Positions 1-64,000 of a stretch of DNA of 64,000 nt are shown here, piece after piece; the stretch's first letter is position 1; each line of letters begins with the position of its first letter. A program made the position numbers and the translations under genes. Origin of the DNA: an uncultured bacterium (GTDB taxonomy: Bacteria > Actinomycetota > Thermoleophilia > Solirubrobacterales > 70-9); NCBI GenBank assembly GCA_963786495.1, contig CAWAZL010000011.1:21216-85215 (forward strand). The letters are read 5' to 3'. Below the pieces are notes generated by a model. It did not search any database. It was given only the letters and a program-made list of their open reading frames with translations, and was not told the origin of the DNA.

Positions 1-411
1 CGCAATGTCATCAGCGAGCGCGTCTCGGAGACCCGGCTTCGAGACGTCAGCGAACCACTCGTCGTTCCAGTTCTGCCATGCCGCCAGGCGGTACTGCTTG
101 AGGTCGTCGTACCAGCCGCGCCACTTTTCGATAGTGCCGACACTGAGATAGGCCAGAACTGTCGCGCCTTCTGCCTTGAGCGCGGTGACCTTTGCCTGCG
201 AAGCCTCCTCGCCGTCCACCACCACAACGTCGTAGTCGCCCAAGCGGTCGGCCACTTCGGCCGCGCTTCCCTCGATCATGCCATTGCCAATCCCAAACGC
301 GAACGACTCGGCATCAACAAGCAGCGGATCGTCTGGGCCCCCGGCGCCGGCTTGCGGCGCCACGCAAAGAACGAGCGCCACCAACACCCCTGAGAAAACT
401 GCCTTTCTCAT
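1..411 (-). CDS. Secreted protein, N-terminal part (gene runs off the left edge); resembles the GH114 / endo-alpha-1,4-polygalactosaminidase-like TIM-barrel family
   Basis: Not in the ORF track because no stop lies in the window. My minus-strand translation from ATG 411..409 gives MRKAVFSGVLVALVLCVAPQAGAGG (signal-like), then ...VVVVDGEEASQAKVTALKAEGATVLAYLSVGTIEKWRGWYDD... It stays open to position 1 with strong GC3. The family call rests on a remembered motif only. Confidence 0.45.
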   Translation of the reverse strand, partial: MRKAVFSGVLVALVLCVAPQAGAGGPDDPLLVDAESFAFGIGNGMIEGSAAEVADRLGDYDVVVVDGEEASQAKVTALKAEGATVLAYLSVGTIEKWRGWYDDLKQYRLAAWQNWNDEWFADVSKPGLRDALADDIA

Positions 412-462
412 CACCTGTCCATCGTCCGTGAGGCCACGAGGGTTGAGGATAGGCTTGCCCGC

Positions 463-1440
463 GTGAAGGTCTTCGTCACTGGGGGAACCGGGTTCATCGG
501 CGGTCATGTCGTGCGCCAGCTGCGTGAGCGCGGCGACGAGGTCGCCGCCTTGGTCCGCTCGCCCGATAAAGCGCAAGCTCTCAGCGAGCTGGGCGCAACG
601 CTCGTTGAAGGCGACCTTTCCGACCGCGCGAAGCTCGCGGCGGCGATGCGGGGCTCCGACGCCGTTATCCACGGCGCCGCCATCTACAAGGTCGGCATCC
701 CCAAGTCGCGGCGCGAGCCGATGCGCCAGGCCAACGTCGTCGGCACCGAGAACGCCCTGGGCGCGGCGCTTGACGCGAAGATCCCTCGCGTCGTCTACAT
801 CTCAACGATCGGCGCCTTCGGCAACACAAAGGGCGAGGTCGTCGACGAGACCTACGACCATCCTGGTTCAGGCTTTACCTCCTACTACGAGGAGACGAAG
901 TACGAGGCGCACCAGATCGCCAAGGGGCTCATCGCAGACGGCCTGCCTTGTGTGATGGTTCAGCCGGGCGGCGTCTACGGACCTGACGACCACTCCGCGA
1001 TCGGCAAGCAGATCCTTGACTTCGCCGCGGGCCGGATGCCGTTCATCGCGTTCCCGACGGTCGGCATGAACATGGTCCATGTCGAAGACGTCGCCGCGGG
1101 GACCCTCCTGGCGCTCGACAAGGGCGAGATCGGCGAGTCGTACGTCCTGGGAGGCGACATCACGACCATGCGCGGGGTCATGGACACAACCGCGAAGGTC
1201 ATGGGCAAGCGCGAACCGCGTGGGAACATCCCCACCGGCCTCCTGAAGGCCATCGCGCCGGCAGGTCCCGTGATCGGGAAGATCATGGGCCAGCCACCGA
1301 ACATGCGCGAGATGATCTCGTCGGCCGACGGCGTCACCTTCTGGGCCTCATCCGACAAGGCGGAGGCAAAGCTCGGCTACGAGCACCGCCCGCTCGAGCG
1401 CGGTCTTCGCGAGACGCTCGAGGCCGAGGGCAAGGTCTAG
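463..1440 (+). CDS. NAD(P)-dependent epimerase/dehydratase (extended SDR family)
   Basis: 325-aa ORF with GTG start. Rossmann motif VFVTGGTGFIGGHVV and a YxxxK segment (YEETK). Confidence 0.8.
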   Translation: MKVFVTGGTGFIGGHVVRQLRERGDEVAALVRSPDKAQALSELGATLVEGDLSDRAKLAAAMRGSDAVIHGAAIYKVGIPKSRREPMRQANVVGTENALGAALDAKIPRVVYISTIGAFGNTKGEVVDETYDHPGSGFTSYYEETKYEAHQIAKGLIADGLPCVMVQPGGVYGPDDHSAIGKQILDFAAGRMPFIAFPTVGMNMVHVEDVAAGTLLALDKGEIGESYVLGGDITTMRGVMDTTAKVMGKREPRGNIPTGLLKAIAPAGPVIGKIMGQPPNMREMISSADGVTFWASSDKAEAKLGYEHRPLERGLRETLEAEGKV

Positions 1441-1446
1441 AACTGC

Positions 1447-2316
1447 TCAGGCTACGGCCGGGTTGCCCTCAGAGGTGCGCGGGGCCGGGATGAGCACCGC
1501 CGCCGCGATCACCGCGCAGAAGGCTGCAACGCGCGCGATGATTCCCAAGGCGTCGCCGCCGATCGCATCGCCGAAGACGAGAATTCCTCCTGCGATCCCG
1601 GCCACGTTGGCCGCGATCGACGACAGTGCGATCACCTGGATCGGAGGGCCGATCTGAAGGCCACGGGCGAGCGCGAAGAACGCGAGGAGGCCGGCGCCGA
1701 TCGTGAGCATGCTCCACGGGCTCACGAGCGCGATCAAGCCGCTCTCGGCGACGCCACCCGTCAGCGCCTTCGTCGAGACGCTTCCCACGCCAACGAGGAT
1801 GCCGGCAGCGACGCCGAACATGACGCCGCTCCGCTCATGGTCGCGGCCCCTCGAGCCCCGGTGAAGCAGCATCGCCCCGGCTGCGACGAGCGCGCCCTCG
1901 AAAGCGAGAAGCGCGGCAAGGGAGTAAGCGGAATGGACCTCGGACGCCTCAGCCGTGAGGGCCAGCCAGGCGAGGCCGAACGCGCTGAGACACAGGCCCG
2001 CCCACTCGCGGCGGCCCAGGCGGATCCCGAAGAACCGCTGCGCGGGGAGAGCGAGAAGCGCCAAGCCGCCCGCGGTCACGACTTGGACCATCGACAGAGG
2101 CGCGATGGCCATCGCTACGACGTGAAAGCCCCAGGCGACGGCGGCGACCGCGAAGCCGAGCAGCCACCACTTCGAGCGAAAGAGGTTGATCGCGCTCTCG
2201 ATCGGGCGCGTAAAGAGGATGGTCGGGACGCTCGTGGCTCCCCTGTGCTTGCACAGAACGGCGACGTTCGCGGTAAGGGCGGATGCGACCGCGAAGATGA
2301 TGCCTAGCTCCGACAC
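1447..2316 (-). CDS. Polytopic integral membrane protein (DMT/EamA-like, about 10 TM segments)
   Basis: ORF 1447-2469 is hydrophobic throughout, except for an Arg-rich N-terminal 50 aa that overlaps the RidA gene. I place the start at GTG 2316 (VSELGIIFAVASAL...). Confidence 0.55.
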   Translation of the reverse strand: MSELGIIFAVASALTANVAVLCKHRGATSVPTILFTRPIESAINLFRSKWWLLGFAVAAVAWGFHVVAMAIAPLSMVQVVTAGGLALLALPAQRFFGIRLGRREWAGLCLSAFGLAWLALTAEASEVHSAYSLAALLAFEGALVAAGAMLLHRGSRGRDHERSGVMFGVAAGILVGVGSVSTKALTGGVAESGLIALVSPWSMLTIGAGLLAFFALARGLQIGPPIQVIALSSIAANVAGIAGGILVFGDAIGGDALGIIARVAAFCAVIAAAVLIPAPRTSEGNPAVA

Positions 2317-2365
2317 TGCAAGAGTGGCTTCGGCTCCTGCCTGGCCACGCTTGAGGTTTACGGAC

Positions 2366-2755
2366 CTATTTGGACGCCTTGACCGCCTCCGCTTCGATCT
2401 CCACCTTCCAGCGCTCGTCGAGGAGTCCCGCGACAACCACCATGGCTGTGGCGGGTGGGTTCGAGCCAACCGCCCTCGCGTGCTCGAGCCCCACGGCCTT
2501 CTCGTACGACGCGTCTGTCACGAACATGCGCGTCCTCACCACATCGTTCAGGCTCGAGCCCGCCTCGGCGAGAGCCATCTCGATGATCTCGAAGCACCGG
2601 CGCGCCTGAACTCCCGGATCGGGATCGCACGAGCCGTCATCCCAGACAGGAGCGGTGCCGGAGACGATGACCCTGTCGCCCACGACGACCGCGCGGCAGT
2701 AGCCGTAGCGCTCCTCGAGCGGGATGGCAGAGAAGATGCGCTGTCGCTCGGCCAC
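2366..2755 (-). CDS. RidA/YjgF/Endoribonuclease L-PSP family protein
   Basis: 129-aa ORF. Typical RidA layout (...GDRVIVSGTAP..., ...RTRMFVTD..., ...VEIEAEA). Confidence 0.75.
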   Translation of the reverse strand: MAERQRIFSAIPLEERYGYCRAVVVGDRVIVSGTAPVWDDGSCDPDPGVQARRCFEIIEMALAEAGSSLNDVVRTRMFVTDASYEKAVGLEHARAVGSNPPATAMVVVAGLLDERWKVEIEAEAVKASK

Positions 2756-2759
2756 GAGC

Positions 2760-3932
2760 TCAGGCCGAGAGGTGCTCGCGCATCCGCTCGACCGCCTCGG
2801 TGATGCGCTCGTCTGGCGTCGTCAGCGAGATCCGGAAGAAGCCCTCGCCCGAGGGCCCGTACATCGACCCGGGCGAGATCACCACGGCTGCCTCCTCGAG
2901 CGCCAGCTCGGCGAAGGACGTGGAGGTGTGGCCATCGGGAACGGGCGCCCAGACGTAGATCGTCCCCTTCGGTGACGCCACGTCAACGCCGATGTCCCGG
3001 AGCGCGGAGACGACGAGGTCCCGCCGCCGTGTGTAGACCGCGTTCATCTCGTCGATCGCGTCCGAGGGCGCGTCAAGCGCGGCCGATCCGGCAAGCTGCA
3101 CCGCCTCGAACAGGCCCGAGTCGATGTTCGTCTTCAAGCGCCAGTAGGTCTGGATCGCATCCGCGTTGCCCAGGATCGCCGCGCAGCGCCAGCCGGTCAT
3201 GTTGAAGCCCTTGGAGAGCGAGAAGACCTCGACGCCAACCTCCTTCGCGCCAGGCGTCGCCAGGAAGCTCGGCGCGACGTAGCCGTCGTAGGTCGTCTCG
3301 GAGTAGGCGTTGTCGTGGACGACCAGGAACTCGTGCTTTTGCGCGAGCTCGACGACCTGCTCGAAGAAGCCATCGGGTGCCACCGCGCCAGTCGGGTTGT
3401 TCGGGTAGTTCAGGAACATCAGGCGCGCCTTCGAGAGAGCCATCGGATCGATCGCTTCCAGGTCGGGCACAAAGCCCAGGCTGGGGTCGAGCGGCAGCAC
3501 GACCGCCTCGGCGCCCGCGAGCACCGGGCCGCCGGTGTAGACGGGGTATCCCGGGTCCGAGGCAAGCGCAATGTCGCCCGGGTCGAGGAACGCGAAGCAG
3601 AGGTTGTAGATGCACTCCTTGGCCCCGATCGCAGGGATCACCTCGGTCTCGGGATCGATCTCGACACCAAAGCGGCGGTCGTAGAACCGGGCGAGCGCCT
3701 CGCGGAACTCGGCGCGGCCGCGGTTCGACGGGTACTGGTGGGTCCCCGGGTCGGCGACGGCCGCCTGCATCGCTTCGACGATGTGCGGATAGGTGGGCGT
3801 GTCCGGATCGCCGATGCCAAGCGAGATCACGTCGATCCCGGCCGCCTTCTTCTCAGCGACCTTGCGCTCGAGCTCGGCGAACATGTACGGCGGGATCGCC
3901 TCGAGGCGTTGCGATGGATCGGTGCGTGCCAT
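2760..3932 (-). CDS. dapL: Class I/II aminotransferase, LL-diaminopimelate aminotransferase (DapL)-like
   Basis: 390-aa ORF. N-terminus LEAIPPYMFAELERKVAEKKAAGIDVISLGIGDPDTPT, plus SLSKGFNMTGWR (PLP lysine region). dapF lies just downstream. Confidence 0.6.
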   Translation of the reverse strand: MARTDPSQRLEAIPPYMFAELERKVAEKKAAGIDVISLGIGDPDTPTYPHIVEAMQAAVADPGTHQYPSNRGRAEFREALARFYDRRFGVEIDPETEVIPAIGAKECIYNLCFAFLDPGDIALASDPGYPVYTGGPVLAGAEAVVLPLDPSLGFVPDLEAIDPMALSKARLMFLNYPNNPTGAVAPDGFFEQVVELAQKHEFLVVHDNAYSETTYDGYVAPSFLATPGAKEVGVEVFSLSKGFNMTGWRCAAILGNADAIQTYWRLKTNIDSGLFEAVQLAGSAALDAPSDAIDEMNAVYTRRRDLVVSALRDIGVDVASPKGTIYVWAPVPDGHTSTSFAELALEEAAVVISPGSMYGPSGEGFFRISLTTPDERITEAVERMREHLSA

Positions 3933-3944
3933 GGGTGCGTGAGG

Positions 3945-4430
3945 CTATCGGGACACAGGCCCTGGGCCGGCGAGCGCCGCCTCGCGAGACTGATGGCAGG
4001 AAAGCCTCATCAGCTTGCCCTCGTAGACCTCGAAGCGGTGCCATTGATGCATCGAGATCTTCGCTCCGCTCGACCGTCCCGACAGCTCGAGCCGAACCTC
4101 TTGCAGCACAACGCCAGGCTCTACGTCCTCCCACTCATCCTGTGACTCGAGAGCTTCCCAGGCCTCAAACCACGCCGACCAGAACTCCGCCCATTGGCGG
4201 AAGCCCCTTGCAACCCTGCTCGGGTAGATGATGTCCATTACCTCGAGCTCGCGCAGGTCGAGGACGACGTCGGGGTGTATCTGCCTCATCTGCGCCGCGA
4301 CGAGATCGACCGTATTGGACGGAGGCACGCGTCCCGCCGCGATCTCTGCGAGAGCATCCCTGACTACGGGGAACTGCGAACCCGCGAACGTGTCCGCCAG
4401 GGACTTCATCCGCTCGAGGTCCTCAGACAC
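3945..4430 (-). CDS. SnoaL/NTF2-like small protein (copy 1 of 5 in the window)
   Basis: 161-aa ORF. GTG start overlaps the dapF stop by 8 nt (GTGTCTGA). C-terminal beta-rich pattern ...VVLQEVRLELSGRSSGAKISMHQWHRFEVYEGKLMRL... is typical of NTF2-like cones. Confidence 0.45.
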   Translation of the reverse strand: MSEDLERMKSLADTFAGSQFPVVRDALAEIAAGRVPPSNTVDLVAAQMRQIHPDVVLDLRELEVMDIIYPSRVARGFRQWAEFWSAWFEAWEALESQDEWEDVEPGVVLQEVRLELSGRSSGAKISMHQWHRFEVYEGKLMRLSCHQSREAALAGPGPVSR

Positions 4431-5235
4431 GCTTCAAGGCGGCCACAAACTCGGTTGATAGCTCGCCGCGGCAGATCGGTTCGGCCGTCCCGATCAGAGT
4501 CATCTCGAGGTCGTCCGTGATCTCGACCGTGAGCTGGCCGCCGTCGAGCTGGACGGTGATCGGGCTGGGCGCGCCTTCGAGGAAGGCGGCTACCGCGGCT
4601 CCCGACGCGCCCGTGCCGGATGAGAGCGTCTCCCCCACACCGCGCTCGAAGATCCGCGCGCGAACCGTCGAGCCGTCGATGCGGGTGAACGAAACGTTGG
4701 TGCGTTGAGGGAAGAGGTCGGTGTTCGACTCGATCCCCGGGCCGATCGCGCTCAGGTCGAGCCTTTCGACCTCGCGGCCCGCAGCGATCACGCATTGCGG
4801 ATTGCCGACGTTGAGCTTTCGGTACTGCCATTCCCGCTCCGCCGAGACGAGCGTGCCGGTGCCTTCGTCGCGCGCTCGGCCGATCTCCATGCGGACTTCG
4901 TTGGGCGCGGTGATCACGGGCGACACGGGGCCGGCCTTCGTGATGACCGAAAATTCGTCTTGGTCGGTCCAACCGGCCGAGCGGAGGTACAGCACGGCTT
5001 CGCGCGCGCCGTTGCCGGACAACTCGGCCTCGGAGCCGTCAGGGTTGAAGATCCGAAGTTCGGCGACGTGGTCGGGGTCCTCGACCGGCGTGAGCAGCAG
5101 GATTCCGTCAGATCCCACGCCGAAGTGCGGGTCACAGATGCGCTTGACGCGCTCGGGCGTGAGCTCGAACGGGAGTGAGGCGGCCTCGACGATCACGTAG
5201 TCGTTGCCCAGCGCTTGCCACTTCTCAAAACGCAC
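4423..5235 (-). CDS. dapF: Diaminopimelate epimerase
   Basis: 270-aa ORF. MRFEKWQALGNDYVIVE, NPDGSEAELSGNG and FERGVGETLSSGTG motifs carrying the two catalytic Cys/Ser regions. Confidence 0.9.
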   Translation of the reverse strand: MRFEKWQALGNDYVIVEAASLPFELTPERVKRICDPHFGVGSDGILLLTPVEDPDHVAELRIFNPDGSEAELSGNGAREAVLYLRSAGWTDQDEFSVITKAGPVSPVITAPNEVRMEIGRARDEGTGTLVSAEREWQYRKLNVGNPQCVIAAGREVERLDLSAIGPGIESNTDLFPQRTNVSFTRIDGSTVRARIFERGVGETLSSGTGASGAAVAAFLEGAPSPITVQLDGGQLTVEITDDLEMTLIGTAEPICRGELSTEFVAALKRV

Positions 5236-5244
5236 GAGGCGAAT

Positions 5245-6138
5245 CTATTCTGCTTCGCCGAGGCGCCGCAAGATCTCCGCGGCCACGGCACCGTCATCCA
5301 GCCCCGTGCGATCGACCAGATCGACGCCGGGCATGCGGCGCATCCAGGTGAGCTGTCGCCGCGCGAACGCCCGCTGGGCTGACTTCATCGCGTCTGAGTC
5401 GCCGCTCAGCAGCTGGTCGAAGCCGATCGCCGCGCGAGCGGTGCGAGAAGCTCCGGCCTGGTCCGCACGGGAGGCTTCTTCCGCCGCGCCGGCCATGACC
5501 ATCGCGTCGACCCGGGTGTCGATGCGCTGGCGGAGCTCGTCGCGGTCGAGGGTGATTCCGGCGAGGACGGTGGGCCGGCGAAGCTCCTCGGTCCACAGGC
5601 CCTCGCTGGAGGCGTGAGGGGCGATCCCCAGGCGCCTCAGCTCGGTCAAGCGGACGATGCGCTTGCCGTCGTTCGTGTGGACGCCCGAGCGGAGCTCCTC
5701 GGGAAGCTCGGCGTGAAGGGCATCCGAGCCCCGCTCGGCCAGGTCTCGCTCCACCTCGTCGCGAACCTCGGCAGGCACGGGCGGGCGTAGCTCGAGCTCG
5801 GCGAGGGCAGCACGCAGATAGAGCCCGGTCCCGCCCACCACGATCGGCCGCCGCCCCGCTTCGAGGAGAGCATCGATCTCCGCCTGCGCGAGCTCGGCGA
5901 AGCGGCCGGCCGAGAACTCCTCCGCCACGCCCGCGACCCCAACGAGGCGATGCTCCAGCCGCTCCTGTTCCTCAGGCGTCGGCGCTCCGCTCAGGACCTC
6001 CAGCCCCCGATAGACCTGTATCGAGTCGCAGCCGACGGCGACCGGGTCCTCCCCGCGCTCGCGAAGTAGCTCGGCCAGGGCAACCGCGACGCCCGTCTTC
6101 CCGGCCGCGGTCGGCCCGAAGATTGCGACGACGTGCAT
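5245..6138 (-). CDS. miaA: tRNA dimethylallyltransferase
   Basis: 297-aa ORF. P-loop IFGPTAAGKTGVA and IVVGGTGLYLRA. Confidence 0.9.
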   Translation of the reverse strand: MHVVAIFGPTAAGKTGVAVALAELLRERGEDPVAVGCDSIQVYRGLEVLSGAPTPEEQERLEHRLVGVAGVAEEFSAGRFAELAQAEIDALLEAGRRPIVVGGTGLYLRAALAELELRPPVPAEVRDEVERDLAERGSDALHAELPEELRSGVHTNDGKRIVRLTELRRLGIAPHASSEGLWTEELRRPTVLAGITLDRDELRQRIDTRVDAMVMAGAAEEASRADQAGASRTARAAIGFDQLLSGDSDAMKSAQRAFARRQLTWMRRMPGVDLVDRTGLDDGAVAAEILRRLGEAE

Positions 6139-6145
6139 CGTGGTC

Positions 6146-7465
6146 TCAGCCGATGCGGCTGAGGATCCGCTCGTGCCCGAGAAGCGTCTGAGACGTCGCC
6201 TTGGCGATCTCGACCTCGACCAGATCGCCCGGCTGGGCAGTGCCCTCGAAGTTGACTGCCTTGTTGTGGCGGCTGCGGCCGCGCAGGCGGGTGGGGTCTG
6301 TGCGGCTGGGGCCTTCGACCAGCACGTCGAGCGTGCGGCCGACGAACCGCTGCGCGCGCTCCTTCGCCCGCGCCTGCACGAGGTCCACGAGGCGCTTCAT
6401 GCGCTCCTGCTTCACCGGGTGCGGCACCTGGCCGTCCATCGTCGCCGCCTCGGTTCCACGGCGTGGCGAAAACACGAAGGTGAACGCGCCGTCGTAGGCA
6501 ACCTGATCGACTACCTCGAGCGTGCGCTCGAAGTCCTCATCGGTCTCACCGGGGAAGCCGACGATGATGTCCGTCGTGAGCGCGCAGTCCGGCACGTGCT
6601 CTCGGATCAGCGCCACCCGGTCGAGGTAGCGCTCGCGCGTGTAGGTGCGTCGCATCTTCTTCAGGATGGGGCTCGAACCCGATTGGAGCGGCAGGTGGAT
6701 GTGTTCGCAGAGCGCCTCGCACTCCGCGTGGGCCAGGATCACGTCCTCGCGCATGTCCTTGGGGTGCGGGCTCGTGTAGCGGATGCGCTCGATGCCCTCG
6801 ACTGCGTCGACCCCGCGCAGAAGCTCAGCGAAAGTCATCCGGTCGTCGCCGCGTAGGTCGCGCCCGTAGGCGTTCACGTTCTGGCCGAGAAGGGTGATCT
6901 CGCGGACGCCGTCTCCGGCGAGCCGCTCAACCTCGGCGAGCAGCTCAGGCGCGGAACGGGACTCCTCGCGGCCGCGAGTCGAGGGCACGATGCAGTACGA
7001 GCAGACGCAGTTGCATCCCTGGGAGATCTGTAGCCACGCCTGGAACTCGCGCGCCCGCTTCATCGGCAGGTGCCCTGCGAATCCCTCGAATTCAAAGAAG
7101 CCCTGGGCGCCGATCGAGTCCGTGGTCAGGAACTCGGCAAGGCGGCCGATCTGCCCCGGCCCGAAAGCGACATCAACGAACGGGAAACGCTCGAACACCT
7201 CGTCCTTGACCGACTGCGCCCAGCAGCCGCCTACCCCCACGATCCGGCTCGGGTCCTCGGACTTGAGGCGTTTGGCTTCCCCCAGGTGCGCGATGAAGCG
7301 CGAATCGGCCGACTCGCGGATCGAGCAGGTGTTGAAGAGGATCAGGTCGGCGCCCTCGCGGTCGGGGGCTTCCTCGTAGCCGAGCGACTCGAGCATGCCG
7401 CGCATGCGCTCCGAGTCATGCTCGTTCATCTGACACCCGAAGGTGGTTACGTGATAGCGCGGCAT
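6146..7465 (-). CDS. miaB: tRNA-i6A37 methylthiotransferase (radical SAM)
   Basis: 439-aa ORF. TFGCQMNEHDS, radical-SAM CNCVCSYCIVP, and a C-terminal TRAM-like domain. Confidence 0.9.
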   Translation of the reverse strand: MPRYHVTTFGCQMNEHDSERMRGMLESLGYEEAPDREGADLILFNTCSIRESADSRFIAHLGEAKRLKSEDPSRIVGVGGCWAQSVKDEVFERFPFVDVAFGPGQIGRLAEFLTTDSIGAQGFFEFEGFAGHLPMKRAREFQAWLQISQGCNCVCSYCIVPSTRGREESRSAPELLAEVERLAGDGVREITLLGQNVNAYGRDLRGDDRMTFAELLRGVDAVEGIERIRYTSPHPKDMREDVILAHAECEALCEHIHLPLQSGSSPILKKMRRTYTRERYLDRVALIREHVPDCALTTDIIVGFPGETDEDFERTLEVVDQVAYDGAFTFVFSPRRGTEAATMDGQVPHPVKQERMKRLVDLVQARAKERAQRFVGRTLDVLVEGPSRTDPTRLRGRSRHNKAVNFEGTAQPGDLVEVEIAKATSQTLLGHERILSRIG

Positions 7466-7495
7466 CCTCCGCGCAGGGTAACGGCGCGCGGGGCC

Positions 7496-8081
7496 CTACT
7501 TGACGGTGAGGGTGCCTTCCATCCCGGACTCGCGATGGCCGGGAACCGAGCAGTAGAAGACGTACTCGCCTGGGTCGAGCTCGGCCGTGGCATCGGCGCT
7601 GTACCGCCACCCGTCACGGTTTCGCTCTGGGCGGGGGTCTCGCCATCGAGTCTCGATCGCCACGTTGTGCGGCACCTCTGATGGGTTCGTGTAGGTGAGG
7701 ACGACCTCGCCGGCTTTGGCCTCGAGCGCCTCGGGCTCGAAGATCAGATCGCCTGCCTCGGGTGAGGTCAGCGCGAGATCGCCGCCCTGGATCGGCTCCT
7801 CCATGTCGGTCGGCTCTTCCGAGGTGGACTCTTCGCCCTCTTCGAGCTCCTCGGCCTGTTCGGCGCCGGTACTCGAAGATCTCCGCCTCGCGGTGCTCGT
7901 GCTCCTCCCGGGCCAGCGAGATCGCGTACGCCGCCGATCCGACGACCAGGAAGGACATCAGCGCGAGGCTGCCGATCATGACCGGCCTGGAAGGGAAGCT
8001 CTCCATGCGCATGCCGACGAAGGCGACGACTACGGCCATCACCGTGAGCGCGATCCCGAACACGTAGAAGAGGTCGTTCAT
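7496..8081 (-). CDS. Membrane-anchored cupredoxin (plastocyanin/azurin-like) protein, frame broken near 7865-7875
   Basis: ORF 7614-8081 supplies two TM helices (FYVFGIALTVMAVVVAFV, IGSLALMSFLVVGSAAYAI). ORF 7496-7804 supplies the copper domain (...HNVAIE..., YVFYCSVPGHRESGMEG). The cupredoxin frame stays open upstream through an acidic linker (AEQAEELEEGEESTSEEPTD), so a 1-nt shift joins the two. Confidence 0.6.
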
Positions 8082-8139
8082 CCGGGCGCGATCCTATCGG
8101 GAGCAGGCACGGAAACCGCGTCGCTCGTTGCCCCTTCGC

Positions 8140-9571
8140 TCAATCCGCATACGCGGTCGCCCGGCTCTCTCGGATGACGGTGATCTTCGTGCGGCCAGGA
8201 TGGGTCGCCTCCTTCTCGATAGCCGTGGCGATCTCCTGGGAGATGACCGCCGCCGTGTCGTCGTCGACGATGCCCGGGTCGACCACCACGCGGATCTCCC
8301 GGCCGGCACGCATCGCGAAGACGCGCTCGACCCCGTGATGGCGCGAGGCGATCTCCTCGAGGTCGCGCATCCGCCCGACGTATTGCTCCAGCGAGTCGCC
8401 GCGAGCGCCGGGCCGGGCGCCCGAGACCGCATCTGCCGCCTGGACGATCACCGCCTCGACCGTTTTCACCTCGACCTCGTTGTGGTGGGCTTCCATCGCG
8501 TGGGCAACGGCCTCGGACTCGCCGTTGTCGCCTTGCGATCCGGCCGCCAATCAGCGCGTGAGGCCCTTCGACCTCGTGCGTGACGGCCTTGCCGATGTCG
8601 TGGAGGAACGCCGCGCGGCGCGCCGTCTCGGCCGAGGCCCCCAGCTCCTCGGCGAGGATGCCGGCGAGGTTCGCGCACTCGATCAGGTGGTCCAGGACGT
8701 TCTGCCCGTACGAGGTGCGGAAGCGAAGCTGGCCGATCAGCTTCGTCAGCTCGGGGTCCAGGCCGTGGACGTGCGCCTCGAGAGCTGCGGTCTCCCCCTC
8801 CTCAATCACCCGCTCTATGAGGTCGGCCTTGGCCTGCTCGTAGGTCTCCTCGATCAACGCGGGATGGATCCGGCCGTCAGCGATCAGGCGCTCGAGCGTG
8901 AGCCGGGCGATCTCGCGTCTGACGCCGTCGAAGCTGGAGAGAACGACCGCCGAGGGCGTCTCGTCGATGATCACGTCAACGCCTGTGAGCTTTTCGAGCG
9001 CACGGATGTTGCGGCCCTCGCGGCCGATGATGCGCCCCTTCATTTCATCTGAGGGGAGCTCGACCAGCCGCGTCGTCGCCTCACTGGAGTGCTTGGCGGC
9101 GAGCCTGCCCGTCGCGACGGCCAAGATGTTGCGGGCGCGCCTGTCGCCCTCTCGCTTGGCCTCGTCCTCGATCTGGCGGATCTTCAGCGCCGCCTGATGC
9201 TGCGCTTCTTGCTCCACATCGGCGAGGAGCAACTGCTTCGCCTGCGCGGCGCTGAGGCCCGAGATGCGCTCGAGCTCACGGCGCTGAACGCGCTTGGCTT
9301 GCTTCAGCTCCTCGTTTTGCTGGACTAGGTTGCGCTCGCGGTCCTCGAGCGCCTGGTGGCGCCGGTCGAGATCGGCCTGTCGAAGGGCGATCGATTCGGT
9401 CTCGCGCAGGGCGAGCTCCTCCATACGTGCGATCTCCGCGCGGCGAGCCTGAAGCTCGTCCACGGGGTTGCCATCAGTCGCGGGTGTCGTAGGCACTGCG
9501 GCGGCGCTTGGCGCGAGCCCCCCTGCCTCGTCCTCGCGGCGCCAGCCGAAGCGTTGCGCGCGTTGTCCCAT
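8140..9571 (-). CDS. rny: Ribonuclease Y, frame broken near 8520
   Basis: KH (GRIIGREGRNIRALE) and HD (FLHDIGKA) motifs lie in ORF 8078-9571. The authentic C-terminus (GESEAVAHAMEAHHNEVE...RPGARGDSLEQYV...VIRESRATAYAD) lies in ORF 8140-8550. SD GGAGGTG sits 9 nt before ATG 9571. Confidence 0.85.
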
Positions 9572-9770
9572 TTCGGTTTCACCTCCACCCGCCGCGGCGA
9601 GAGCCGGCAGCGGGGGTGTCTGTAATCAGAATTCATTGGTGCGATTCAGTGTTCGATTTGAGTTGCGGCCCTGAACCGCTACTCGCTATCCACCGATGGT
9701 AAACCCGGGCGCAAGGGCAAACGCGCTGCAGCCTCTCCGCTGACGTCCAACTTGCCGCCTGTCCCAGGCG

Positions 9771-10202
9771 CTACTCCGGCAATTGATTGTCTCTGAGTGC
9801 GTGCTGGTGATCACCGTAGTCCCTGAGGTGGATCATGAGACCGTCTCGAAATGTGACCAGGAGAGCGGCGGGAACCTCTGCCTCGATCCCGCTGGCCTTC
9901 CCTTTCAGCCGAATACTCCCGAGGCCAAGGACCCGATCCCCGAGATCGCGGACCTCGGTGTAGACAATCTCCGCGCCATTGTCGTAGTGATTTGCAAGAT
10001 CAGCGAGCCATTCCATAGCTCCATCTCGGCCCACGTAGGTCCCCTCTAGCGCCGCTTGCTGCGGTTCGAAGGTGATCTGTGGGTCCAGGAACCCAAGCCA
10101 GGCTTCGAGCGCGTCGCGGTCAAACTCATCGACGTTCGTTGCGATGCGGTTGAACGCCCTCGTGGCCACAATCAGTCGATCAACGTTCTCCTGCGACATC
10201 AC
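9771..10202 (-). CDS. SnoaL/NTF2-like small protein (copy 2)
   Basis: 143-aa ORF. ENVDRLIVATRAFNR..., ...YVGRDGAMEWLADL..., ...GSIRLKGKASGIEAEVPAALLVTFRDGLM. Confidence 0.5.
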   Translation of the reverse strand: MMSQENVDRLIVATRAFNRIATNVDEFDRDALEAWLGFLDPQITFEPQQAALEGTYVGRDGAMEWLADLANHYDNGAEIVYTEVRDLGDRVLGLGSIRLKGKASGIEAEVPAALLVTFRDGLMIHLRDYGDHQHALRDNQLPE

Positions 10203-10246
10203 CCACGCAGTATCTCGCGACGCCCAGCGTCGGCGCTATTTGAGAC

Positions 10247-10672
10247 TCAGCACGGTTTGAGATTCTCCTCAGAGACACCCAGGTCTCTGAGGGAGTCATC
10301 TCGGTGTGCGTACGCCTTGAACCATGCGCATCGTCCATCTCGCCATCGCATCACTTGCGCGTACGGCATTACGACCTCTGCGCCGCTCACGCTTCCGGTC
10401 CCGCGCAAGGTGACGAAAGCGAGGCTCTGTTCGACCAGATCGAAGTACGCCTCGTCCTCGACGTGAAAGCCTGTCCACGCCTCAACGATGTCGCCCAGCC
10501 ACTGCCGCGCCCCCTCGTGGCCTCGGTAGATAGCGCCACCAACCGCAGTGAAGACCGAGTGGATCTCGATCTGCGGGTCGCAGACGGCTACTGGCGCTTC
10601 GGCGTCGCGCGCATTGAAGGCTGAATTCAGGCGGCGATGGCGGGCCACATTGCTTTGTGACATGACTCCCAA
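10247..10672 (-). CDS. SnoaL/NTF2-like small protein (copy 3, tandem to copy 2)
   Basis: 141-aa ORF with the same architecture: ...YRGHEGARQWLGDIVEAW..., ...VTLRGTGSVSGAEVVMPYAQVMRWRDGR. Confidence 0.5.
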   Translation of the reverse strand: MGVMSQSNVARHRRLNSAFNARDAEAPVAVCDPQIEIHSVFTAVGGAIYRGHEGARQWLGDIVEAWTGFHVEDEAYFDLVEQSLAFVTLRGTGSVSGAEVVMPYAQVMRWRDGRCAWFKAYAHRDDSLRDLGVSEENLKPC

Positions 10673-10690
10673 CGTATCTCGTGATGCGGG

Positions 10691-11152
10691 TCAGGCCGCG
10701 CGGCGTTCAGCCAAGCGGACCGCCGCGTAGGCGACTTCCAGCTCGTAGCCGCGACGGGCGAGGAATGCGAGGGCTCTGCCCCGGCCCGAGTCGTCGTCGA
10801 GATCGTCGTTTCGCCGGTTGAGCAGGTCCGCCGCTCGCTCGGCGAGCTCGTCCTGGCTCTCACCGCCCGCGGCCGCCTCGGCGATTGGCCGCGCAACGCC
10901 TTTCTCGACCAGCGCCTCGCGGATCCTGGCGGGGCCCCAGCCATTAAGCTCGCGCTTGTCCTGCGCGAAGAGCGAGGCGTACCGCTCGTCGTCCAGCTGA
11001 CCGATCTCGATCAGGCGCTCGATCGTCTCCGCGGCCTCAGCCGGGTCGGCTTCGCGCTTGGCCAGCAAGGCGCGGAGCTCCGCGACCGTGTGCTCCCTGC
11101 GCGAGAGCGCACGGAGCGCGAGCTCGAAGGCGCTCTTCTCTCGTCCCGGCAT
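10691..11152 (-). CDS. recX: RecA regulator RecX
   Basis: 153-aa helical-repeat ORF directly downstream of recA. ALRALSRREHTVAELRALL..., LDDERYA. Confidence 0.85.
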   Translation of the reverse strand: MPGREKSAFELALRALSRREHTVAELRALLAKREADPAEAAETIERLIEIGQLDDERYASLFAQDKRELNGWGPARIREALVEKGVARPIAEAAAGGESQDELAERAADLLNRRNDDLDDDSGRGRALAFLARRGYELEVAYAAVRLAERRAA

Positions 11153-11170
11153 GGACGCAGCCCGCGCGGG

Positions 11171-12307
11171 CTACGCCGCCTTGCGCTCGGGCTCGGCGTC
11201 TTCTTCAGCGATCGCGGCCGGGGCTTCCTCGGCCGCTTTCGGAGCGTCGGGCACTGCCGCGATCGGCCGCGGCTCCCGCTCGATGTCGAGCAGCTTGAAG
11301 ATCTTCGTCTCGATCTCCTGCGCCAGCTCGGGGTTCTCGGCCAGATAGCCCTTGGTGTTGTTCCGCCCCTGGCCGAGCCTGAGCTCGCCGTAGCTAAAGA
11401 ACGAGCCGGACTTCTGGATCAGGTCGTGCTCGAGCGCGAGGTCGAGGAGGCAGCCCTCGTGAGAGATGCCCACGCCGTACTCGATGTCGAACTCGGCTTG
11501 GCGGAACGGCGGCGCGACCTTGTTCTTCACGACCTTGATGCGGACCCGGTTGCCGACGGCCTCGGTGCCCTCCTTGAGGGTCTCGATGCGGCGAATGTCG
11601 AGGCGCTGCGACGAGTAGAACTTGAGCGCGCGGCCACCCGGCTGCGTCTCGGGCGAGCCGAACGTGACGCCGATCTTCTCGCGGATCTGGTTCGTGAACA
11701 GGCAGACGGTGTTGGCGCGGTTGAGGTTGCCGGCGAGCTTGCGCATCGCCTGAGACATCATTCGCGCCTGGAGGCCGACCGACTGGTCGCCCATCTGGCC
11801 CTCCAGCTCGACGCGCGGGGTCAGCGCCGCGACGGAGTCGACAGCGATGACGTCGACCGCGCCCGAGCGCACCAGGACATCGACGATCTCGAGCGCCTGC
11901 TCGCCATAGTCGGGCTGGGAGATCAGGAGATCGTCCGTGTTGAGCCCGATGCGGCGGGCGTAAACGGGGTCGAGAGCGTGCTCGGCGTCGATGAACGCGC
12001 AGACGCCGCCACGCTTCTGCGCCTCGGCCATGATGTGGTAGACGAGCGTCGTCTTACCGGAGGACTCCGGGCCGAAGATCTCGACTACACGGCCGCGCGG
12101 GACGCCACCCACGCCGAGCGCAAGGTCGAGCGAGAGCGCGCCGGTGGGGATTGACTCGACCTCGAGGGCGCTTTGCCCGCTGAGGGTCATGAGCGAGCCG
12201 GCCCCGAACTCCTTCTCGATGTGGATCTTGGCGGCGTCGAGCGCTGCCGTGCGGGCCTTCGCTTCCTTCTCCGCTGCCTTCTGGTCTGCCTTCGTTTGTT
12301 CAGCCAT
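11171..12307 (-). CDS. recA: Recombinase RecA
   Basis: 378-aa ORF. Walker [22 protein letters not shown], and the L2 region. Its ATG overlaps the thpR stop by 8 nt. Confidence 0.97.
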
Positions 12308-12887
12308 TCTTCTCTTTCACCTCAAGTTCAAAATTGCAAAGCGGCACGTATTGAGAGCCATCGCGCCGCATCATCGAACGGTAAAGACAGAGTCGGACAG
12401 CAAGGAACTCGCCCCCCAGGTCCTCAGGGAGGGGCTCAGGAGGCCTCTCTACGCGTAAAGGACGACGACGCTGCCCAGCCCTGGATTTCTCATTGCGCAC
12501 CCGCGCGACCGTCACATGCGGCCAGAAGAGGCGCTTCTCGTCCTCGGCGAGCCCCAGTTCGCGAAATCGGGCTGAAACCTCGCCGGCCAGGACTGTCGCC
12601 TCCGGCGCCTCGGCTTCGATCGCGAACAGCGAAGGCCTGCGTGGTGGCTTCGCAACAGGCTCTCGGAGGAGCCGAACGCTCACAGGCCGTGGCTCGACCG
12701 CCTGGATTACCTCCTTGGCTTCGTCGACTCGCTCGGGCGGCGTCCAGCCCAGAAAGCAGACGGTCATGTGGAGCGCTTCCGGGCGCACTGGCCGAAGGGC
12801 GGGATCAGTGAGCTCGCGAGCGCTCCATGCGTCCAGTCCATCGCGGACCTCGTCCGGCAGGTCGAGAGCCGCGAAGAGACGTTCCAT
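12300..12887 (-). CDS. thpR: 2H phosphoesterase, RNA 2',3'-cyclic phosphodiesterase / 2'-5' RNA ligase (LigT/ThpR)
   Basis: Two HxTx motifs (HMTV, HVTV). I start it at ATG 12887 ([11 protein letters not shown]), which shares one base with the upstream stop (TGATG). The Arg-rich 160-aa extension in ORF 12300-13370 overlaps the hydrolase gene, so I discard it. Confidence 0.75.
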
Positions 12888-13978
12888 CAAACCTCGCGCA
12901 GGAAGCCGACGAGATCGCGGGCAAGCAACTCCGGCTCCTCCCATGCCGCGAAGTGGCCCCCGCGATCGTGCTCGGTCCACTGGCGCAGGTCGCCCAGCGT
13001 GCGCTCGGCCCACTCGCGCGGCGGGTGGAGGATCTCCTGTGGGAATTCCGCGACCGCGGCCGGGACGCTGATCTTCTCTCCCGCGCCGAGCTTCCAGCGG
13101 TTGCGCGCCTCGGCTGCGTACAGGCGGATCGAGCTGGAGATCGTGCCCGTCGTCCAGTAGATCGTGAGGAAGTCGCAGAGCTGGTCGAGCGTGAACCGCG
13201 TCTCGACATCGCCTCCGCAGTCGGACCAATCGCGGTACTTGGAGACGAGCCATGCCGCAAGGCCGGCGGGCGAGTCGTTGAGCGCCGGCGCGAGCGTGTC
13301 TGGTGCCTGCCCCTGCGTGAGCATGTAATACGCGCCGCGCGTGCGCCACTTGGCAGCCTGCGCGAGCCACGCCTGCTCGGCTTCCGTCAGGTCCGAGAGG
13401 TCGGCCGGGAACGGCAGCACCGACGGTGAATTGATGTGGAGCGCCGAGACACGTTCGGGCGAATCGAAGGCCATTCGCGCCGCCATGACCGTTCCCCAGT
13501 CCCCGCCCTGGACGGCGTAGCGGTCGATGCCAAGGCCCTCTTCGACGAGCTCACGAAGCAGAGCGGCCACGCCCGAGCCGCTGAGCGGTTCAGAGGGGGC
13601 GTCCGAGAACCCATAGCCGGGAAGCGACGGAGCGATCACCTGGTGGCCCGCTTCGACCAGAAGCGGAATCAGCCGCTCGAACTCGAGCACCGCCCCTGGC
13701 CAGCCGTGGACCAGCACGATCGGCTGGCCCTCACCCGCCCGGATGAAGTGGATGCCCTCCCAAATCCCATTCTCGAACTCGTTCAGCCTGCTCTCGGTAG
13801 CCCGCCAGTCGTAGTCGGAAGCCCAGTGCTCACAGAGGCGCCGCAGGAACCCCTGGTCCATCCCATAGTCCCAGCCGAGATCAGGCGCCTCGGGCCAGCG
13901 AGTCCTTTCCAGGCGCTCGCGGAGGTCGTCGAGGGTCGCCTCGTCGACCGAGATCTCATAGGCGGAGGGCTTCGCCAA
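12887..13978 (-). CDS. Epoxide hydrolase-like alpha/beta hydrolase (EHN N-terminal domain)
   Basis: 363-aa ORF. ...RTRWPEAPDLGWDYGMD..., HGWPG oxyanion motif, GGDWG nucleophile elbow. Confidence 0.75.
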   Translation of the reverse strand: MAKPSAYEISVDEATLDDLRERLERTRWPEAPDLGWDYGMDQGFLRRLCEHWASDYDWRATESRLNEFENGIWEGIHFIRAGEGQPIVLVHGWPGAVLEFERLIPLLVEAGHQVIAPSLPGYGFSDAPSEPLSGSGVAALLRELVEEGLGIDRYAVQGGDWGTVMAARMAFDSPERVSALHINSPSVLPFPADLSDLTEAEQAWLAQAAKWRTRGAYYMLTQGQAPDTLAPALNDSPAGLAAWLVSKYRDWSDCGGDVETRFTLDQLCDFLTIYWTTGTISSSIRLYAAEARNRWKLGAGEKISVPAAVAEFPQEILHPPREWAERTLGDLRQWTEHDRGGHFAAWEEPELLARDLVGFLREV

Positions 13979-13981
13979 AGC

Positions 13982-15289
13982 TCAGAGCGGGAAGTCCTCG
14001 CCCAGGAGGAGGCGGCGGGTCAGATGCATGGCGAGGAGCGCCGAGCGCTCGCGCACGTCCGCGCGCGTCCCGGGCATGACGGGGTCGCGGGCGATCTTGT
14101 CGCCATTGGCGGTCTTCACGCACACACACACGTAGCCGACCGGCTTCTCCTCGGTGCCGCCCGAGGGCCCGGCGATGCCGGTAATCCCGACGGCAATGTC
14201 CGCGTCGTACTCCTCGAGCGCGCCGTCTGCCATCGCCTCGGCGACCTCGGGAGAGACTGCACCGTGCTCGGCGATCAGCTCTGCCGGCACGCCCAGCACC
14301 TTCGTCTTCGACTCGTTCGTGTAGGTCACGGCGCCGCCCATGACGTATGCCGACGCGCCGTCCAGATCCGTCAGCCGTGCCGCAAGAAGGCCGCCTGTGC
14401 ATGACTCAGCCGTCGCGATCCGGTGCCCGGCAAGGAGGTTTGCGAGTTGCGAGTCGATGGTCTCGCCGTCGCGGCTGAAGAGGAAGCGGCCGTGGCGCTC
14501 ATCGATGCCCGCGATGAGCTCGGCAAGCGCGTCTTCTGCGCCAGGGCGGTGGCGAATCTCGATCTCAAGCTCGCCCTTACGAAGGCAGGTCGTGATCTCG
14601 AGCTGGTCGAGGGCAACGCCGCCATCCTCGATCTCGCGCAGGCTCTTTGCGATCTCGGACTCGGGGAGGCCGAAGAGGCGAAGCATTACGCCCGCGTAGG
14701 GCTCCGCCCGGTCCAGGACCTCGCTGACGAGGTCCGTCTCGACCGCGATCGGCCACATGGCGTGAAGCTCGCGCGGCGGCCCCGGCATGACGACCACGAC
14801 GGGGCCATCGTCGACGGGAACCACCAGGCCGGGCGCAGTTCCGGCGGGATCGATCAACGTAGAGCCCTCGGGCACCACGGCCTGCTTGCGGTTCGCCTCG
14901 CGGAGCGCCTCGGGGTCAAAGTTGAGCCGGCGCGCGAAGCTCGCCAGGATCTTCGCGATCTTGTCCTCCATGGCCTCGTCGAGCACCATCTCGCGCCCTG
15001 CAAACGTGCCTACGACCTGCGCGGTGAGGTCGTCGGCCGTGGGTCCCAGACCTCCGCTGGTGACGATCAGGTCCATGCCGTCGTCGCCAAGGAAGCGGAG
15101 CGCCTGCTCGAGGTCTGACGGCCGGTCCCCCACGACGACGATGTGGGAGACCTCCACCCCGCGCCCCGCGAGCTCCTGTGAGATCCAGGGGCCGTTCTTG
15201 TCCTGGATCGTCCCGGTGATGACCTCGGTGCCGGTCACGACGATCCCGGCGCGAACGGGTCTGGAAGGCGATTCGCTCACGGCGCCCAC
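13982..15289 (-). CDS. cinA: CinA (MoCF-like domain + NMN deamidase PncC domain)
   Basis: 435-aa ORF. GIVVTGTEVITGTIQDKN, SGGLGPTADD, and C-terminal TAESCTGGLLA. Confidence 0.85.
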   Translation of the reverse strand: MGAVSESPSRPVRAGIVVTGTEVITGTIQDKNGPWISQELAGRGVEVSHIVVVGDRPSDLEQALRFLGDDGMDLIVTSGGLGPTADDLTAQVVGTFAGREMVLDEAMEDKIAKILASFARRLNFDPEALREANRKQAVVPEGSTLIDPAGTAPGLVVPVDDGPVVVVMPGPPRELHAMWPIAVETDLVSEVLDRAEPYAGVMLRLFGLPESEIAKSLREIEDGGVALDQLEITTCLRKGELEIEIRHRPGAEDALAELIAGIDERHGRFLFSRDGETIDSQLANLLAGHRIATAESCTGGLLAARLTDLDGASAYVMGGAVTYTNESKTKVLGVPAELIAEHGAVSPEVAEAMADGALEEYDADIAVGITGIAGPSGGTEEKPVGYVCVCVKTANGDKIARDPVMPGTRADVRERSALLAMHLTRRLLLGEDFPL

Positions 15290-15314
15290 TCTACGGAGGG
15301 CGGTGGTGCCGCGG

Positions 15315-16295
15315 CTAGGGCGCGATCTCGAGGCCCAGCGGGTTGTTGAACCCGGAAAGGCTCAGAGGCGTCCGGTCGCCGCTCTTCAGGTCAACCCGGT
15401 ATATCCCACCCGCCGTGGTGCCCCCGTTGCAGCATCTGGAGATGAACGCTTCATCCTTGCTGGCTATGGCGAGGGCGCCGGGGACGAACTCACCACCCTT
15501 GAAGATCGTCTTCGTCTTGCCTGTATCGAGGTCCACACGGAACAGCGCTCCGGTGAAGTTGAACGCGCCGCTGTCTGCCACCAGCGCGCTGTGCTTGTTC
15601 TCGACGTCCACGTCTACGAGGTCCTCGAAGTCTCCCTTGGTCGAGATGACTGTCTGCTTCCCTGAATCCAGGTTCACATCGATCAAGCCGCCGCTCAGCC
15701 GGAGGTTGCTCTTCTTTGAGCCGGCGTCCGCGATGAGAGCATGCTTGAGGCTGGTGTCGATGCCGAGCGGGTCGCCGATGTTCTTTCCTGCGCTGACGAG
15801 TGTCTGCTTGCCTGTGGCGAGGTTCACCTTGGTCAAGCGCGAGGGCTTGTTGCCGAAGTCAGTCACGTAGGCGTTGTTGCCCTTGCGGTCGACCGCGATC
15901 GGTTCGTTGAAGCGCTCTTCCCCGCCCGCGCCGACGGAGATCGCGTTGGTGGAGACCACGGTTTGCGCCGCGGTGACGCTGTCGATGCGGATCAGGGCGC
16001 CTTCGCCGGCGGCAGCGGCATTACGGTCAATGACGAGGATGTCACCGTCGTCGGCGAAAGAGATTCCCGCGGGGAACACCATGTTGCCACCGGTCGAGAC
16101 GTGCGAAACGGATCCCGTTACGGGATCTACGGCTTCAATTTGCTGATCCAACGAGTCGGCGACGATGATGTCGCCCGGGTTCCAAAACGTGGGCGCTCCC
16201 TGACTCGAGCTCGGCCCCGCAATGACCGCGACCCCAAGCGCAAGCGTCAGTCCTGCGATCAGCTTTCCCTTGCCCTTGCGCGCCGTCCCTGTCAT
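15315..16295 (-). CDS. Secreted beta-propeller repeat protein (NHL/YncE-like)
   Basis: ORF 15315-16337. I prefer ATG 16295 (MTGTARKGKGKLIAGLTLALGVAVIAG) with GGAGGG 5 nt upstream. It has a signal peptide, then about 6 degenerate repeats (...VADS..D..I..VD..TG...). Confidence 0.55.
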   Translation of the reverse strand: MTGTARKGKGKLIAGLTLALGVAVIAGPSSSQGAPTFWNPGDIIVADSLDQQIEAVDPVTGSVSHVSTGGNMVFPAGISFADDGDILVIDRNAAAAGEGALIRIDSVTAAQTVVSTNAISVGAGGEERFNEPIAVDRKGNNAYVTDFGNKPSRLTKVNLATGKQTLVSAGKNIGDPLGIDTSLKHALIADAGSKKSNLRLSGGLIDVNLDSGKQTVISTKGDFEDLVDVDVENKHSALVADSGAFNFTGALFRVDLDTGKTKTIFKGGEFVPGALAIASKDEAFISRCCNGGTTAGGIYRVDLKSGDRTPLSLSGFNNPLGLEIAP

Positions 16296-16343
16296 CGAAC
16301 CCTCCGTAGCTTTCGATCCTTGCCGAGCAAGGAGCATAAACCC

Positions 16344-16901
16344 CTAGCCCTGACGGCTCCGAGTGACGCTCAGCTCAGGCGACGCCGACAGTGTCTGCAA
16401 GACGACGCAGTAGCGCTCGGTCAGTTTGATGAGCGTGTCGAGCTGCTCCTCGTCGGCGTCCGTGTCGAGGTCGAAGGCGAGCGAGATCGATGAGAAGCCG
16501 ACAGGCGTCTCCCGATCGACGGCGAGCGTTCCCCTGAAGTCGAGGACGCCATCCGCCTTGACCGTCCCACCCTCCACCGGGATCTCGAGCGAGGTGGCGA
16601 CTGAGCGAAGCGTTACTCCCGCGCATGCTGCCAACGCCTCGAGCAACATGTCGCCGGAGCAGAGCTGGGTCCCGTCGCCGCCGGTCGCGGGGTGGAGCCC
16701 GGCCTCGGCGATCGCACGCCCCGTCTCGACCGAGCAGGAGATCCCCTCACCGAGCGACGCCTTTGCCGACAATGTGATCAGGGCAGCGTCCGGATCGTCC
16801 TTGTAGCGCTCTTTGAGCGGCGTCTGCATCTCCTGAAGCTGTGTTCGGTCCAATCTTCTCTTTCCTCCATTCGTGAGAGCCCCACGGTAGTCGCCGGGCA
16901 A
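16344..16901 (-). CDS. OsmC/Ohr family protein
   Basis: 185-aa ORF. ...GGDGTQLCSGDMLLEALAACAG... and ...LTERYCVV... carry the two conserved Cys regions. The true start may be TTG 16853, preceded by GGAGGA. Confidence 0.7.
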   Translation of the reverse strand: MPGDYRGALTNGGKRRLDRTQLQEMQTPLKERYKDDPDAALITLSAKASLGEGISCSVETGRAIAEAGLHPATGGDGTQLCSGDMLLEALAACAGVTLRSVATSLEIPVEGGTVKADGVLDFRGTLAVDRETPVGFSSISLAFDLDTDADEEQLDTLIKLTERYCVVLQTLSASPELSVTRSRQG

Positions 16902-16903
16902 TA

Positions 16904-17314
16904 ATGCACTCGATGGCCGCCGACAACACCGAGACGATCCGAGCCATATACGAGCGCTGGGGTCAGGGTGACTTTTCGGTTGGGCCGGAGCACTTCGACC
17001 CGAATCTCGTCTTTGTCATGCGGCCGGAGTTCCCGGACTCGGGCACCTACCTGGGGCCTGAGCAGGTCGCCGATTACACGCGCATCTTCCTGGAGCCATG
17101 GGAGCGCATCACGATCGAGGCAACGGAGCTCATAGAGGCGGGCGACAGCGTCATCGCAGCCGTGACGCAGCGAGGTATGGGAATAGCCAGCCAAGCCGAG
17201 GTCGAGTTCAGGTACTACAACGTCTGGACCTTCCGCGGTCCCATGATCATCCGCTTCGAGACCTTCAGGGAGCGCGATCAGGCACTCACGGCCGTCGGAC
17301 TCGCGGAAAGATGA
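16904..17314 (+). CDS. SnoaL/NTF2-like small protein (copy 4)
   Basis: 136-aa ORF. NTETIRAIYERWGQGDF..., ...VTQRGMGIASQAEVEFRYYNVWTFRGPMI. Confidence 0.5.
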   Translation: MHSMAADNTETIRAIYERWGQGDFSVGPEHFDPNLVFVMRPEFPDSGTYLGPEQVADYTRIFLEPWERITIEATELIEAGDSVIAAVTQRGMGIASQAEVEFRYYNVWTFRGPMIIRFETFRERDQALTAVGLAER

Positions 17315-17391
17315 GTGGCCCCCACTCATGACACCGCGCTGAGGCTGCGGGATCCTGGTGCGGCAACGTAAATCCGCAAAAGGAGAATGAG

Positions 17392-17811
17392 ATGAAAAAG
17401 TCAGCACTGATCGCAGCAATGGCCCTGGTCGCGCTCGCTTCGGCGTCCGACGCCCAGGCGAGCACCAAGAAGTGCCCGAAGGACTCGCTTTGCCTGTGGG
17501 CCGATGAGAACTACGAGGGCAAGAAACTTGTCATCAAGGAGCCGGGCGCCTCGAACGTCGGCAAGCTGATGAACAACGAAGCCTCGTCGGTCAAGAGCCG
17601 GTACTCCAATTCGAAGAGCGACCGGGTCCTCCTGTTCGACAAGCGCGGAGCGAAGGGCGACTACCTCTGTCTCGGAGGCGGACTCGTCAGGAAGCTGCCC
17701 CAGTTGGGTGCCCCCTACGATTTCGACGAACAGGACGACCTCGGTCCTCCTGCCGAAACAGAAAGGCGACGGGCCGATCTGCGTCTAACTCTCAGGCGGT
17801 CGCGCGCGTAG
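17392..17811 (+). CDS. Secreted small protein, peptidase-inhibitor I36 (SMPI)-like; C-terminus probably frame-shifted near 17728
   Basis: SD AAAGGAGA sits before ATG 17392. Signal peptide (ALVALASASDAQA), then CPKDSLCLWADENYEGKKL...NNEASSVKS. Deleting one base at about 17728 gives ...YDFDNRTTSVLLPKQKGDGPICV with a stop at 17786-17788. That restores a second N-x-x-S-V half-motif. Confidence 0.5.
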   Translation: MKKSALIAAMALVALASASDAQASTKKCPKDSLCLWADENYEGKKLVIKEPGASNVGKLMNNEASSVKSRYSNSKSDRVLLFDKRGAKGDYLCLGGGLVRKLPQLGAPYDFDEQDDLGPPAETERRRADLRLTLRRSRA

Positions 17812-17822
17812 AGTTCGCGCTC

Positions 17823-18506
17823 ATGTCTGATCCCACCTCTGGCCCAAGGGCGCAAAGCGCGCCCGAGCTGAAGGCCCAGATCGAAGCTGAGCGTGAAGGG
17901 CGGCCGTTCCTCGTCTACCGCGATGGCGAAGACCGCCAGGTGATCCTCCCCATCGAAGAGGAGCGCACGGAGCTGTGGGTTGGCCGGCGCGAGCCGGCCG
18001 AGATCCGCCTTGATTACGACGAGGAAGTCTCCGGCCTTCACGCGCAGATCGAGTTCGTCGGGCGCAACGGCACGCTCGTGGATGACGGACTTTCGCGCAA
18101 CGGCTCCTACGTGAATGGCGAGCGGGTGCGCGGCCGGAGGCTCCTTCGCGACGGCGACGTGATGCGCTTCGGGCGGTCGCTCGTGATCTTCCGCGCGCCG
18201 CACGCCGACAGTGCCGAGGCGACAGCGATCTCGACCGACCTCTTGGAGGCGGGAGGCGTCTCGCCGGCCCAGCGTCGCGTTCTGATTGCCCTGTGCCGGC
18301 CCTACAAGGACGGCGCCGCCTTTGCCACTCCGGCTTCCAACGGCCAAATCGGGGAGGAGCTCCATCTCTCCGTCGACGCGGTCAAGACCCACCTGCGCGC
18401 GCTGTTCGAGAAGTTCGGCGTCGCCGACCTGCCCCAGAACCAAAAGCGCGTGGCGCTCATCCAACGCGCGCTGCAGACGGGCATGGTCAACGAGCGGGAT
18501 CTGTAG
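17823..18506 (+). CDS. FHA domain fused to a LuxR/GerE-type HTH (transcription regulator)
   Basis: 227-aa ORF. FHA signature ...WVGRR...IRLDYDEEVSGLHAQIE...DDGLSRNGSYVNGERV. C-terminal NGQIGEELHLSVDAVKTHLRALFEKFGV. Paralog of 48776-49399. Confidence 0.75.
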   Translation: MSDPTSGPRAQSAPELKAQIEAEREGRPFLVYRDGEDRQVILPIEEERTELWVGRREPAEIRLDYDEEVSGLHAQIEFVGRNGTLVDDGLSRNGSYVNGERVRGRRLLRDGDVMRFGRSLVIFRAPHADSAEATAISTDLLEAGGVSPAQRRVLIALCRPYKDGAAFATPASNGQIGEELHLSVDAVKTHLRALFEKFGVADLPQNQKRVALIQRALQTGMVNERDL

Positions 18507-18801
18507 ATCGAGCAGCCCCAGAGCGGTGCCTGGCTCCGAAGGTGCCTGGCACGTGACATCACCCTGAGGTGTGAAAACGTCGCCACCCGGGGGTGCGCCG
18601 GTCCCTCCCGAGGGGCTCTAGTCGCGCGAGCGATTCGGCGGCTCGCCGAAGGCGCCGCACGATGGCACCCTCGACGAGCTCAAGATCATCGCCCAGGCGG
18701 CCCGTTCGAGGACGCCACGGACACCGACGGCTGCTGGCTGCTCCTCGAAGCGGTCTACGAGTAAGCCGAGCCAGGTCCCGGATGGGGCCTGCCCGAGAAT
18801 C

Positions 18802-18840
18802 GCAAAGGGGGCCCCGCCTGGCGGGGCCCCTTTGCTTTGC
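18802..18840. terminator. GC-rich hairpin between convergent genes (candidate bidirectional intrinsic terminator)
   Basis: GCAAAGGGGGCCCCGC-CTG-GCGGGGCCCCTTTGC, followed by TTTGC. It starts 2 nt beyond the kinase stop (18843) on the minus strand. Confidence 0.5.
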
Positions 18841-18842
18841 GC

Positions 18843-20909
18843 CTACCGGACCTCGTCCGGCTCGAGGAAGGTCACGGTGTTCTCAGTGCCGCTCGTCACC
18901 CAGACGCCCTCGTTGTCGGTCGCGATGCCCGCGGGGCCGGCGCCCACGTCACTCGAGCTGCCCTGGAAATCGCCCGTGAGCTGGTCGACGCGGACGACCG
19001 TGTCGCTCTTGGCGCAGGTTGCCCACACTGAGCCGAAGCCAACGGCGAGCGAGCGGGGCCCGACACAGTCCTCACGCTCAAAGTCCACCGTCTGCAACAC
19101 CTCGCCGGCCAACCCACCGGAAGTCGGCTCGGTCACGGGCTTGATCTTCGTGAGCGCGTTGTCGCCCTCCGCCGCGACCCAGACCAGATCTTCGGCGCCG
19201 ATGACTATCCCGATCGGGTTCGACCCCACGTCTGACAGGGTGGACACAACGTCGCCCTCCTCGGTGATCCGGCTCACGCTGTCGCCAGCGGAGTTCGTAA
19301 TCCAGATGCCCTTCGCGGGCTGAACTCCCTCTTTGTCGGCGTTGCCCGCGACGACGCGCGCCGGCTGCGCCATCCCCTCGACCGTCGCGTCCGCCGTGTT
19401 GTCCACCAGGTCAACCCTCGATGTGTTGTCAGATCCGCTGTTCGCGACCCAGACGAAGTTGGCACCAGCCGCGATGCCGCTTGGCCCAGTGCCCACCGGG
19501 ATCGTCTGGGGCTGGCCACCTTTGGGTTCGAACCTCAATACGGAGCCCGCCGCTTCATCCTCAGCGACGGCAACCCAGGCGTTTCCGTCGTCCGTGAAGG
19601 TGATCTGGTCGCCCGTGCCACCGAGATTGATCGGCTTCTCGTCGAGCTGCTCGCCGGTATCGGCATCCAGACGCGTCAAAGCCTGCCCGGAAGCCGACGA
19701 CACCCACACCGTCCCCTCATTAATCGCGATCCCAACTGGCTCGTCGGGAACGTCGAACGAGTCTCCCGATGCGAGTCCGCCGCTGTCACCGCCGCCATTT
19801 TGCGCGGGGTCCGGCGCCTCATCCGGCGATCCTCCGTCCAGTAGGACGAACGCCCCGGCCGCTATTGCGGCGAGAACGAGGACTCCGCCCAGGATTCGAC
19901 CTCTGGGAAGCCCCCGATTCGCGGGAGCAGCGGGCACATCGCTCTCGCGCGTGACCAACGTCTCGGCCTCGACGGTCTCGACGGGCTCGTCCGGTGTGAC
20001 CGTTTCGAGCGTCTGCGTCAGCGCCGCAGCCCCGACGCCGACGCTTCGTTCAGGCACTAGAGATTCGCGGCCTTGAACCGCGGCGGCCGCTGCACGCGCG
20101 AAGTCCCCGGCAGACGGGTGGCGATCCGCCGGGTCCTTCGCCATCGCCCGTTCGATGGCGTCGGAGAGCTCGCGTGGCGCCCCGGGCATGAGCGCCGCGA
20201 GCTGCGGCGCAGGCTCCTGAAGGTGGGCGTAGAGCTTCGCAACCTGCTCTTCCTGCTCGGCGAACGGGGTGTCCCCCGTGAGCAACTCGAAGGTGACGCA
20301 TGCAAGGGCGTAGACGTCGGTACGCGCATCGAGGCGCTGGCCCCGGATCTGCTCCGGCGCTGAATAGTCGAGGGTGCCTACGAAGGCACCCGAGGCCGTT
20401 AGACCGCTGGTCGCGTCCATCTGCTTCGAAAGCCCGAAATCGGTCAGAAAGACGTGGCGGCCACCGCCACGCTCGTCAATCAGGATGTTGCCCGGCTTGA
20501 TGTCGCGATGCACAAGGCCCTTCGCATGTGCGGCGTCCAGCGCCGAAGCGACGGGGGTAATGACATCCACCGCCTCCTCGGGCGTAAGCCGCCCCTCACG
20601 GTTCAGAAGGCCACGCAGGTCGACGCCCTCGATGAAGTCCATCGTCACGAAAAGGAGGCCGTCCTCCTCGCCGGCGTTGTGGACAGCGACGACGTTCGGG
20701 TGGCGGATAGAGACCGCGATCCGCGATTCAGACTTGAAGCGCTCGCGGAAGGCCTCATCACCCGCGCGCCCGCTCGAGATGAGCTTCAGCGCGACGATGT
20801 GGTCGAGCGCGAGGTGCCGTGCGCGATAGACCACGCCAAAGCCGCCGCGCCCCGCGATCCCCTCGATCCGGTGGCCGGCGAACTCGGTACCGGGACTAAG
20901 TTCGGCCAT
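18843..20909 (-). CDS. Ser/Thr protein kinase with one TM segment and an extracytoplasmic beta-propeller repeat domain
   Basis: 688-aa ORF. GRGGFGVVYRA, HRDIKPGNIL, DFG, APE. TM ILGGVLVLAAIAAGAFVLL. C-terminal repeats (...VWV..., ...P.GIA...). Confidence 0.85.
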   Translation of the reverse strand: MAELSPGTEFAGHRIEGIAGRGGFGVVYRARHLALDHIVALKLISSGRAGDEAFRERFKSESRIAVSIRHPNVVAVHNAGEEDGLLFVTMDFIEGVDLRGLLNREGRLTPEEAVDVITPVASALDAAHAKGLVHRDIKPGNILIDERGGGRHVFLTDFGLSKQMDATSGLTASGAFVGTLDYSAPEQIRGQRLDARTDVYALACVTFELLTGDTPFAEQEEQVAKLYAHLQEPAPQLAALMPGAPRELSDAIERAMAKDPADRHPSAGDFARAAAAAVQGRESLVPERSVGVGAAALTQTLETVTPDEPVETVEAETLVTRESDVPAAPANRGLPRGRILGGVLVLAAIAAGAFVLLDGGSPDEAPDPAQNGGGDSGGLASGDSFDVPDEPVGIAINEGTVWVSSASGQALTRLDADTGEQLDEKPINLGGTGDQITFTDDGNAWVAVAEDEAAGSVLRFEPKGGQPQTIPVGTGPSGIAAGANFVWVANSGSDNTSRVDLVDNTADATVEGMAQPARVVAGNADKEGVQPAKGIWITNSAGDSVSRITEEGDVVSTLSDVGSNPIGIVIGAEDLVWVAAEGDNALTKIKPVTEPTSGGLAGEVLQTVDFEREDCVGPRSLAVGFGSVWATCAKSDTVVRVDQLTGDFQGSSSDVGAGPAGIATDNEGVWVTSGTENTVTFLEPDEVR

Positions 20910-20942
20910 CGCCCGGGATTATGAAGCGGTCGGGCTTTAGGG

Positions 20943-23465
20943 CTACGACTCGACCGGCTCGAGCTCGGACTGGGTGTCAGAGCGGTCGTCGCCCTCAACG
21001 ACCTCGGGGCCTGGGGCGCCTGGGCTCCGCCCGGCAAGGATCGCCGAGAGCTCATGCATGGAAACCAGGACCTGACGCGGCTTCGAGCCTTCGTAGCCGG
21101 AGATGATGCCCCGGCGCTCGAGCATGTCGATGAGGCGCCCCGCTCGCGTGTAGCCGACGCGCAGACGGCGCTGGATCATGGAGACGGAGGCGGTCTCGGA
21201 CTCGATCACGATCCGCGCAGCGTCCTCGAGGAGGTCGTCCTCGTCGGGCGAGAAGTCGCCGCCGCCGGGCTCCACGCCCTGGTCCTCGACCTTCTCGACC
21301 AGCAGCGAGGGGTCGAAGTCAGGCTCGCCCTGCTTGGCCCAGTGGTTGGTCAGGCGCGCGATCTCATCCTCGGTGAGGAACGCGCCCTGGATGCGCTGAA
21401 GCTTCGAGGTGCCGATCGGCCGGAAGAGCATGTCTCCTTGACCCAGCAGCGTCTCGGCGCCGCCCTGGTCCAGGATTACGCGCGAATCGACCTGCGAGGC
21501 GACGGCGAAGGCGATGCGGGCCGGGATATTGACCTTGATCGTTCCTGTGATGACGTCCGTCGACGGGCGCTGCGTCGCGAGCACAAGGTGGATGCCGACC
21601 GCTCGCGATTTCTGCGCGAGGCGGATGATCGAGTCCTCAACCTCAGCCGGCGCGACCATCATCAGGTCTGCGAGTTCGTCGATGACGCAGAGGATGTGCG
21701 GAAGCGGCGCGTCACCTTCTTTGCGGCGAGTCTTGTTGAGTTCAGCCAGGTTGCGGGCTCGGGCCTTGCCCATCACCTCGTAGCGGCTCTCCATCTCCCC
21801 GATCAGGTTGGTGAGCACGTTCGAGGCCAGGCGCGGGTTCGTCACCACAGGCGTGAGGAGGTGCGGCAGGTTCTCGTAGTGGTTTAGCTCGACGCGCTTG
21901 GGGTCGACCAGGACCAGGCGGCACTCGTTCGGCGAAGCGTTGAGCAGGATCGACGACAGGATCGCGTTGATGCAGCCGGACTTACCGGAGCCCGTCGTAC
22001 CTGCGACGAGGATGTGCGGCATGAGCGCGATGTCGGTCCAGCAGGCGTGTCCCGAGACGTCCTTGCCGAGCCAGGCAACGAGCGGCGAGGAGCCCTTCGG
22101 CTTGCCCTCGTAGATATCGCCAAGTCGCACGAGGCGGCGCTTCTTGTTCGGGACCTCGACGCCCACGGCCTTCTTGCCGGGAATCGGCGCGAGGATCCGG
22201 ATGTCCGTTGAGGCAAGCGCGTAGGCCAGGTCGTCCTTGAGCGCCGCGACCTTCGAGACCTTCGTTCCGGGCGCAAGCTGGAACTCGTAGCGACTCACGT
22301 GCGGGCCCGAGACCATGCCGATCATCCGCGCGTCGACGCCGAAGTGCTGGAGCGATTCCAGGAGCGACTTCGCCGTCGCCTCCCGCTCCTTCGGATCGGG
22401 ACCCGGGTCGCCCTTGCCCTTCGCGAGCACCGAAGGATTCGGCGGCGTGTACTCAGCCTCATCGGAGACGGTGATCCCGTGCTCGGTCCGCTTGTTGCCC
22501 ATGGGCGTCAGCTCGACCGGCTCGGCGACCGCATCCGGGTCACCCTCGCCTAGGATCGCGACCGGCTCCGCAACGGGCTCGGCGTCGTCAGCGTGCGCCT
22601 CGTCATACGAGAACGCGCCCTCACCGCTCGCGGGCTTGGCCTCGGCGACAGGCGCTTCCTCTTCCTCGACCTCGGGCTCGTCCCACTCGGGCTCGTTCGC
22701 CAGCACCTCCGTCTCGTTGGCGCGCGTGATCTGGATGTCCAAGTCGTCCGGCTCGTCCCAGCCCGGAAGCGTGGACGGGAAGCCGTTGTCCCGGGCAGCG
22801 CGCGCGACGTCGGCCGTCGCGCCGGACGCCTTGCGAGTCGCCACCCCCGCGCTCTGCACAAGGTTCGCGATGGTCATGCCCGTCAGGAGCAGGAGGCCCG
22901 AGAAAAGCAGCAATACGGCGAGGATCTGCGCACCCACCCGCTGGAAGAGGGTCGTCGAAGCCCAGTAGAGAGACTCGCCGATGGCGCCGCCGTGGCTGCG
23001 GAAGAACTCGGGGTCGAAGTATTCGCGGCGGACCGGCTTGTCAGGCCCCAAACCGAGCGTCCCGGCCGCGAACGCCAAGAGCAGCGCGAGCATCACGAGT
23101 AGCGCGCCGGTGTTAAGGGCGCGCGGAGCCTGGATCATCGGACGGGCGATCAGCGCCAGCCCCATGCCAAATACCGCAAGCGGAACGACGTAGGCGACCC
23201 GGCCGACCGTGTATTCGAGCGCGGAGGAGAGCCATCCCCCCACCGCTCCGCCATCCCAGCCGAGGTAGAGCACGAAAGCCGAGTAGACGCCGATCGCGAT
23301 CATGATCAGCCCGATCAGGTCGAAATGGCGCTGCTCGAGCCCGTCGAAGGCGTCACGCGCCCGCTGACGCACGTCAGGCGTGCGCTTCACGGGCGCCCTC
23401 TTCACAGGCGGACGCTTCGCCGCCCGCTTTTTGGGCGCACGGGTCTTAGCGGTGGCTCGGGCCAT
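20943..23465 (-). CDS. ftsK: DNA translocase FtsK/SpoIIIE
   Basis: ORF 20943-23558. N-terminal TM helices, acidic linker, Walker A GTTGSGKS, and C-terminal gamma winged helix (SVSMIQRRLRVGYTRAGRLIDMLE). I prefer the start at ATG 23465 (MARATAKTRAPKK). Confidence 0.9.
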   Translation of the reverse strand: MARATAKTRAPKKRAAKRPPVKRAPVKRTPDVRQRARDAFDGLEQRHFDLIGLIMIAIGVYSAFVLYLGWDGGAVGGWLSSALEYTVGRVAYVVPLAVFGMGLALIARPMIQAPRALNTGALLVMLALLLAFAAGTLGLGPDKPVRREYFDPEFFRSHGGAIGESLYWASTTLFQRVGAQILAVLLLFSGLLLLTGMTIANLVQSAGVATRKASGATADVARAARDNGFPSTLPGWDEPDDLDIQITRANETEVLANEPEWDEPEVEEEEAPVAEAKPASGEGAFSYDEAHADDAEPVAEPVAILGEGDPDAVAEPVELTPMGNKRTEHGITVSDEAEYTPPNPSVLAKGKGDPGPDPKEREATAKSLLESLQHFGVDARMIGMVSGPHVSRYEFQLAPGTKVSKVAALKDDLAYALASTDIRILAPIPGKKAVGVEVPNKKRRLVRLGDIYEGKPKGSSPLVAWLGKDVSGHACWTDIALMPHILVAGTTGSGKSGCINAILSSILLNASPNECRLVLVDPKRVELNHYENLPHLLTPVVTNPRLASNVLTNLIGEMESRYEVMGKARARNLAELNKTRRKEGDAPLPHILCVIDELADLMMVAPAEVEDSIIRLAQKSRAVGIHLVLATQRPSTDVITGTIKVNIPARIAFAVASQVDSRVILDQGGAETLLGQGDMLFRPIGTSKLQRIQGAFLTEDEIARLTNHWAKQGEPDFDPSLLVEKVEDQGVEPGGGDFSPDEDDLLEDAARIVIESETASVSMIQRRLRVGYTRAGRLIDMLERRGIISGYEGSKPRQVLVSMHELSAILAGRSPGAPGPEVVEGDDRSDTQSELEPVES

Positions 23466-23601
23466 CGCAGATGGGTTCGACGCCTGAGCCCAGTCCCCTT
23501 CGTGCGTGGGTTGATCCCGCCTAAAACCCGCCGCGAGTGCCGACGTCGGTGTGTGCATTCGCTACCGCTCAGCGGTTGCCAAATCACACACGCGGCATTA
23601 T

Positions 23602-23775
23602 TCATCGACTGTAGACCTTTTGCAGCCTCGAAGAAGACCGCTTCAGCTCCAGACTCGCGACCGGGACGTAAGCGATTTTGCGCCGGTCCTCGCGGACGGC
23701 GTCGCGTACTTTGTCGAGCGGGTCGTCGCCCGAGTCGCTCGCTGGGCGCGACGCTTGGGACTTTCCCTGGGCCAT
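23602..23775 (-). CDS. Candidate small ORF (57 aa) upstream of ftsK
   Basis: Below the ORF-track size cutoff. ATG 23775 is preceded by AAGGAGG at 9-nt spacing. Translation: MAQGKSQASRPASDSGDDPLDKVRDAVREDRRKIAYVPVASLELKRSSSRLQKVYSR. GC3 is good in the first two thirds only. Confidence 0.35.
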   Translation of the reverse strand: MAQGKSQASRPASDSGDDPLDKVRDAVREDRRKIAYVPVASLELKRSSSRLQKVYSR

Positions 23776-23894
23776 CTCGGTGGGCCTCCTTGCCTCGTTT
23801 GTCTTCGTCCGGCGTCATGCCGGCCTCGCAAGAGCGCTACCCGGATCAAGCGCGGCTTAAGCCGGCGCTGATGAATCGCCCCTACCCTTGAGGG

Positions 23895-24591
23895 GTGCTC
23901 GAGTCAGAGACTCAGACAGGCCGCGTGCTGGTCGTCGAGGACGACGCAGAGATCGCCGATGTGCTGCGGCGCACGCTTCGGGCCGAAGGGCACGAGGTGC
24001 GCACCGCCGGCGATGGCGAGAAGGCTCTGGAAGAGGCCGCGGAATTCCTGCCCGATCTGGTGATCCTGGACCTCGGACTCCCGAAGATCGACGGCGTTGA
24101 GGTGCTGCGCCGCCTCCGCGAGTCCGACGACGTGCCGATCCTGGTCCTCACCGCACGGACTGAGCTTGAGGACCGCGTTGAGGGCCTCGACCTCGGCGCG
24201 GACGACTACCTCGTAAAGCCTTTCGAGCGCACCGAGCTTCTCGCACGTATGCGGGCCGTCATGCGCCGCCGCCCGCCGCGCGGCTCGGCGACGCTGCGTT
24301 CTCGCCGATCTCAAGCTCAACCCGGCCACCCGAGAGGTCCACCGCGGCGACCGCGAGGTCGACCTGACAGCGCGCGAGTTCGAGCTCCTCGAGTTCCTGA
24401 TGCGAAACGAGCGCCTGGTCGTCTCCCGCGAGCGCCTCCTCGAAGAGGTGTGGGGCTACGACCCGCTCGCGATGACGAACACGATCGACGTCTTCATCTC
24501 GAACGTCCGCCGCAAGCTCGAGGAGGGCGGCGAGGAGCGCATCCTCCACACCAAACGCGGTGCGGGCTACGTCGTTCGCCCACCCGGGTAG
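23895..24591 (+). CDS. OmpR-family response regulator, frame broken near 24299
   Basis: The receiver ([15 protein letters not shown]...[14 protein letters not shown]...YLVKPF) is in ORF 23895-24605. The winged-helix C-terminus ([39 protein letters not shown]...RGAGYVV) is in the frame of ORF 24400-24591. An extra base in cgttCtcgcc explains the break. Confidence 0.85.
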
Positions 24592-26039
24592 ATGACCCCG
24601 GCTGACCACGAGCCCACGCGGCCTCGCCTCCTGACGCCGTCTCGCTGGCCCGTGCGATGGCGTCTGGCAGGGGTCTCGGCAGGCCTCACGTTCGTGATCC
24701 TCCTCGCCTTTGCGGCGGTCGTTGGAAAGCTCGTCGCAGGAGCGCCTCGAGAACGACTTTCAGAACGAGCTTCAAGCGGCCGCCAACCGCATCGCCTTCA
24801 CGATCCAGATCGATGAATCCGGCGCGGTCGAGGTGCCGTTCGAGGAGTTGACGATCGGCGACGAGGTTGTGCGCGTAACGCCCGCGATCGGGGACCCGAT
24901 CGCAAGCGTCGACGTCGAGCTCCCGCCGCCCGATCCCGAGATCGTCCGCTTCGGCGATCTGGACGTCGCCACGGCACAGGTCAACACGACCCTCGTCGGC
25001 GCGGGCGTCACCTTCGTCCAGGTGGCCCGCGAGCACGACGAGCTCGACGCGACCATCAGCCGCCTTTGGTTCTTCCTCGCCGTTGGCGTCGCGGGCGGCT
25101 CGATCCTGGCCACGCTTGCCGGGCTCGCAGTAGCCGGGCGCGCGATGGGGCCGATCGCCGCCCTCACGACCACTGCGCGCGAGATCGCCACGACCCGAGA
25201 CCCGGCCCGCACTATGCCGAAGCCCGAGGCCGAGGACGAGGTGGCCGAGCTGGCGACGACGCTCGACGAGATGCTCCGCGAGCTCGACGCCGCACGCAAC
25301 GAGGCTCAGGGCATGGTCCATGCCCAGCGTGAATTCGTCGCCGACGCCTCGCACGAGCTCCGCACGCCGCTGACCTCGATCCTCGCGAACCTGGAGCTTC
25401 TCCAGGCCGCGCTCGAGCGCAACCCAACCGAGGGCGAGGAGGCCGAGATGGTCGAGTCCGCTCTGCGATCGTCGCGGCGGATGCGCCGCCTCGTCGGCGA
25501 CCTGCTGATCCTCGCCCGCGCCGATGCCGGCCGCCAGGGCGCCCGCCGCCCCTGCGACCTCGCCGCGATCACGGAGGCCGCGGCCGCTGAGGTCCGCCCA
25601 GTCGCGCCCGACCACAAGATCGACCTTGACCTCGAGCCCGACCAGCGTCGAAGGGAACCCCGACGAGCTCCACCGCGTGGTGTTGAACCTGATCGACAAC
25701 GGGGCGCGGCACACTCCCCCGGGCTCGACGATCACGGTACGGGTCTTTCAGCGCAACTCGGAGGCCGTCCTGGAGGTAGCGGATGACGGGCCCGGCATCC
25801 CGGCGGACATCGAGGGCCAGGTCTTCGGGCGTTTCGTCCGCGGCGCCGGCCCTGCCGACGTAACGGCGGATTCGGGCGCCGGACTGGGCCTTTCGATCGT
25901 CCGTGCCGTGGCGACGGCACACGGTGGATCGGTCACCGTCGGCACCTCGAATCACGGCGGCGCACTCTTCACCGTGACCCTTCCGATGCTCTCGGAAACG
26001 CCCGCGGCCGTTCCTAAGAAACTTTCAAGAGTTCTTTAG
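24592..26039 (+). CDS. Sensor histidine kinase, frame broken near 24735 and 25640
   Basis: The ATG abuts the regulator's stop. Pieces 24592-24816 (TM), 24710-25786 (second TM, HAMP, H-box [15 protein letters not shown]) and 25524-26039 (N/G boxes [27 protein letters not shown]). Confidence 0.8.
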
Positions 26040-26148
26040 GGATCGTTTACATCGCGGGCGTAATTTGCCAGGTGGACGAGACACCCACTCGCCGGAGCGG
26101 GAGACCCCGCCGGCGAGAATCCCGGCCCCAGCGGCCGGGAACCCCCTA

Positions 26149-26193
26149 GGCCCGTCGGCTCTTCCCCTCCCTGGAGCCGGCGGGCCACTTTTA
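26149..26193 (+). terminator. Candidate intrinsic terminator after the histidine kinase
   Basis: GGCCCGTCGGCTC-(12 nt)-GAGCCGGCGGGCC (13-bp stem, one mismatch) followed by ACTTTTA. Confidence 0.5.
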
Positions 26194-26202
26194 TGTCCAG
26201 GG

Positions 26203-27867
26203 TCAGACCTGGACGACGACCGGCAGGATCATCGGGCGGCGCTTCAGGCGCTTGTAGATGAGCTCGGCGACGTCGTCGTGGATGTCCTCCTGGATGACGC
26301 CGGCGTCGGTGATGTTGTCGTGGACCGCGTCGGCCAGAGCGTTCTCGACCGCCTCGCGGATCTCGTCGATCAGCTTCGCGGCGTCCTCGCCCTCGATAAA
26401 TGGGACGCCACGGAAGATGATCTCGGGCTCGGTGGCGGTCGAGCCGTCCTCGCCCGAGAGCGTCGCGACGACGATGATCACGCCGTCACCCGAGAGCGTG
26501 CGGCGGTCGCGGAGCGCGACGTCGTCCGGGTCGCCGATGTCCACGCCGTCGACGAAGATCATGCCGGCCTTCACGTCGTCGGTGAAGCGGGCCCCCTTTT
26601 CGTCGATCTCGAGCGTAAGGCCGTTGCGGCCCTTGAAGATCCGCTCGGTCGGGATCCCGACCGACTCGGCGAGGTCTGCATGGAGGCGAATCCGTTTGTG
26701 GTCGCCATGGAACGGCATCACATACTTGGGACGCGTCAGGTTCAGCATCAGCTTCAGCTCTTCTCGCGAGCCGTGCCCCGAGACGTGGATGGGCGCGTCA
26801 GCAGCGGTGATAACTGATGCGCCGATCTCATAAATGCGGTCGATCGTCTCGTTCACGGCACGCTCGTTCCCTGGCACCGCCGTCGCGGAGAAGATGATCG
26901 TGTCCCCCGAGTGAAGCTCCACGTCGCGGTGGTCGTTGAACGCCATGCGCCGGAGCGCCGAGAGCGGCTCGCCTTGGCTTCCCGTCGAGATCGCAATCAC
27001 CTGGTCGTCCGGGTAGTTCTCGATTTCCTTGGGGTTGATCAAGATCCCGTCGGGCGCGTTCGCCATGCCCAGGTTGGACGCGATGTTGAAGTTCTTTCTC
27101 ATCGAACGCCCGACCAGCGCGACCTTGCGGTCGAGCTCGACCGCAGCGTCGATCACCTGCTGAACACGGTGGACGTTGGACGCAAAGCACGTGACGATGA
27201 TGCGCCCTTCGCAGCGCGCGAAGACCTCGTAGAGCGCAGGGCCAACGCTCCGCTCCGAGGCACCGACGCCGGGCCGGTCAGCGTTGGTCGAGTCCCCGCA
27301 GAGGCACAGAACGCCCTCCGAGCCCAGCTCGGCGAGGCGCGCAATGTCTGCAGGGTGCCCGTCGACGGGCGTCTGGTCGAAGCGGTAGTCGCCAGTGATC
27401 AGAATCGCGCCGAGCTTCGTGTGGAGGGCAACGGCCCGCGCATCGGGGATGGAGTGCGACATGTGGATCATCTCGATCTCGAACGGGCCGGCCTTGGCGC
27501 GCTCGCCCGGGTCGAGCACGACAAGCGGGGCGTCACGGATCTTTCGCTCCTCCAGCTTCGAGCGCACGAGACCGAGCGTCAGCGGACCGCCGTAGATCGC
27601 CTCCGGCATCCCAAGCTCGCGCAGCACGTACGGCACCGCCCCCACGTGGTCTTCGTGCCCGTGGGTGAGGATCAGGGCGTCGATGTCGTCCTTACGCTCC
27701 CTGAGCGAAGTGAAGTCGGGCAGGACGAGATCGATGCCGAGCATCTCGGCCGTGGGGAACATCACGCCGGCGTCGACGATCACAATCCGGCCATCGCTCT
27801 CGATGGCGGTCATGTTCTTGCCGATCTCACCGAGGCCGCCGAGGGGCAGGATCTTGATCTTGCTCAT
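26203..27867 (-). CDS. rnj: Ribonuclease J
   Basis: 554-aa ORF. Metallo-beta-lactamase/beta-CASP HGHEDHVG, and start MSKIKILPLGGLGEIGKNM. Its ATG shares one base with the dapA stop (TGATG). Confidence 0.9.
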   Translation of the reverse strand: MSKIKILPLGGLGEIGKNMTAIESDGRIVIVDAGVMFPTAEMLGIDLVLPDFTSLRERKDDIDALILTHGHEDHVGAVPYVLRELGMPEAIYGGPLTLGLVRSKLEERKIRDAPLVVLDPGERAKAGPFEIEMIHMSHSIPDARAVALHTKLGAILITGDYRFDQTPVDGHPADIARLAELGSEGVLCLCGDSTNADRPGVGASERSVGPALYEVFARCEGRIIVTCFASNVHRVQQVIDAAVELDRKVALVGRSMRKNFNIASNLGMANAPDGILINPKEIENYPDDQVIAISTGSQGEPLSALRRMAFNDHRDVELHSGDTIIFSATAVPGNERAVNETIDRIYEIGASVITAADAPIHVSGHGSREELKLMLNLTRPKYVMPFHGDHKRIRLHADLAESVGIPTERIFKGRNGLTLEIDEKGARFTDDVKAGMIFVDGVDIGDPDDVALRDRRTLSGDGVIIVVATLSGEDGSTATEPEIIFRGVPFIEGEDAAKLIDEIREAVENALADAVHDNITDAGVIQEDIHDDVAELIYKRLKRRPMILPVVVQV

Positions 27868-28724
27868 CAGTCGTTCTCCGCGATCTCTTTGAGCGCCTCG
27901 CGAAGCGGTCCGGCGACGGGGACCATCGGGAGGCGTTGCGTCTCGCCGATCAGGCCGCGCATCGCCAGAATGGCCTTGATCGAGCTCGCGGGCGGCGCGC
28001 TGGAGATGGTCGCGTAGACGTCCGAAAGCTCACGCTCGATGTCGAGAGCCCGGTCATGGTCGTCCTCGGAGGCCGCGTCGAAGATCTCGCGCATCTTGGG
28101 CCCCACGACGTGCGAGGCAACCAGGATGCCGCCCGTGCCCCCTTCGCGGAGGCACCGCGAGAAGATGTCATCGTTGCCGGCCAGGACGTCAAGCCCCTCG
28201 ATTGCCTTCAGGTCGCCGTTGTTCGCCTGCTTGAGCCCGGTGATGTTCTGGAACTCCTTGGCCAGCGAGGCCATGAACTCCGGCGACATGTTGATCACCG
28301 AGCGCGACGGGATGTTGTAGAGCGCAATCGGCGTCTCCCCCGCCGCTTCTGAGACCTCAGCGAAGTGTTCGCGAAGGCCGTCCTCAGTCGGCTTGTTGTA
28401 GTAGGGCGCGACCACGAGAACGCCATGCGCCCCGGATTTCGCGGCTCGGAGCGTCAGGTCGGCAGCGTGGCGAGTGTCATTCGAGCCGGTGCCGCAGATT
28501 ACGGTCGCGTCCGAGCCGATCTCCTCAAGGATGGCCTCGAGTAGCTCGATCGTCTCGTCGTCGGAGAGCGTCGGTCCCTCGCCGGTCGTCCCGGCGACAA
28601 CGACCCCGTGCGAGCCGTTCTCGACCAGATGCGCGGCGAGCTTGCGCGCATCAGCGACATCAAGCGAGCGATCGTCGGCGAACGGCGTGACCATCGCCGT
28701 CAGGACTCCTTTGAACGGCGTCAT
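27867..28724 (-). CDS. dapA: 4-hydroxy-tetrahydrodipicolinate synthase
   Basis: ORF 27867-28760. GVLTAMVTPF, GTTGEGPTLS, YNIPSRS. I prefer ATG 28724, 10 nt after the amidase stop. Confidence 0.9.
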   Translation of the reverse strand: MTPFKGVLTAMVTPFADDRSLDVADARKLAAHLVENGSHGVVVAGTTGEGPTLSDDETIELLEAILEEIGSDATVICGTGSNDTRHAADLTLRAAKSGAHGVLVVAPYYNKPTEDGLREHFAEVSEAAGETPIALYNIPSRSVINMSPEFMASLAKEFQNITGLKQANNGDLKAIEGLDVLAGNDDIFSRCLREGGTGGILVASHVVGPKMREIFDAASEDDHDRALDIERELSDVYATISSAPPASSIKAILAMRGLIGETQRLPMVPVAGPLREALKEIAEND

Positions 28725-28734
28725 CGGGACAAAA

Positions 28735-30168
28735 CTATCCGGCGAACGTCGGGGCGACACGATCTGCCCAGGGCTCAGCGCGCTCGAGTTGGGCGGCGAC
28801 CTGGATCAGGAGGTCCTCGCGACCCTGCGCCGCAACGAGTTGAACGCCTACCGGCAGGCCATCTGCTTCGCCGAGCGGCAGCGAGATCGCGGGCTGGCCG
28901 GTGACGTTGAAGATCGCCGTGAATGCGCCTTCCGGAAGGGCCGCGTGAAACGCGTCCATGGGGTCGTCGCCCCCGTCGTCCCATGTGCCGAGCGGCTGCG
29001 GTGGGCGCGCCGTTGTGGGCGTGAGCAAAAGGTCGAAGCCGGAGAGGTACCACCCGGCGATCATCCTCGTGAGACCGTGATGGATGCCTAGGTCCATGAG
29101 ATACCGACCGGCACTCCGCTCCCGCCCAATCTCGGCGAGCGCCCACGTGAGAGGCTCGACATCGCCCTCGGCGATCTCGCGACCAAGCGCCATCGACAGC
29201 GTGTCGAGGGTGGCGGCCTGCCCGGCCGCCCATCTGGTCAAGAAGATGTCCTCGAGGTCAATCGAGCCCATCATCCCGGCCACCCCATCCGCGGGAGAGC
29301 TCTGCACAACCTCGTGGCCAAGCCCCTCGAGAAGCTTCGCCGTCTTCTCCATCGCGGCTACACACGCCGGATGGACTTCGATGTCAATCGCCGCGTTGGC
29401 GGAGAAGCCGATTCGAAGGTCCTTGGGATCGGCGTCGAGCTCTTCGGTGTAGGGACGCGTCTTCGGCGGCGCTGAGTAAGGGTCCCCCAGGACGCCGCCT
29501 TCAACCACCTCGAGGATCGCCGCGGTGTCGCGGACCGTTTTCGAAACGACGAGTTCCGCAACGAGCCCGGACAGGCTGTCCCCGATGAGGGGCCCTTCGG
29601 TGATCCTCTGGCGGGTCGGCTTGAGCCCGACCAGGCCATTTTGTGCGGCAGGTATGCGAATCGAGCCGCCACCGTCGTTCGCGTGCGCCATGGGCACCAT
29701 GCCCGACGCGACCGCCGCGGCAGCGCCTCCGCTCGAACCTCCCGCAGAGTGACCTGTGTTCCAGGGGTTCTTCGTCGCGCCGTAGGCGTCCGGCTCGGTT
29801 GTCGGCTGGATGCCGAGCTCTGGGACGTTGGTCTTGCCGATCGTGACCAGACCGGCGTCGCGAAAGCGCTGAGCCAAGAAGGAGTCCATGGGAGCGCGGA
29901 AGTCGGCGTCCTTCAAGACCTGCATTCCCAGGTGGAAGGGCTGCCCGGCAAAGGTTGCGCCGATGTCCTTCAGAAGGAAGGGAACGCCCTTGAAAGGGCC
30001 GTCTGGAAGCGAGTTTTGAGCCGCTGTCCGACCTTCCTCCGAGAGATCGTGGATGACCGCGTTGATCTCGGGATTCAGCTTCTCGATCCGCTCGATCGCG
30101 GCATCGACGAGCTCCAGAGGGCTCGCCTCGCCCGAGCGGACGAGCTCGGCCTGGGCGGTCGCGTCCAT
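28735..30168 (-). CDS. Amidase-signature family enzyme
   Basis: ORF 28735-30342. [12 protein letters not shown] and GGSIRIPAA motifs. Start set at ATG 30168 ([10 protein letters not shown]), 10 nt after the dapB stop. The upstream extension overlaps dapB. Confidence 0.8.
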
Positions 30169-30178
30169 CCGGGCGAGG

Positions 30179-30853
30179 TCAGTCAAGGACGGCCTCCAAG
30201 CCAATCGTGTAGCGGTCGGGCAGCGAGCCGACGCCGCGCACCGCGAGGAGCACGCCGGGCATGAACGAGGTGCGGTCAATCGAGTCGTGGCGGATCGAGA
30301 GCGTCTGACCCTCCCCGCCGAGCACGACCTCTTGATGGGCAACGAGGCCCGGCAGGCGAATCGAATGGATCGGCTCGTGGACGTTCCCGCCGGCCTCGGC
30401 GATCATGTCGCGGGTCCGCGCGGCGGTCCCCGATGGAGCGTCAAGCTTCTTGTCGTGATGGAGCTCGATGATCTCGACCTCGGGCATGTGCTTCGAGGCC
30501 TCTGCGGCGAAGCGCATCGCAAGCACGGCGCCAATCGCGAAGTTTGGGACGATCAGGACGTTCGCCTCTCCCCCGCTCGCGGCATCGCGCATCTCGTCGT
30601 GAGGGATCGAGGAGGTGCCGACGACGATGTGGGTGCCGGCCCCGATGGCGGCGCGGATGTTCCCGGGCGCGGCGTCGGGAGTGGTGAAGTCGACGACCAC
30701 GTCGACATCTCCCAGCGCGTCGGCCAGCTCAACTCCCAGCTCGGGATCGATACGAGCGGCGAGCTCGAGGTCGTCCGCAGCCTCAACCGCTTCACAGGTC
30801 GTCGCCCCCATCCTGCCGGCGGCGCCGGCAACACCGACCCTGATCGCGCTCAC
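30179..30853 (-). CDS. dapB: 4-hydroxy-tetrahydrodipicolinate reductase
   Basis: 224-aa ORF. IRVGVAGAAGRMG Rossmann motif and ELHHDKKLDAPSGTA. Confidence 0.9.
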   Translation of the reverse strand: MSAIRVGVAGAAGRMGATTCEAVEAADDLELAARIDPELGVELADALGDVDVVVDFTTPDAAPGNIRAAIGAGTHIVVGTSSIPHDEMRDAASGGEANVLIVPNFAIGAVLAMRFAAEASKHMPEVEIIELHHDKKLDAPSGTAARTRDMIAEAGGNVHEPIHSIRLPGLVAHQEVVLGGEGQTLSIRHDSIDRTSFMPGVLLAVRGVGSLPDRYTIGLEAVLD

Positions 30854-31410
30854 GCTTCTTGCCTTTCCTCGGAACCGAGCCGCTCGAAATCGAAGGGGCC
30901 TGGATCTTGTCCGTATCGCGAACGAAACGTCTCGCGCATCTCTTCGATGTCCGTGCCGAACGTTGATTCGTGCCTCTCAGCCGAGTACTCAGCGATCAGC
31001 GCGAAACGGAAGACCACGGGGACCTCGCTCGCGCCGCCGCGAACATGCTGCCTCGAGATCGTGAAAACCGCGTCCACCGGTTCGTCGATCTCAAAAACAA
31101 ACTCCGTTTCGAGCGTTGCGCCCGGAAATGCATCGGTCCACTCCCGGATGAACTGCTGGTATGCGTCTCGACCGCGATAGACGCCCATACCTGGCACGTG
31201 CACGGGCCTCACGTCGTGAACGTGGTCTGGCGAAAGGAACATATGAACGTGCTGGTACTCGCCGCGGTTAAAGAGCGTCTCCATCGCCGACGCCCGCTCA
31301 CCCAGCGAATACTCCTCGACGAGGTCGGTCGTGTCGTCCTCTCGCGCGACCGCGTCCATTACGGCTGAAATCAACCTATCGATCCGTTCGTCGTCGAACC
31401 ACGACGTCAC
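30850..31410 (-). CDS. SnoaL/NTF2-like small protein (copy 5)
   Basis: ORF 30850-31455. GTG 31410 overlaps the peptidase stop (GTGA). ...VYRGRDAYQQFIREWTDAF..., ...FTISRQHVRGGASEVPVVFRFALI. ATGA-type overlap with dapB. Confidence 0.45.
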   Translation of the reverse strand: MTSWFDDERIDRLISAVMDAVAREDDTTDLVEEYSLGERASAMETLFNRGEYQHVHMFLSPDHVHDVRPVHVPGMGVYRGRDAYQQFIREWTDAFPGATLETEFVFEIDEPVDAVFTISRQHVRGGASEVPVVFRFALIAEYSAERHESTFGTDIEEMRETFRSRYGQDPGPFDFERLGSEERQEA

Positions 31411-32690
31411 GCCGCAAGCGCCTCCGAAACGGATCCGACCGCGCTCGTGAAGCACTCCTCGTTCTTGCCGATGCAGGCGGCGCTGAAGCCGTTCGGGTCG
31501 TAAAGCTCGGTGGCCAGCTCGGCCACATCGTCTTCTGACACGGCATCCACGCGGGAGATCATCTCATCGAGGGACAGCATCTCCAGGTCGAAGAGGGTCG
31601 CCCGAGAGACTCGCGCCATGCGGGCAGCCGTGGACTCCATGCCCAGGACCATGCGGCCCTTGACGTGCTCCTTGGCGCGGTCCAGCTCTTCTCCCGTGAC
31701 GCCCTCGTCGCGTAGCGTCGCCAGCTCGCGTCCGATGATCTCGCACGCCTCCGCAACGTTGTCCTCCCGAGTGCCTACGTAGGTCGCGACCGAGCCGCGG
31801 TCGAGGTACTGCTCGGCGTAAGAGCCGACGGCATAGGCGAGGCCGCGCTTCTCGCGCACCTCGCGGAAGAGCCTGGAAGAGACCGAGCCGCCGAAGGCGG
31901 AGTCGATCACGGCGAGGGCGTAGCGGCGCTCATCGTTTCGGGCGATGCCCGGGGCCCCGAAGCAGATGTGGTACTGCTCGGTGTCCTTGGCGTTGAAGCG
32001 GACGCGTGGCTCGCGCTTGGGCGCGCCGCCGTTGACAGCGGGCACGCCACCCTCGGGCGCCTCAACGAAGCGCTCGGTAAGGGCGACGATCTCATCGTGG
32101 TCCAGATGGCCGGCAGCGCCGACGACCAGGCTGTCCGCGACATAGCGGCTGCGGTGATAGTCGGCGATCTTCGGCACGGGTGTGCCGGCAATCACCCCGG
32201 CCTCGCCGAGGACCCGGCGACCGAGCGGATGATCGCCGTAGACGGCCTGGGCGAGGAAGTCGTGCACGCGGTCCGAGGGCTCGTCCTCGTACATCGCGAT
32301 CTCCTCCAGCACCACTTCGCGCTCGGAGTCGATGTCGGGAAAAGTCGGGCCGAGCATCATCTCGGCCATCAGGTCGAACGCGTCCTCGGTGTGCTCGTCG
32401 AGAAAGCGGGCGTGGATGTGCGTGGATTCCTTGGAGGTCGCGGCGTTGGCCGAGGCCCCCATGCCGTCCATCTTCTCGGAGATCTCGATTGCCGAGAAAC
32501 GTTCGGTGCCCTTGAAGAGCAGGTGCTCCAGGAAGTGCGAGAGCCCTTCCTGTCCTTCACGCTCGTCGCGGGAGCCGGTCCGGACCCAAAGCCCGAGGGC
32601 GACGGATCGGACCGAGGGGACAACCTCGGTCACGACCCGTACACCGCTCGGAAGCGTTGTGAGCTGGACGTTCTCCGGGAGGGCAGTCAA
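31407..32690 (-). CDS. M16 (pitrilysin/insulinase) family zinc peptidase
   Basis: ORF 31407-32828. HxxEH motif HFLEHLLFKG. Start set at TTG 32690 (LTALPENVQLTTLPSGVRVV), 20 nt after the pnp stop. The Ala/Val-rich upstream extension lies antisense-frame in the pnp tail. Confidence 0.85.
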   Translation of the reverse strand: MTALPENVQLTTLPSGVRVVTEVVPSVRSVALGLWVRTGSRDEREGQEGLSHFLEHLLFKGTERFSAIEISEKMDGMGASANAATSKESTHIHARFLDEHTEDAFDLMAEMMLGPTFPDIDSEREVVLEEIAMYEDEPSDRVHDFLAQAVYGDHPLGRRVLGEAGVIAGTPVPKIADYHRSRYVADSLVVGAAGHLDHDEIVALTERFVEAPEGGVPAVNGGAPKREPRVRFNAKDTEQYHICFGAPGIARNDERRYALAVIDSAFGGSVSSRLFREVREKRGLAYAVGSYAEQYLDRGSVATYVGTREDNVAEACEIIGRELATLRDEGVTGEELDRAKEHVKGRMVLGMESTAARMARVSRATLFDLEMLSLDEMISRVDAVSEDDVAELATELYDPNGFSAACIGKNEECFTSAVGSVSEALAA

Positions 32691-32709
32691 CGGTGCGTTT
32701 TGGAACGCC

Positions 32710-34986
32710 TTAGAGGCGTTCCCTGCCGCCTTCGCGGCCGCCGCGATCACGACCGCCGCCGCCACTTCTGCCGCCGCGATCACGACCGCCGTCACGGCCA
32801 CCACGGCCGCCGCGGTCACGATTGCCACCGCCGCCGCCGCCGCCGCCTGAGCTGGCGCCAGCGGCTGCGATCTCTTCCGGCGACTTGCCGGCGACGGAGG
32901 GGTCCTCAGAGAGCCTCAAGCCGATCCGTCCGCGCTCGCGGTCGACCTCGAACACGGTCACGTCGATCTCGTCACCTTGCGAGAGGACGTCCTCGACGGT
33001 GTCGACCCGCTCGCCCGGCTTCACGTTCGAGATGTGAAGCAGACCGTCGGTGCCCTTGACGAGCTCGACGAACGCGCCGAAGGTCGTGGTCTTGACGACC
33101 TTTCCCTTGAACGTGTCGCCGATCTTCGCGTCGCGCGTCATCGCCTCAATGCGGGCGATACAAGCGTCGACCTGGGCACCGGTGGGTGCGTAGACGCGGA
33201 TCGAGCCATCGTCGTCGATGTCGATCTCGGCCTCGAACTCCTCCTGCATGCCGCGGATGGTCTCGCCGCCCTTACCGATGACCGCACCGATCTTCTCGGT
33301 GTCGATCTGGATCGTCTCGATGCGCGGCGCGTGCTCGGACATCTGCTCGCGCGGGCCATCAATCGCCTCGGCCATCTTGCCGAGGATGAACAGGCGGCCC
33401 TGTCGAGCCTGCTCGAGCGCGTCGCGCAGGATGTCAAAGGTGACGCCCGTGATCTTGATGTCCATCTGAAGGGCGGTGATGCCGTCCTTCGAGCCGGCGA
33501 CCTTGAAGTCCATATCGCCGAGGTGGTCCTCGACGCCGGCGATGTCGGTGAGGACGATGTAGTCGTCGCCTTCCTTGATGAGGCCCATCGCGACTCCCGC
33601 GACGGGTGCCTCAACCGGGACGCCGGCGGCCTGGAGGGCCATCGACGAGGCGCAGACGGAGCCCATGGAGGACGAGCCGTTCGACTCGAGCGTCTCAGAG
33701 ACGACACGCACGACGTAGGGGAACTCCTCCTCGCCTGGGATGGTCGGCGAAAGCGCCCGCTCGGCGAGCGCTCCGTGGCCGATGTCGCGACGCTTCGGGC
33801 CGCGCATGAAGCCGGCCTCGCCCACCGAGAACGGCGGGAAGTTGTAGTGGTGGAAGAAGGTCTTCTTCTCCTGGAGACCCAGGTTGTCGACCTTCATGTC
33901 CATCCGGGTCGTGCCCAGGGCCACGTTGGAGAGGATCTGGGTCTCGCCACGGGTAAAGAGCGCCGAGCCGTGCACGCGAGGTGCGATGTCGACCTCGGTC
34001 TCGATCGGACGGATCTCGTCCTGAGCGCGACCGTCGGGGCGCTTCTTGTCGACCGCGATGTGGCGGCGGATCATGTCCTTCTCCACCTTCGCGAAGGCCT
34101 TGGCGACCTCGGCGCGGTTGTCGTCCTCGCCTTCGCCCTCGCCGTAGGTCCCGAGGACGTCCTCTTCGACAGCCTTGATGGCGTCCTGGCGGGCGAGTTT
34201 CTCGGGGACCTGCGTGGCCTCCTCGAGCTTCGAGCCGTGCGAGTCCTTGATCTTTGAGATCAGGCCCTCGTCGACGACCGGGATCTCGATCTCGCGCTTC
34301 GGCTTGCCGGCCTTCTGGGCCAGCTCGTCGAACGCGGCGCAGAGCTTCTTGATCTCGGCGTGCGCGATGTCGAGCGCGTCGAGAACCTCAGCCTCGGTCA
34401 CGTAGTCGGCGCCGCACTCGACCATCAGGATGGCCTCGTCGGTACCGGAGACAACGAGGTCCATTTCCAGGTCCTCCCAGGTCTCCTCGCCGGGGTTGAT
34501 GACGAAGTCGCCATCGAGCTTGCCGACGCGGACGGCGCCGACGTGCTTGGGAAGCGGGATGTCCGACACCGCGATCGCGGCGGAAGAGCCGTTCATCGCG
34601 AGGATGTCGTATGGGTGATCGTGCTCGGCAGACATCGTCTGGCAGACGAGCTGGGTCTCGAAGTGCCAGCCCTTGGGGAAGAGCGGGCGGACCGGGCGGT
34701 CGATCATGCGCGCGGTCAGGGTTGCTTTCTCACCGGCGCGAGCTTCGCGGCGGAAGAAGGAGCCGGGGATCTTGCCCACGGCGTAGTGGCGTTCCTCGAC
34801 ATCTACCGTGAGCGGCAGGAAGTCGACGTCGCGAAGATTTCCAACGGTCGCGGTGGCTAGGACCATCGTGTCCCCCGAGCTCACAACGACTGCACCCGAC
34901 GCCTGTCGCGCCAGCTTTCCGGTCTCGAAGGAGATCTCGCTTTCGCCGATCTGAACCGAGACGCGGTTCACGTCAAACATGGTCAT
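32710..34986 (-). CDS. pnp: Polyribonucleotide nucleotidyltransferase (PNPase) with a C-terminal Gly/Arg-rich tail
   Basis: 758-aa intact ORF. Two RNase PH domains, KH (VIGKGGETIRGMQEE), S1 (GDTFKGKVVKTTTFGAFVEL), and tail GGGGGGGGNRDRGGRGGRDGGRDRGGRSGGGGRDRGGREGGRERL. Confidence 0.95.
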   Translation of the reverse strand: MTMFDVNRVSVQIGESEISFETGKLARQASGAVVVSSGDTMVLATATVGNLRDVDFLPLTVDVEERHYAVGKIPGSFFRREARAGEKATLTARMIDRPVRPLFPKGWHFETQLVCQTMSAEHDHPYDILAMNGSSAAIAVSDIPLPKHVGAVRVGKLDGDFVINPGEETWEDLEMDLVVSGTDEAILMVECGADYVTEAEVLDALDIAHAEIKKLCAAFDELAQKAGKPKREIEIPVVDEGLISKIKDSHGSKLEEATQVPEKLARQDAIKAVEEDVLGTYGEGEGEDDNRAEVAKAFAKVEKDMIRRHIAVDKKRPDGRAQDEIRPIETEVDIAPRVHGSALFTRGETQILSNVALGTTRMDMKVDNLGLQEKKTFFHHYNFPPFSVGEAGFMRGPKRRDIGHGALAERALSPTIPGEEEFPYVVRVVSETLESNGSSSMGSVCASSMALQAAGVPVEAPVAGVAMGLIKEGDDYIVLTDIAGVEDHLGDMDFKVAGSKDGITALQMDIKITGVTFDILRDALEQARQGRLFILGKMAEAIDGPREQMSEHAPRIETIQIDTEKIGAVIGKGGETIRGMQEEFEAEIDIDDDGSIRVYAPTGAQVDACIARIEAMTRDAKIGDTFKGKVVKTTTFGAFVELVKGTDGLLHISNVKPGERVDTVEDVLSQGDEIDVTVFEVDRERGRIGLRLSEDPSVAGKSPEEIAAAGASSGGGGGGGGNRDRGGRGGRDGGRDRGGRSGGGGRDRGGREGGRERL

Positions 34987-35152
34987 GTATTCGTGTTTTC
35001 CTTTCGGCTGCCCGGTTGGCAGCTCGTTAGCTTCGATCTTTTGATCGCGGCTTAGGGTACAAGGGCGCTGCTAATCGCCGAAGCGGCCTGGGTGGTCGTT
35101 TCACCCATATGGGGGGTTGCCTCGGTGCTTCTGATTCGCGATAGTTCCCGGC

Positions 35153-35980
35153 ATGCGAGGGCTGATCGGAGCTGCGGGGTGCGTAATGGCGCTGCTTGCG
35201 CTTGCCGTGCCTGCGCCTGCTGCGGTCGAGTCTGCAGGCGGCTTCAAGTACGTGAGCAAAGAGGGCAGGGTCAAAGCTGAGAAGTCGAAGACCGTGAAGG
35301 CCCCCTGCCCCGGCAACACCCAGGTGTGGTGGGGCGGCGCATCTTCCTCCGCGTTCTTCGGCGAGGCATCGATCAACGGGATCCCCTACGACGGTTCCGA
35401 CGCGGGATCGCAGCCCGACGACGGTTGGAAGTCCACCGTGCGAAGCACGGCAGACCGAAAGCTCACGATGACTGCACGGGCGGTCTGCACGAAACGGCTG
35501 AACCCCGTTTACAAGGATCAGCGCAAGAAAGCCGCCCCAAACGCGCTCACCTCCTATAGCGTCGGGTGTGGCGGCGACCGGATGCCCGTGGGCGGCGGGC
35601 TGGCCGGCGATGTCGCCCTCAACTCGACCTTCCCCATCTCCGGAAACGCCTGGCTGACATTCGCCGACAACCGCACTGCTAAGGCCACGCCTGTCACGGC
35701 GTACGCAGTGTGCGTCGAGCCGTCGCTCGCCCTGAGTGTCAAGACCTTCCCGTCCCCGGCGCCGGCGTCGCCCGGACACGGCGGCGGCGCGTCCCAGCCC
35801 TGCGATCCCGGCGACGTAGGCACAGGCGGTGGGAACTCGAACAGCGGCGGCTCCGGGACGATCGTCGTGACGTCGATGATCGCCGGGCCCGACCTTGGCG
35901 CCTCAGTCCTCTTCGACAACCGTGGGGCCAGCAGCGAGAGCTACACGACCTACACGGTCTGCTTCGACCCTTCGATCTAG
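35153..35980 (+). CDS. Secreted protein of unknown function with three Cys-bounded repeat modules
   Basis: 275-aa ORF. Signal peptide ([15 protein letters not shown]). Three modules run C-x-G...GG(G)...A/T-x-x-V-C: [13 protein letters not shown]...[19 protein letters not shown]...[19 protein letters not shown]...TTYTVC. Confidence 0.55.
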
Positions 35981-36246
35981 CGGCGCAGGCCGAGGTCGGC
36001 CACTACCTGGCGGTAGCGGTCGAGGTCCGAGCTCTGGAGGTAACGCAGAAGGCGGCGGCGCTGGCCGACCAGCATGAGCAGGCCGCGGCGCGAGTGGTGG
36101 TCCTTCGAGTGCGTGCGCAGGTGCTCAGTGAGCGCGTTGACGCGCTCGGTAAGGATCGCGATCTGAACTTCGGCCGAGCCCGTGTCGTTCTCGGTGCGAC
36201 CAAAGCGCTCGATCAGTTCCTTCTTCTTTTCCTGCGTGACGCTCAT
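35977..36246 (-). CDS. rpsO: 30S ribosomal protein S15
   Basis: 89 aa from ATG 36246: [57 protein letters not shown]... The longer ORF-track start (36552) overlaps ribF. Confidence 0.95.
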
Positions 36247-36263
36247 GCGGCCCGGAAGGTTAG

Positions 36264-37163
36264 CTAGGCGCGGCTCTTCGGCCCGCGAAAGCTCGCGCAG
36301 AGCTCGCGCGCCTCTTCCACATCCCGCTTCATCTGCGCGATCAGGTCCTCGACCGAAGGGAAGCGCTTTTCGCCGCGGAGACGCGCAATGAAGGCGACCC
36401 TGAGCGTCTTGCCGTAGAGGTCGCCCTCGTAATCGATCAGATGCGGCTCGACCAGGACCCCGCGCCCCGTCTCGAACATCGGCCGCACCCCGACGTGGAT
36501 CGCTGCCGGATGCCCGTCGGCGAAGCCCGCGTAGACGCCGTGGCCCGGGCACACCAGATCGTCGTCGGGGACGATGTTGGCCGTCGGGAAGCCCAGCTCG
36601 CGGCCGCGCTTGTCGCCTTCAACCACCTCGCCTTCGAGCAGGAACGGCGCGCCCAGGCCGTGCATGGCTAGCTCGACATCCCCCGCGGTTACCAGCGCGC
36701 GGATGCGCGTTGACGAGATCGTCTCCCCGTCTGCCTCGACCAGAGGGACGATCCTGGTCTCGAACTCATCGCGCTCGGAGAGCATCTCGGGGGTGCCCAT
36801 CGCCTTGGCGCCGAATCGGAAGTTCTCGCCGATCGAGACCTGCGTAGCGCCGAGCTTGGCGATCAGGATGTCGTCGATGAACTCCTCTGCGCTCTTTTGC
36901 GAGAACTCCTTGTCGAACGGAATCACGACCAACTCGTCAACACCCAAGCCTCCGATCACGTCACGCTTTGCCTCGAACCCCATGATCAGCTTGGGGGCGG
37001 CCTCTGGGTGGATGATCTTCACGGGGTGGGGCTCGAACGTGAGAACGGTGTCAGAGCCCTCGATCACCTTGCGATGGCCCACGTGAACACCGTCGAAGGT
37101 GCCGATCGCGACCTGGCGAGGCCGGGGCTGGGCGTCGGGGAGCTTCGTCACGTCCATGGTCAT
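36264..37163 (-). CDS. ribF: Bifunctional riboflavin kinase / FMN adenylyltransferase
   Basis: 299-aa [15 protein letters not shown] and GFPTANI motifs. ATGA overlap with the truB stop. Confidence 0.9.
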
Positions 37164-37841
37164 TCGGCCCGTACTTTCGCAGCCTCGAATGCATCGGCGC
37201 GCGCAAGCGCGTCGGCCAGGGCGATCGGTTGCGCTCCGGCCGCCTCATCGACCGTGAACGGGCCGATCGCCGTGCGCCTGAGCTCCTCGCAATAGGCGTC
37301 GCCCAGGTCGGCGATCAGGCTTCGCACGTAGGTGCCCGACGAGCACTCGATCTCGTACTCGGCCGTCTCGCCCTCGCGGCTCAGCTCCTCGAAGCGGTGG
37401 ACGCTGACGATCCGCTCCGGCATCTCCACCTCCTCGCCGCGGCGCGCTCGCTTGTACGCGCGCTCGCCGCCGACCTTGACGGCCGAGTAGGCGGGCGGGA
37501 CGCTGGCGGATCTCGCCCGTCGGCAGCTCTGCATTCGGTGGCGGGACCTTTCCCGTGTGCGTGATCTCGCCGTCGCGGTCGCCCGTGGTCGACACGGCGC
37601 CGAAGCGGGCCGTGACGCGGTAGGTCTTTCGCAGCGACATGAAGCGGGCCTGCTCGCGCGTCGCCTCCCGCCCGACGAGGACGATCAGGAGGCCGGTTGC
37701 GAACGGGTCGAGCGTGCCTGCGTGTCCGACGCGCTTCACGCCGTGCTCGCGGCGGGCGCGGGCGACGATGTCATGCGAGGTCGGGCCGGACGGCTTGTCG
37801 ACGAGCACCACGAGCCCCGTGCCCGACAAGTCGTCAGTCAA
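37160..37841 (-). CDS. truB: tRNA pseudouridine-55 synthase, frame broken near 37500
   Basis: N-terminal part in ORF 37245-37841 (LVVLVDKPSGPTSHDIV, GHAGTLDPFATGLL). C-terminal part in ORF 37160-37534 (PPAYSAVKVGGERAYKRAR..., CSSGTYVRSL). Confidence 0.85.
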
Positions 37842-38834
37842 GCTGCTTGGCGACCTCGGCCCGGACGAACTCGACGATCTCCGGGTAGGGCATGTCGGTG
37901 CCGAATCCGGCGGCGCGCTTGTGCCCTCCCCCGCCCTGCTCGCGGGCGATGATCGAGACGTCGACGGCGCCGTCGGAAGAGCGCAGGCTCACCTTGCGGG
38001 CGACCGGCCGCCGTCTGGCTTGTCGCGGATGACGCCGGCGACGAGCGTGCCCTCGAGCGCGCGGACGTTGTCGATGATGCCCTCGGTGAGGTGCTCGGAC
38101 GCGCCGGTGGCCTCGTAGTCGGCCTTTGAGACGTAGGTAAGCGCGAGGCGGTCGGAGTCGAAGCGGTCGATGTTCTCGATCGCGCGGCCGACAAGCTTCG
38201 CCTTCTCGATCGGCACCCGCTCGTATAGGCGCCGGTAGATGTCGTCGACGTTCACGCCGGCCTCGATCAGCTCGGCGGCCATGCGGTGCGAGTCCGGGTC
38301 CGTGTTCTCGTACATGAACTTGCCCGTGTCGGTGATGAGGCCGACGTAGAGCGCGGTTGCGATCTCCTCCGTCAGCTCGGCGCCGACGACCTTCGCCAGG
38401 CGCCAGATGATCTCGGCGGTGGATGAGGCGTCCATGTCGACGTGGTTGATCCCGCCGAACATCGTGTTGTCGTGGTGGTGGTCGAGGTTGATGATGTCGG
38501 TGCCCTCGCGCTGGAGGAAGTCGACCGGCATGCGGTCGATGTTCCCGCAGTCGAGAAAGAGCAGCGTGCGGTCCTCGACGTCGGCCGGCGCCTCATGGAA
38601 GACGTCGGTGAGGGGCAGGAAGCGGTACTCCAGCGGAAGCGGGAACTCCTTGGCGTCGAGGAACATCACCGAGTCCTTGCCGAGCTGGCTGAGGATCCGG
38701 TGAGTGGCGAGGAGCGAGCCCAGCGCGTCACCGTCCGGCCCTTCGTGCGTGGTCAGGAGGAAGCGGTCGCGCTCGGCGATTGCCGCGGCGACGGTTTCGA
38801 GGTCGGTGCTGGTTTTCTTGGCCTGAGCACTCAT
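37834..38834 (-). CDS. nrnA: DHH-family phosphoesterase (NrnA-like oligoribonuclease/pAp phosphatase), frame broken near 38015
   Basis: ORF 37989-38834 has HEGPDGDALGS and DHHHDN. Shifting one base gives the expected end ...RKVSLRSSDGAVDVSIIAREQGGGGHKRAAGF...AKQLD, with a stop at 37834-37836. Confidence 0.75.
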
Positions 38835-39162
38835 TCGTTGAGAAGCCTCTGGATGCGCTCGCCCTGCTCTGGCGTTCGTCGTAGTGGAACGTGAGCGTCG
38901 GCGTGCGCTTCATGTGCGTCTGGGACGCGATCGCCGACTGCAGCACGCCATGCGCGGAGGACAGCGCTTTGAGCGTCGAGTCCTTCTCGTCCTCCGATCC
39001 GAGCACGGAAACGAACACTCTCGCGGAGCGCAGGTCAGGGCTGGTCTCAACGGCGGTAATGGTCACGAAGCCGATCCTTGGATCCTCGAGCTCGGTCGAG
39101 ATCGACTCTCCGAGCACCTCGCGAATCACGCCGTTGACACGTCTCATCCGGTCCGTGGCCAT
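38831..39162 (-). CDS. rbfA: Ribosome-binding factor A, frame broken near 38880
   Basis: From ATG 39162: MATDRMRRVNGVIREVLGESI...VTITAVETSPDLRSARVFVSVLG...TPTLTFHYDE. A 1-nt shift restores ...TPEQGERIQRLLNE, with TGA overlapping the nrnA ATG (ATGA). Confidence 0.8.
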
Positions 39163-39205
39163 GGCCGGCTGAGCATATAGACGGGCGCCCGCGCTCCTGG
39201 CCCGC

Positions 39206-39512
39206 CTAGCCCCGAATGTCTTCGAGGCTTCGAAGGTCGCGGTCGATTTGGCAGCCGTCCGGGCAACTTGATTCGATGAAGCGGCAGACGTCGTCGGCGC
39301 GGTCGCCCATGGCGGTGTCACCAACGAGGGCGATCACGAGCGTCGAGCGCTGCCAGGTGTCGTGGCCGTCGGTTTCGGAGACCGCAACGCCTTGAAACGG
39401 TGGCGAAGTCCTGCTCCTTGAGCGACTTGAGGTGCTTTCGCTTGCCCTTGAGGTCGTGCGACTCGCCAAAGTGGAGGCGGGCTTCGATGAGGCAGACGAA
39501 CCCGTCGGCCAC
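39206..39512 (-). CDS. DUF503 (YlxP-like) small protein, frame broken near 39400
   Basis: GTG 39512: ADGFVCLIEARLHFGESHDLKGKRKHLKSLKEQ (ORF 39318-39512). It continues in ORF 39206-39517 (...GVAVSETDGHDTWQRSTLVIALVGD...). The position between infB and rbfA matches ylxP in the Bacillus nusA-infB operon. Confidence 0.6.
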
Positions 39513-39521
39513 CGCACCGGG

Positions 39522-41791
39522 CTAGTTGTCCAGGGTCTGCTCGACCTGGCGCGTCGAGAAGACCTCGAGGACGTCGTCGACCTTCACGTCGGCGAAGCCC
39601 TCGAGCACGATGCCGCACTCCTGGCCCTCGGGGACTTCCTGAACATCGTCCTGGAAGCGACGAAGCGAGCCGATCCGGCCGGTCCAGGCGACGGTGCCGT
39701 CGCGCACGAGCCGGACCTCGGCGTCGCGGCGGACGATGCCGTCGGTGACCTCGCAGCCGGCGATCATGCCGACCTTCGAGGCGCGGAAGGTCTGCTTGAC
39801 CTCGGCCTGGCCGAGGATGTCCTCGACCTCGACGGAGTCGAGCATGCCCTCCATCGCGGCGCGGAGCTCCTCGGTCACCTTGTAGATGACGGAGTACGAG
39901 CGGATCTCGACGCCCTCGGACTCGGCGGCGCGGCGCGCGTCGACAAGCGGGCGGACGTTGAAGCCGATGATGATCGCGTCAGAAGCCGAGGCAAGCATCA
40001 CGTCGGACTCGTTGATCCCGCCGGCTGCAGCGCGAATGATGTTGATGCGCACCTGCTCCTGCGGGAACCTTGGCGAGCTCGTCCGTGAGCGCCTCGAGCG
40101 AGCCGGAGACATCGGCCTTGAGCACGATGTTGAGCTCCTTGATGACTCCTTCCTGCGCCTTGGCGAAGACCTCGTCGAGCGTGAGCTTGCGGGTGCCGCG
40201 GCGGGCGATCGCCTCGGTCTTCAGACGGTGTGCGCGCTCGCCGGCAAGCTGGCGGGCGCGGCGGTCGTTCTAGACGACCTCAACCCTCTCCCCCGCTTCG
40301 CAGACGCCGTCGAAGCCGAGCACCTCAACCGGGTCGCCGGGGCCAGCCGTTTCGACCCGCTCGCCTGTATGGCTGAGCATCGCGCGGACCTTGCCCCACT
40401 GGGCGCCCGCGACGACCGAGTCGCCGATGTTGAGCGTGCCGCGCTGAACGAGCAGCGTGACAACCGGGCCGCGGCCAGGATCGAGATGGGACTCGATGAC
40501 CGAGCCCGAGGCGTCGGCATCCGGATTCGCCCGAAGCTCTTCGACTTCGGCGACCAGGAGGATGCTCTCGAGCAGCTCGTCAAGTCCGGTCTTGGCCTTC
40601 GCGGAAACGTTGTTGAAGATCGTGTCGCCGCCCCAATCCTCCGGCTGCAGGTCGAGGTTCGCGAGTTCGCCCTTGACCTTGTCGACGTTGGCGGCCTCGA
40701 GGTCGATCTTGTTGACCGCGACGATGATCGGCACGTCGGCGGCGCGGGCGTGGTCGATCGCCTCGACCGTCTGTGGCATGACGCCGTCATCCGCTGCGAC
40801 CACCACGACGACGATGTCGGTGACGTCGGCGCCGCGGGCGCGCATCGCGGTGAAGGCCGCGTGGCCAGGCGTGTCGATGAACGAGATCGTCTTCTCGCCG
40901 GAGTGCACCTGATAGGCGCCGATGTGCTGGGTGATGCCCCCGGCCTCTCCCGCGACGACTTCGGTCTCGCGGATCGCATCGAGGAGCGAAGTCTTTCCGT
41001 GGTCGACGTGGCCCATGATCGTCACGACCGGAGGCCTGTCTTGAAGGTCGTCGGCGGAATCCTCGAAGACGATCTCCTCGGCCTCTTCCTCGGCGGCGCT
41101 GACCATCTCGGCCTTGCGGTCGAGGGCCTCGGCCAGGACGACGACCGTTTCGTCGGGAAGGGTCTGGGTGAGCGTTGCCATCTCGCCGAGCTTCATCAGC
41201 GTCTTGATGACCTCGGCGCTCGAGAGGCCAAGCGTCTCGGCAACTTCTTTGACCGTGGCGCCCGAAGGGATCTTGATGACCGGGATCTCAGTATCGACAG
41301 GCGCGGCTACCGGCGGCTCCTCGAGCAGCGGTCGCCGGCGGCGGCCTCCGCGGCGGCGCGGCGGGCGCTGTGGAGGCGGCGGGCCCATGGAATCGCGGCG
41401 TGAGGCTTGCGAGTCGATCACGACACGGCGGCGCTTGCCTTGGGCCCCGCCCGCAGCGGGCGCGGAACCGCCGTCGCCGGCAGGGCGCACGGGACGGACC
41501 GGCTTCGCGGATTCGGCCGCCGGCGCAGGCTTCCCTTCGGCTGACCGTGGGGACAGGCACCTTGTCCGCCGCGGGCTCATCCGCCTGGGCGGCTCCGGGG
41601 CCAGTCCCCGCGCTCGGTGCTTCGGAGACAGACGCGGGCGCGCCGCCGCCCAGTGCCTTCGCGGCGAGGTCTTCATCAACGCTAGAAGCAGCGGCCTTGG
41701 CTTCGATTCCGGCAGCCTGAAGCTTCGCGAGCACATCCTTGGATGTGAGGCCTCTTTCCTTGGCGATCTCGTGGACGCGCTTCTTGGCCAT
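39522..41791 (-). CDS. infB: Translation initiation factor IF-2; two frame breaks (about 41545 and 40068) and one in-frame TAG (40270-40272)
   Basis: N-terminus [24 protein letters not shown] (ORF 41288-41791). G domain [26 protein letters not shown] (ORF 40270-41736). C-terminus [23 protein letters not shown]... (ORF 39522-40112). Confidence 0.9.
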
Positions 41792-43732
<1,941 letters not shown>

Positions 43733-43735
43733 GAT

Positions 43736-44215
43736 TCACCTCCAAATCCATAGTTCGCCAACAAGGTTCGACCGTTCGACGCCGTCGAACGGGATGCGTA
43801 CGAGGGTCCCACCGATCGCAGCGACGGTGACGCTTTCGTCATCCGCGCTGGCAAGGGTGCCGTTGAAATTGCGCTGACCGTCGATCGCCTCGCGCGTCTT
43901 GACGCGGCACCTTGCGGCCGAGGAAGCGCTGAAAATGTTCCGGCTTGGTGAGTGGGCGGTCGTCGCCGGGCGAGGAGACTTCCATCGAGTACTGCTCGTT
44001 GAGAAGCGCGAAGCTCTCCGGTGACCGACTCGCAAAGCGCTCAGATCGACGCCGCCCGGGCGGTCGATATAGAGCCGCAAGGTCCCGGCAGAGGGTTGCT
44101 CGAGCGCGATCAGCTCGACATCGGGGTCGAATTCCCGAATGCGCTCCTCGATGGTCTCCCTCAGATTTTCTTGCGTACCCACGATTTCTCCGTCGGTTTT
44201 CTGGCCTCTCCGCAA
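43736..44215 (-). CDS. rimP: Ribosome maturation factor RimP, three frame breaks (about 44045, 44010, 43905)
   Basis: The ORF ends are in frame, but the middle reads correctly only after shifts: ...ALCESVTGEL / FALLNEQYSMEVSSPGDDRPLTKPEHFQRFLGRKV / RVKTREAIDGQRNFNGTL... It is first in the rimP-nusA-infB order. Confidence 0.8.
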   Translation of the reverse strand: MRRGQKTDGEIVGTQENLRETIEERIREFDPDVELIALEQPSAGTLRLYIDRPGGVDLSALRVGHRRASRFSTSSTRWKSPRPATTAHSPSRNIFSASSAARCRVKTREAIDGQRNFNGTLASADDESVTVAAIGGTLVRIPFDGVERSNLVGELWIWR

Positions 44216-44230
44216 CCCGGTTCAGGCCGT

Positions 44231-44255
44231 AAAAAAAGGCGGGTCCGGGCCCACC
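44231..44255 (-). terminator. Candidate intrinsic terminator downstream of dtd
   Basis: Minus-strand RNA GGUGGGCCCGGACCCGCC (6-bp stem including one G-U pair, 6-nt loop) followed by U7. Confidence 0.4.
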
Positions 44256-44335
44256 TCGACAGGGTTCGGGTACGTAAGAGGTAAAACGAGTATAGCCACG
44301 CTCAGCCAGGCGACACGCCCGAATTCCAGCGAGGA

Positions 44336-44753
44336 TTACGCCTCCAGAAGGAGGGTGACGGGGCCGTCGTTTGTGAGCTCCACGGCCATCATCGCGCCGA
44401 AGACGCCGCCCTTCGCGCCGAGGCGCTCGCGGAAGCGCTCGTACAGCGGCTCGGCCTCCTCAGGGCCGTGCTGCGCCCATGTAGCTGGGGCGATTGCCCT
44501 TGCGCGTGTCGGCCATCAAGGTGAACTGGCTGACGCACAACACCTCGCGCTCTCCGAGCGGCTCGTTCATCCGCCCCTCGGCGTCGCCGAAGATCCGCAG
44601 CGCCCGGATCTTGTCCGCCAGCCGATCGGCCTGGTCCGGCCCGTCGCCGTCGCCGACCCCGAGAAGCACCAGGAGCCCAGGGCCGATTGCCGAAATCTCT
44701 TCTGAGCCGACCAAGACGCGCGCGCTCGAGACACGCTGGACGAGCGCCTTCAC
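44336..44753 (-). CDS. dtd: D-aminoacyl-tRNA deacylase, frame broken near 44468
   Basis: ORF 44460-44753: [13 protein letters not shown]...[17 protein letters not shown]. The shifted continuation is ...[42 protein letters not shown], with TAA at 44336-44338. Confidence 0.8.
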
Positions 44754-44764
44754 ACGACCGGGAA

Positions 44765-45130
44765 CTACGCCGCGCGCCTGGCGCGGTCGCGGTAGAGGCG
44801 GTAGTCGCTGCGCTGTGGCTGCAGGTTTGCCGCGAGCGCCAGGTGATGGCGGGCACGCTTCGTCTCACCCGTCATCGTGAGCGCGCGACCAAGGCAGAAG
44901 TGCGCGTAGTCGTTGACCGGAGCCGACTCGACCACGGCCTCGAATTCGGTCGCGGCCTCCGAGAACTGGCGGTTCCGGAAGTAGGCGCGGCCAAGCGCTT
45001 CGCGCACGGATGTCTTCTCGGGCGCCCGGCGGGCGGCCTCGGCGAGAGGCTCTGCAGCCTCGGCGAACGAGCCGTCTTCGAGCAGCTCCATCCCCTTGCG
45101 ATACAGCGTGTAGGTGGAGTCAGTCGTCAC
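44765..45130 (-). CDS. TPR-repeat protein
   Basis: 121-aa ORF with three TPR-like helical pairs (...ALGRAYFRNRQFSEAATEFEAVVE..., ...AHFCLGRALTMTGETKRA...). Confidence 0.6.
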   Translation of the reverse strand: MTTDSTYTLYRKGMELLEDGSFAEAAEPLAEAARRAPEKTSVREALGRAYFRNRQFSEAATEFEAVVESAPVNDYAHFCLGRALTMTGETKRARHHLALAANLQPQRSDYRLYRDRARRAA

Positions 45131-46370
45131 TCTTTGAGTGTACGAATCCCCGCAGGGAATCGACCTCTGAAAGAACGGCTTCCGCGACCTCTTCCTTGGT
45201 GCTTTCCGGAACCGCCTTCTCGCCGCCCGCGGTCATGATCGTGACCTCGTTCCGCTCAGAGTCGAAGCCGATCTCGGGGCGGGAGATGTCGTTGAAGACG
45301 ATCGCGTCAAGGCCTTTGCGCTCCAGCTTCTCACGCGCCCTCGAGATGGCCTCCGCGCCATGCTCGGCCGCAAAGCCGACCAGTGTCTGCTCCGGCCGGC
45401 GCCTGCCGGCGAGCGACGCGACGACGTCCTCGGTCTCGGTGAGCCGAAGCTCCATGCCCCCGCTGCCTTCGCGGACGAGCTTTCCCTCGGCCGGCTCGGG
45501 CCGGAAGTCCGCAACGGCCGCGGCCATAAGCAGAACGTCCGCGTGCTCGAAGGCCGCGCGGCTTGCCTCTGCCAACTCGGCCGCGCTCTCGACTCTCACG
45601 ACGCCTACCTGAGGGGAGATCGGAAGCGAGACGTTGGCGGCGACGAGGGTGACGTCAGCGCCGCGGCGTGCCGCTGCCTCGGCCAGCGCGACCCCCATCC
45701 GCCCGCTGGAGCGGTTGCCGATGAAGCGCACCGAATCGATCGCCTCGCGCGTGCCGCCGGCGGTGACGAGCACGTGCATGCCGTCCCACGGGCCGGCGGG
45801 CCCGGGCAGGGCCGACTCGACCCGGGCTAGAAGCGTTTCGGGCTGGGGCAGCCGGCCGGTTCCGTGCTCGCCGCGGGATGCCAACGGGCCCTCGTCGGGC
45901 TCAATGACCTCCACCCCGCGTTCGCGCAGGAGCTCCAGGTTCCGCTGAGTTGCCGCGTCGCGGTACATGCGGTCGTTCATCGCCGGAGCGACCAGGCGCG
46001 GCGCGTCGCAAGCGAGGAAGGAGGTGGTCAGCATCGAGTCGGCGACGCCGGCGGCGAGCTTCGAGATCGTGTTGGCCGACGCGGGTGCAACAAGGAAGGC
46101 GTCGCAGCCCTCGGCCAGCGCCAGATGGCCGATCGGGTCGTGCGTGGGGGGATCTTCGGCGGGCCAGCCGCCGCGCATCGGGTCCCGGTCCCACTCGGAG
46201 ATGAGGACGGGCGCGCCGACGATCCCTTCGAACGACGCCGCTCCCACGAACCGGGTGGCGGCCTCTGTCATCACGACACGGACCGCATGGCCCTGCTTGG
46301 TCGCGAGACGTGCCAGCTCCAGGGCCCGGTACGCGGCAATGCCGCCGGTTACGCCAAGCAGGATCCGCAT
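45120..46370 (-). CDS. coaBC: Bifunctional phosphopantothenoylcysteine decarboxylase / phosphopantothenate-cysteine ligase
   Basis: 416-aa ORF. MRILLGVTGGIAAYRALEL and PAMNDRMY (flavoprotein half). FIGNRSSGRMG (CoaB half). Confidence 0.9.
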   Translation of the reverse strand: MRILLGVTGGIAAYRALELARLATKQGHAVRVVMTEAATRFVGAASFEGIVGAPVLISEWDRDPMRGGWPAEDPPTHDPIGHLALAEGCDAFLVAPASANTISKLAAGVADSMLTTSFLACDAPRLVAPAMNDRMYRDAATQRNLELLRERGVEVIEPDEGPLASRGEHGTGRLPQPETLLARVESALPGPAGPWDGMHVLVTAGGTREAIDSVRFIGNRSSGRMGVALAEAAARRGADVTLVAANVSLPISPQVGVVRVESAAELAEASRAAFEHADVLLMAAAVADFRPEPAEGKLVREGSGGMELRLTETEDVVASLAGRRRPEQTLVGFAAEHGAEAISRAREKLERKGLDAIVFNDISRPEIGFDSERNEVTIMTAGGEKAVPESTKEEVAEAVLSEVDSLRGFVHSKSDD

Positions 46371-46407
46371 GCTGAAATGGTGCCAGCCCGCGGCTGGCGG
46401 TGCGGTC

Positions 46408-46572
46408 TAGTGGCTTGATTTGGGCTGACGCGTGCGTGAGGGCGTCTGGAAGCAAGCCGGGCGAGGACGTGGGACGAAGCCTGTACCGGTGGTACAGGCG
46501 AGGATCGCGGCCGCGATCCGGCGCCGCTACCAGGCGTTCTCACGTGCGTGAGAAGCCCAGATCAAGCCACTA
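46408..46572. repeat. Inverted-repeat, multi-hairpin element in the rpoZ-coaBC spacer (candidate structured RNA or REP/MITE-like element)
   Basis: The 19-nt arms TAGTGGCTTGATTTGGGCT (46408-46426) and AGCCCAGATCAAGCCACTA (46554-46572) match at 18 of 19 positions. Inside lie a CGTGCGTGAG direct repeat (46431-46440, 46543-46552), a 9-bp hairpin GCCTGTACC-GGT-GGTACAGGC (46479-46499), and an 18-nt perfect palindrome GGATCGCGGCCGCGATCC (46502-46519). Confidence 0.45.
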
Positions 46573-46800
46573 ACCCTTGTACTCGTAATTAATCTTGCCC
46601 TGAGCGAGCTCTTCGAGAGCAATCGTCAGGTAGTTGCCAGAGCGTGTCTCCACCATCGGCGGCGTGTACTCCTCGTAGCTCCCCTCGCCCAATGCGCGGT
46701 AGTAGCTGTTCAGCTGGCGCGCTCGCTTGGCGGCCACCAGAACGGCGGCGTAATGCGAGTCTGTTCGCTCGAGAAGGTTTTCGACTCTTGGCTTGACCAT
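46570..46800 (-). CDS. rpoZ: DNA-directed RNA polymerase subunit omega
   Basis: 76-aa ORF. ...SHYAAVLVAAKRARQL..., in the conserved gmk-rpoZ-coaBC order. Confidence 0.9.
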   Translation of the reverse strand: MVKPRVENLLERTDSHYAAVLVAAKRARQLNSYYRALGEGSYEEYTPPMVETRSGNYLTIALEELAQGKINYEYKG

Positions 46801-46833
46801 TAGCCGTCAGGATACCCGGGCCGGCGGGAGTCC

Positions 46834-47397
46834 TCAGCCTGTCAACTCGTCCCGCACGATCGCCTCCAATTCGTCAGAGGCGCGATCGAGGTCGTCGTTC
46901 ACGACCACGTGCTTGAACTCCTGGGACGCCTCGAGCTCCTGCTTTGCGGTCTCGAGGCGGCGCTCGATTGCTTCCGCCGAGTCGGTCCCTCGGCCCGAGA
47001 GACGCTCCCTGAGGGCCTCAGGGTCAGGGGGCGTTATGAAGATCAGAACGGCCTCGTCGCCCATCGCGGCCCTGACCTGCCGGGCCCCCTGGACCTCGAT
47101 CTCCAGAACCACCGACGAGCCCGCGTCGAGCGTTCTCTCGATCTCCGACCGGAGAGTCCCGTAGCGATTGCCGGAGAAGGTGGCGTGTTCCAGGAAGTCG
47201 CCGGTCTCGGCCCGCTCGGCGAACTCCTCGGCGGAAAGGAAGTGGTAGTCGACGCCTTCTGACTCGCCCTCACGGGGCTCGCGGGTCGTCGCCGAGACCG
47301 AAAGGTCGAGGCCCGGGACGCGCTCGCGCAGGTCGCGGATGAGAGTGCCCTTGCCGACACCCGACGGGCCGGTGATGACGAAGACGCGTGCAGCCAT
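46834..47397 (-). CDS. gmk: Guanylate kinase
   Basis: 187-aa ORF. P-loop GPSGVGKGT and TTREPREGE. Confidence 0.9.
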   Translation of the reverse strand: MAARVFVITGPSGVGKGTLIRDLRERVPGLDLSVSATTREPREGESEGVDYHFLSAEEFAERAETGDFLEHATFSGNRYGTLRSEIERTLDAGSSVVLEIEVQGARQVRAAMGDEAVLIFITPPDPEALRERLSGRGTDSAEAIERRLETAKQELEASQEFKHVVVNDDLDRASDELEAIVRDELTG

Positions 47398-47449
47398 TAA
47401 TCAATCAAACCCCGCGGGCCGGACACATGCCCCCCAGGCTCGCGAGGAG

Positions 47450-47785
47450 CTAGCGGCGCAGCATGGTGACGAGCTCTGCGCGCTGGCGCTGCGAGAGCCC
47501 GCCGATGGTCTTCGACGGAGAGATCCGGCACTGGCCGAGGATCTTGTTCGCCTTGACCCGGCCGTACTTCGGAACGGCGAGGATCATGTCGAAGACCTTG
47601 GCGGTCATGACCCACTCGGGCGGATCGAGCAAAAGCCCGTCCACAGAGGTCTTGCCGGCTTTGAGGTCGCGCTTCAACTGGGCGCGGCGGGTGCGGATGT
47701 CGTTCGCGCGCCCAAGTGCCTTCATTCGCTGGTCGTGCGTCCTCTCGGGGACTGGAGTGGCGGTGTCGGCGGGATTTACGGCCAT
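47450..47785 (-). CDS. mihF: Actinobacterial integration host factor (mIHF)
   Basis: 111-aa ORF. ...RMKALGRANDIRTRRAQLKRDLKAGK...VPKYGRVKANKIL..., directly upstream of gmk as in actinobacteria. Confidence 0.8.
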   Translation of the reverse strand: MAVNPADTATPVPERTHDQRMKALGRANDIRTRRAQLKRDLKAGKTSVDGLLLDPPEWVMTAKVFDMILAVPKYGRVKANKILGQCRISPSKTIGGLSQRQRAELVTMLRR

Positions 47786-47851
47786 GCGAGGCGGCGACTA
47801 TAGCGCGGCTTAGGCCCACGGGCAAAGCAATTCGCCCTTAACAGGGCAAAT

Positions 47852-48751
47852 TCAATTCGACCTCAGGTTGAGGTGAAGGGTCGAGGCGTCGTTGAGAATT
47901 TCTTCGAGTCCATCGCGGACTCGGATTCCTGCTGCCGCATCGCGGAAGTTCGCGGTCCCGACGGCAATCAGTCCGGCCCCCGAGGCGAGGAACTCGGCGG
48001 CGTCCTGAGCCGTCTCGATGCCTCCCATCCCGATTACCGCGATCGAGACCGCGGCGCTGACGCGGCGCACCTGCTCGAGTGCGATCGCCCGCACCGCCGG
48101 GCCTGAGAGGCCGCCGCTTCCGGCACCCAGCCAGGGCTCCGACGAGCCCGGAGCAAGGCCAGTGGCACGGATGGTGTTGATCAGCGAGACGCCGTCGGCT
48201 CCCGCCTCTTCGGCCGCGACCGCGACCGCCGCTGGGTCAGCGGTGTTCGGCGTCAGCTTCACCACCAGGGGCTTCTCAGTCCGCTCGCGCAGCGCCGTCA
48301 CCAGGGCGTGCGTCTCCGCCGGTTGCTCGCCGACGATGAGGCCGGACTTCACGTTCGGGCATGACACGTTCAGCTCCAGCGCCGCAACCTCGTCGCGGCT
48401 GCCGACTCCATCGACGAGCCGCTCGAAGCCGTCGCGGTCCGTCGCCATCACGGAGACGATCAGCGGCACCGGCAGCTCGGCGAGCTGCGGAAGGTCGTTG
48501 GCGAGGAATCCCTCGAGGCCCTTGTTCGGCAGGCCGATCGAGTTGATCATCCCGCTGGGCGTCTCATAGAGGCGCGGCGGCGGATTGCCGGCGCGTGGGT
48601 CCGGGGTAATCGTCTTGGAGACGAAGGCGCTGAACGGGAAGTCGTCAAGCAGCGCGTCGCCGAACGCTCGGCGGGCGGCGATCGCGTCGAAGGTTCCGGA
48701 GCCGTTCAGGACGGGATGCTCGAGCGAGAGTGAGCCGATGTCGTAGGTCAT
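47852..48751 (-). CDS. pyrD: Dihydroorotate dehydrogenase, class 1B catalytic subunit
   Basis: 299-aa ORF. LNGSGTF, ELNVSCPNV, GGLSGPAV, IGMGGI. Confidence 0.9.
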   Translation of the reverse strand: MTYDIGSLSLEHPVLNGSGTFDAIAARRAFGDALLDDFPFSAFVSKTITPDPRAGNPPPRLYETPSGMINSIGLPNKGLEGFLANDLPQLAELPVPLIVSVMATDRDGFERLVDGVGSRDEVAALELNVSCPNVKSGLIVGEQPAETHALVTALRERTEKPLVVKLTPNTADPAAVAVAAEEAGADGVSLINTIRATGLAPGSSEPWLGAGSGGLSGPAVRAIALEQVRRVSAAVSIAVIGMGGIETAQDAAEFLASGAGLIAVGTANFRDAAAGIRVRDGLEEILNDASTLHLNLRSN

Positions 48752-48775
48752 GAGATGACTGGGGTCAAGGATAGG

Positions 48776-49399
48776 TCAGCGGGCAAGATCCTTCGGCAGG
48801 ACGACGCCGCTCGCCAGGGCGCGGTTGGCGAGCTCCATGCGCTTGCGATTCCGGGGCAGGTCGGGCACCTCGAACAACCTGAAAAGGATCTTCATGTGAG
48901 AGCGAACGGCTTCGACCGAGACGACCAGCTCGTCGGCGATCTCGCGGTTCGACGGCGCCACGCCCGCCTCCCCGGGGTCGGCAAGCGGCCGGCAGAGCGC
49001 GGCGAGCACGCGATATTGCGCTCCGCTCACGTTCGCCATCTGGGCCCGCGTTGACGGTGGCGCGGTCTCATCGGCGGTGTCCGAGGGACTTCGGAACAGG
49101 ACCTCCGTCGCGCCGAAACGAACCAAGTCGTGGTCATAAAGGCGGCGGCGTCCATGAAGCCTCGCCCCGTTGACGAAGGTTCCGTTGCTGGAAATCTGGT
49201 CGTCCACGGCGATCCAGCTTCCGCCGAGCTTCTCGAGCACGGCATGCAGGCGCGACACCTCCGGGTCCCACGTGAGCGCGAGGTCGTTGTCCGCCTCACG
49301 GCCAACACTCAGACGCTCTCCCTTGAGTTCGATCACGTGCTCGGCGCCCTGGGCGTCTCGAAGCAAGAGGAACGCTGTGTTGGGAGGCGGATCGCTCAT
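48776..49399 (-). CDS. FHA domain fused to a LuxR/GerE-type HTH (paralog of 17823-18506)
   Basis: 207-aa ORF. ...LSVGREADNDLALTWDPEVSRLHAVLE...DDQISSNGTFVNGARL. C-terminal NREIADELVVSVEAVRSHMKILFRLFEV...RKRMELANRAL. Confidence 0.75.
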   Translation of the reverse strand: MSDPPPNTAFLLLRDAQGAEHVIELKGERLSVGREADNDLALTWDPEVSRLHAVLEKLGGSWIAVDDQISSNGTFVNGARLHGRRRLYDHDLVRFGATEVLFRSPSDTADETAPPSTRAQMANVSGAQYRVLAALCRPLADPGEAGVAPSNREIADELVVSVEAVRSHMKILFRLFEVPDLPRNRKRMELANRALASGVVLPKDLAR

Positions 49400-49417
49400 T
49401 CAGTCTTGGGCAAATGA

Positions 49418-50875
49418 TCACCCGATCATTCGAAAGGCAGTCCCAGTAAACCGATACGCGTGGATGACGGGCGCAGTCTCGCCCTTGTTGAGCCAGCGCA
49501 GACACAGGCCGTAGCGATCGCCGCAGAACGCGAACTCGTCGAGGTTCAAGAGCTCGCCGCCGGGGAGAACGTCTGGCGCCTCGATGCGAGCCAGACGCCG
49601 GCCCGCCTGGAAGGCGTCCAGCGCCACCCTGCTTTTGATGCGCACGAGGTCAACCCGCACGGTTTTACCGGCCTTGGTATCGACGAACCGCGAGCCGAGC
49701 ACCCGGCCCGGCGCTGCCGCTGCCGCCGCGTTTCCCGTGAGCTGCGCCGGCGGGGTCGCGCGAGTTCCTTCCTCGATCTCGACTTCGAGCCGGATCTCGC
49801 CCTCCAACCGGTCGAAACCATGCTTGTTCGGATCGGGCGCCAAGGCGCCGTTCCAGCGAACGACCGAGCGATCGGGCACGCCGTTCATCTCGCCGATGGT
49901 TGCTCCCGGGCCGAGCAGAACGCCGATGCGATCGCCGGGCTCGACGGCGACCTGCGATGAGAACTCATGAGTTCCGGTGTCGGGCGGCTGAGCGAGTTGA
50001 GAGAACCCGTGGACGAACGGCCTCTCGTCGTTACCGCGAATGATCTGGAGCGTCAGGTCTCCCGAGGCACCCGTCACCCGCCAGTTGGTGATGACTCCGG
50101 CGCGTTTGACTTCGAGCGGCTCGCCGGACCTGGTTGTCTGACTGAGGGTGCAGGCAGGGGTGTTGGGCCCCGGGTCCTCCGCGCAGCCGACGGTTTGAAC
50201 GCTGGTCTCGGGGCGATCGTCCTCACCGGAGCCCGAAGCGATCACCAGCCCGGCGCCCACGACCGCCAGGACCGCAAACGCAGCGATCGCCCGGGTTGCC
50301 AGTGACGCGCTCTGCCGCCGCATGCCTCCTGAGCTCACCAGCTCTTGAAGTGAGGCGAGAGCCTCGCGATCCGACGCCACCGTTCCCGGGCGGCCCAGCC
50401 CGAAATCCGTCAGGTGAGCGGCGCCTGATCCGTCGACCAACACGTTCCGTTCGTTGACAGCGCCGTGCACGAGGCCCGCGGCGTGCGCCGCGTCCAACGC
50501 AGCAGCGACCGGCTCGAGGAGCGCTCGGAGCCGCAGCGGCGACACGTGCTCCGCGGAGGTGAACTCGGCGAGAGTCCGGCCGCGAACGAGCCTGCTCGCG
50601 ACGAACTTCCCGCCTTCCCAGTCACCAGCCCCGTAGACGGGGACGACCCGCGGATGGTGAAATGTCGCCGCTCGGTTCTGCTGCTCGCGAAACGTCTCTG
50701 CTCGCCCCGCAGCGTCAAAGCACTCCGAGGGGATCAGGCGCAGCGCGACCGGGCGCGAAAGGGAAAGCTGAGTGGCCTCGTAGACCGCGCCGAGACTGCC
50801 CGTGCGGATGAGGCGTTCGATCCGGAAGCCACCGACTATGGCCCCGCGTTCCACTACCGCCTGCTCAGCTCGCAA
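49418..50875 (-). CDS. Ser/Thr protein kinase with TM segment and unassigned ectodomain (STK-1)
   Basis: 485-aa ORF. GSLGAVYEA, HGAVNERNVLV (atypical catalytic loop), DFG. TM AIAAFAVLAVVGAGLVIA. About 250 aa of ectodomain, homologous to that of STK-2. Confidence 0.75.
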   Translation of the reverse strand: MRAEQAVVERGAIVGGFRIERLIRTGSLGAVYEATQLSLSRPVALRLIPSECFDAAGRAETFREQQNRAATFHHPRVVPVYGAGDWEGGKFVASRLVRGRTLAEFTSAEHVSPLRLRALLEPVAAALDAAHAAGLVHGAVNERNVLVDGSGAAHLTDFGLGRPGTVASDREALASLQELVSSGGMRRQSASLATRAIAAFAVLAVVGAGLVIASGSGEDDRPETSVQTVGCAEDPGPNTPACTLSQTTRSGEPLEVKRAGVITNWRVTGASGDLTLQIIRGNDERPFVHGFSQLAQPPDTGTHEFSSQVAVEPGDRIGVLLGPGATIGEMNGVPDRSVVRWNGALAPDPNKHGFDRLEGEIRLEVEIEEGTRATPPAQLTGNAAAAAAPGRVLGSRFVDTKAGKTVRVDLVRIKSRVALDAFQAGRRLARIEAPDVLPGGELLNLDEFAFCGDRYGLCLRWLNKGETAPVIHAYRFTGTAFRMIG

Positions 50876-52749
50876 CGAACAGGAATCGGTTCCGGTATGC
50901 GCTGTAGCCGAGAAGCAGGAGCCTGCCGGTGTTCGGGTTGATCCACGACACGCCTACTGCCGCGTAGGGCTCGCCTTCGAGGACGAGGAGTTCGAGATCG
51001 ACCAACTGGCCTCCGGGGAGGAGGTCGGGCGCGAGGATCCGGGCCTGGCGCTCGCCATCATTCACAAGGTCCAGAAAGACCTTCCCCTTCACCTCGACGA
51101 GCTCGATCGTCACGGTGTCGGCCGGCTTTGAAATGTCCACCTCGGCTGACTTCCGGACACGGCCGTCGGGTGCGCGAGCCGCGGCGGAGCCCAGGAGTTG
51201 CTTCGGTTCCTGAAGCTTCTCACCCGGGACCAGGTCCGCGCGCAGCGCCAGCTCGTAATCGAAGCCGGTTCCTGCCTCTCGGTCAGGAAGGCCGAAGAAG
51301 CCACCTACCGGATCGAGCCACCTCTGGGTCGTCGCTCCCTCTGTGTCAGCCACGCCGATGCTGGCTCCAGGACCCAACTCGATGTCGATGAGGTCCCCTT
51401 GCTCGACGGGGATCTCCGTTTCGAAATAGTGCGGAGCTTCGTTACCAACGGATTCGCGATCGGACAGCGCTATCCGGATCGTGTCTTCACCGCCGGGTCG
51501 GATCACACCGAGCGCCATCTCCCCGCTCGCGCCTCGAACCGCCCACCCCGAGATGACCCCGTCTTCCGGGACGAGGAGCTGAGCCCCCGGCAGCTCTTGC
51601 TGGACGATCGCGCACGAAGGCGAGGAAGCATCGGGCTCACCCCCCCGGCAGTCGAGCGACTGGGTGGGCAAGGGCAATTCACTGCCGAGAGCCGTCGCGC
51701 CCGGCGCGACCGGCGGGACCGGGACCTCGGGCGGGGCCGGCTTCGCCTCGGAATCGAGAAGATGACCGGCACCAAGTCCTGCCGAGAACGCCAGCGAGCG
51801 CTACGCCCGCCAGCACCGCAACCGTCGGCTTCTTGCTTCGGACTTGCCGGGCAGCCGGTTGACCCAGCGAGGGAACGGTGATCGGCGTTGGATACTGGCC
51901 GCGCGGCGGGCGTGGCGGGCCGAGCCCCGCGACGAGATTCTCCCCGAGGCTCTTTCTAACCGCCAAAACCAGGTCGCGGGCGCTGTCCGGACGATCGCCT
52001 GGCTCTTTCGCCAGTGCCCGCTCGAAGAGCTGGTCAAGAGCCGGCGGGAGCTCCGGGCGTCGCTCACTGATCTTGGGCGGAGGCTCAGTCGTATGCGCGA
52101 ACAGCACTGCTGCATCGGATCCCCGCGGGAACACGAAGTCTCCGGCCAGACAGTGGAAGAGGCTCGCCGCAAAGGCGTAGCGATCGGAAGCGGGCGTAGG
52201 GTCCTCACCCCTGACAACCTCGGGCGCGAGGTAGGCGACAGTGCCCACCATGAGCTGCGACGCAGCGGTCATCGCCTCGGTGCCCGCCCGCGTCAGCCCG
52301 AAGTCGGCAAGGAACGCGTAGTCGTTCTCGACCAAGACGTTCTGGGGTTTGACGTCACGGTGCACCAGGCCGGCCGCGTGCGCTGCGTCAAGGGCATCGC
52401 CGACCTGCTCGAGCAGGGACAGGGTCCGCTGTCCGTCGAGTCTGCCGTCTCGCAGGAGCTCGGCGAGCGTGGCGCCCTGGACGAGCCGCATCGAGATGAA
52501 GAGGCCGCTCTCAGAATCGCCGACCTCGAACACGTCGAGGACGTGCGGGTGCTCTAACGAAGCCTGCATCCGCCCCTCGCGCCGCAGGCGCTCGGCGAAG
52601 GCGGGATCTCCGGCTAGTTCCGGCCGCAACACCTTGAGCGCAACGCGACGTTCGAGCGATGTTTGCACCGCCTCGTATACGACCCCCATGCCACCGCGCC
52701 CGAGCGTGCGCTCGACGCGGTATCCCTCAAAGCTTTCGGACTCGATCAT
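50865..52749 (-). CDS. Ser/Thr protein kinase with TM segment and the same ectodomain (STK-2), frame broken near 51775
   Basis: Kinase ORF 51679-52749 (GRGGMGVVYEA, HRDVKPQNVLV, DFG, APE) runs into the TM (PTVAVLAGVALAGVL). A 1-nt shift continues ...SAGLGAGHLLDSEAKPAPPEVPVPP...LPLPTQSLDC into ORF 50865-51677. Confidence 0.75.
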
Positions 52750-52908
52750 CGGCCCTCCGTGCCGTAAAGCCGCACCCTACCCGGCGCGCATCGCTGAAGG
52801 GTGAGTGTTTCACCCCTCTGGGGTATTGCGAGCGCCACTCGACGCAACTAGGGTCGCCACGAGCTAGAGGTGTTCAGTAGATCCACGGGCTCGGGAGGAG
52901 CGTGCGGT

Positions 52909-53121
52909 ATGTCGGTTGGCCCAACGGAGGTGGCTGTCTTACTGATCCTTTTCCTCCTCGTGTTCGGTGCCCGTAAGGTGCCGGAGGCGGGCCGCGCCCT
53001 GGGCACCAGCCTGAGGGAGTTCAAGCAGGGGCTGGCGCAGGCGAAGGAGCCGATCGAGCTCGCAAGGGATTCGCTTGAGCCGGGAACGGGCGTGCAGGGA
53101 CCCAGTGGCGAGCGGCTCTAA
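52909..53121 (+). CDS. tatA: Twin-arginine translocase subunit TatA/E
   Basis: ORF 52870-53121. ATG 52909 is preceded by GGGAGGAG 8 nt upstream. MSVGPTEVAVLLILFLLVFGARKVPEAGRALGTSLREFKQG matches the TatA TM plus amphipathic-helix hinge (FG..K.P). Confidence 0.85.
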   Translation: MSVGPTEVAVLLILFLLVFGARKVPEAGRALGTSLREFKQGLAQAKEPIELARDSLEPGTGVQGPSGERL

Positions 53122-53131
53122 CGGCACAGAC

Positions 53132-56100
53132 GTGCCAGGGCGGGGAGCCCCGGCGGCCGAAATTGCGAACGGCATTCGCCGGCGTGAGCTGCTCGTCGCG
53201 GGTGGCGCCGTCGCTGGTGCTGCCCTCATTACCCGGTTCGAGAGCGGAACGGCGCTCTTCGATCAGCTACTTCGCGGCTCCGGCGAGGGGCCCTCGTTCA
53301 CGGCGCGCATGCTGCGCCCTGAGGACATGCTGGCGTTCGACCTCGAGTTCTACGACGCCTCATATGAGGTGAACGGAGAAGGCCAACCCTTCGCGTTCCC
53401 TACGCCCACCGACGGTACCCAGCGCGAAGATTTTTGATGGTCGCCGTGTTCGGGCCCCAATCGGTTGCGGAGGAGCCCTTCACAGCCACCGGGAGTCCCG
53501 TAACCACGACAACACCGCCCGTTGCGGCCCAGGTAGGCGGTCCCTCCCGCCTCGCTTTCTCCGTTCGCGGCGTACTGTCCCTCGAAGAGGGGTCGCTCCT
53601 CAACTTCGTCACGCTCAATACGCAGCCTCCATCCCCCCGAGCCGAGCGCGGGGGGAATTCGCTTAGCAAGAAGATGCTGCTCGTTCCGGCGGCTCGATCG
53701 AAGAAAGATCGAAAGAAGCTCAAGCTGCGCGCGGGCCCGCAGAAGCCGAAGCCCACCGAGACCGCCATCGAGGCGCCTTTCCGGATGGTGATCTCTCCAG
53801 CCCTGGACGGAGCCGGCGAGCAGTTCTGGCGGAACCGCACCAGCCCCTTGATCGATGCCGGGCGCACTGAGCTCTGGCACACCAGGCTCGTGAACCTCTA
53901 CTGCCTTGACAATCTGTGTTCTGGCGGGGACAGCGACCTGAACGGCGAGGCAAAGCCCGAGAGCGAGATCAGGGCGGTCTGGACTCCAGGCTGGAACGTC
54001 AACCCGGAAAAGACGAAGGAAACCGCTCCCGATCCGTTCGGCCCCTCCGGGCGGCCGATGACGCTGACGCCGAAAGCCCGCAGCGAGATCGTCAGCCTTT
54101 CCTCCAACCATAAGTCGGGCAACCCTCCAACCTCCGGGAGGTCCCGCTTGCTGACGCTGAGCGCGCTGGGCTCCTCGCATGACGTGCGCTTCGACTTCCC
54201 CGACCTGAAGGGCGACCAATATGGGGTGACCCACTGGAGCAACCGGGGAACGCTCGGGCGGGATCACTACGTCAAGGTCGTCCAGAGCGGCTGGCTGTTC
54301 CCCTTCGGCCACGAGGCGGCCCTGATCGACATCAGCGAGCGGCAAATCGATGTCAGGAGCGGCAACGCCTACGCCGTGGTGAGAAAGCGCCAGTACCTGG
54401 TCGTCAAGCAGAAGACCAGGAACTACTCGAGCCTCGAGTTCCCGTTCACCTCGGTGACGGTGGTGGACGAGATCACGCCTATCCTCGACGAGGCGCGGAA
54501 CACCCAGACCCCCGGCAACACGGGCGACGGTTCCTTCTGGCCCGCGGTGGGAGGGCGCGATTACCTCTGGACCCTCGCGGCCACGGATGTCGAAGGCATC
54601 CGCGTCGAGTTCCAGGCACCCATGATCTGGGTCAGCGACGCCACCGGAACGGGGGGCGCCGGCACCAAGCGGATCGTCAACCTCGCCGGCTACTACGCCG
54701 GCGATGCCCGTAGTAAGCGACCTCTCGGAGGCCAATCGGTCGCCTACGCGAAGCCCGTTCCGGGGAAGGCGCGCCAGGCCGCGTTTCCGACCGATGTGCT
54801 GGAGCTCGGTGCCGTCCTGACCGGGGGTGGCACGACCCCGAGGTTCACCCCGAAGATGCGGGCGGCGTCGATCAAGAACCCTGCGCTCGGAGGGCTGGGG
54901 GGCTCAGGTGCTGGGGCTCAGGCCAGAGGGGCGCTGAGCCCCGAAGCTCTGCTCCGCGTGAAGCCGGCCGAGGTCTACGTCAAGGAGGGGTTCAACCAGG
55001 CCAAGAACGCCGCGCAGACCTATCTCACGTTGGCGGAGGAGGTTGCACTCGACTACACGAAGGACGCGGGTGCGGCCGCGACCGGCGCCCTCGGCGCGCC
55101 GAACATGGAGCTCACCGCCCTGTCGAGGACCCTCGGCCCACTGGGAGGCACGCCCGAGGACGGAAGTTTGCCCAATCTCAAACCCGCCGATTTCCTCAAG
55201 GGCGCGAAGTTCCTCGGCATCGAGTTCACCGACGTCCTGCCCGCCAGCATCCCCCTCCCCGACTCCCCAACTCGCCCAACTACGCGGCGGCCGCCGCGAA
55301 GGTGCCCCGGACGCTCACGGAGACGATCTACGAAGGCGGCACCGGTCAGCTTGCGCGCAAGATCCCACGGGAGATCCGAACAGAGTTCGTCTGGGAGCCC
55401 GAGCTGAAGGGGAACGGTGTGTTCATCGCCAACGGCGCCGGGGGCACGCCGAAGGCCACGATGCTCCTGCGAAATGTGACCGTGGTTCCGGTCACCTCCG
55501 ACTCCGAGGAGGCGCTCGGAAAGGCCCGCCAGGACACGACCGGCGAGCTCAAGAACTTCGGTCTCTCCCTGTTCGGCGAGCCGGGCAGCTCCAGCGCGTT
55601 CCTGATCCTCTACTTCAACCGCTTCGAGTTCCGCTCGCGCAACGACCAGAAGCCCGACGTCAACGTCGACATGCGCGATGTGGTCTTCGCGGGCCCGCTC
55701 TCATTCGTCAACGACCTGCGCAAGCTGATGAGCTCCTTGAGCGGCGGCTCGGGCCTATCGATCGACATCACACCTGGTGGCGTGGTCGCCGGCTACGGGC
55801 TCGACTTCCCCACGATTACCACCGGCATCCTGACCCTCGCGGATCTCAGCTTGGGCGCCCAGGTCGAGGTGCCGTTCGATGGCAGACCGGTCACCGACGC
55901 GCTTCAACTTCTGCAAGCCGGACCGGCCGTTCCTCCTCACCTACACCATCTTCGGCGGCGGCGGATACGCGAACATCGCGATCAACTCGGAGGGCGTCGA
56001 ATCGCTGACCGTGTCGCTCGAGTTCGGTGCCGCGGCTGCACTGAACCTCGGCGTCGCCTCGGGAAGCGTGCAGGTCATGGCCGGGATCATGATCAAGGTC

Positions 56101-56472
56101 GAGACGATCGAGGGGAAGACCGACGCGACGCTCGCCGGCTTCGTGCGGTTGCGGGGGGAGTTGGAGGTGCTCGGCATCATCAGCGTGTCGCTTACGTTCA
56201 ACCTCACGCTCGCCTACGAAACCGGATCCGGCGAAGCATGGGGGCGCGCGACGCTGACAGTCGAGGTCGAGGTTTTCTGCTTCTCGAAGAGCGTGTCCGT
56301 CTCTTGCGAAAAGCGGTTCAAGGGTGGCGGAGGTGGTCTCCGGGCGCGAGACGGCGACAAGAAGGCGCTCAGAGGAGGCAGTCCCGCCGTTTCCCCAATT
56401 TCGTTCGCCGAGTTGTTCTCGCCGGAGAGCTGGGACACCTACCGCGCCGCCTTCGCGCAGGAGGCTTTCTGA
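53132..56472 (+). CDS. Giant ORF-A (about 1110 codons), twin-arginine signal, unknown function; frame breaks near 53435, 55255 and 55890
   Basis: GTG 53132 lies 10 nt after tatA. The signal region is ...AEIANGIRRRELLVAGGAVAGAALI. Pieces 53075-53437, 53434-55407, 55302 to about 55890, and 55879-56472 join with continuous GC3 bias. I recognised no known motif. Confidence 0.6.
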
Positions 56473-59400
56473 TGGCCAGGCAGAGGATCTACTACATGGC
56501 GCTGCCACGCGGCGTCAATCCCTCCAATGGCAATCTTCGCGTCTCGGTCTTCGTCTCCCCGCGGCTGGAGCCGGATACCGCGGGTCGCCTCCGAGGAGGC
56601 TCCTCCTCGGGGCAGCTCGGCGAGTATCCCGATTGGGTCGATTGGCCGGACACCGTCAGGAACCGGATCGACTGGAACTTCGGCATCTCAGCCGGCGGAG
56701 AGGACTACGAGCCGCAGGTGACCATCACGAGCGCTTCGCCTTCGTCTTCGGCTTGGAGCCAGCTGTGCCCTCCCGACTCCCCGCTCGAGGACTTCCCAGG
56801 CCCGCTACCTCGGCCTTTCGGCGACAGCTACGTCTTGTCTCACCCGGACAAGCCGGTCGAGGACTATCTCATCAAGACGCTCGTCGGACTTGCCAACAAC
56901 CCCGACGAACCCGACATCGATGCCGCGCGCGATGCGTACTCGGCGATCGACTTCTACGACCCCGCACGGGATGATCTGAACATCGACGGCCAACTCGCCG
57001 AGATCGTCGATCAGCTTGCCGAGACAGGCACGGTCCGAAGTGATCCGAACAGGCCCGACCTCGACATCGTTCAGGGGCTGCTGCTCAACGAACCGACGCT
57101 CGAGAACCTCCGAGCCGCCTGCGAGGCCGTGCGATCCGGCGCTCAAGCGCGGACCCTCGCGACCCAGGTCCGCGGCGGCGAGCCTCCTCGTCCGGAGGAC
57201 CCACCGGAGGCGCCCAACCTCGACTTTCACCAGGCAGCCAGCGCTGCGGCCGCGCATCCGTTCCTCCTGCGGCAACTAGGGCTGGTCGTCGACTTCGAGT
57301 TCCCGTTCCCGCCGGACCTCGAAGTGACGGAGCCGATCGAGGCGCTCGTCTTTTTTGAGGCCAACCTGGACTCACAACTGCCGCCCATCGAGATCATCCC
57401 GACACCTCTTCTCCTTACCCGGTGCCTGCTCAGTACCACTGTGTTCGAGGCCGCGCCGAAGGCGTTCAAGCCCGCTACCGAGCGGGGTCTCCTTCGCCTG
57501 TCCGACCAGCTCGAGACGGGGCCTAAATACGGGCTTACCCAGACCGACCCTCAGGGCGGCATTCTCAAGACGCTCGAATTCATGAAGAACATCGCACGCC
57601 TGACGATTCCCGAGCGGTCGAGTCCGTTTGCGCCGGAAGACCAGCCTCCGCCGTCCTTGAGGGCCGCTGGAATCTCGGTCACCGAGCTGGATCGGGGAAG
57701 GAGCGCTCTGGGCGAGTTACAAGCGCCAAGTGAGCCTGAACAAGAAGATGCTGAACACCTCCGCCTCGGCGCCGCCGATCATTCTCGACAGAGAGGACAT
57801 CACTCGCGGCTACGCGTACGACGTCTTCGACTCGGTGTCGAGCCGCTGGTACTCGCTGTGCCAGCCGAATTGGTCGCGCCCGCTTCGGCGACGCAGCCGA
57901 AGATCCGAGCCCGGATCCGCTACCTGGTGACCTCACCTGGGAAGACGAGGGCTGGGTCTCACCAGCGGTCACCGAGGGCTACCGCGTGGCGGACACGATC
58001 AGGCGATCGGTCGATTCGATCGCGAGCTGGGCGAACGGGTGGAGCATGGTCACGGCGCGACCGGGCCAGTCGGTCACCGATGAGGAGCAGGCCGTCGAGC
58101 GAGCTCCGGAAATCGGCGATTTCAAGCTCGCCGTCCGCTACGTGGCGAAGCCGGGTTCGCTGCCGCCGCAGCGATACGGGCGGACCTACCGATTCCGTGC
58201 GCGTGCGGTCGACCTGGCTGGAAACGCGATCACGAGCGACGAGGCGACCGCGCTCGGGGGGCCCCATGTCCTCGAGACGCCCTACGGGCGCTTCGAGCCG
58301 GTTGCACCGCCGACGATCGTGATGCGAAAGCGGGTGACCGAGGGGGAATCGCCCGACCTAGTCGTAATTCGCAGCAACTTCGAAACCGCAGCGGCCCTGA
58401 CGGATCCCTCGGACCGCCATTTCTTCCCCCCTCCCTTCGACGAGTTCCGCTCGGAGTGCCACGGAATGTTCGACGCTGCGGACGGCATCAACGCCGGCCT
58501 CTACGACCAGATCGCCGCGCGCGAGCGAGGCTCGTTCGACGCTCGCGACTCCTCAGGCAACTTCATCCACCCTGATGCCCAGGAGGACCCGGGCAACTAC
58601 GACGCCCCGTACTTCGACGTCGACACGCCTCAGTTCGACGTCGAGGGCTCGACTCTTGCAAGCACCCCCTCGTTGCCCGACCCGATGTGCGGCGGGTTTG
58701 CCTTAGTCGGGCTCCCGGGCTTGTCGCCGGGCAGCGTGCAGGTCTACGACATCTACCGCAACGGCGCCACTTGGCCCGACATCAAGCCGGTCCGACTGCG
58801 CGTCTTCGAGAGCGCGGGTTTCGTGGCTCCCGCTCTCGTCGGCGACGAACTGCGGGTTGGACTACCCAAGGCGGAGTCTTTCACGGTGAGTTTGAGCTCG
58901 TCGCTGGTCGCCTCGCTCATCGGCCACATGGCCGTGCCAAGCCAGCTTCCCTCTTCGCTTCAAGCGCTCATCATCAATGGCCAGCACTGGGCGGTCACGC
59001 CAGCCCGCAAGCTGCGGCTCGTCCATGCGGTGCGCCAACCGCTTCGCGCGACAGAGTTCAGCGGCGGCTTCATGGTAACGCGCGAGGTTGGAGAGACATC
59101 GATCCTGCTCGAGGACACGATGGCGACCTCGCGCAAGAGCACCGAGCGGGTGGAGGTACACGCGGACTGGGTCGACAAGACGGACTATCTGCCGGTCGGC
59201 GTCGACGAGTTTCATAATCCCGAGCAATGGCAGCCCGAGCGCGAGGTGCCGGTGAGCGCCAAAGTGTTCGAGCAGCCGATCGACCTCGAAGGGCCCAACG
59301 GGTCGCTGCCGATCAACGAGCGGCACGAGCTGCACACCACGCGTCACATCCCGGCGATCTCCTACCGGACCGTCGCGACGACCCGGTTCAAGGAGTACTT

Positions 59401-60670
59401 CACAGAACGGGCAGAAGTCACGCTCCAGGAAACGGGCGTTCCCGCGTTCCTCCCATCCGCCTACACAGGGCCCGCTGCTCCAAACGGGCTGGGCGTCGTG
59501 GAGGACTCCGAGCGGGTTACGAGCCTCGACGGAACGCAAACGTTCGAGCGCAACCAGCCCGGCGAGGAGGCGGGCCACTACACGATGGACTACGAGGCGG
59601 GCACCATTTCGCGGTTCGACGTCGAGGGGCGCGCCACCGACTTGCCGGATCAGGTGCGGGTGACGTACATCAAGCGCGAGATCACCCGCGAGGCCGAACC
59701 GACTGTCAAGAGGGCGCTGAGCACCCGCAGGCCCGATCCCCCCAAGCTCCAGTACGCGATGCCGGCGTTCAGGCGGATCACCGACGTCCAAAGCGGCTAC
59801 ACGACGGCACTGCGGGAATCGACGGGGCTTCGGATCTTCCTGGACCGTCCCTGGTGGTCGTCGGGCGACGGTGAGCTACTGGGCGTTGTCCTCTCCGACC
59901 AGCCGGATTCAACCGGCGTGCAGCATCTGGTCACCCGTTTCGGTCAAGACCCGATCTGGGACTCAGAAAGCGTGTCAGAGCTTCCGCAGCTCATCGACTT
60001 CTCCGCTGGCGTCGCTTCGCGGAGCAACCTTCGCCTCCTGGAGGCACCGAGCGATCGGACCTTCACGGTGGTGGGACACGAGGTGAAACCCGACCCTGAG
60101 CATCTGCGCTGGTATTGCGACATCGATATCCCGCACGGAGATGCCTACACGCCATTCGTCCGCTTGGCCCTGGCTCGATATCAGCCGAACGCCGTCTTCG
60201 GACTCGACCTGTCGCCGGTCGTTCAGCTCGACTACATGCAGCTGTACCCGAACCGCTTCGCGAGCGTGGTCGATCTCGGCAACGACTTCGCCTACGTCAC
60301 CGTCAGCGGCACCACCTACGAAGCCGGGCGCTCCAGGAGAACTTCGAGGGATCTGGTCTCGGGCCCATCGATAATCGAGGCGCAGGTGGAGCAACGCCGG
60401 GACGACATGCAGTTCACCGACGACCTCTTCGGATGGGTCCCGGTACCCGGAGTCGATTCGGTCAGGCTCGAATACCGAGAGGGCATCGAAGGAAGCCCGG
60501 ATTTCTGGGCAGGGGAGGTCCCCATCTTCGAAGCAGGCCGGCAACGGATCGCGATTCGCGAGTACGAGCAGTTCGGCCCGAAGACCGGGATCGGAACAGG
60601 CGTGTATCAGCGCCGGCTCGTGTACGCAGAGGCGATCGACGTCCCCTCCGACGCAGGGGAAACCCCGTAG
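56472..60670 (+). CDS. Giant ORF-B (about 1400 codons), no signal peptide, unknown function; frame breaks near 57700 and 57868
   Basis: ATG 56472 shares a base with ORF-A's TGA (TGATG). MARQRIYYMALPRGVNPSNGNLRVSVFVSPRLEP... lies in the frame of ORF 55302-58322. It continues in 57730-57930 (...VSLNKKMLNTSASAPPIILDREDITRGYAYDVFDS...), then in the frame of 57986-60670. Confidence 0.6.
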
Positions 60671-60687
60671 GCGATGGAGGGCGTGAC

Positions 60688-61968
60688 GTGACAGCCCGGG
60701 CGGGCGTGACGGCGATTGCCATTGCGGCACTGGTGCTGACCTCCTCTCTCGCCTCGGCGGGCTCGAATCCGCAGACTGAGCGGGCAAGCGTGAGTTCGGA
60801 AGGAGCCGAGGCCGGCGCATCGAGCTCTCAACCCTCGCTGTCCTCGAATGGGCGCTACCTGGCATTCGTCTCGTCGGCGGACGATCTCGTCGCCGACGAC
60901 TCGAACGGCGCAGCGGACGTGTACGTCCGCAACCTGAAGCGCGGGAAGACGACCCGCGTCAGCGTCGGCCGGAAACGTGTTGAGGCGGACGGAGCGAGCT
61001 CCGAGCCGACGCTTTCCGCAAACGGGCGCTACGTGGCCTTCGTCTCCCACGCGACCAATCTCGCCAAGACGGACAAAAACGACCAGGGGGACGTCTTCGT
61101 CCGCGACCTCAAAAGGGGTAAGACGCAGCGCATCTCGCTAGGTAGGCGCGGTGCCGAGCCGAACTGCGGCTGCTTTCACCCGGTGATCTCCGGCAACGGC
61201 AAGTTCGTCGCGTTCTCATCGTTCGCGACCAATCTGGTTCGCCGAGACAGAAACGAAAGCGCCGATGTCTTCCTTCGCGACATCAAGAAGCGAAAGACGA
61301 CGCGGCTCTCCGTCGGGCCGAAGGGGACGGAAGCCAACGGCGACAGCTACCAGCCGTCGATCTCGGCCAGCGGCCGGTCCGTCGCCTTCGCCTCCGATGC
61401 GACCAATCTCGCGAAAGGCGACGACAACGGCCTGGCAGATGTCTACGTCCGTGAAGGGCGTCGGACCATTCGGATCAGCCGCGGCCTCGAAGGCAACGAG
61501 CCCGACGGCGACAGCTTGGCACCGGCGATCTCGGCGAAGGGGAAGGCCGTTGCGTTCTCGTCCTTTGCGGATAATCTCGTTGAGGACGACGGCAACGCGG
61601 TCGCCGACGTGTTCCTGAGCGATCTCAAAGGTGCCGCGAAGCGTGCCAGCGTCGCCTCTGCCGGAACGGAGGCCGACGACGAGAGCTTCGCCCCATCGCT
61701 CTCGGGCAACGGGAAGTCAATTGCCTTCTACTCCTACGCGACCAACCTCGTCGCCGCCGATGAGAACGAAGTTCGAGATGTCTTCGTTCACAGCGTGCGC
61801 GCGGCGACGACCGAACGCGTAAGCGTCAGCTCAAGCGGTGTCGAAGGCGATGCCGCGAGCTTTGCTCCCTCTATTTCAGGGAACGGGAGCGTTGTCGCGT
61901 TCAGCTCGTCCGCGAGCAACCTGGTGGACGACGACTTGAACGAAGTTCTCGACGTTTTCGTGCGCTAG
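60688..61968 (+). CDS. Secreted PD40/TolB-like beta-propeller protein (seven repeats)
   Basis: In-frame GTG 60688 with GGAGGG 6 nt upstream. Signal peptide VTARAGVTAIAIAALVLTSSLASA. Seven ~58-aa repeats of S.S.NGR.VAF.S.A.NLV..D.N...DVFVRD. Confidence 0.7.
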   Translation: MTARAGVTAIAIAALVLTSSLASAGSNPQTERASVSSEGAEAGASSSQPSLSSNGRYLAFVSSADDLVADDSNGAADVYVRNLKRGKTTRVSVGRKRVEADGASSEPTLSANGRYVAFVSHATNLAKTDKNDQGDVFVRDLKRGKTQRISLGRRGAEPNCGCFHPVISGNGKFVAFSSFATNLVRRDRNESADVFLRDIKKRKTTRLSVGPKGTEANGDSYQPSISASGRSVAFASDATNLAKGDDNGLADVYVREGRRTIRISRGLEGNEPDGDSLAPAISAKGKAVAFSSFADNLVEDDGNAVADVFLSDLKGAAKRASVASAGTEADDESFAPSLSGNGKSIAFYSYATNLVAADENEVRDVFVHSVRAATTERVSVSSSGVEGDAASFAPSISGNGSVVAFSSSASNLVDDDLNEVLDVFVR

Positions 61969-61972
61969 TACG

Positions 61973-62824
61973 TCATCGGTGGCCGGATCCGGCGACGAGC
62001 GCGGTCTCGATCTCGTCGGCTCTGACGACAGGCCCGTCGACACACAGGCGCATGTAGCTGCCGTCGCTCAGGGGGACCGCGCAGCCGAAGCAAGCGCCGT
62101 AGCCGCAGGCCATGGGCGCCTCCATCGCGAGTTCGGCCTGCGCGCCCCGCTCCGCGCAGATTGCGCGCACCGCCTCGAGCATCGCGGGAGGGCCGCACGC
62201 GTACACCGCCGCACCGGCTGCGTCGTCGCCCTTGAGCGCGACCTGGAGGAGGTCCGTGACATAGCCCTGGTGGCCGCGGTGCCCATCCTCGAACGCCAGC
62301 CCAACCTCCTGGCAGGCCCCGAAGAGCTCGAGGCCGCCCGAGTGGGCCTCGTCGCGAAAGCCGAGGAGCGTTCGCCCGGGGATGCCCTGCTGGGTGAGGT
62401 GCCGGCGCAGGATCGCGATCGGCGCGACGCCGATGCCACCGCCGACCATGATCGCGCCGGGAGCGCCGGGGTTGACCTCGTCCGGCTCGGCGAAGGGGCG
62501 GCCCAGCGGTCCGGTGATGGTCAGCTCAACCCCCGGTTCGAGCGCTGCCAGGATCGAGGTGCCCGGGCCGACGGCCTCGACGAGGAACTCCAGGCGGACG
62601 CCGTCAGCGGTCCGCTCGGCCGCGGCGACCGAGAAGGCGCGCGGCAGGAACGGGCGGCCGGCCGCAGAGCCCCAGCCGTCTGAGCGCAGCATGTAGAACT
62701 GCCCCGGAGCCGGGTCGGGACCGTCCGTATCAAGAGCCGTGAAGACGACGTAGCCCCCCGTCTCGCGGCGGGCCACCACGCTGGTGCTCCGGGCGCCGAA
62801 GGGGGCGAGGACTCGGGCGCTCAC
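61973..62824 (-). CDS. pyrK: Dihydroorotate dehydrogenase electron-transfer subunit (FAD/NAD-binding, 2Fe-2S)
   Basis: 283-aa ORF. RAFSV FAD motif, GGGIGVAP, and C-terminal Cys cluster MACGYGACFGCAV...C. ATGA overlap with carB. Confidence 0.9.
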   Translation of the reverse strand: MSARVLAPFGARSTSVVARRETGGYVVFTALDTDGPDPAPGQFYMLRSDGWGSAAGRPFLPRAFSVAAAERTADGVRLEFLVEAVGPGTSILAALEPGVELTITGPLGRPFAEPDEVNPGAPGAIMVGGGIGVAPIAILRRHLTQQGIPGRTLLGFRDEAHSGGLELFGACQEVGLAFEDGHRGHQGYVTDLLQVALKGDDAAGAAVYACGPPAMLEAVRAICAERGAQAELAMEAPMACGYGACFGCAVPLSDGSYMRLCVDGPVVRADEIETALVAGSGHR

Positions 62825-64000
62825 GAGACGCTGGGACCGCGCGCCTCGACGCCGTGGAGCTCCTGGAGGCTCTGCGGCTCGGCGCCGCGGGTCCTGACGG
62901 CGTGGATGGCCCTGGCGACCGCTGAGGCGCCAGTCATGGTGGTGATGCAGGGCACCCCGCCGCGCACCGCGGCGTTGCGGATCTCGTAGCCGTCAGATCG
63001 CGCGCCTGATCCGGTCGGCGTGTTGATGACAAGGTCGACGTCCTCGTCGCGGATGAAGTCGACAACGTGAGGTGAGCCCTCAGCGATCTTGTTGATTGCG
63101 CGCACCGGAATGCCCATACGGGAGATGGCCTGCGCGGTGCCGCGGGTGGCGATGATCTCGAAGCCGAGGTCGTGGAAGCGGGACGCGATCTGCGTCGCCG
63201 CCGCCTTGTCGTCGTCCGTGACGGTGATGAAGACCGAGCCGTCGAGTGGCAGCTCTACGCCGGCGGCCGCCTGAGCCTTCGCGAAAGCCGTCGGGAAGTC
63301 CCGGGCGACCCCCATGACCTCGCCAGTTGACTTCATCTCGGGCCCGAGCACCGCGTCCGCGCCGGCGAAGCGCGCGAACGGCAGGACCGCCTCCTTCACC
63401 GAAACGTGCCCGGTCGGAAGCTCGGCGATGTCCTGGTCGGCGAGCTTCTCGCCAAGCATCAGGCGGCACGCGACCTTCGCCAGGGGCGTGCCGATCGCCT
63501 TGGAGACGAAGGGGATGGTCCGCGAGGCGCGTGGGTTGGCCTCGATCACGTAAAGCTCGCCGCGGGCGACGGCGTACTGGATGTTGATCAGGCCGATCAC
63601 GCCGAGTTCCAGCGCGATGCGGGTCGTGGTCTCGCGGATCTGGTCGAGCATTTCCTCGCCCAGGCTCATCGGCGGCAGGACGCAGGCCGAATCGCCCGAG
63701 TGGACCCCGGCCTCTTCGACGTGCTGCATGATCCCGGCAACCGAGACCTCGTCGCCGTCGCAAAGCGCGTCCACGTCAACCTCGATCGCGTCTTCGAGAA
63801 AGCGATCGAGGAGCAGTGGATGCTTCGGGTCGGCCTTGACGTTCTCCTCGAGGTACGCGTTCAATCCGTCCTTCGAGTAACAGATCTCCATCGCCCTGCC
63901 GCCAAGGACGTAGGACGGGCGCACCAGGAGCGGGAAGCCGACGTCCTCTGCGACGACCTGCGCCTCCTCGGCCGAAAAGGCGGTGCCGTAAGCCGGGTGG
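62821..64000 (-). CDS. carB: Carbamoyl-phosphate synthase large subunit, C-terminal part (gene continues past the right edge)
   Basis: ATP-grasp tail (RPSYVLGGRAMEI, NIQYAV..GELYVIEANPRASRT) and MGS-like allosteric domain (GSVFITVTDDDK...). The frame is open to position 64000. Confidence 0.9.
   Translation of the reverse strand, partial: HPAYGTAFSAEEAQVVAEDVGFPLLVRPSYVLGGRAMEICYSKDGLNAYLEENVKADPKHPLLLDRFLEDAIEVDVDALCDGDEVSVAGIMQHVEEAGVHSGDSACVLPPMSLGEEMLDQIRETTTRIALELGVIGLINIQYAVARGELYVIEANPRASRTIPFVSKAIGTPLAKVACRLMLGEKLADQDIAELPTGHVSVKEAVLPFARFAGADAVLGPEMKSTGEVMGVARDFPTAFAKAQAAAGVELPLDGSVFITVTDDDKAAATQIASRFHDLGFEIIATRGTAQAISRMGIPVRAINKIAEGSPHVVDFIRDEDVDLVINTPTGSGARSDGYEIRNAAVRGGVPCITTMTGASAVARAIHAVRTRGAEPQSLQELHGVEARGPSVS

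Follow-up and report, generated by a model that had tools for sequence, protein, structure and literature searches.

A widespread pair of giant proteins of no known family, encoded beside tatA in some lineages and proposed as a Tat-exported envelope complex

Streptomyces MelC1/MelC2 is a Tat hitchhiker hetero-oligomer. Some Tat substrates are described as leaving as heterodimers in which only one partner has a signal peptide (PMC10924467), and PaoABC is reported to be a ternary Tat hitchhiker (PMC4273604). TatAdCd with PhoD is an example of a cargo-dedicated translocase, and the known size limit of Tat cargo is ∼150 kDa (PMC6708511).

Here, we analyze two adjacent genes, A and B, in a 64,000-nucleotide stretch of DNA (the window) from an uncultured bacterium of the Solirubrobacterales. 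The A-B pair resembles the Tat hitchhikers (heterodimeric substrates and PaoABC) in its single signal-bearing subunit, its adjacent and co-transcribed genes and, as we infer for A-B, its assembly before export. B corresponds to the hitchhiking partner in these systems, being signal-less and encoded beside the signal-bearing A (82 of 82 loci, median gap of 13 nt). In contrast to the hitchhikers, A-B lacks a cofactor-binding motif and has no sequence or fold relationship to them, and its subunits (119–154 kDa) and predicted complex (∼273 kDa) are to be set against the ∼150-kDa limit. Like the cargo-dedicated Tat systems (Bacillus subtilis PhoD/TatAd-TatCd and the Campylobacter jejuni TatA paralogues), the pair has a tatA paralogue beside the presumed cargo, in the same operon, in several lineages; unlike them, it is linked to tatA only and never to tatC, and the side on which tatA lies varies by lineage.

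Genes A and B and the integrity of their reading frames

The + strand of the window between 53105 and 60670 contains two long coding regions with a coding-frame GC3 of 0.75–0.92 throughout (Table 1), in agreement with the first-pass annotation, which had described two giant ORFs with a continuous strong GC3 bias. The uncorrected reading frames of A and B are interrupted, and tblastn with intact relatives placed five apparent frameshifts within 7.6 kb. These divide A into four segments (53105–53434, 53434–55263, 55266–55895, and 55897–56472, with apparent shifts at ∼53434, 55264–55265, and 55896) and B into three (56472–57698, 57706–57864, and 57866–60670, with apparent shifts at ∼57699–57705 and 57865). 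When the frames are joined, a step that the first-pass annotation had also allowed for, A has 1121 codons and B has 1398 (including 2 unresolved codons written as X), close to the ∼1110 and ∼1400 estimated previously. A is 65–70% identical to intact relatives of 1089–1129 aa, and B is 83% identical to an intact relative of 1393 aa when its 894-aa C-terminal part is used as the query.

The GTG codon at the start of A aligns with the start of an intact relative. The start given for A in the first-pass annotation (53132) is also an in-frame GTG, but it lies nine codons downstream of the codon that matches the relative's start. The TGATG sequence in which the TGA stop of A (56470–56472) and the ATG start of B (56472–56474) share a base is present as described, and all four peptides quoted from this region were found in the A and B translations. 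Motif scans agreed with the earlier report that A and B contain neither a Walker A nor an LPXTG motif, and CxxCH and CxEQ were likewise absent from both. The sequence is also non-repetitive, as had been noted, with only three trivial two-copy repeats of ∼20 nt each.

Table 1. Coordinates of the A-B operon, its features, and the divergent neighboring genes in the window
Feature	Position	Strand	Description	Basis
FHA protein	48776–49399	-	Divergent from A-B operon	Pfam
Ser/Thr kinase, first	49418–50875	-	Divergent from A-B operon	Pfam
Ser/Thr kinase, second	50868–52749	-	Split by a frameshift at ∼51783	Pfam, tblastn
tatA	52909–53121	+	TatA/B/E family, ∼70 aa	Pfam TatA_B_E, E = 4.7e-15
Gene A	53105–56472	+	Frame-corrected, 1121 aa, 118.9 kDa	tblastn with intact relatives
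Twin-arginine signal of A	53171–53230	+	Residues 23–42, GIRRRELLVAGGAVAGAALI; RR motif, uncharged h-region	
C-terminal part of A	55897–56472	+	Long amphipathic beta-hairpins; invariant FGGGG and GVASG; conserved tail W..Y(C).AFA	A alignment
Stop/start overlap of A and B	56470–56474	+	TGATG	Sequence
Gene B	56472–60670	+	Frame-corrected, 1398 aa, 153.9 kDa, no signal peptide	
PD40 (TolB-like) beta-propeller gene	60679–61968	+	N-terminal signal	Pfam PD40, E = 3.4e-25

The five frameshifts in A and B are almost certainly assembly indels. We read them in this way because the one at 53434 sits in a T5 run, the essential gene infB (41736–40270 and 40112–39522) and the neighboring second Ser/Thr kinase gene are also broken in this window, intact relatives of A and B exist, the 2519 frame-corrected codons of A and B contain zero internal stops, and dN/dS is 0.18–0.48 in every frame segment of both genes, including those downstream of every shift. 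In addition, the closest database relatives, from sister long-read assemblies, are fragmented in a like manner. The alternative, that this genome carries a dead copy of the pair in which both genes are decaying, has in its favor the five frameshifts in 7.6 kb, not all of which are in homopolymers, and the remaining syntenic block, which has a single frameshift in ∼5.6 kb. Decay, which the first-pass annotation had listed as a possible refutation, is unlikely because infB and a kinase gene are frameshifted in the same window; with the stop-free corrected frames, the sustained GC3 and the dN/dS values also against it, we regard a dead copy as highly improbable. A suspected frameshift in carB at 63924 was rejected, as the frame is open up to the end of the window. 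In our reading, this region is an intact tatA-A-B-PD40 operon whose frames are broken only by assembly indels.

A widespread two-gene module without a known family or fold

A-B is an obligate two-gene module. Of the 87 loci that were fetched, 83 include upstream sequence, and in all of these A immediately precedes B in the same orientation. The gap between them is 30 nt or less in 71 of 82 pairs, and the genes overlap in 12 of these 82, so the tight coupling that had been proposed from the window holds across the family. The identity matrices of A and B are correlated (r = 0.89); the two proteins co-evolve, and relatives show intact genes. Relatives of B were found in at least 531 species genomes from many phyla, and 6557 clusters (50% identity) were matched by an A profile. 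Among monoderms, the family is common in Actinomycetota, Bacillota, and Chloroflexota; it also has members from sediments, in Dehalococcoidia, Aminicenantes, and Acidimicrobiia. Its distribution is sporadic: megaplasmids carry the pair in the Bacillus cereus group, Streptomyces, and Rhizobium, some copies in insect-associated Bacillus are plasmid-borne, and one genome has two paralogous A-B pairs. No A-B fusion was present among 134 new top representatives from the homologue search, and the possibility that A and B are paralogues of each other was rejected (hhalign probability of 0.2%).

A and B are members of a very large, unannotated bacterial family without a known family or fold, which extends the first-pass impression that neither protein was recognizable. 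Searches of Pfam, NCBIfam, PADLOC, and PHROGs down to E = 1, using window fragments, intact relatives, and 73 family members, gave no match for A or B except to TAT_signal; there were 0 PADLOC matches for two A and two B proteins (E ≤ 1) and 0 PHROGs matches. PDB sequences gave no match for A or B with single-sequence or profile queries, tblastn of 50,697 phage genome records gave none for either protein, and literature searches found no description of the family. Accessory domains of extracytoplasmic type (cohesin, ASH/HYDIN Ig-like, and Rv2525c-like glycoside hydrolase) are present in a few relatives.

The first-pass annotation had named Tc toxins, adhesins, and polymorphic toxins as families to which the corrected proteins might belong, and no significant match to any of them was found. 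The A-B pair resembles the Tc (ABC) toxins in that adjacent genes encode very large proteins, some plasmid-borne in insect-associated Bacillus, with a sporadic distribution. In contrast to these toxins, A-B has no VRP1, TcA, RHS, or SpvB domain and no fold match, and it also occurs in the sediment lineages listed above. More generally, Pfam, NCBIfam, motif, and tandem-repeat scans revealed no diagnostic domain or motif of the Tc, RHS, RTX, or LPXTG type.

AlphaFold models were analyzed for an A relative (P0124, pLDDT 82.6) and a B relative (P0029, 1193 aa, which lacks profile positions 1–61 and 900–970; pLDDT 90). Both are mostly beta, as the appearance of the window sequence had suggested, and the strands at 771–1049 of the P0124 model make up the amphipathic hairpin region of A. 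When the A model was compared with the PDB by Foldseek, only beta-barrel-type proteins (porins, ushers, LptD, and SlpA) were matched, and weakly, with probabilities of up to 0.99 yet TM-scores of ≤0.33. A shares with outer-membrane barrels (FimD/PapC, LptD, Deinococcus SlpA, and porins) an antiparallel amphipathic beta-meander and beta-sandwich domains; however, in addition to the low TM-scores, it has a Tat signal or none, rather than a Sec signal, and is frequent in Actinomycetota, Bacillota, and Chloroflexota, monoderms that have no outer membrane. Foldseek against BFVD gave weak matches to tail fibre and host-specificity proteins (best E = 1.6e-4, TM < 0.1).

Bacterial alpha-2-macroglobulins are ∼1500-aa envelope proteins, and this family together with C3 provided the best PDB matches of the B model (E = 1.8e-7 to 1e-5, ∼900–1000 aligned columns), with which B shares long chains of beta-sandwich domains. 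The best superposition had a probability of 0.98 but a TM-score of ∼0.1 and an rmsd of >45 Å, and we read the likeness as generic because unrelated Ig/FN3 arrays match equally well. B also differs from these proteins in that it is always accompanied by A, none of 35 B relatives gave a Pfam A2M or MG domain at a threshold as loose as E ≤ 1, the thioester motif C[GLAS]EQ was present in 0 of 95 B relatives, and the secondary structure of the B model shows no evident helical thioester domain. Members of the alpha-2-macroglobulin family without a thioester exist, so a missing CxEQ alone is not exclusionary. The Foldseek comparison that had been suggested as a check on the first-pass annotation, run here on relatives, thus returned matches to beta-barrels and Ig arrays with TM-scores of ≤0.33, and the modeled folds of A and B show only a generic likeness, to a porin-like beta-meander and to Ig/MG-like arrays, respectively.

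A twin-arginine signal in A and a recurrently linked tatA

A has a Tat motif at its N terminus, and tatA is recurrently linked to the pair. In the window protein the motif is RRRELL (residues 24–30, I-R-R-R-E-L-L) rather than the textbook RRxFLK, and it is followed by a weakly hydrophobic, uncharged h-region, LLVAGGAVAGAALI (scanned for as a 12-aa uncharged window with a mean Kyte-Doolittle value of >1.1). The Pfam TAT_signal model is sub-threshold for this protein (E = 0.28) and matched 6 of 38 A relatives. Among 76 A relatives, 52 have an RR motif; many of these motifs are of the canonical form (SRRRFL, TRRKFL), as in SRRRFLYLAGAGG and TRRKFLSYAGILGA. The window protein has no clear AxA cleavage site (…ALITRFESG), and AxA-like sites are present in some relatives (…LAVASAG, …RAFAGT); the A signal could serve as an uncleaved anchor.

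About one-third of the A relatives, including those from Kitasatospora, some Streptomyces, the Bacillus cereus group, and several Proteobacteria, have no Tat motif, and in one A subfamily a basic N-terminal tail rich in Lys, Arg, and Ala replaces it. Therefore, the core function of A-B is not strictly dependent on export. B starts within the first 6 conserved profile positions in 82 of 82 loci, which leaves no space for a signal.

The operon in the window opens with tatA, whose last 17 nt overlap the start of A; it shares 71% identity with the tatA that precedes A in a close relative (L001). A Pfam-confirmed tatA, in the same orientation as A-B, directly adjoins the pair in 11 of 87 other loci; these represent about six lineages, and tatA precedes the pair in some and follows it in others. 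A was Tat-positive in all 10 tatA-linked loci with a scorable A N terminus. No tatC was found beside the linked tatA, and a candidate 7-TM ORF in another locus (L014) was rejected as TatC. Based on these sequence features, Tat export of A and B in a folded state is probable, and A-B is possibly the largest Tat cargo yet seen.

The first-pass annotation had grouped tatA and A-B with the flanking PD40 propeller, kinases, and FHA regulator as one candidate system. Of this neighborhood, co-occurrence with A-B in distant lineages held for tatA, but the PD40 gene, both Ser/Thr kinase genes, and the FHA gene accompany the pair only in L001 and L002, which are close relatives, and none of the other fetched loci has them, so they are lineage-specific neighbors and not conserved parts. 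The PD40 gene, which starts 9 nt after B, is a fourth operon gene of this lineage, and other lineages have different secreted all-beta genes in this position. All-against-all clustering of the flanking ORFs of the 87 loci revealed no conserved third gene, only generic families (ABC transporters, LuxR-type regulators, and similar) in ≤15 loci each.

Proposed function, alternatives, and implications

On balance, we favor a reading in which the tatA-A-B-PD40 operon encodes an obligate A-B module that is exported by Tat as an envelope complex (119 + 154 kDa). A and B would be made from one mRNA by coupled translation and would fold, and then associate, in the cytoplasm, after which the twin-arginine N terminus of A would target the protein, already folded, to the Tat machinery. 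Protomers for an unusually large cargo may come from the additional operon-encoded TatA, and B, signal-less in all relatives, would travel as a hitchhiker on A. The ∼273-kDa complex would then act beyond the cytoplasmic membrane, with A predicted to contribute beta-sandwich domains and the porin-like amphipathic beta-meander, and B a helical head and the long Ig/MG-like array. The envelope or secreted role put forward in the first-pass annotation is plausible in light of the twin-arginine signal of A and of tatA beside the pair in distant lineages, and we infer a physical A-B complex, co-export of B, and a function in the envelope. The co-translation and likely complex that the first-pass annotation drew from the TGATG overlap are a reasonable reading, for which the correlated identity matrices and conserved terminal motifs of A and B are indirect evidence. 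The predicted cargo of 273 kDa is nearly twice the largest known Tat cargo, which counts against co-export. As to activity, we tentatively suggest an envelope complex that binds, traps, or forms a barrier; a membrane-inserting toxin and a polymer-degrading enzyme each seem unlikely.

The absence of a signal from B in 82 of 82 loci could also mean that A alone is exported by Tat, with B a giant, dedicated cytoplasmic partner in folding, assembly, or quality control, or one that acts on A before export. Known Tat substrates do have dedicated cytoplasmic chaperones, but these are small proteins, whereas B is a 1400-aa, all-beta, Ig-array-like protein that in some relatives is extended by ASH/HYDIN Ig-like domains, a type characteristic of proteins outside the cytoplasm, and B is equally conserved in Tat-less pairs, where an export chaperone would be needless. 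Even though a 273-kDa complex would exceed the known ∼150-kDa limit (PMC6708511), we consider a cytoplasmic B rather unlikely. The long amphipathic beta-hairpins of A with their invariant Gly-rich motifs, and membrane beta-barrels as its sole PDB matches by Foldseek, would suit a two-component pore-forming toxin or bacteriocin-like weapon in which A inserts into membranes and B binds a receptor or acts as a shield, as would the sporadic distribution on megaplasmids and the two paralogous pairs in one genome. Such a weapon is nonetheless improbable: neither Pfam nor Foldseek revealed a likeness to a known pore-forming toxin family or fold, TM-scores to barrels are ≤0.33, no conserved immunity gene adjoins the pair, and in diderm bacteria Tat export ends in the periplasm.

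A cytoplasmic machine, such as an anti-phage sensor and effector for which the Tat-like N termini are secondary or incidental, would accommodate the third of A proteins that lack a signal and the subfamily with a basic, nucleic-acid-binding-like tail, and a sporadic, plasmid-borne, two-gene module is like many defence systems. We give this little credence, as canonical Tat motifs recur across phyla (52 of 76 relatives) and tatA is repeatedly linked, and as there is no PADLOC match, no NTPase, nuclease, or other enzymatic domain, and no resemblance of the flanks to defence islands. That the pair is a structural module of a prophage or tail-like element, such as a tail fibre or baseplate, is close to refuted: A and B are indeed large, all-beta, multi-domain proteins, and the BFVD search did return tail fibre and host-specificity proteins as weak matches, but the best of these is poor (E = 1.6e-4, TM < 0.1), PHROGs and the 50,697 phage genomes gave nothing for either protein, and no phage genes were seen in the flanks.

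The occurrence of this pair in at least 531 species without a name, a Pfam or NCBIfam model, or a structural relative in the PDB represents a large annotation blind spot, and the confident models of both proteins, obtained from relatives, are now usable as a starting point. It is conceivable, although we propose it with reserve, that A-B is the founding example of a widespread unrecognized envelope machine, in which a ∼273-kDa folded heterodimer would pass through Tat at a TatA-scaled translocation site and would have folds without a solved counterpart. If true, this would be a Tat-exported heterodimer about twice the size of the largest known cargo. If A, and especially A together with B, is exported by Tat, the pair would be a natural test case for how Tat scales with cargo size, and the tatA that recurs in these operons makes this genetically accessible, as it can be removed with the housekeeping TatA left intact. 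The megaplasmid location and paralogous copies suggest a role that is accessory and of ecological relevance, for instance in competition, protection, or attack on polymers.

Gene structure and integrity of A and B

Against a window G+C content of ∼66%, third-position GC on the + strand between 53105 and 60670 is 0.75–0.92, with the best frame switching several times, and a mechanical ORF list breaks this region into fragments of 120, 657, 197, 1006, and 894 aa. When frames were resolved by tblastn with the intact A and B proteins encoded on L001, a related metagenomic contig, the segments listed in the table joined into an A protein of 1121 aa (118.9 kDa) and a B protein of 1398 aa (153.9 kDa), with zero internal stops in either and with one base of the TGATG at 56470–56474 common to the TGA of A and the ATG of B. 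The two giant, coupled ORFs proposed by the first-pass annotation are thus real genes; its start at 53132 is a GTG in the same frame, nine codons downstream of the start at 53105. All of the peptides that it quoted were found in A or B, a motif scan agreed with it that Walker A and LPXTG motifs are absent (as are CxxCH and CxEQ), and a search for repeat structure revealed none, as expected from its description of the sequence as non-repetitive.

Several lines of evidence point to assembly indels as the source of the frameshifts in A and B. The first shift falls within a T5 run, where a relative reads '…RPDFYMVAVFGPQ' and the window reads '…REDF*' and then 'LMVAVFGPQ'. The gene for the essential translation initiation factor IF-2 (infB) is split between frames, its N-terminal ORF containing IF2_N, the GTPase domain, and domain II, so the assembly contains at least one indel error. 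A Ser/Thr kinase gene is likewise divided by a 1-nt frameshift at ∼51783 (ORFs of 356 and 270 aa versus 627 aa in L001). The genes of this contig are present in public databases as fragments (P0001, 894 aa; P0125, 656 aa), and the closest sister assemblies show the same kind of fragmentation. The alternative is that A and B are recent pseudogenes in the window, and not every shift site falls within a homopolymer. However, it is countered by the splitting of infB and the neighboring kinase in the same window and by dN/dS values of 0.18–0.48 against relatives for every frame segment of A and B, and we consider it highly improbable.

Coordinates of A, B, and associated features (window positions unless a locus is named)
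Feature	Position	Strand	Lineage or basis
A segments	53105-53434 (frame 2), 53434-55263 (frame 1), 55266-55895 (frame 3), 55897-56472 (frame 1)	+	tblastn
B segments	56472-57698 (frame 3), 57706-57864 (frame 1), 57866-60670 (frame 2)	+	tblastn
tatA upstream of A	52909-53121; L083	same as pair	window clade, L083; TatA sequence/profile search
tatA immediately downstream of B	L014; L016, L043	same as pair	Dormibacteraceae; Symbiobacteriaceae; TatA search
tatA immediately downstream of B	L031; L023, L027, L030, L040	same as pair	Streptomyces herbicida; Actinosynnema/Lentzea; TatA search
PD40 propeller after B	60679-61968	+	window clade
Right-handed beta-helix	L031 14318-15901		Streptomyces herbicida
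Unannotated 406-449 aa protein (five-locus cluster)	L003 13878-15098; L038 13947-15296		Amycolatopsis, Actinoallomurus
infB, split, different frames	41736-40270 (N-terminal ORF) + 40112-39522	-	ORFs
Ser/Thr kinase, split	50868-52749	-	ORFs
pyrD	47852-48751	-	flanks block
pyrK	61973-62824	-	flanks block
carB	62821 to window end	-	flanks block

A widespread two-gene module

A and B constitute an uncharacterized, very widespread two-gene module. The C-terminal 894 aa of B retrieved 499 proteins (typically 1300–1400 aa) and reconstructed A retrieved 424 (980–1790 aa), virtually all of them unnamed or "hypothetical." Of 1.84 billion representatives clustered at 50% identity, 6557 matched a profile of A with E ≤ 1e-3, and for 3591 the E-value was 1e-30 or below. 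When one genome per species was scanned, B relatives were found in at least 531 species, including members of the Actinomycetota, Chloroflexota, Bacillota (Paenibacillus, Symbiobacteriaceae), Acidobacteriota/Aminicenantes, Armatimonadota, Bacteroidota/Rhodothermales, Alpha- and Betaproteobacteria, and Verrucomicrobiota. They are also present on 16 plasmids or chromids (B. cereus-group megaplasmids, Streptomyces, Rhizobium, and Cupriavidus CH34), always under "hypothetical protein" or on unannotated DNA.

The two genes are an obligate, co-evolving pair. A is directly upstream of B on the same strand in all fetched loci with upstream DNA (83 of 87), at a median gap of 13 nt (≤30 nt in 71 of 82 pairs, overlapping in 12 of 82). 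Pairwise identities of A and B across 69 loci are correlated (r = 0.89; r = 0.67 for pairs <50% identical). No A-B fusion was seen among 134 top representatives, and there is no conserved third gene, the best flanking cluster being a generic ABC transporter in 15 of 87 loci.

One MAG (L008; contig CAVRJK010000002.1, 2.43 Mb; proteins P0122/P0082/P0006) has two pairs, one ∼69% identical to the window with a fragmented B and one intact with a B ∼44% identical to that of the window, so paralogous copies coexist in one genome. The conjugative 364-kb megaplasmid pBwiPL1-1 of Bacillus wiedmannii encodes a signal-less pair (L088; AP022644.1 153490-160793; 1003 and 1388 aa, 126-nt gap), and similar pairs are found on other B. 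cereus-group megaplasmids. On the opposite strand beside the L088 pair are genes whose N-termini, by eye, resemble non-ribosomal peptide synthetase condensation/adenylation domains.

That the pair belongs to no recognizable family, as claimed earlier, withstood each search. Pfam and NCBIfam yielded only a sub-threshold TAT_signal match at the A N-terminus when window fragments were queried; intact relatives had no match in Pfam, NCBIfam, PADLOC, PHROGs, or PDB sequences, nor did profiles of 92 A and 95 B relatives in a PDB profile search. When 38 A and 35 B relatives were scanned singly at E ≤ 1, TAT_signal, in 6 A proteins, was the sole match, and 50,697 phage genomes contained no match to A or B. 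A mutual relationship between A and B was ruled out (hhalign probability 0.2%). With the methods used here, A-B is not assignable to any known kind of system.

Confident AlphaFold2 models were obtained with family alignments, using the relatives P0124 (1089 aa) for A and P0029 (1193 aa) for B. The A model (pLDDT 82.6, pTM 0.70) has a disordered N terminus that includes the signal and is then almost entirely beta, ending in ∼280 residues of long hairpins (12–18 residues) with invariant FGGGG and GVASG. Its only PDB matches by Foldseek were weak (best E-value 2e-5, TM ≤0.33), to outer-membrane barrels with accessory domains (SlpA, FimD/PapC, LptD, and porins), and BFVD contained nothing better. 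In the B model (pLDDT 90.0, pTM 0.74), a partly helical N-terminal region precedes many beta-sandwich domains and long hairpins. Its best matches (E down to 1.8e-7, TM about 0.1) were complement C3/alpha-2-macroglobulin MG arrays, mastigonemes, integrins, and Ig-FN3 receptors, which appear to reflect generic multi-sandwich similarity. B lacks the thioester motif (0 of 95 proteins) and MG/A2M profile matches (35 relatives, E ≤ 1). Neither model was convincingly matched to a known fold (A versus PDB and BFVD, B versus PDB). Many polar residues (Arg, Asp, Glu, His, Trp, and Tyr) are invariant in A and B among relatives only ∼30% identical. This speaks for an interface, binding site, or active site under constraint and against a passive scaffold.

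Predicted Tat signals and linkage to tatA

The predicted Tat signal is confined to A, and linkage of the pair to tatA recurs. The window A protein begins MASGSNGTDVPGRGAPAAEIANGIRRRELLVAGGAVAGAALITRFESG…, and 52 of 76 A proteins from species-representative loci have an RR motif with an uncharged hydrophobic segment after it; a stricter scan of a broader sample detected a Tat motif in at least 78 of 212. Many of the signals are textbook-like, among them SRRRFLYLAGAGG (Lentzea), TRRKFLSYAGILGA (Saccharicenans), DRRKFFKSVGIGALA (Bacteroidetes), and SRRRMIGLGLAG (Alphaproteobacteria). In all 82 loci, the start of B coincides with the first conserved profile positions (MxxQ..W.ALPNG…), and B would thus never carry a signal.

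The 3′ end of the window tatA (Pfam E = 4.7e-15) extends 17 nt into A. A search of all loci with both TatA sequences and a small profile of TatA (five matches were Pfam-confirmed) placed tatA directly beside the pair, in the same orientation, at 11 of 87 loci in addition to the window, bearing out the association suggested by the first-pass annotation. Every tatA-linked locus with a scorable A N terminus was Tat-positive (10 of 10, none Tat-negative). Culturable species among the Tat-positive hosts with a linked tatA include Lentzea fradiae, Lentzea jiangxiensis, and Streptomyces herbicida. Because tatA-type genes are few in any bacterial genome, about six independent lineages are very unlikely to show this adjacency by chance. 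The loci examined contained no tatC linked to the pair. A 267-aa protein after tatA in L014 (7816-8619) has seven hydrophobic segments and no Pfam match; it was ruled out as TatC.

About one-third of A proteins are signal-less (e.g. those of Kitasatospora, some Streptomyces, Paenibacillus alvei, several Proteobacteria, and pBwiPL1-1). In a large subfamily (P0146, P0167, P0181, and many more; loci L090 and L091), the Tat signal is replaced by a histone-tail-like basic N terminus of 60–100 aa, rich in Lys/Arg/Ala/Ser/Pro, with the partner B (1443–1458 aa) still adjoining; this could be a different targeting label (for a polyanion or nucleic acid?). Other A proteins have N-terminal extensions of 400–500 aa without Pfam matches. 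These variants suggest that the A-B core works with different N-terminal address labels, predicted export characterizing most of the family, the window included, but not every member. A few relatives carry additional domains of extracytoplasmic type, namely cohesin and TTR-52 (in A) and ASH/HYDIN Ig-like (in B). P0321, an A relative of 1731 aa, has a C-terminal Rv2525c-like glycoside-hydrolase-like domain (PF08924; 32 bits versus a cut-off of 27.2) followed by repeats; Rv2525c is a Tat-exported, cell wall–related protein of M. tuberculosis.

Genomic setting and proposed role

In several lineages, the pair (or the linked tatA) is followed by a gene whose all-beta product differs between lineages, has a hydrophobic, signal-like stretch at its N terminus, and could be an accessory or specificity subunit that varies. 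The earlier inclusion of the PD40, kinase, and FHA genes as parts of the system was not supported beyond the closest lineages, as they accompany the pair only in close relatives and are absent from the other fetched loci. In the window, the 13-kb block at 48776-61968 (FHA, two kinases, tatA, A, B, and PD40) lies between pyr genes, as if inserted so as to interrupt a pyrimidine-biosynthesis operon; the L001 block also adjoins pyr genes (pyrB and pyrR), arranged differently. The window contains another FHA-domain gene (17904-18503, +) and another Ser/Thr kinase gene (20909-18843, -), which are 40–45% identical to the set beside tatA.

We propose that A and B would assemble in the cytoplasm, that the complex, or at least A, would be exported by Tat with the aid of the operon's TatA, and that the exported protein would act in the envelope. 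Published precedents include some heterodimeric Tat substrates with a signal on one partner only (PMC10924467) and PaoABC, a ternary Tat hitchhiker (PMC4273604). PhoD, the sole known cargo of B. subtilis TatAdCd, is co-expressed with it (PMC6708511). The working upper limit for Tat cargo is ∼150 kDa (PMC6708511); A alone (119 kDa) is within this limit, whereas A plus B (273 kDa) would lie far above it. As for what the pair does, we lean toward a binding, trapping, or barrier complex, itself a tentative assignment, over a membrane-inserting toxin, which we regard as unlikely, or a polymer-degrading enzyme, which is also improbable. The structural models of this widespread module are good, and its export hypothesis, which is testable, is of interest to the Tat field.
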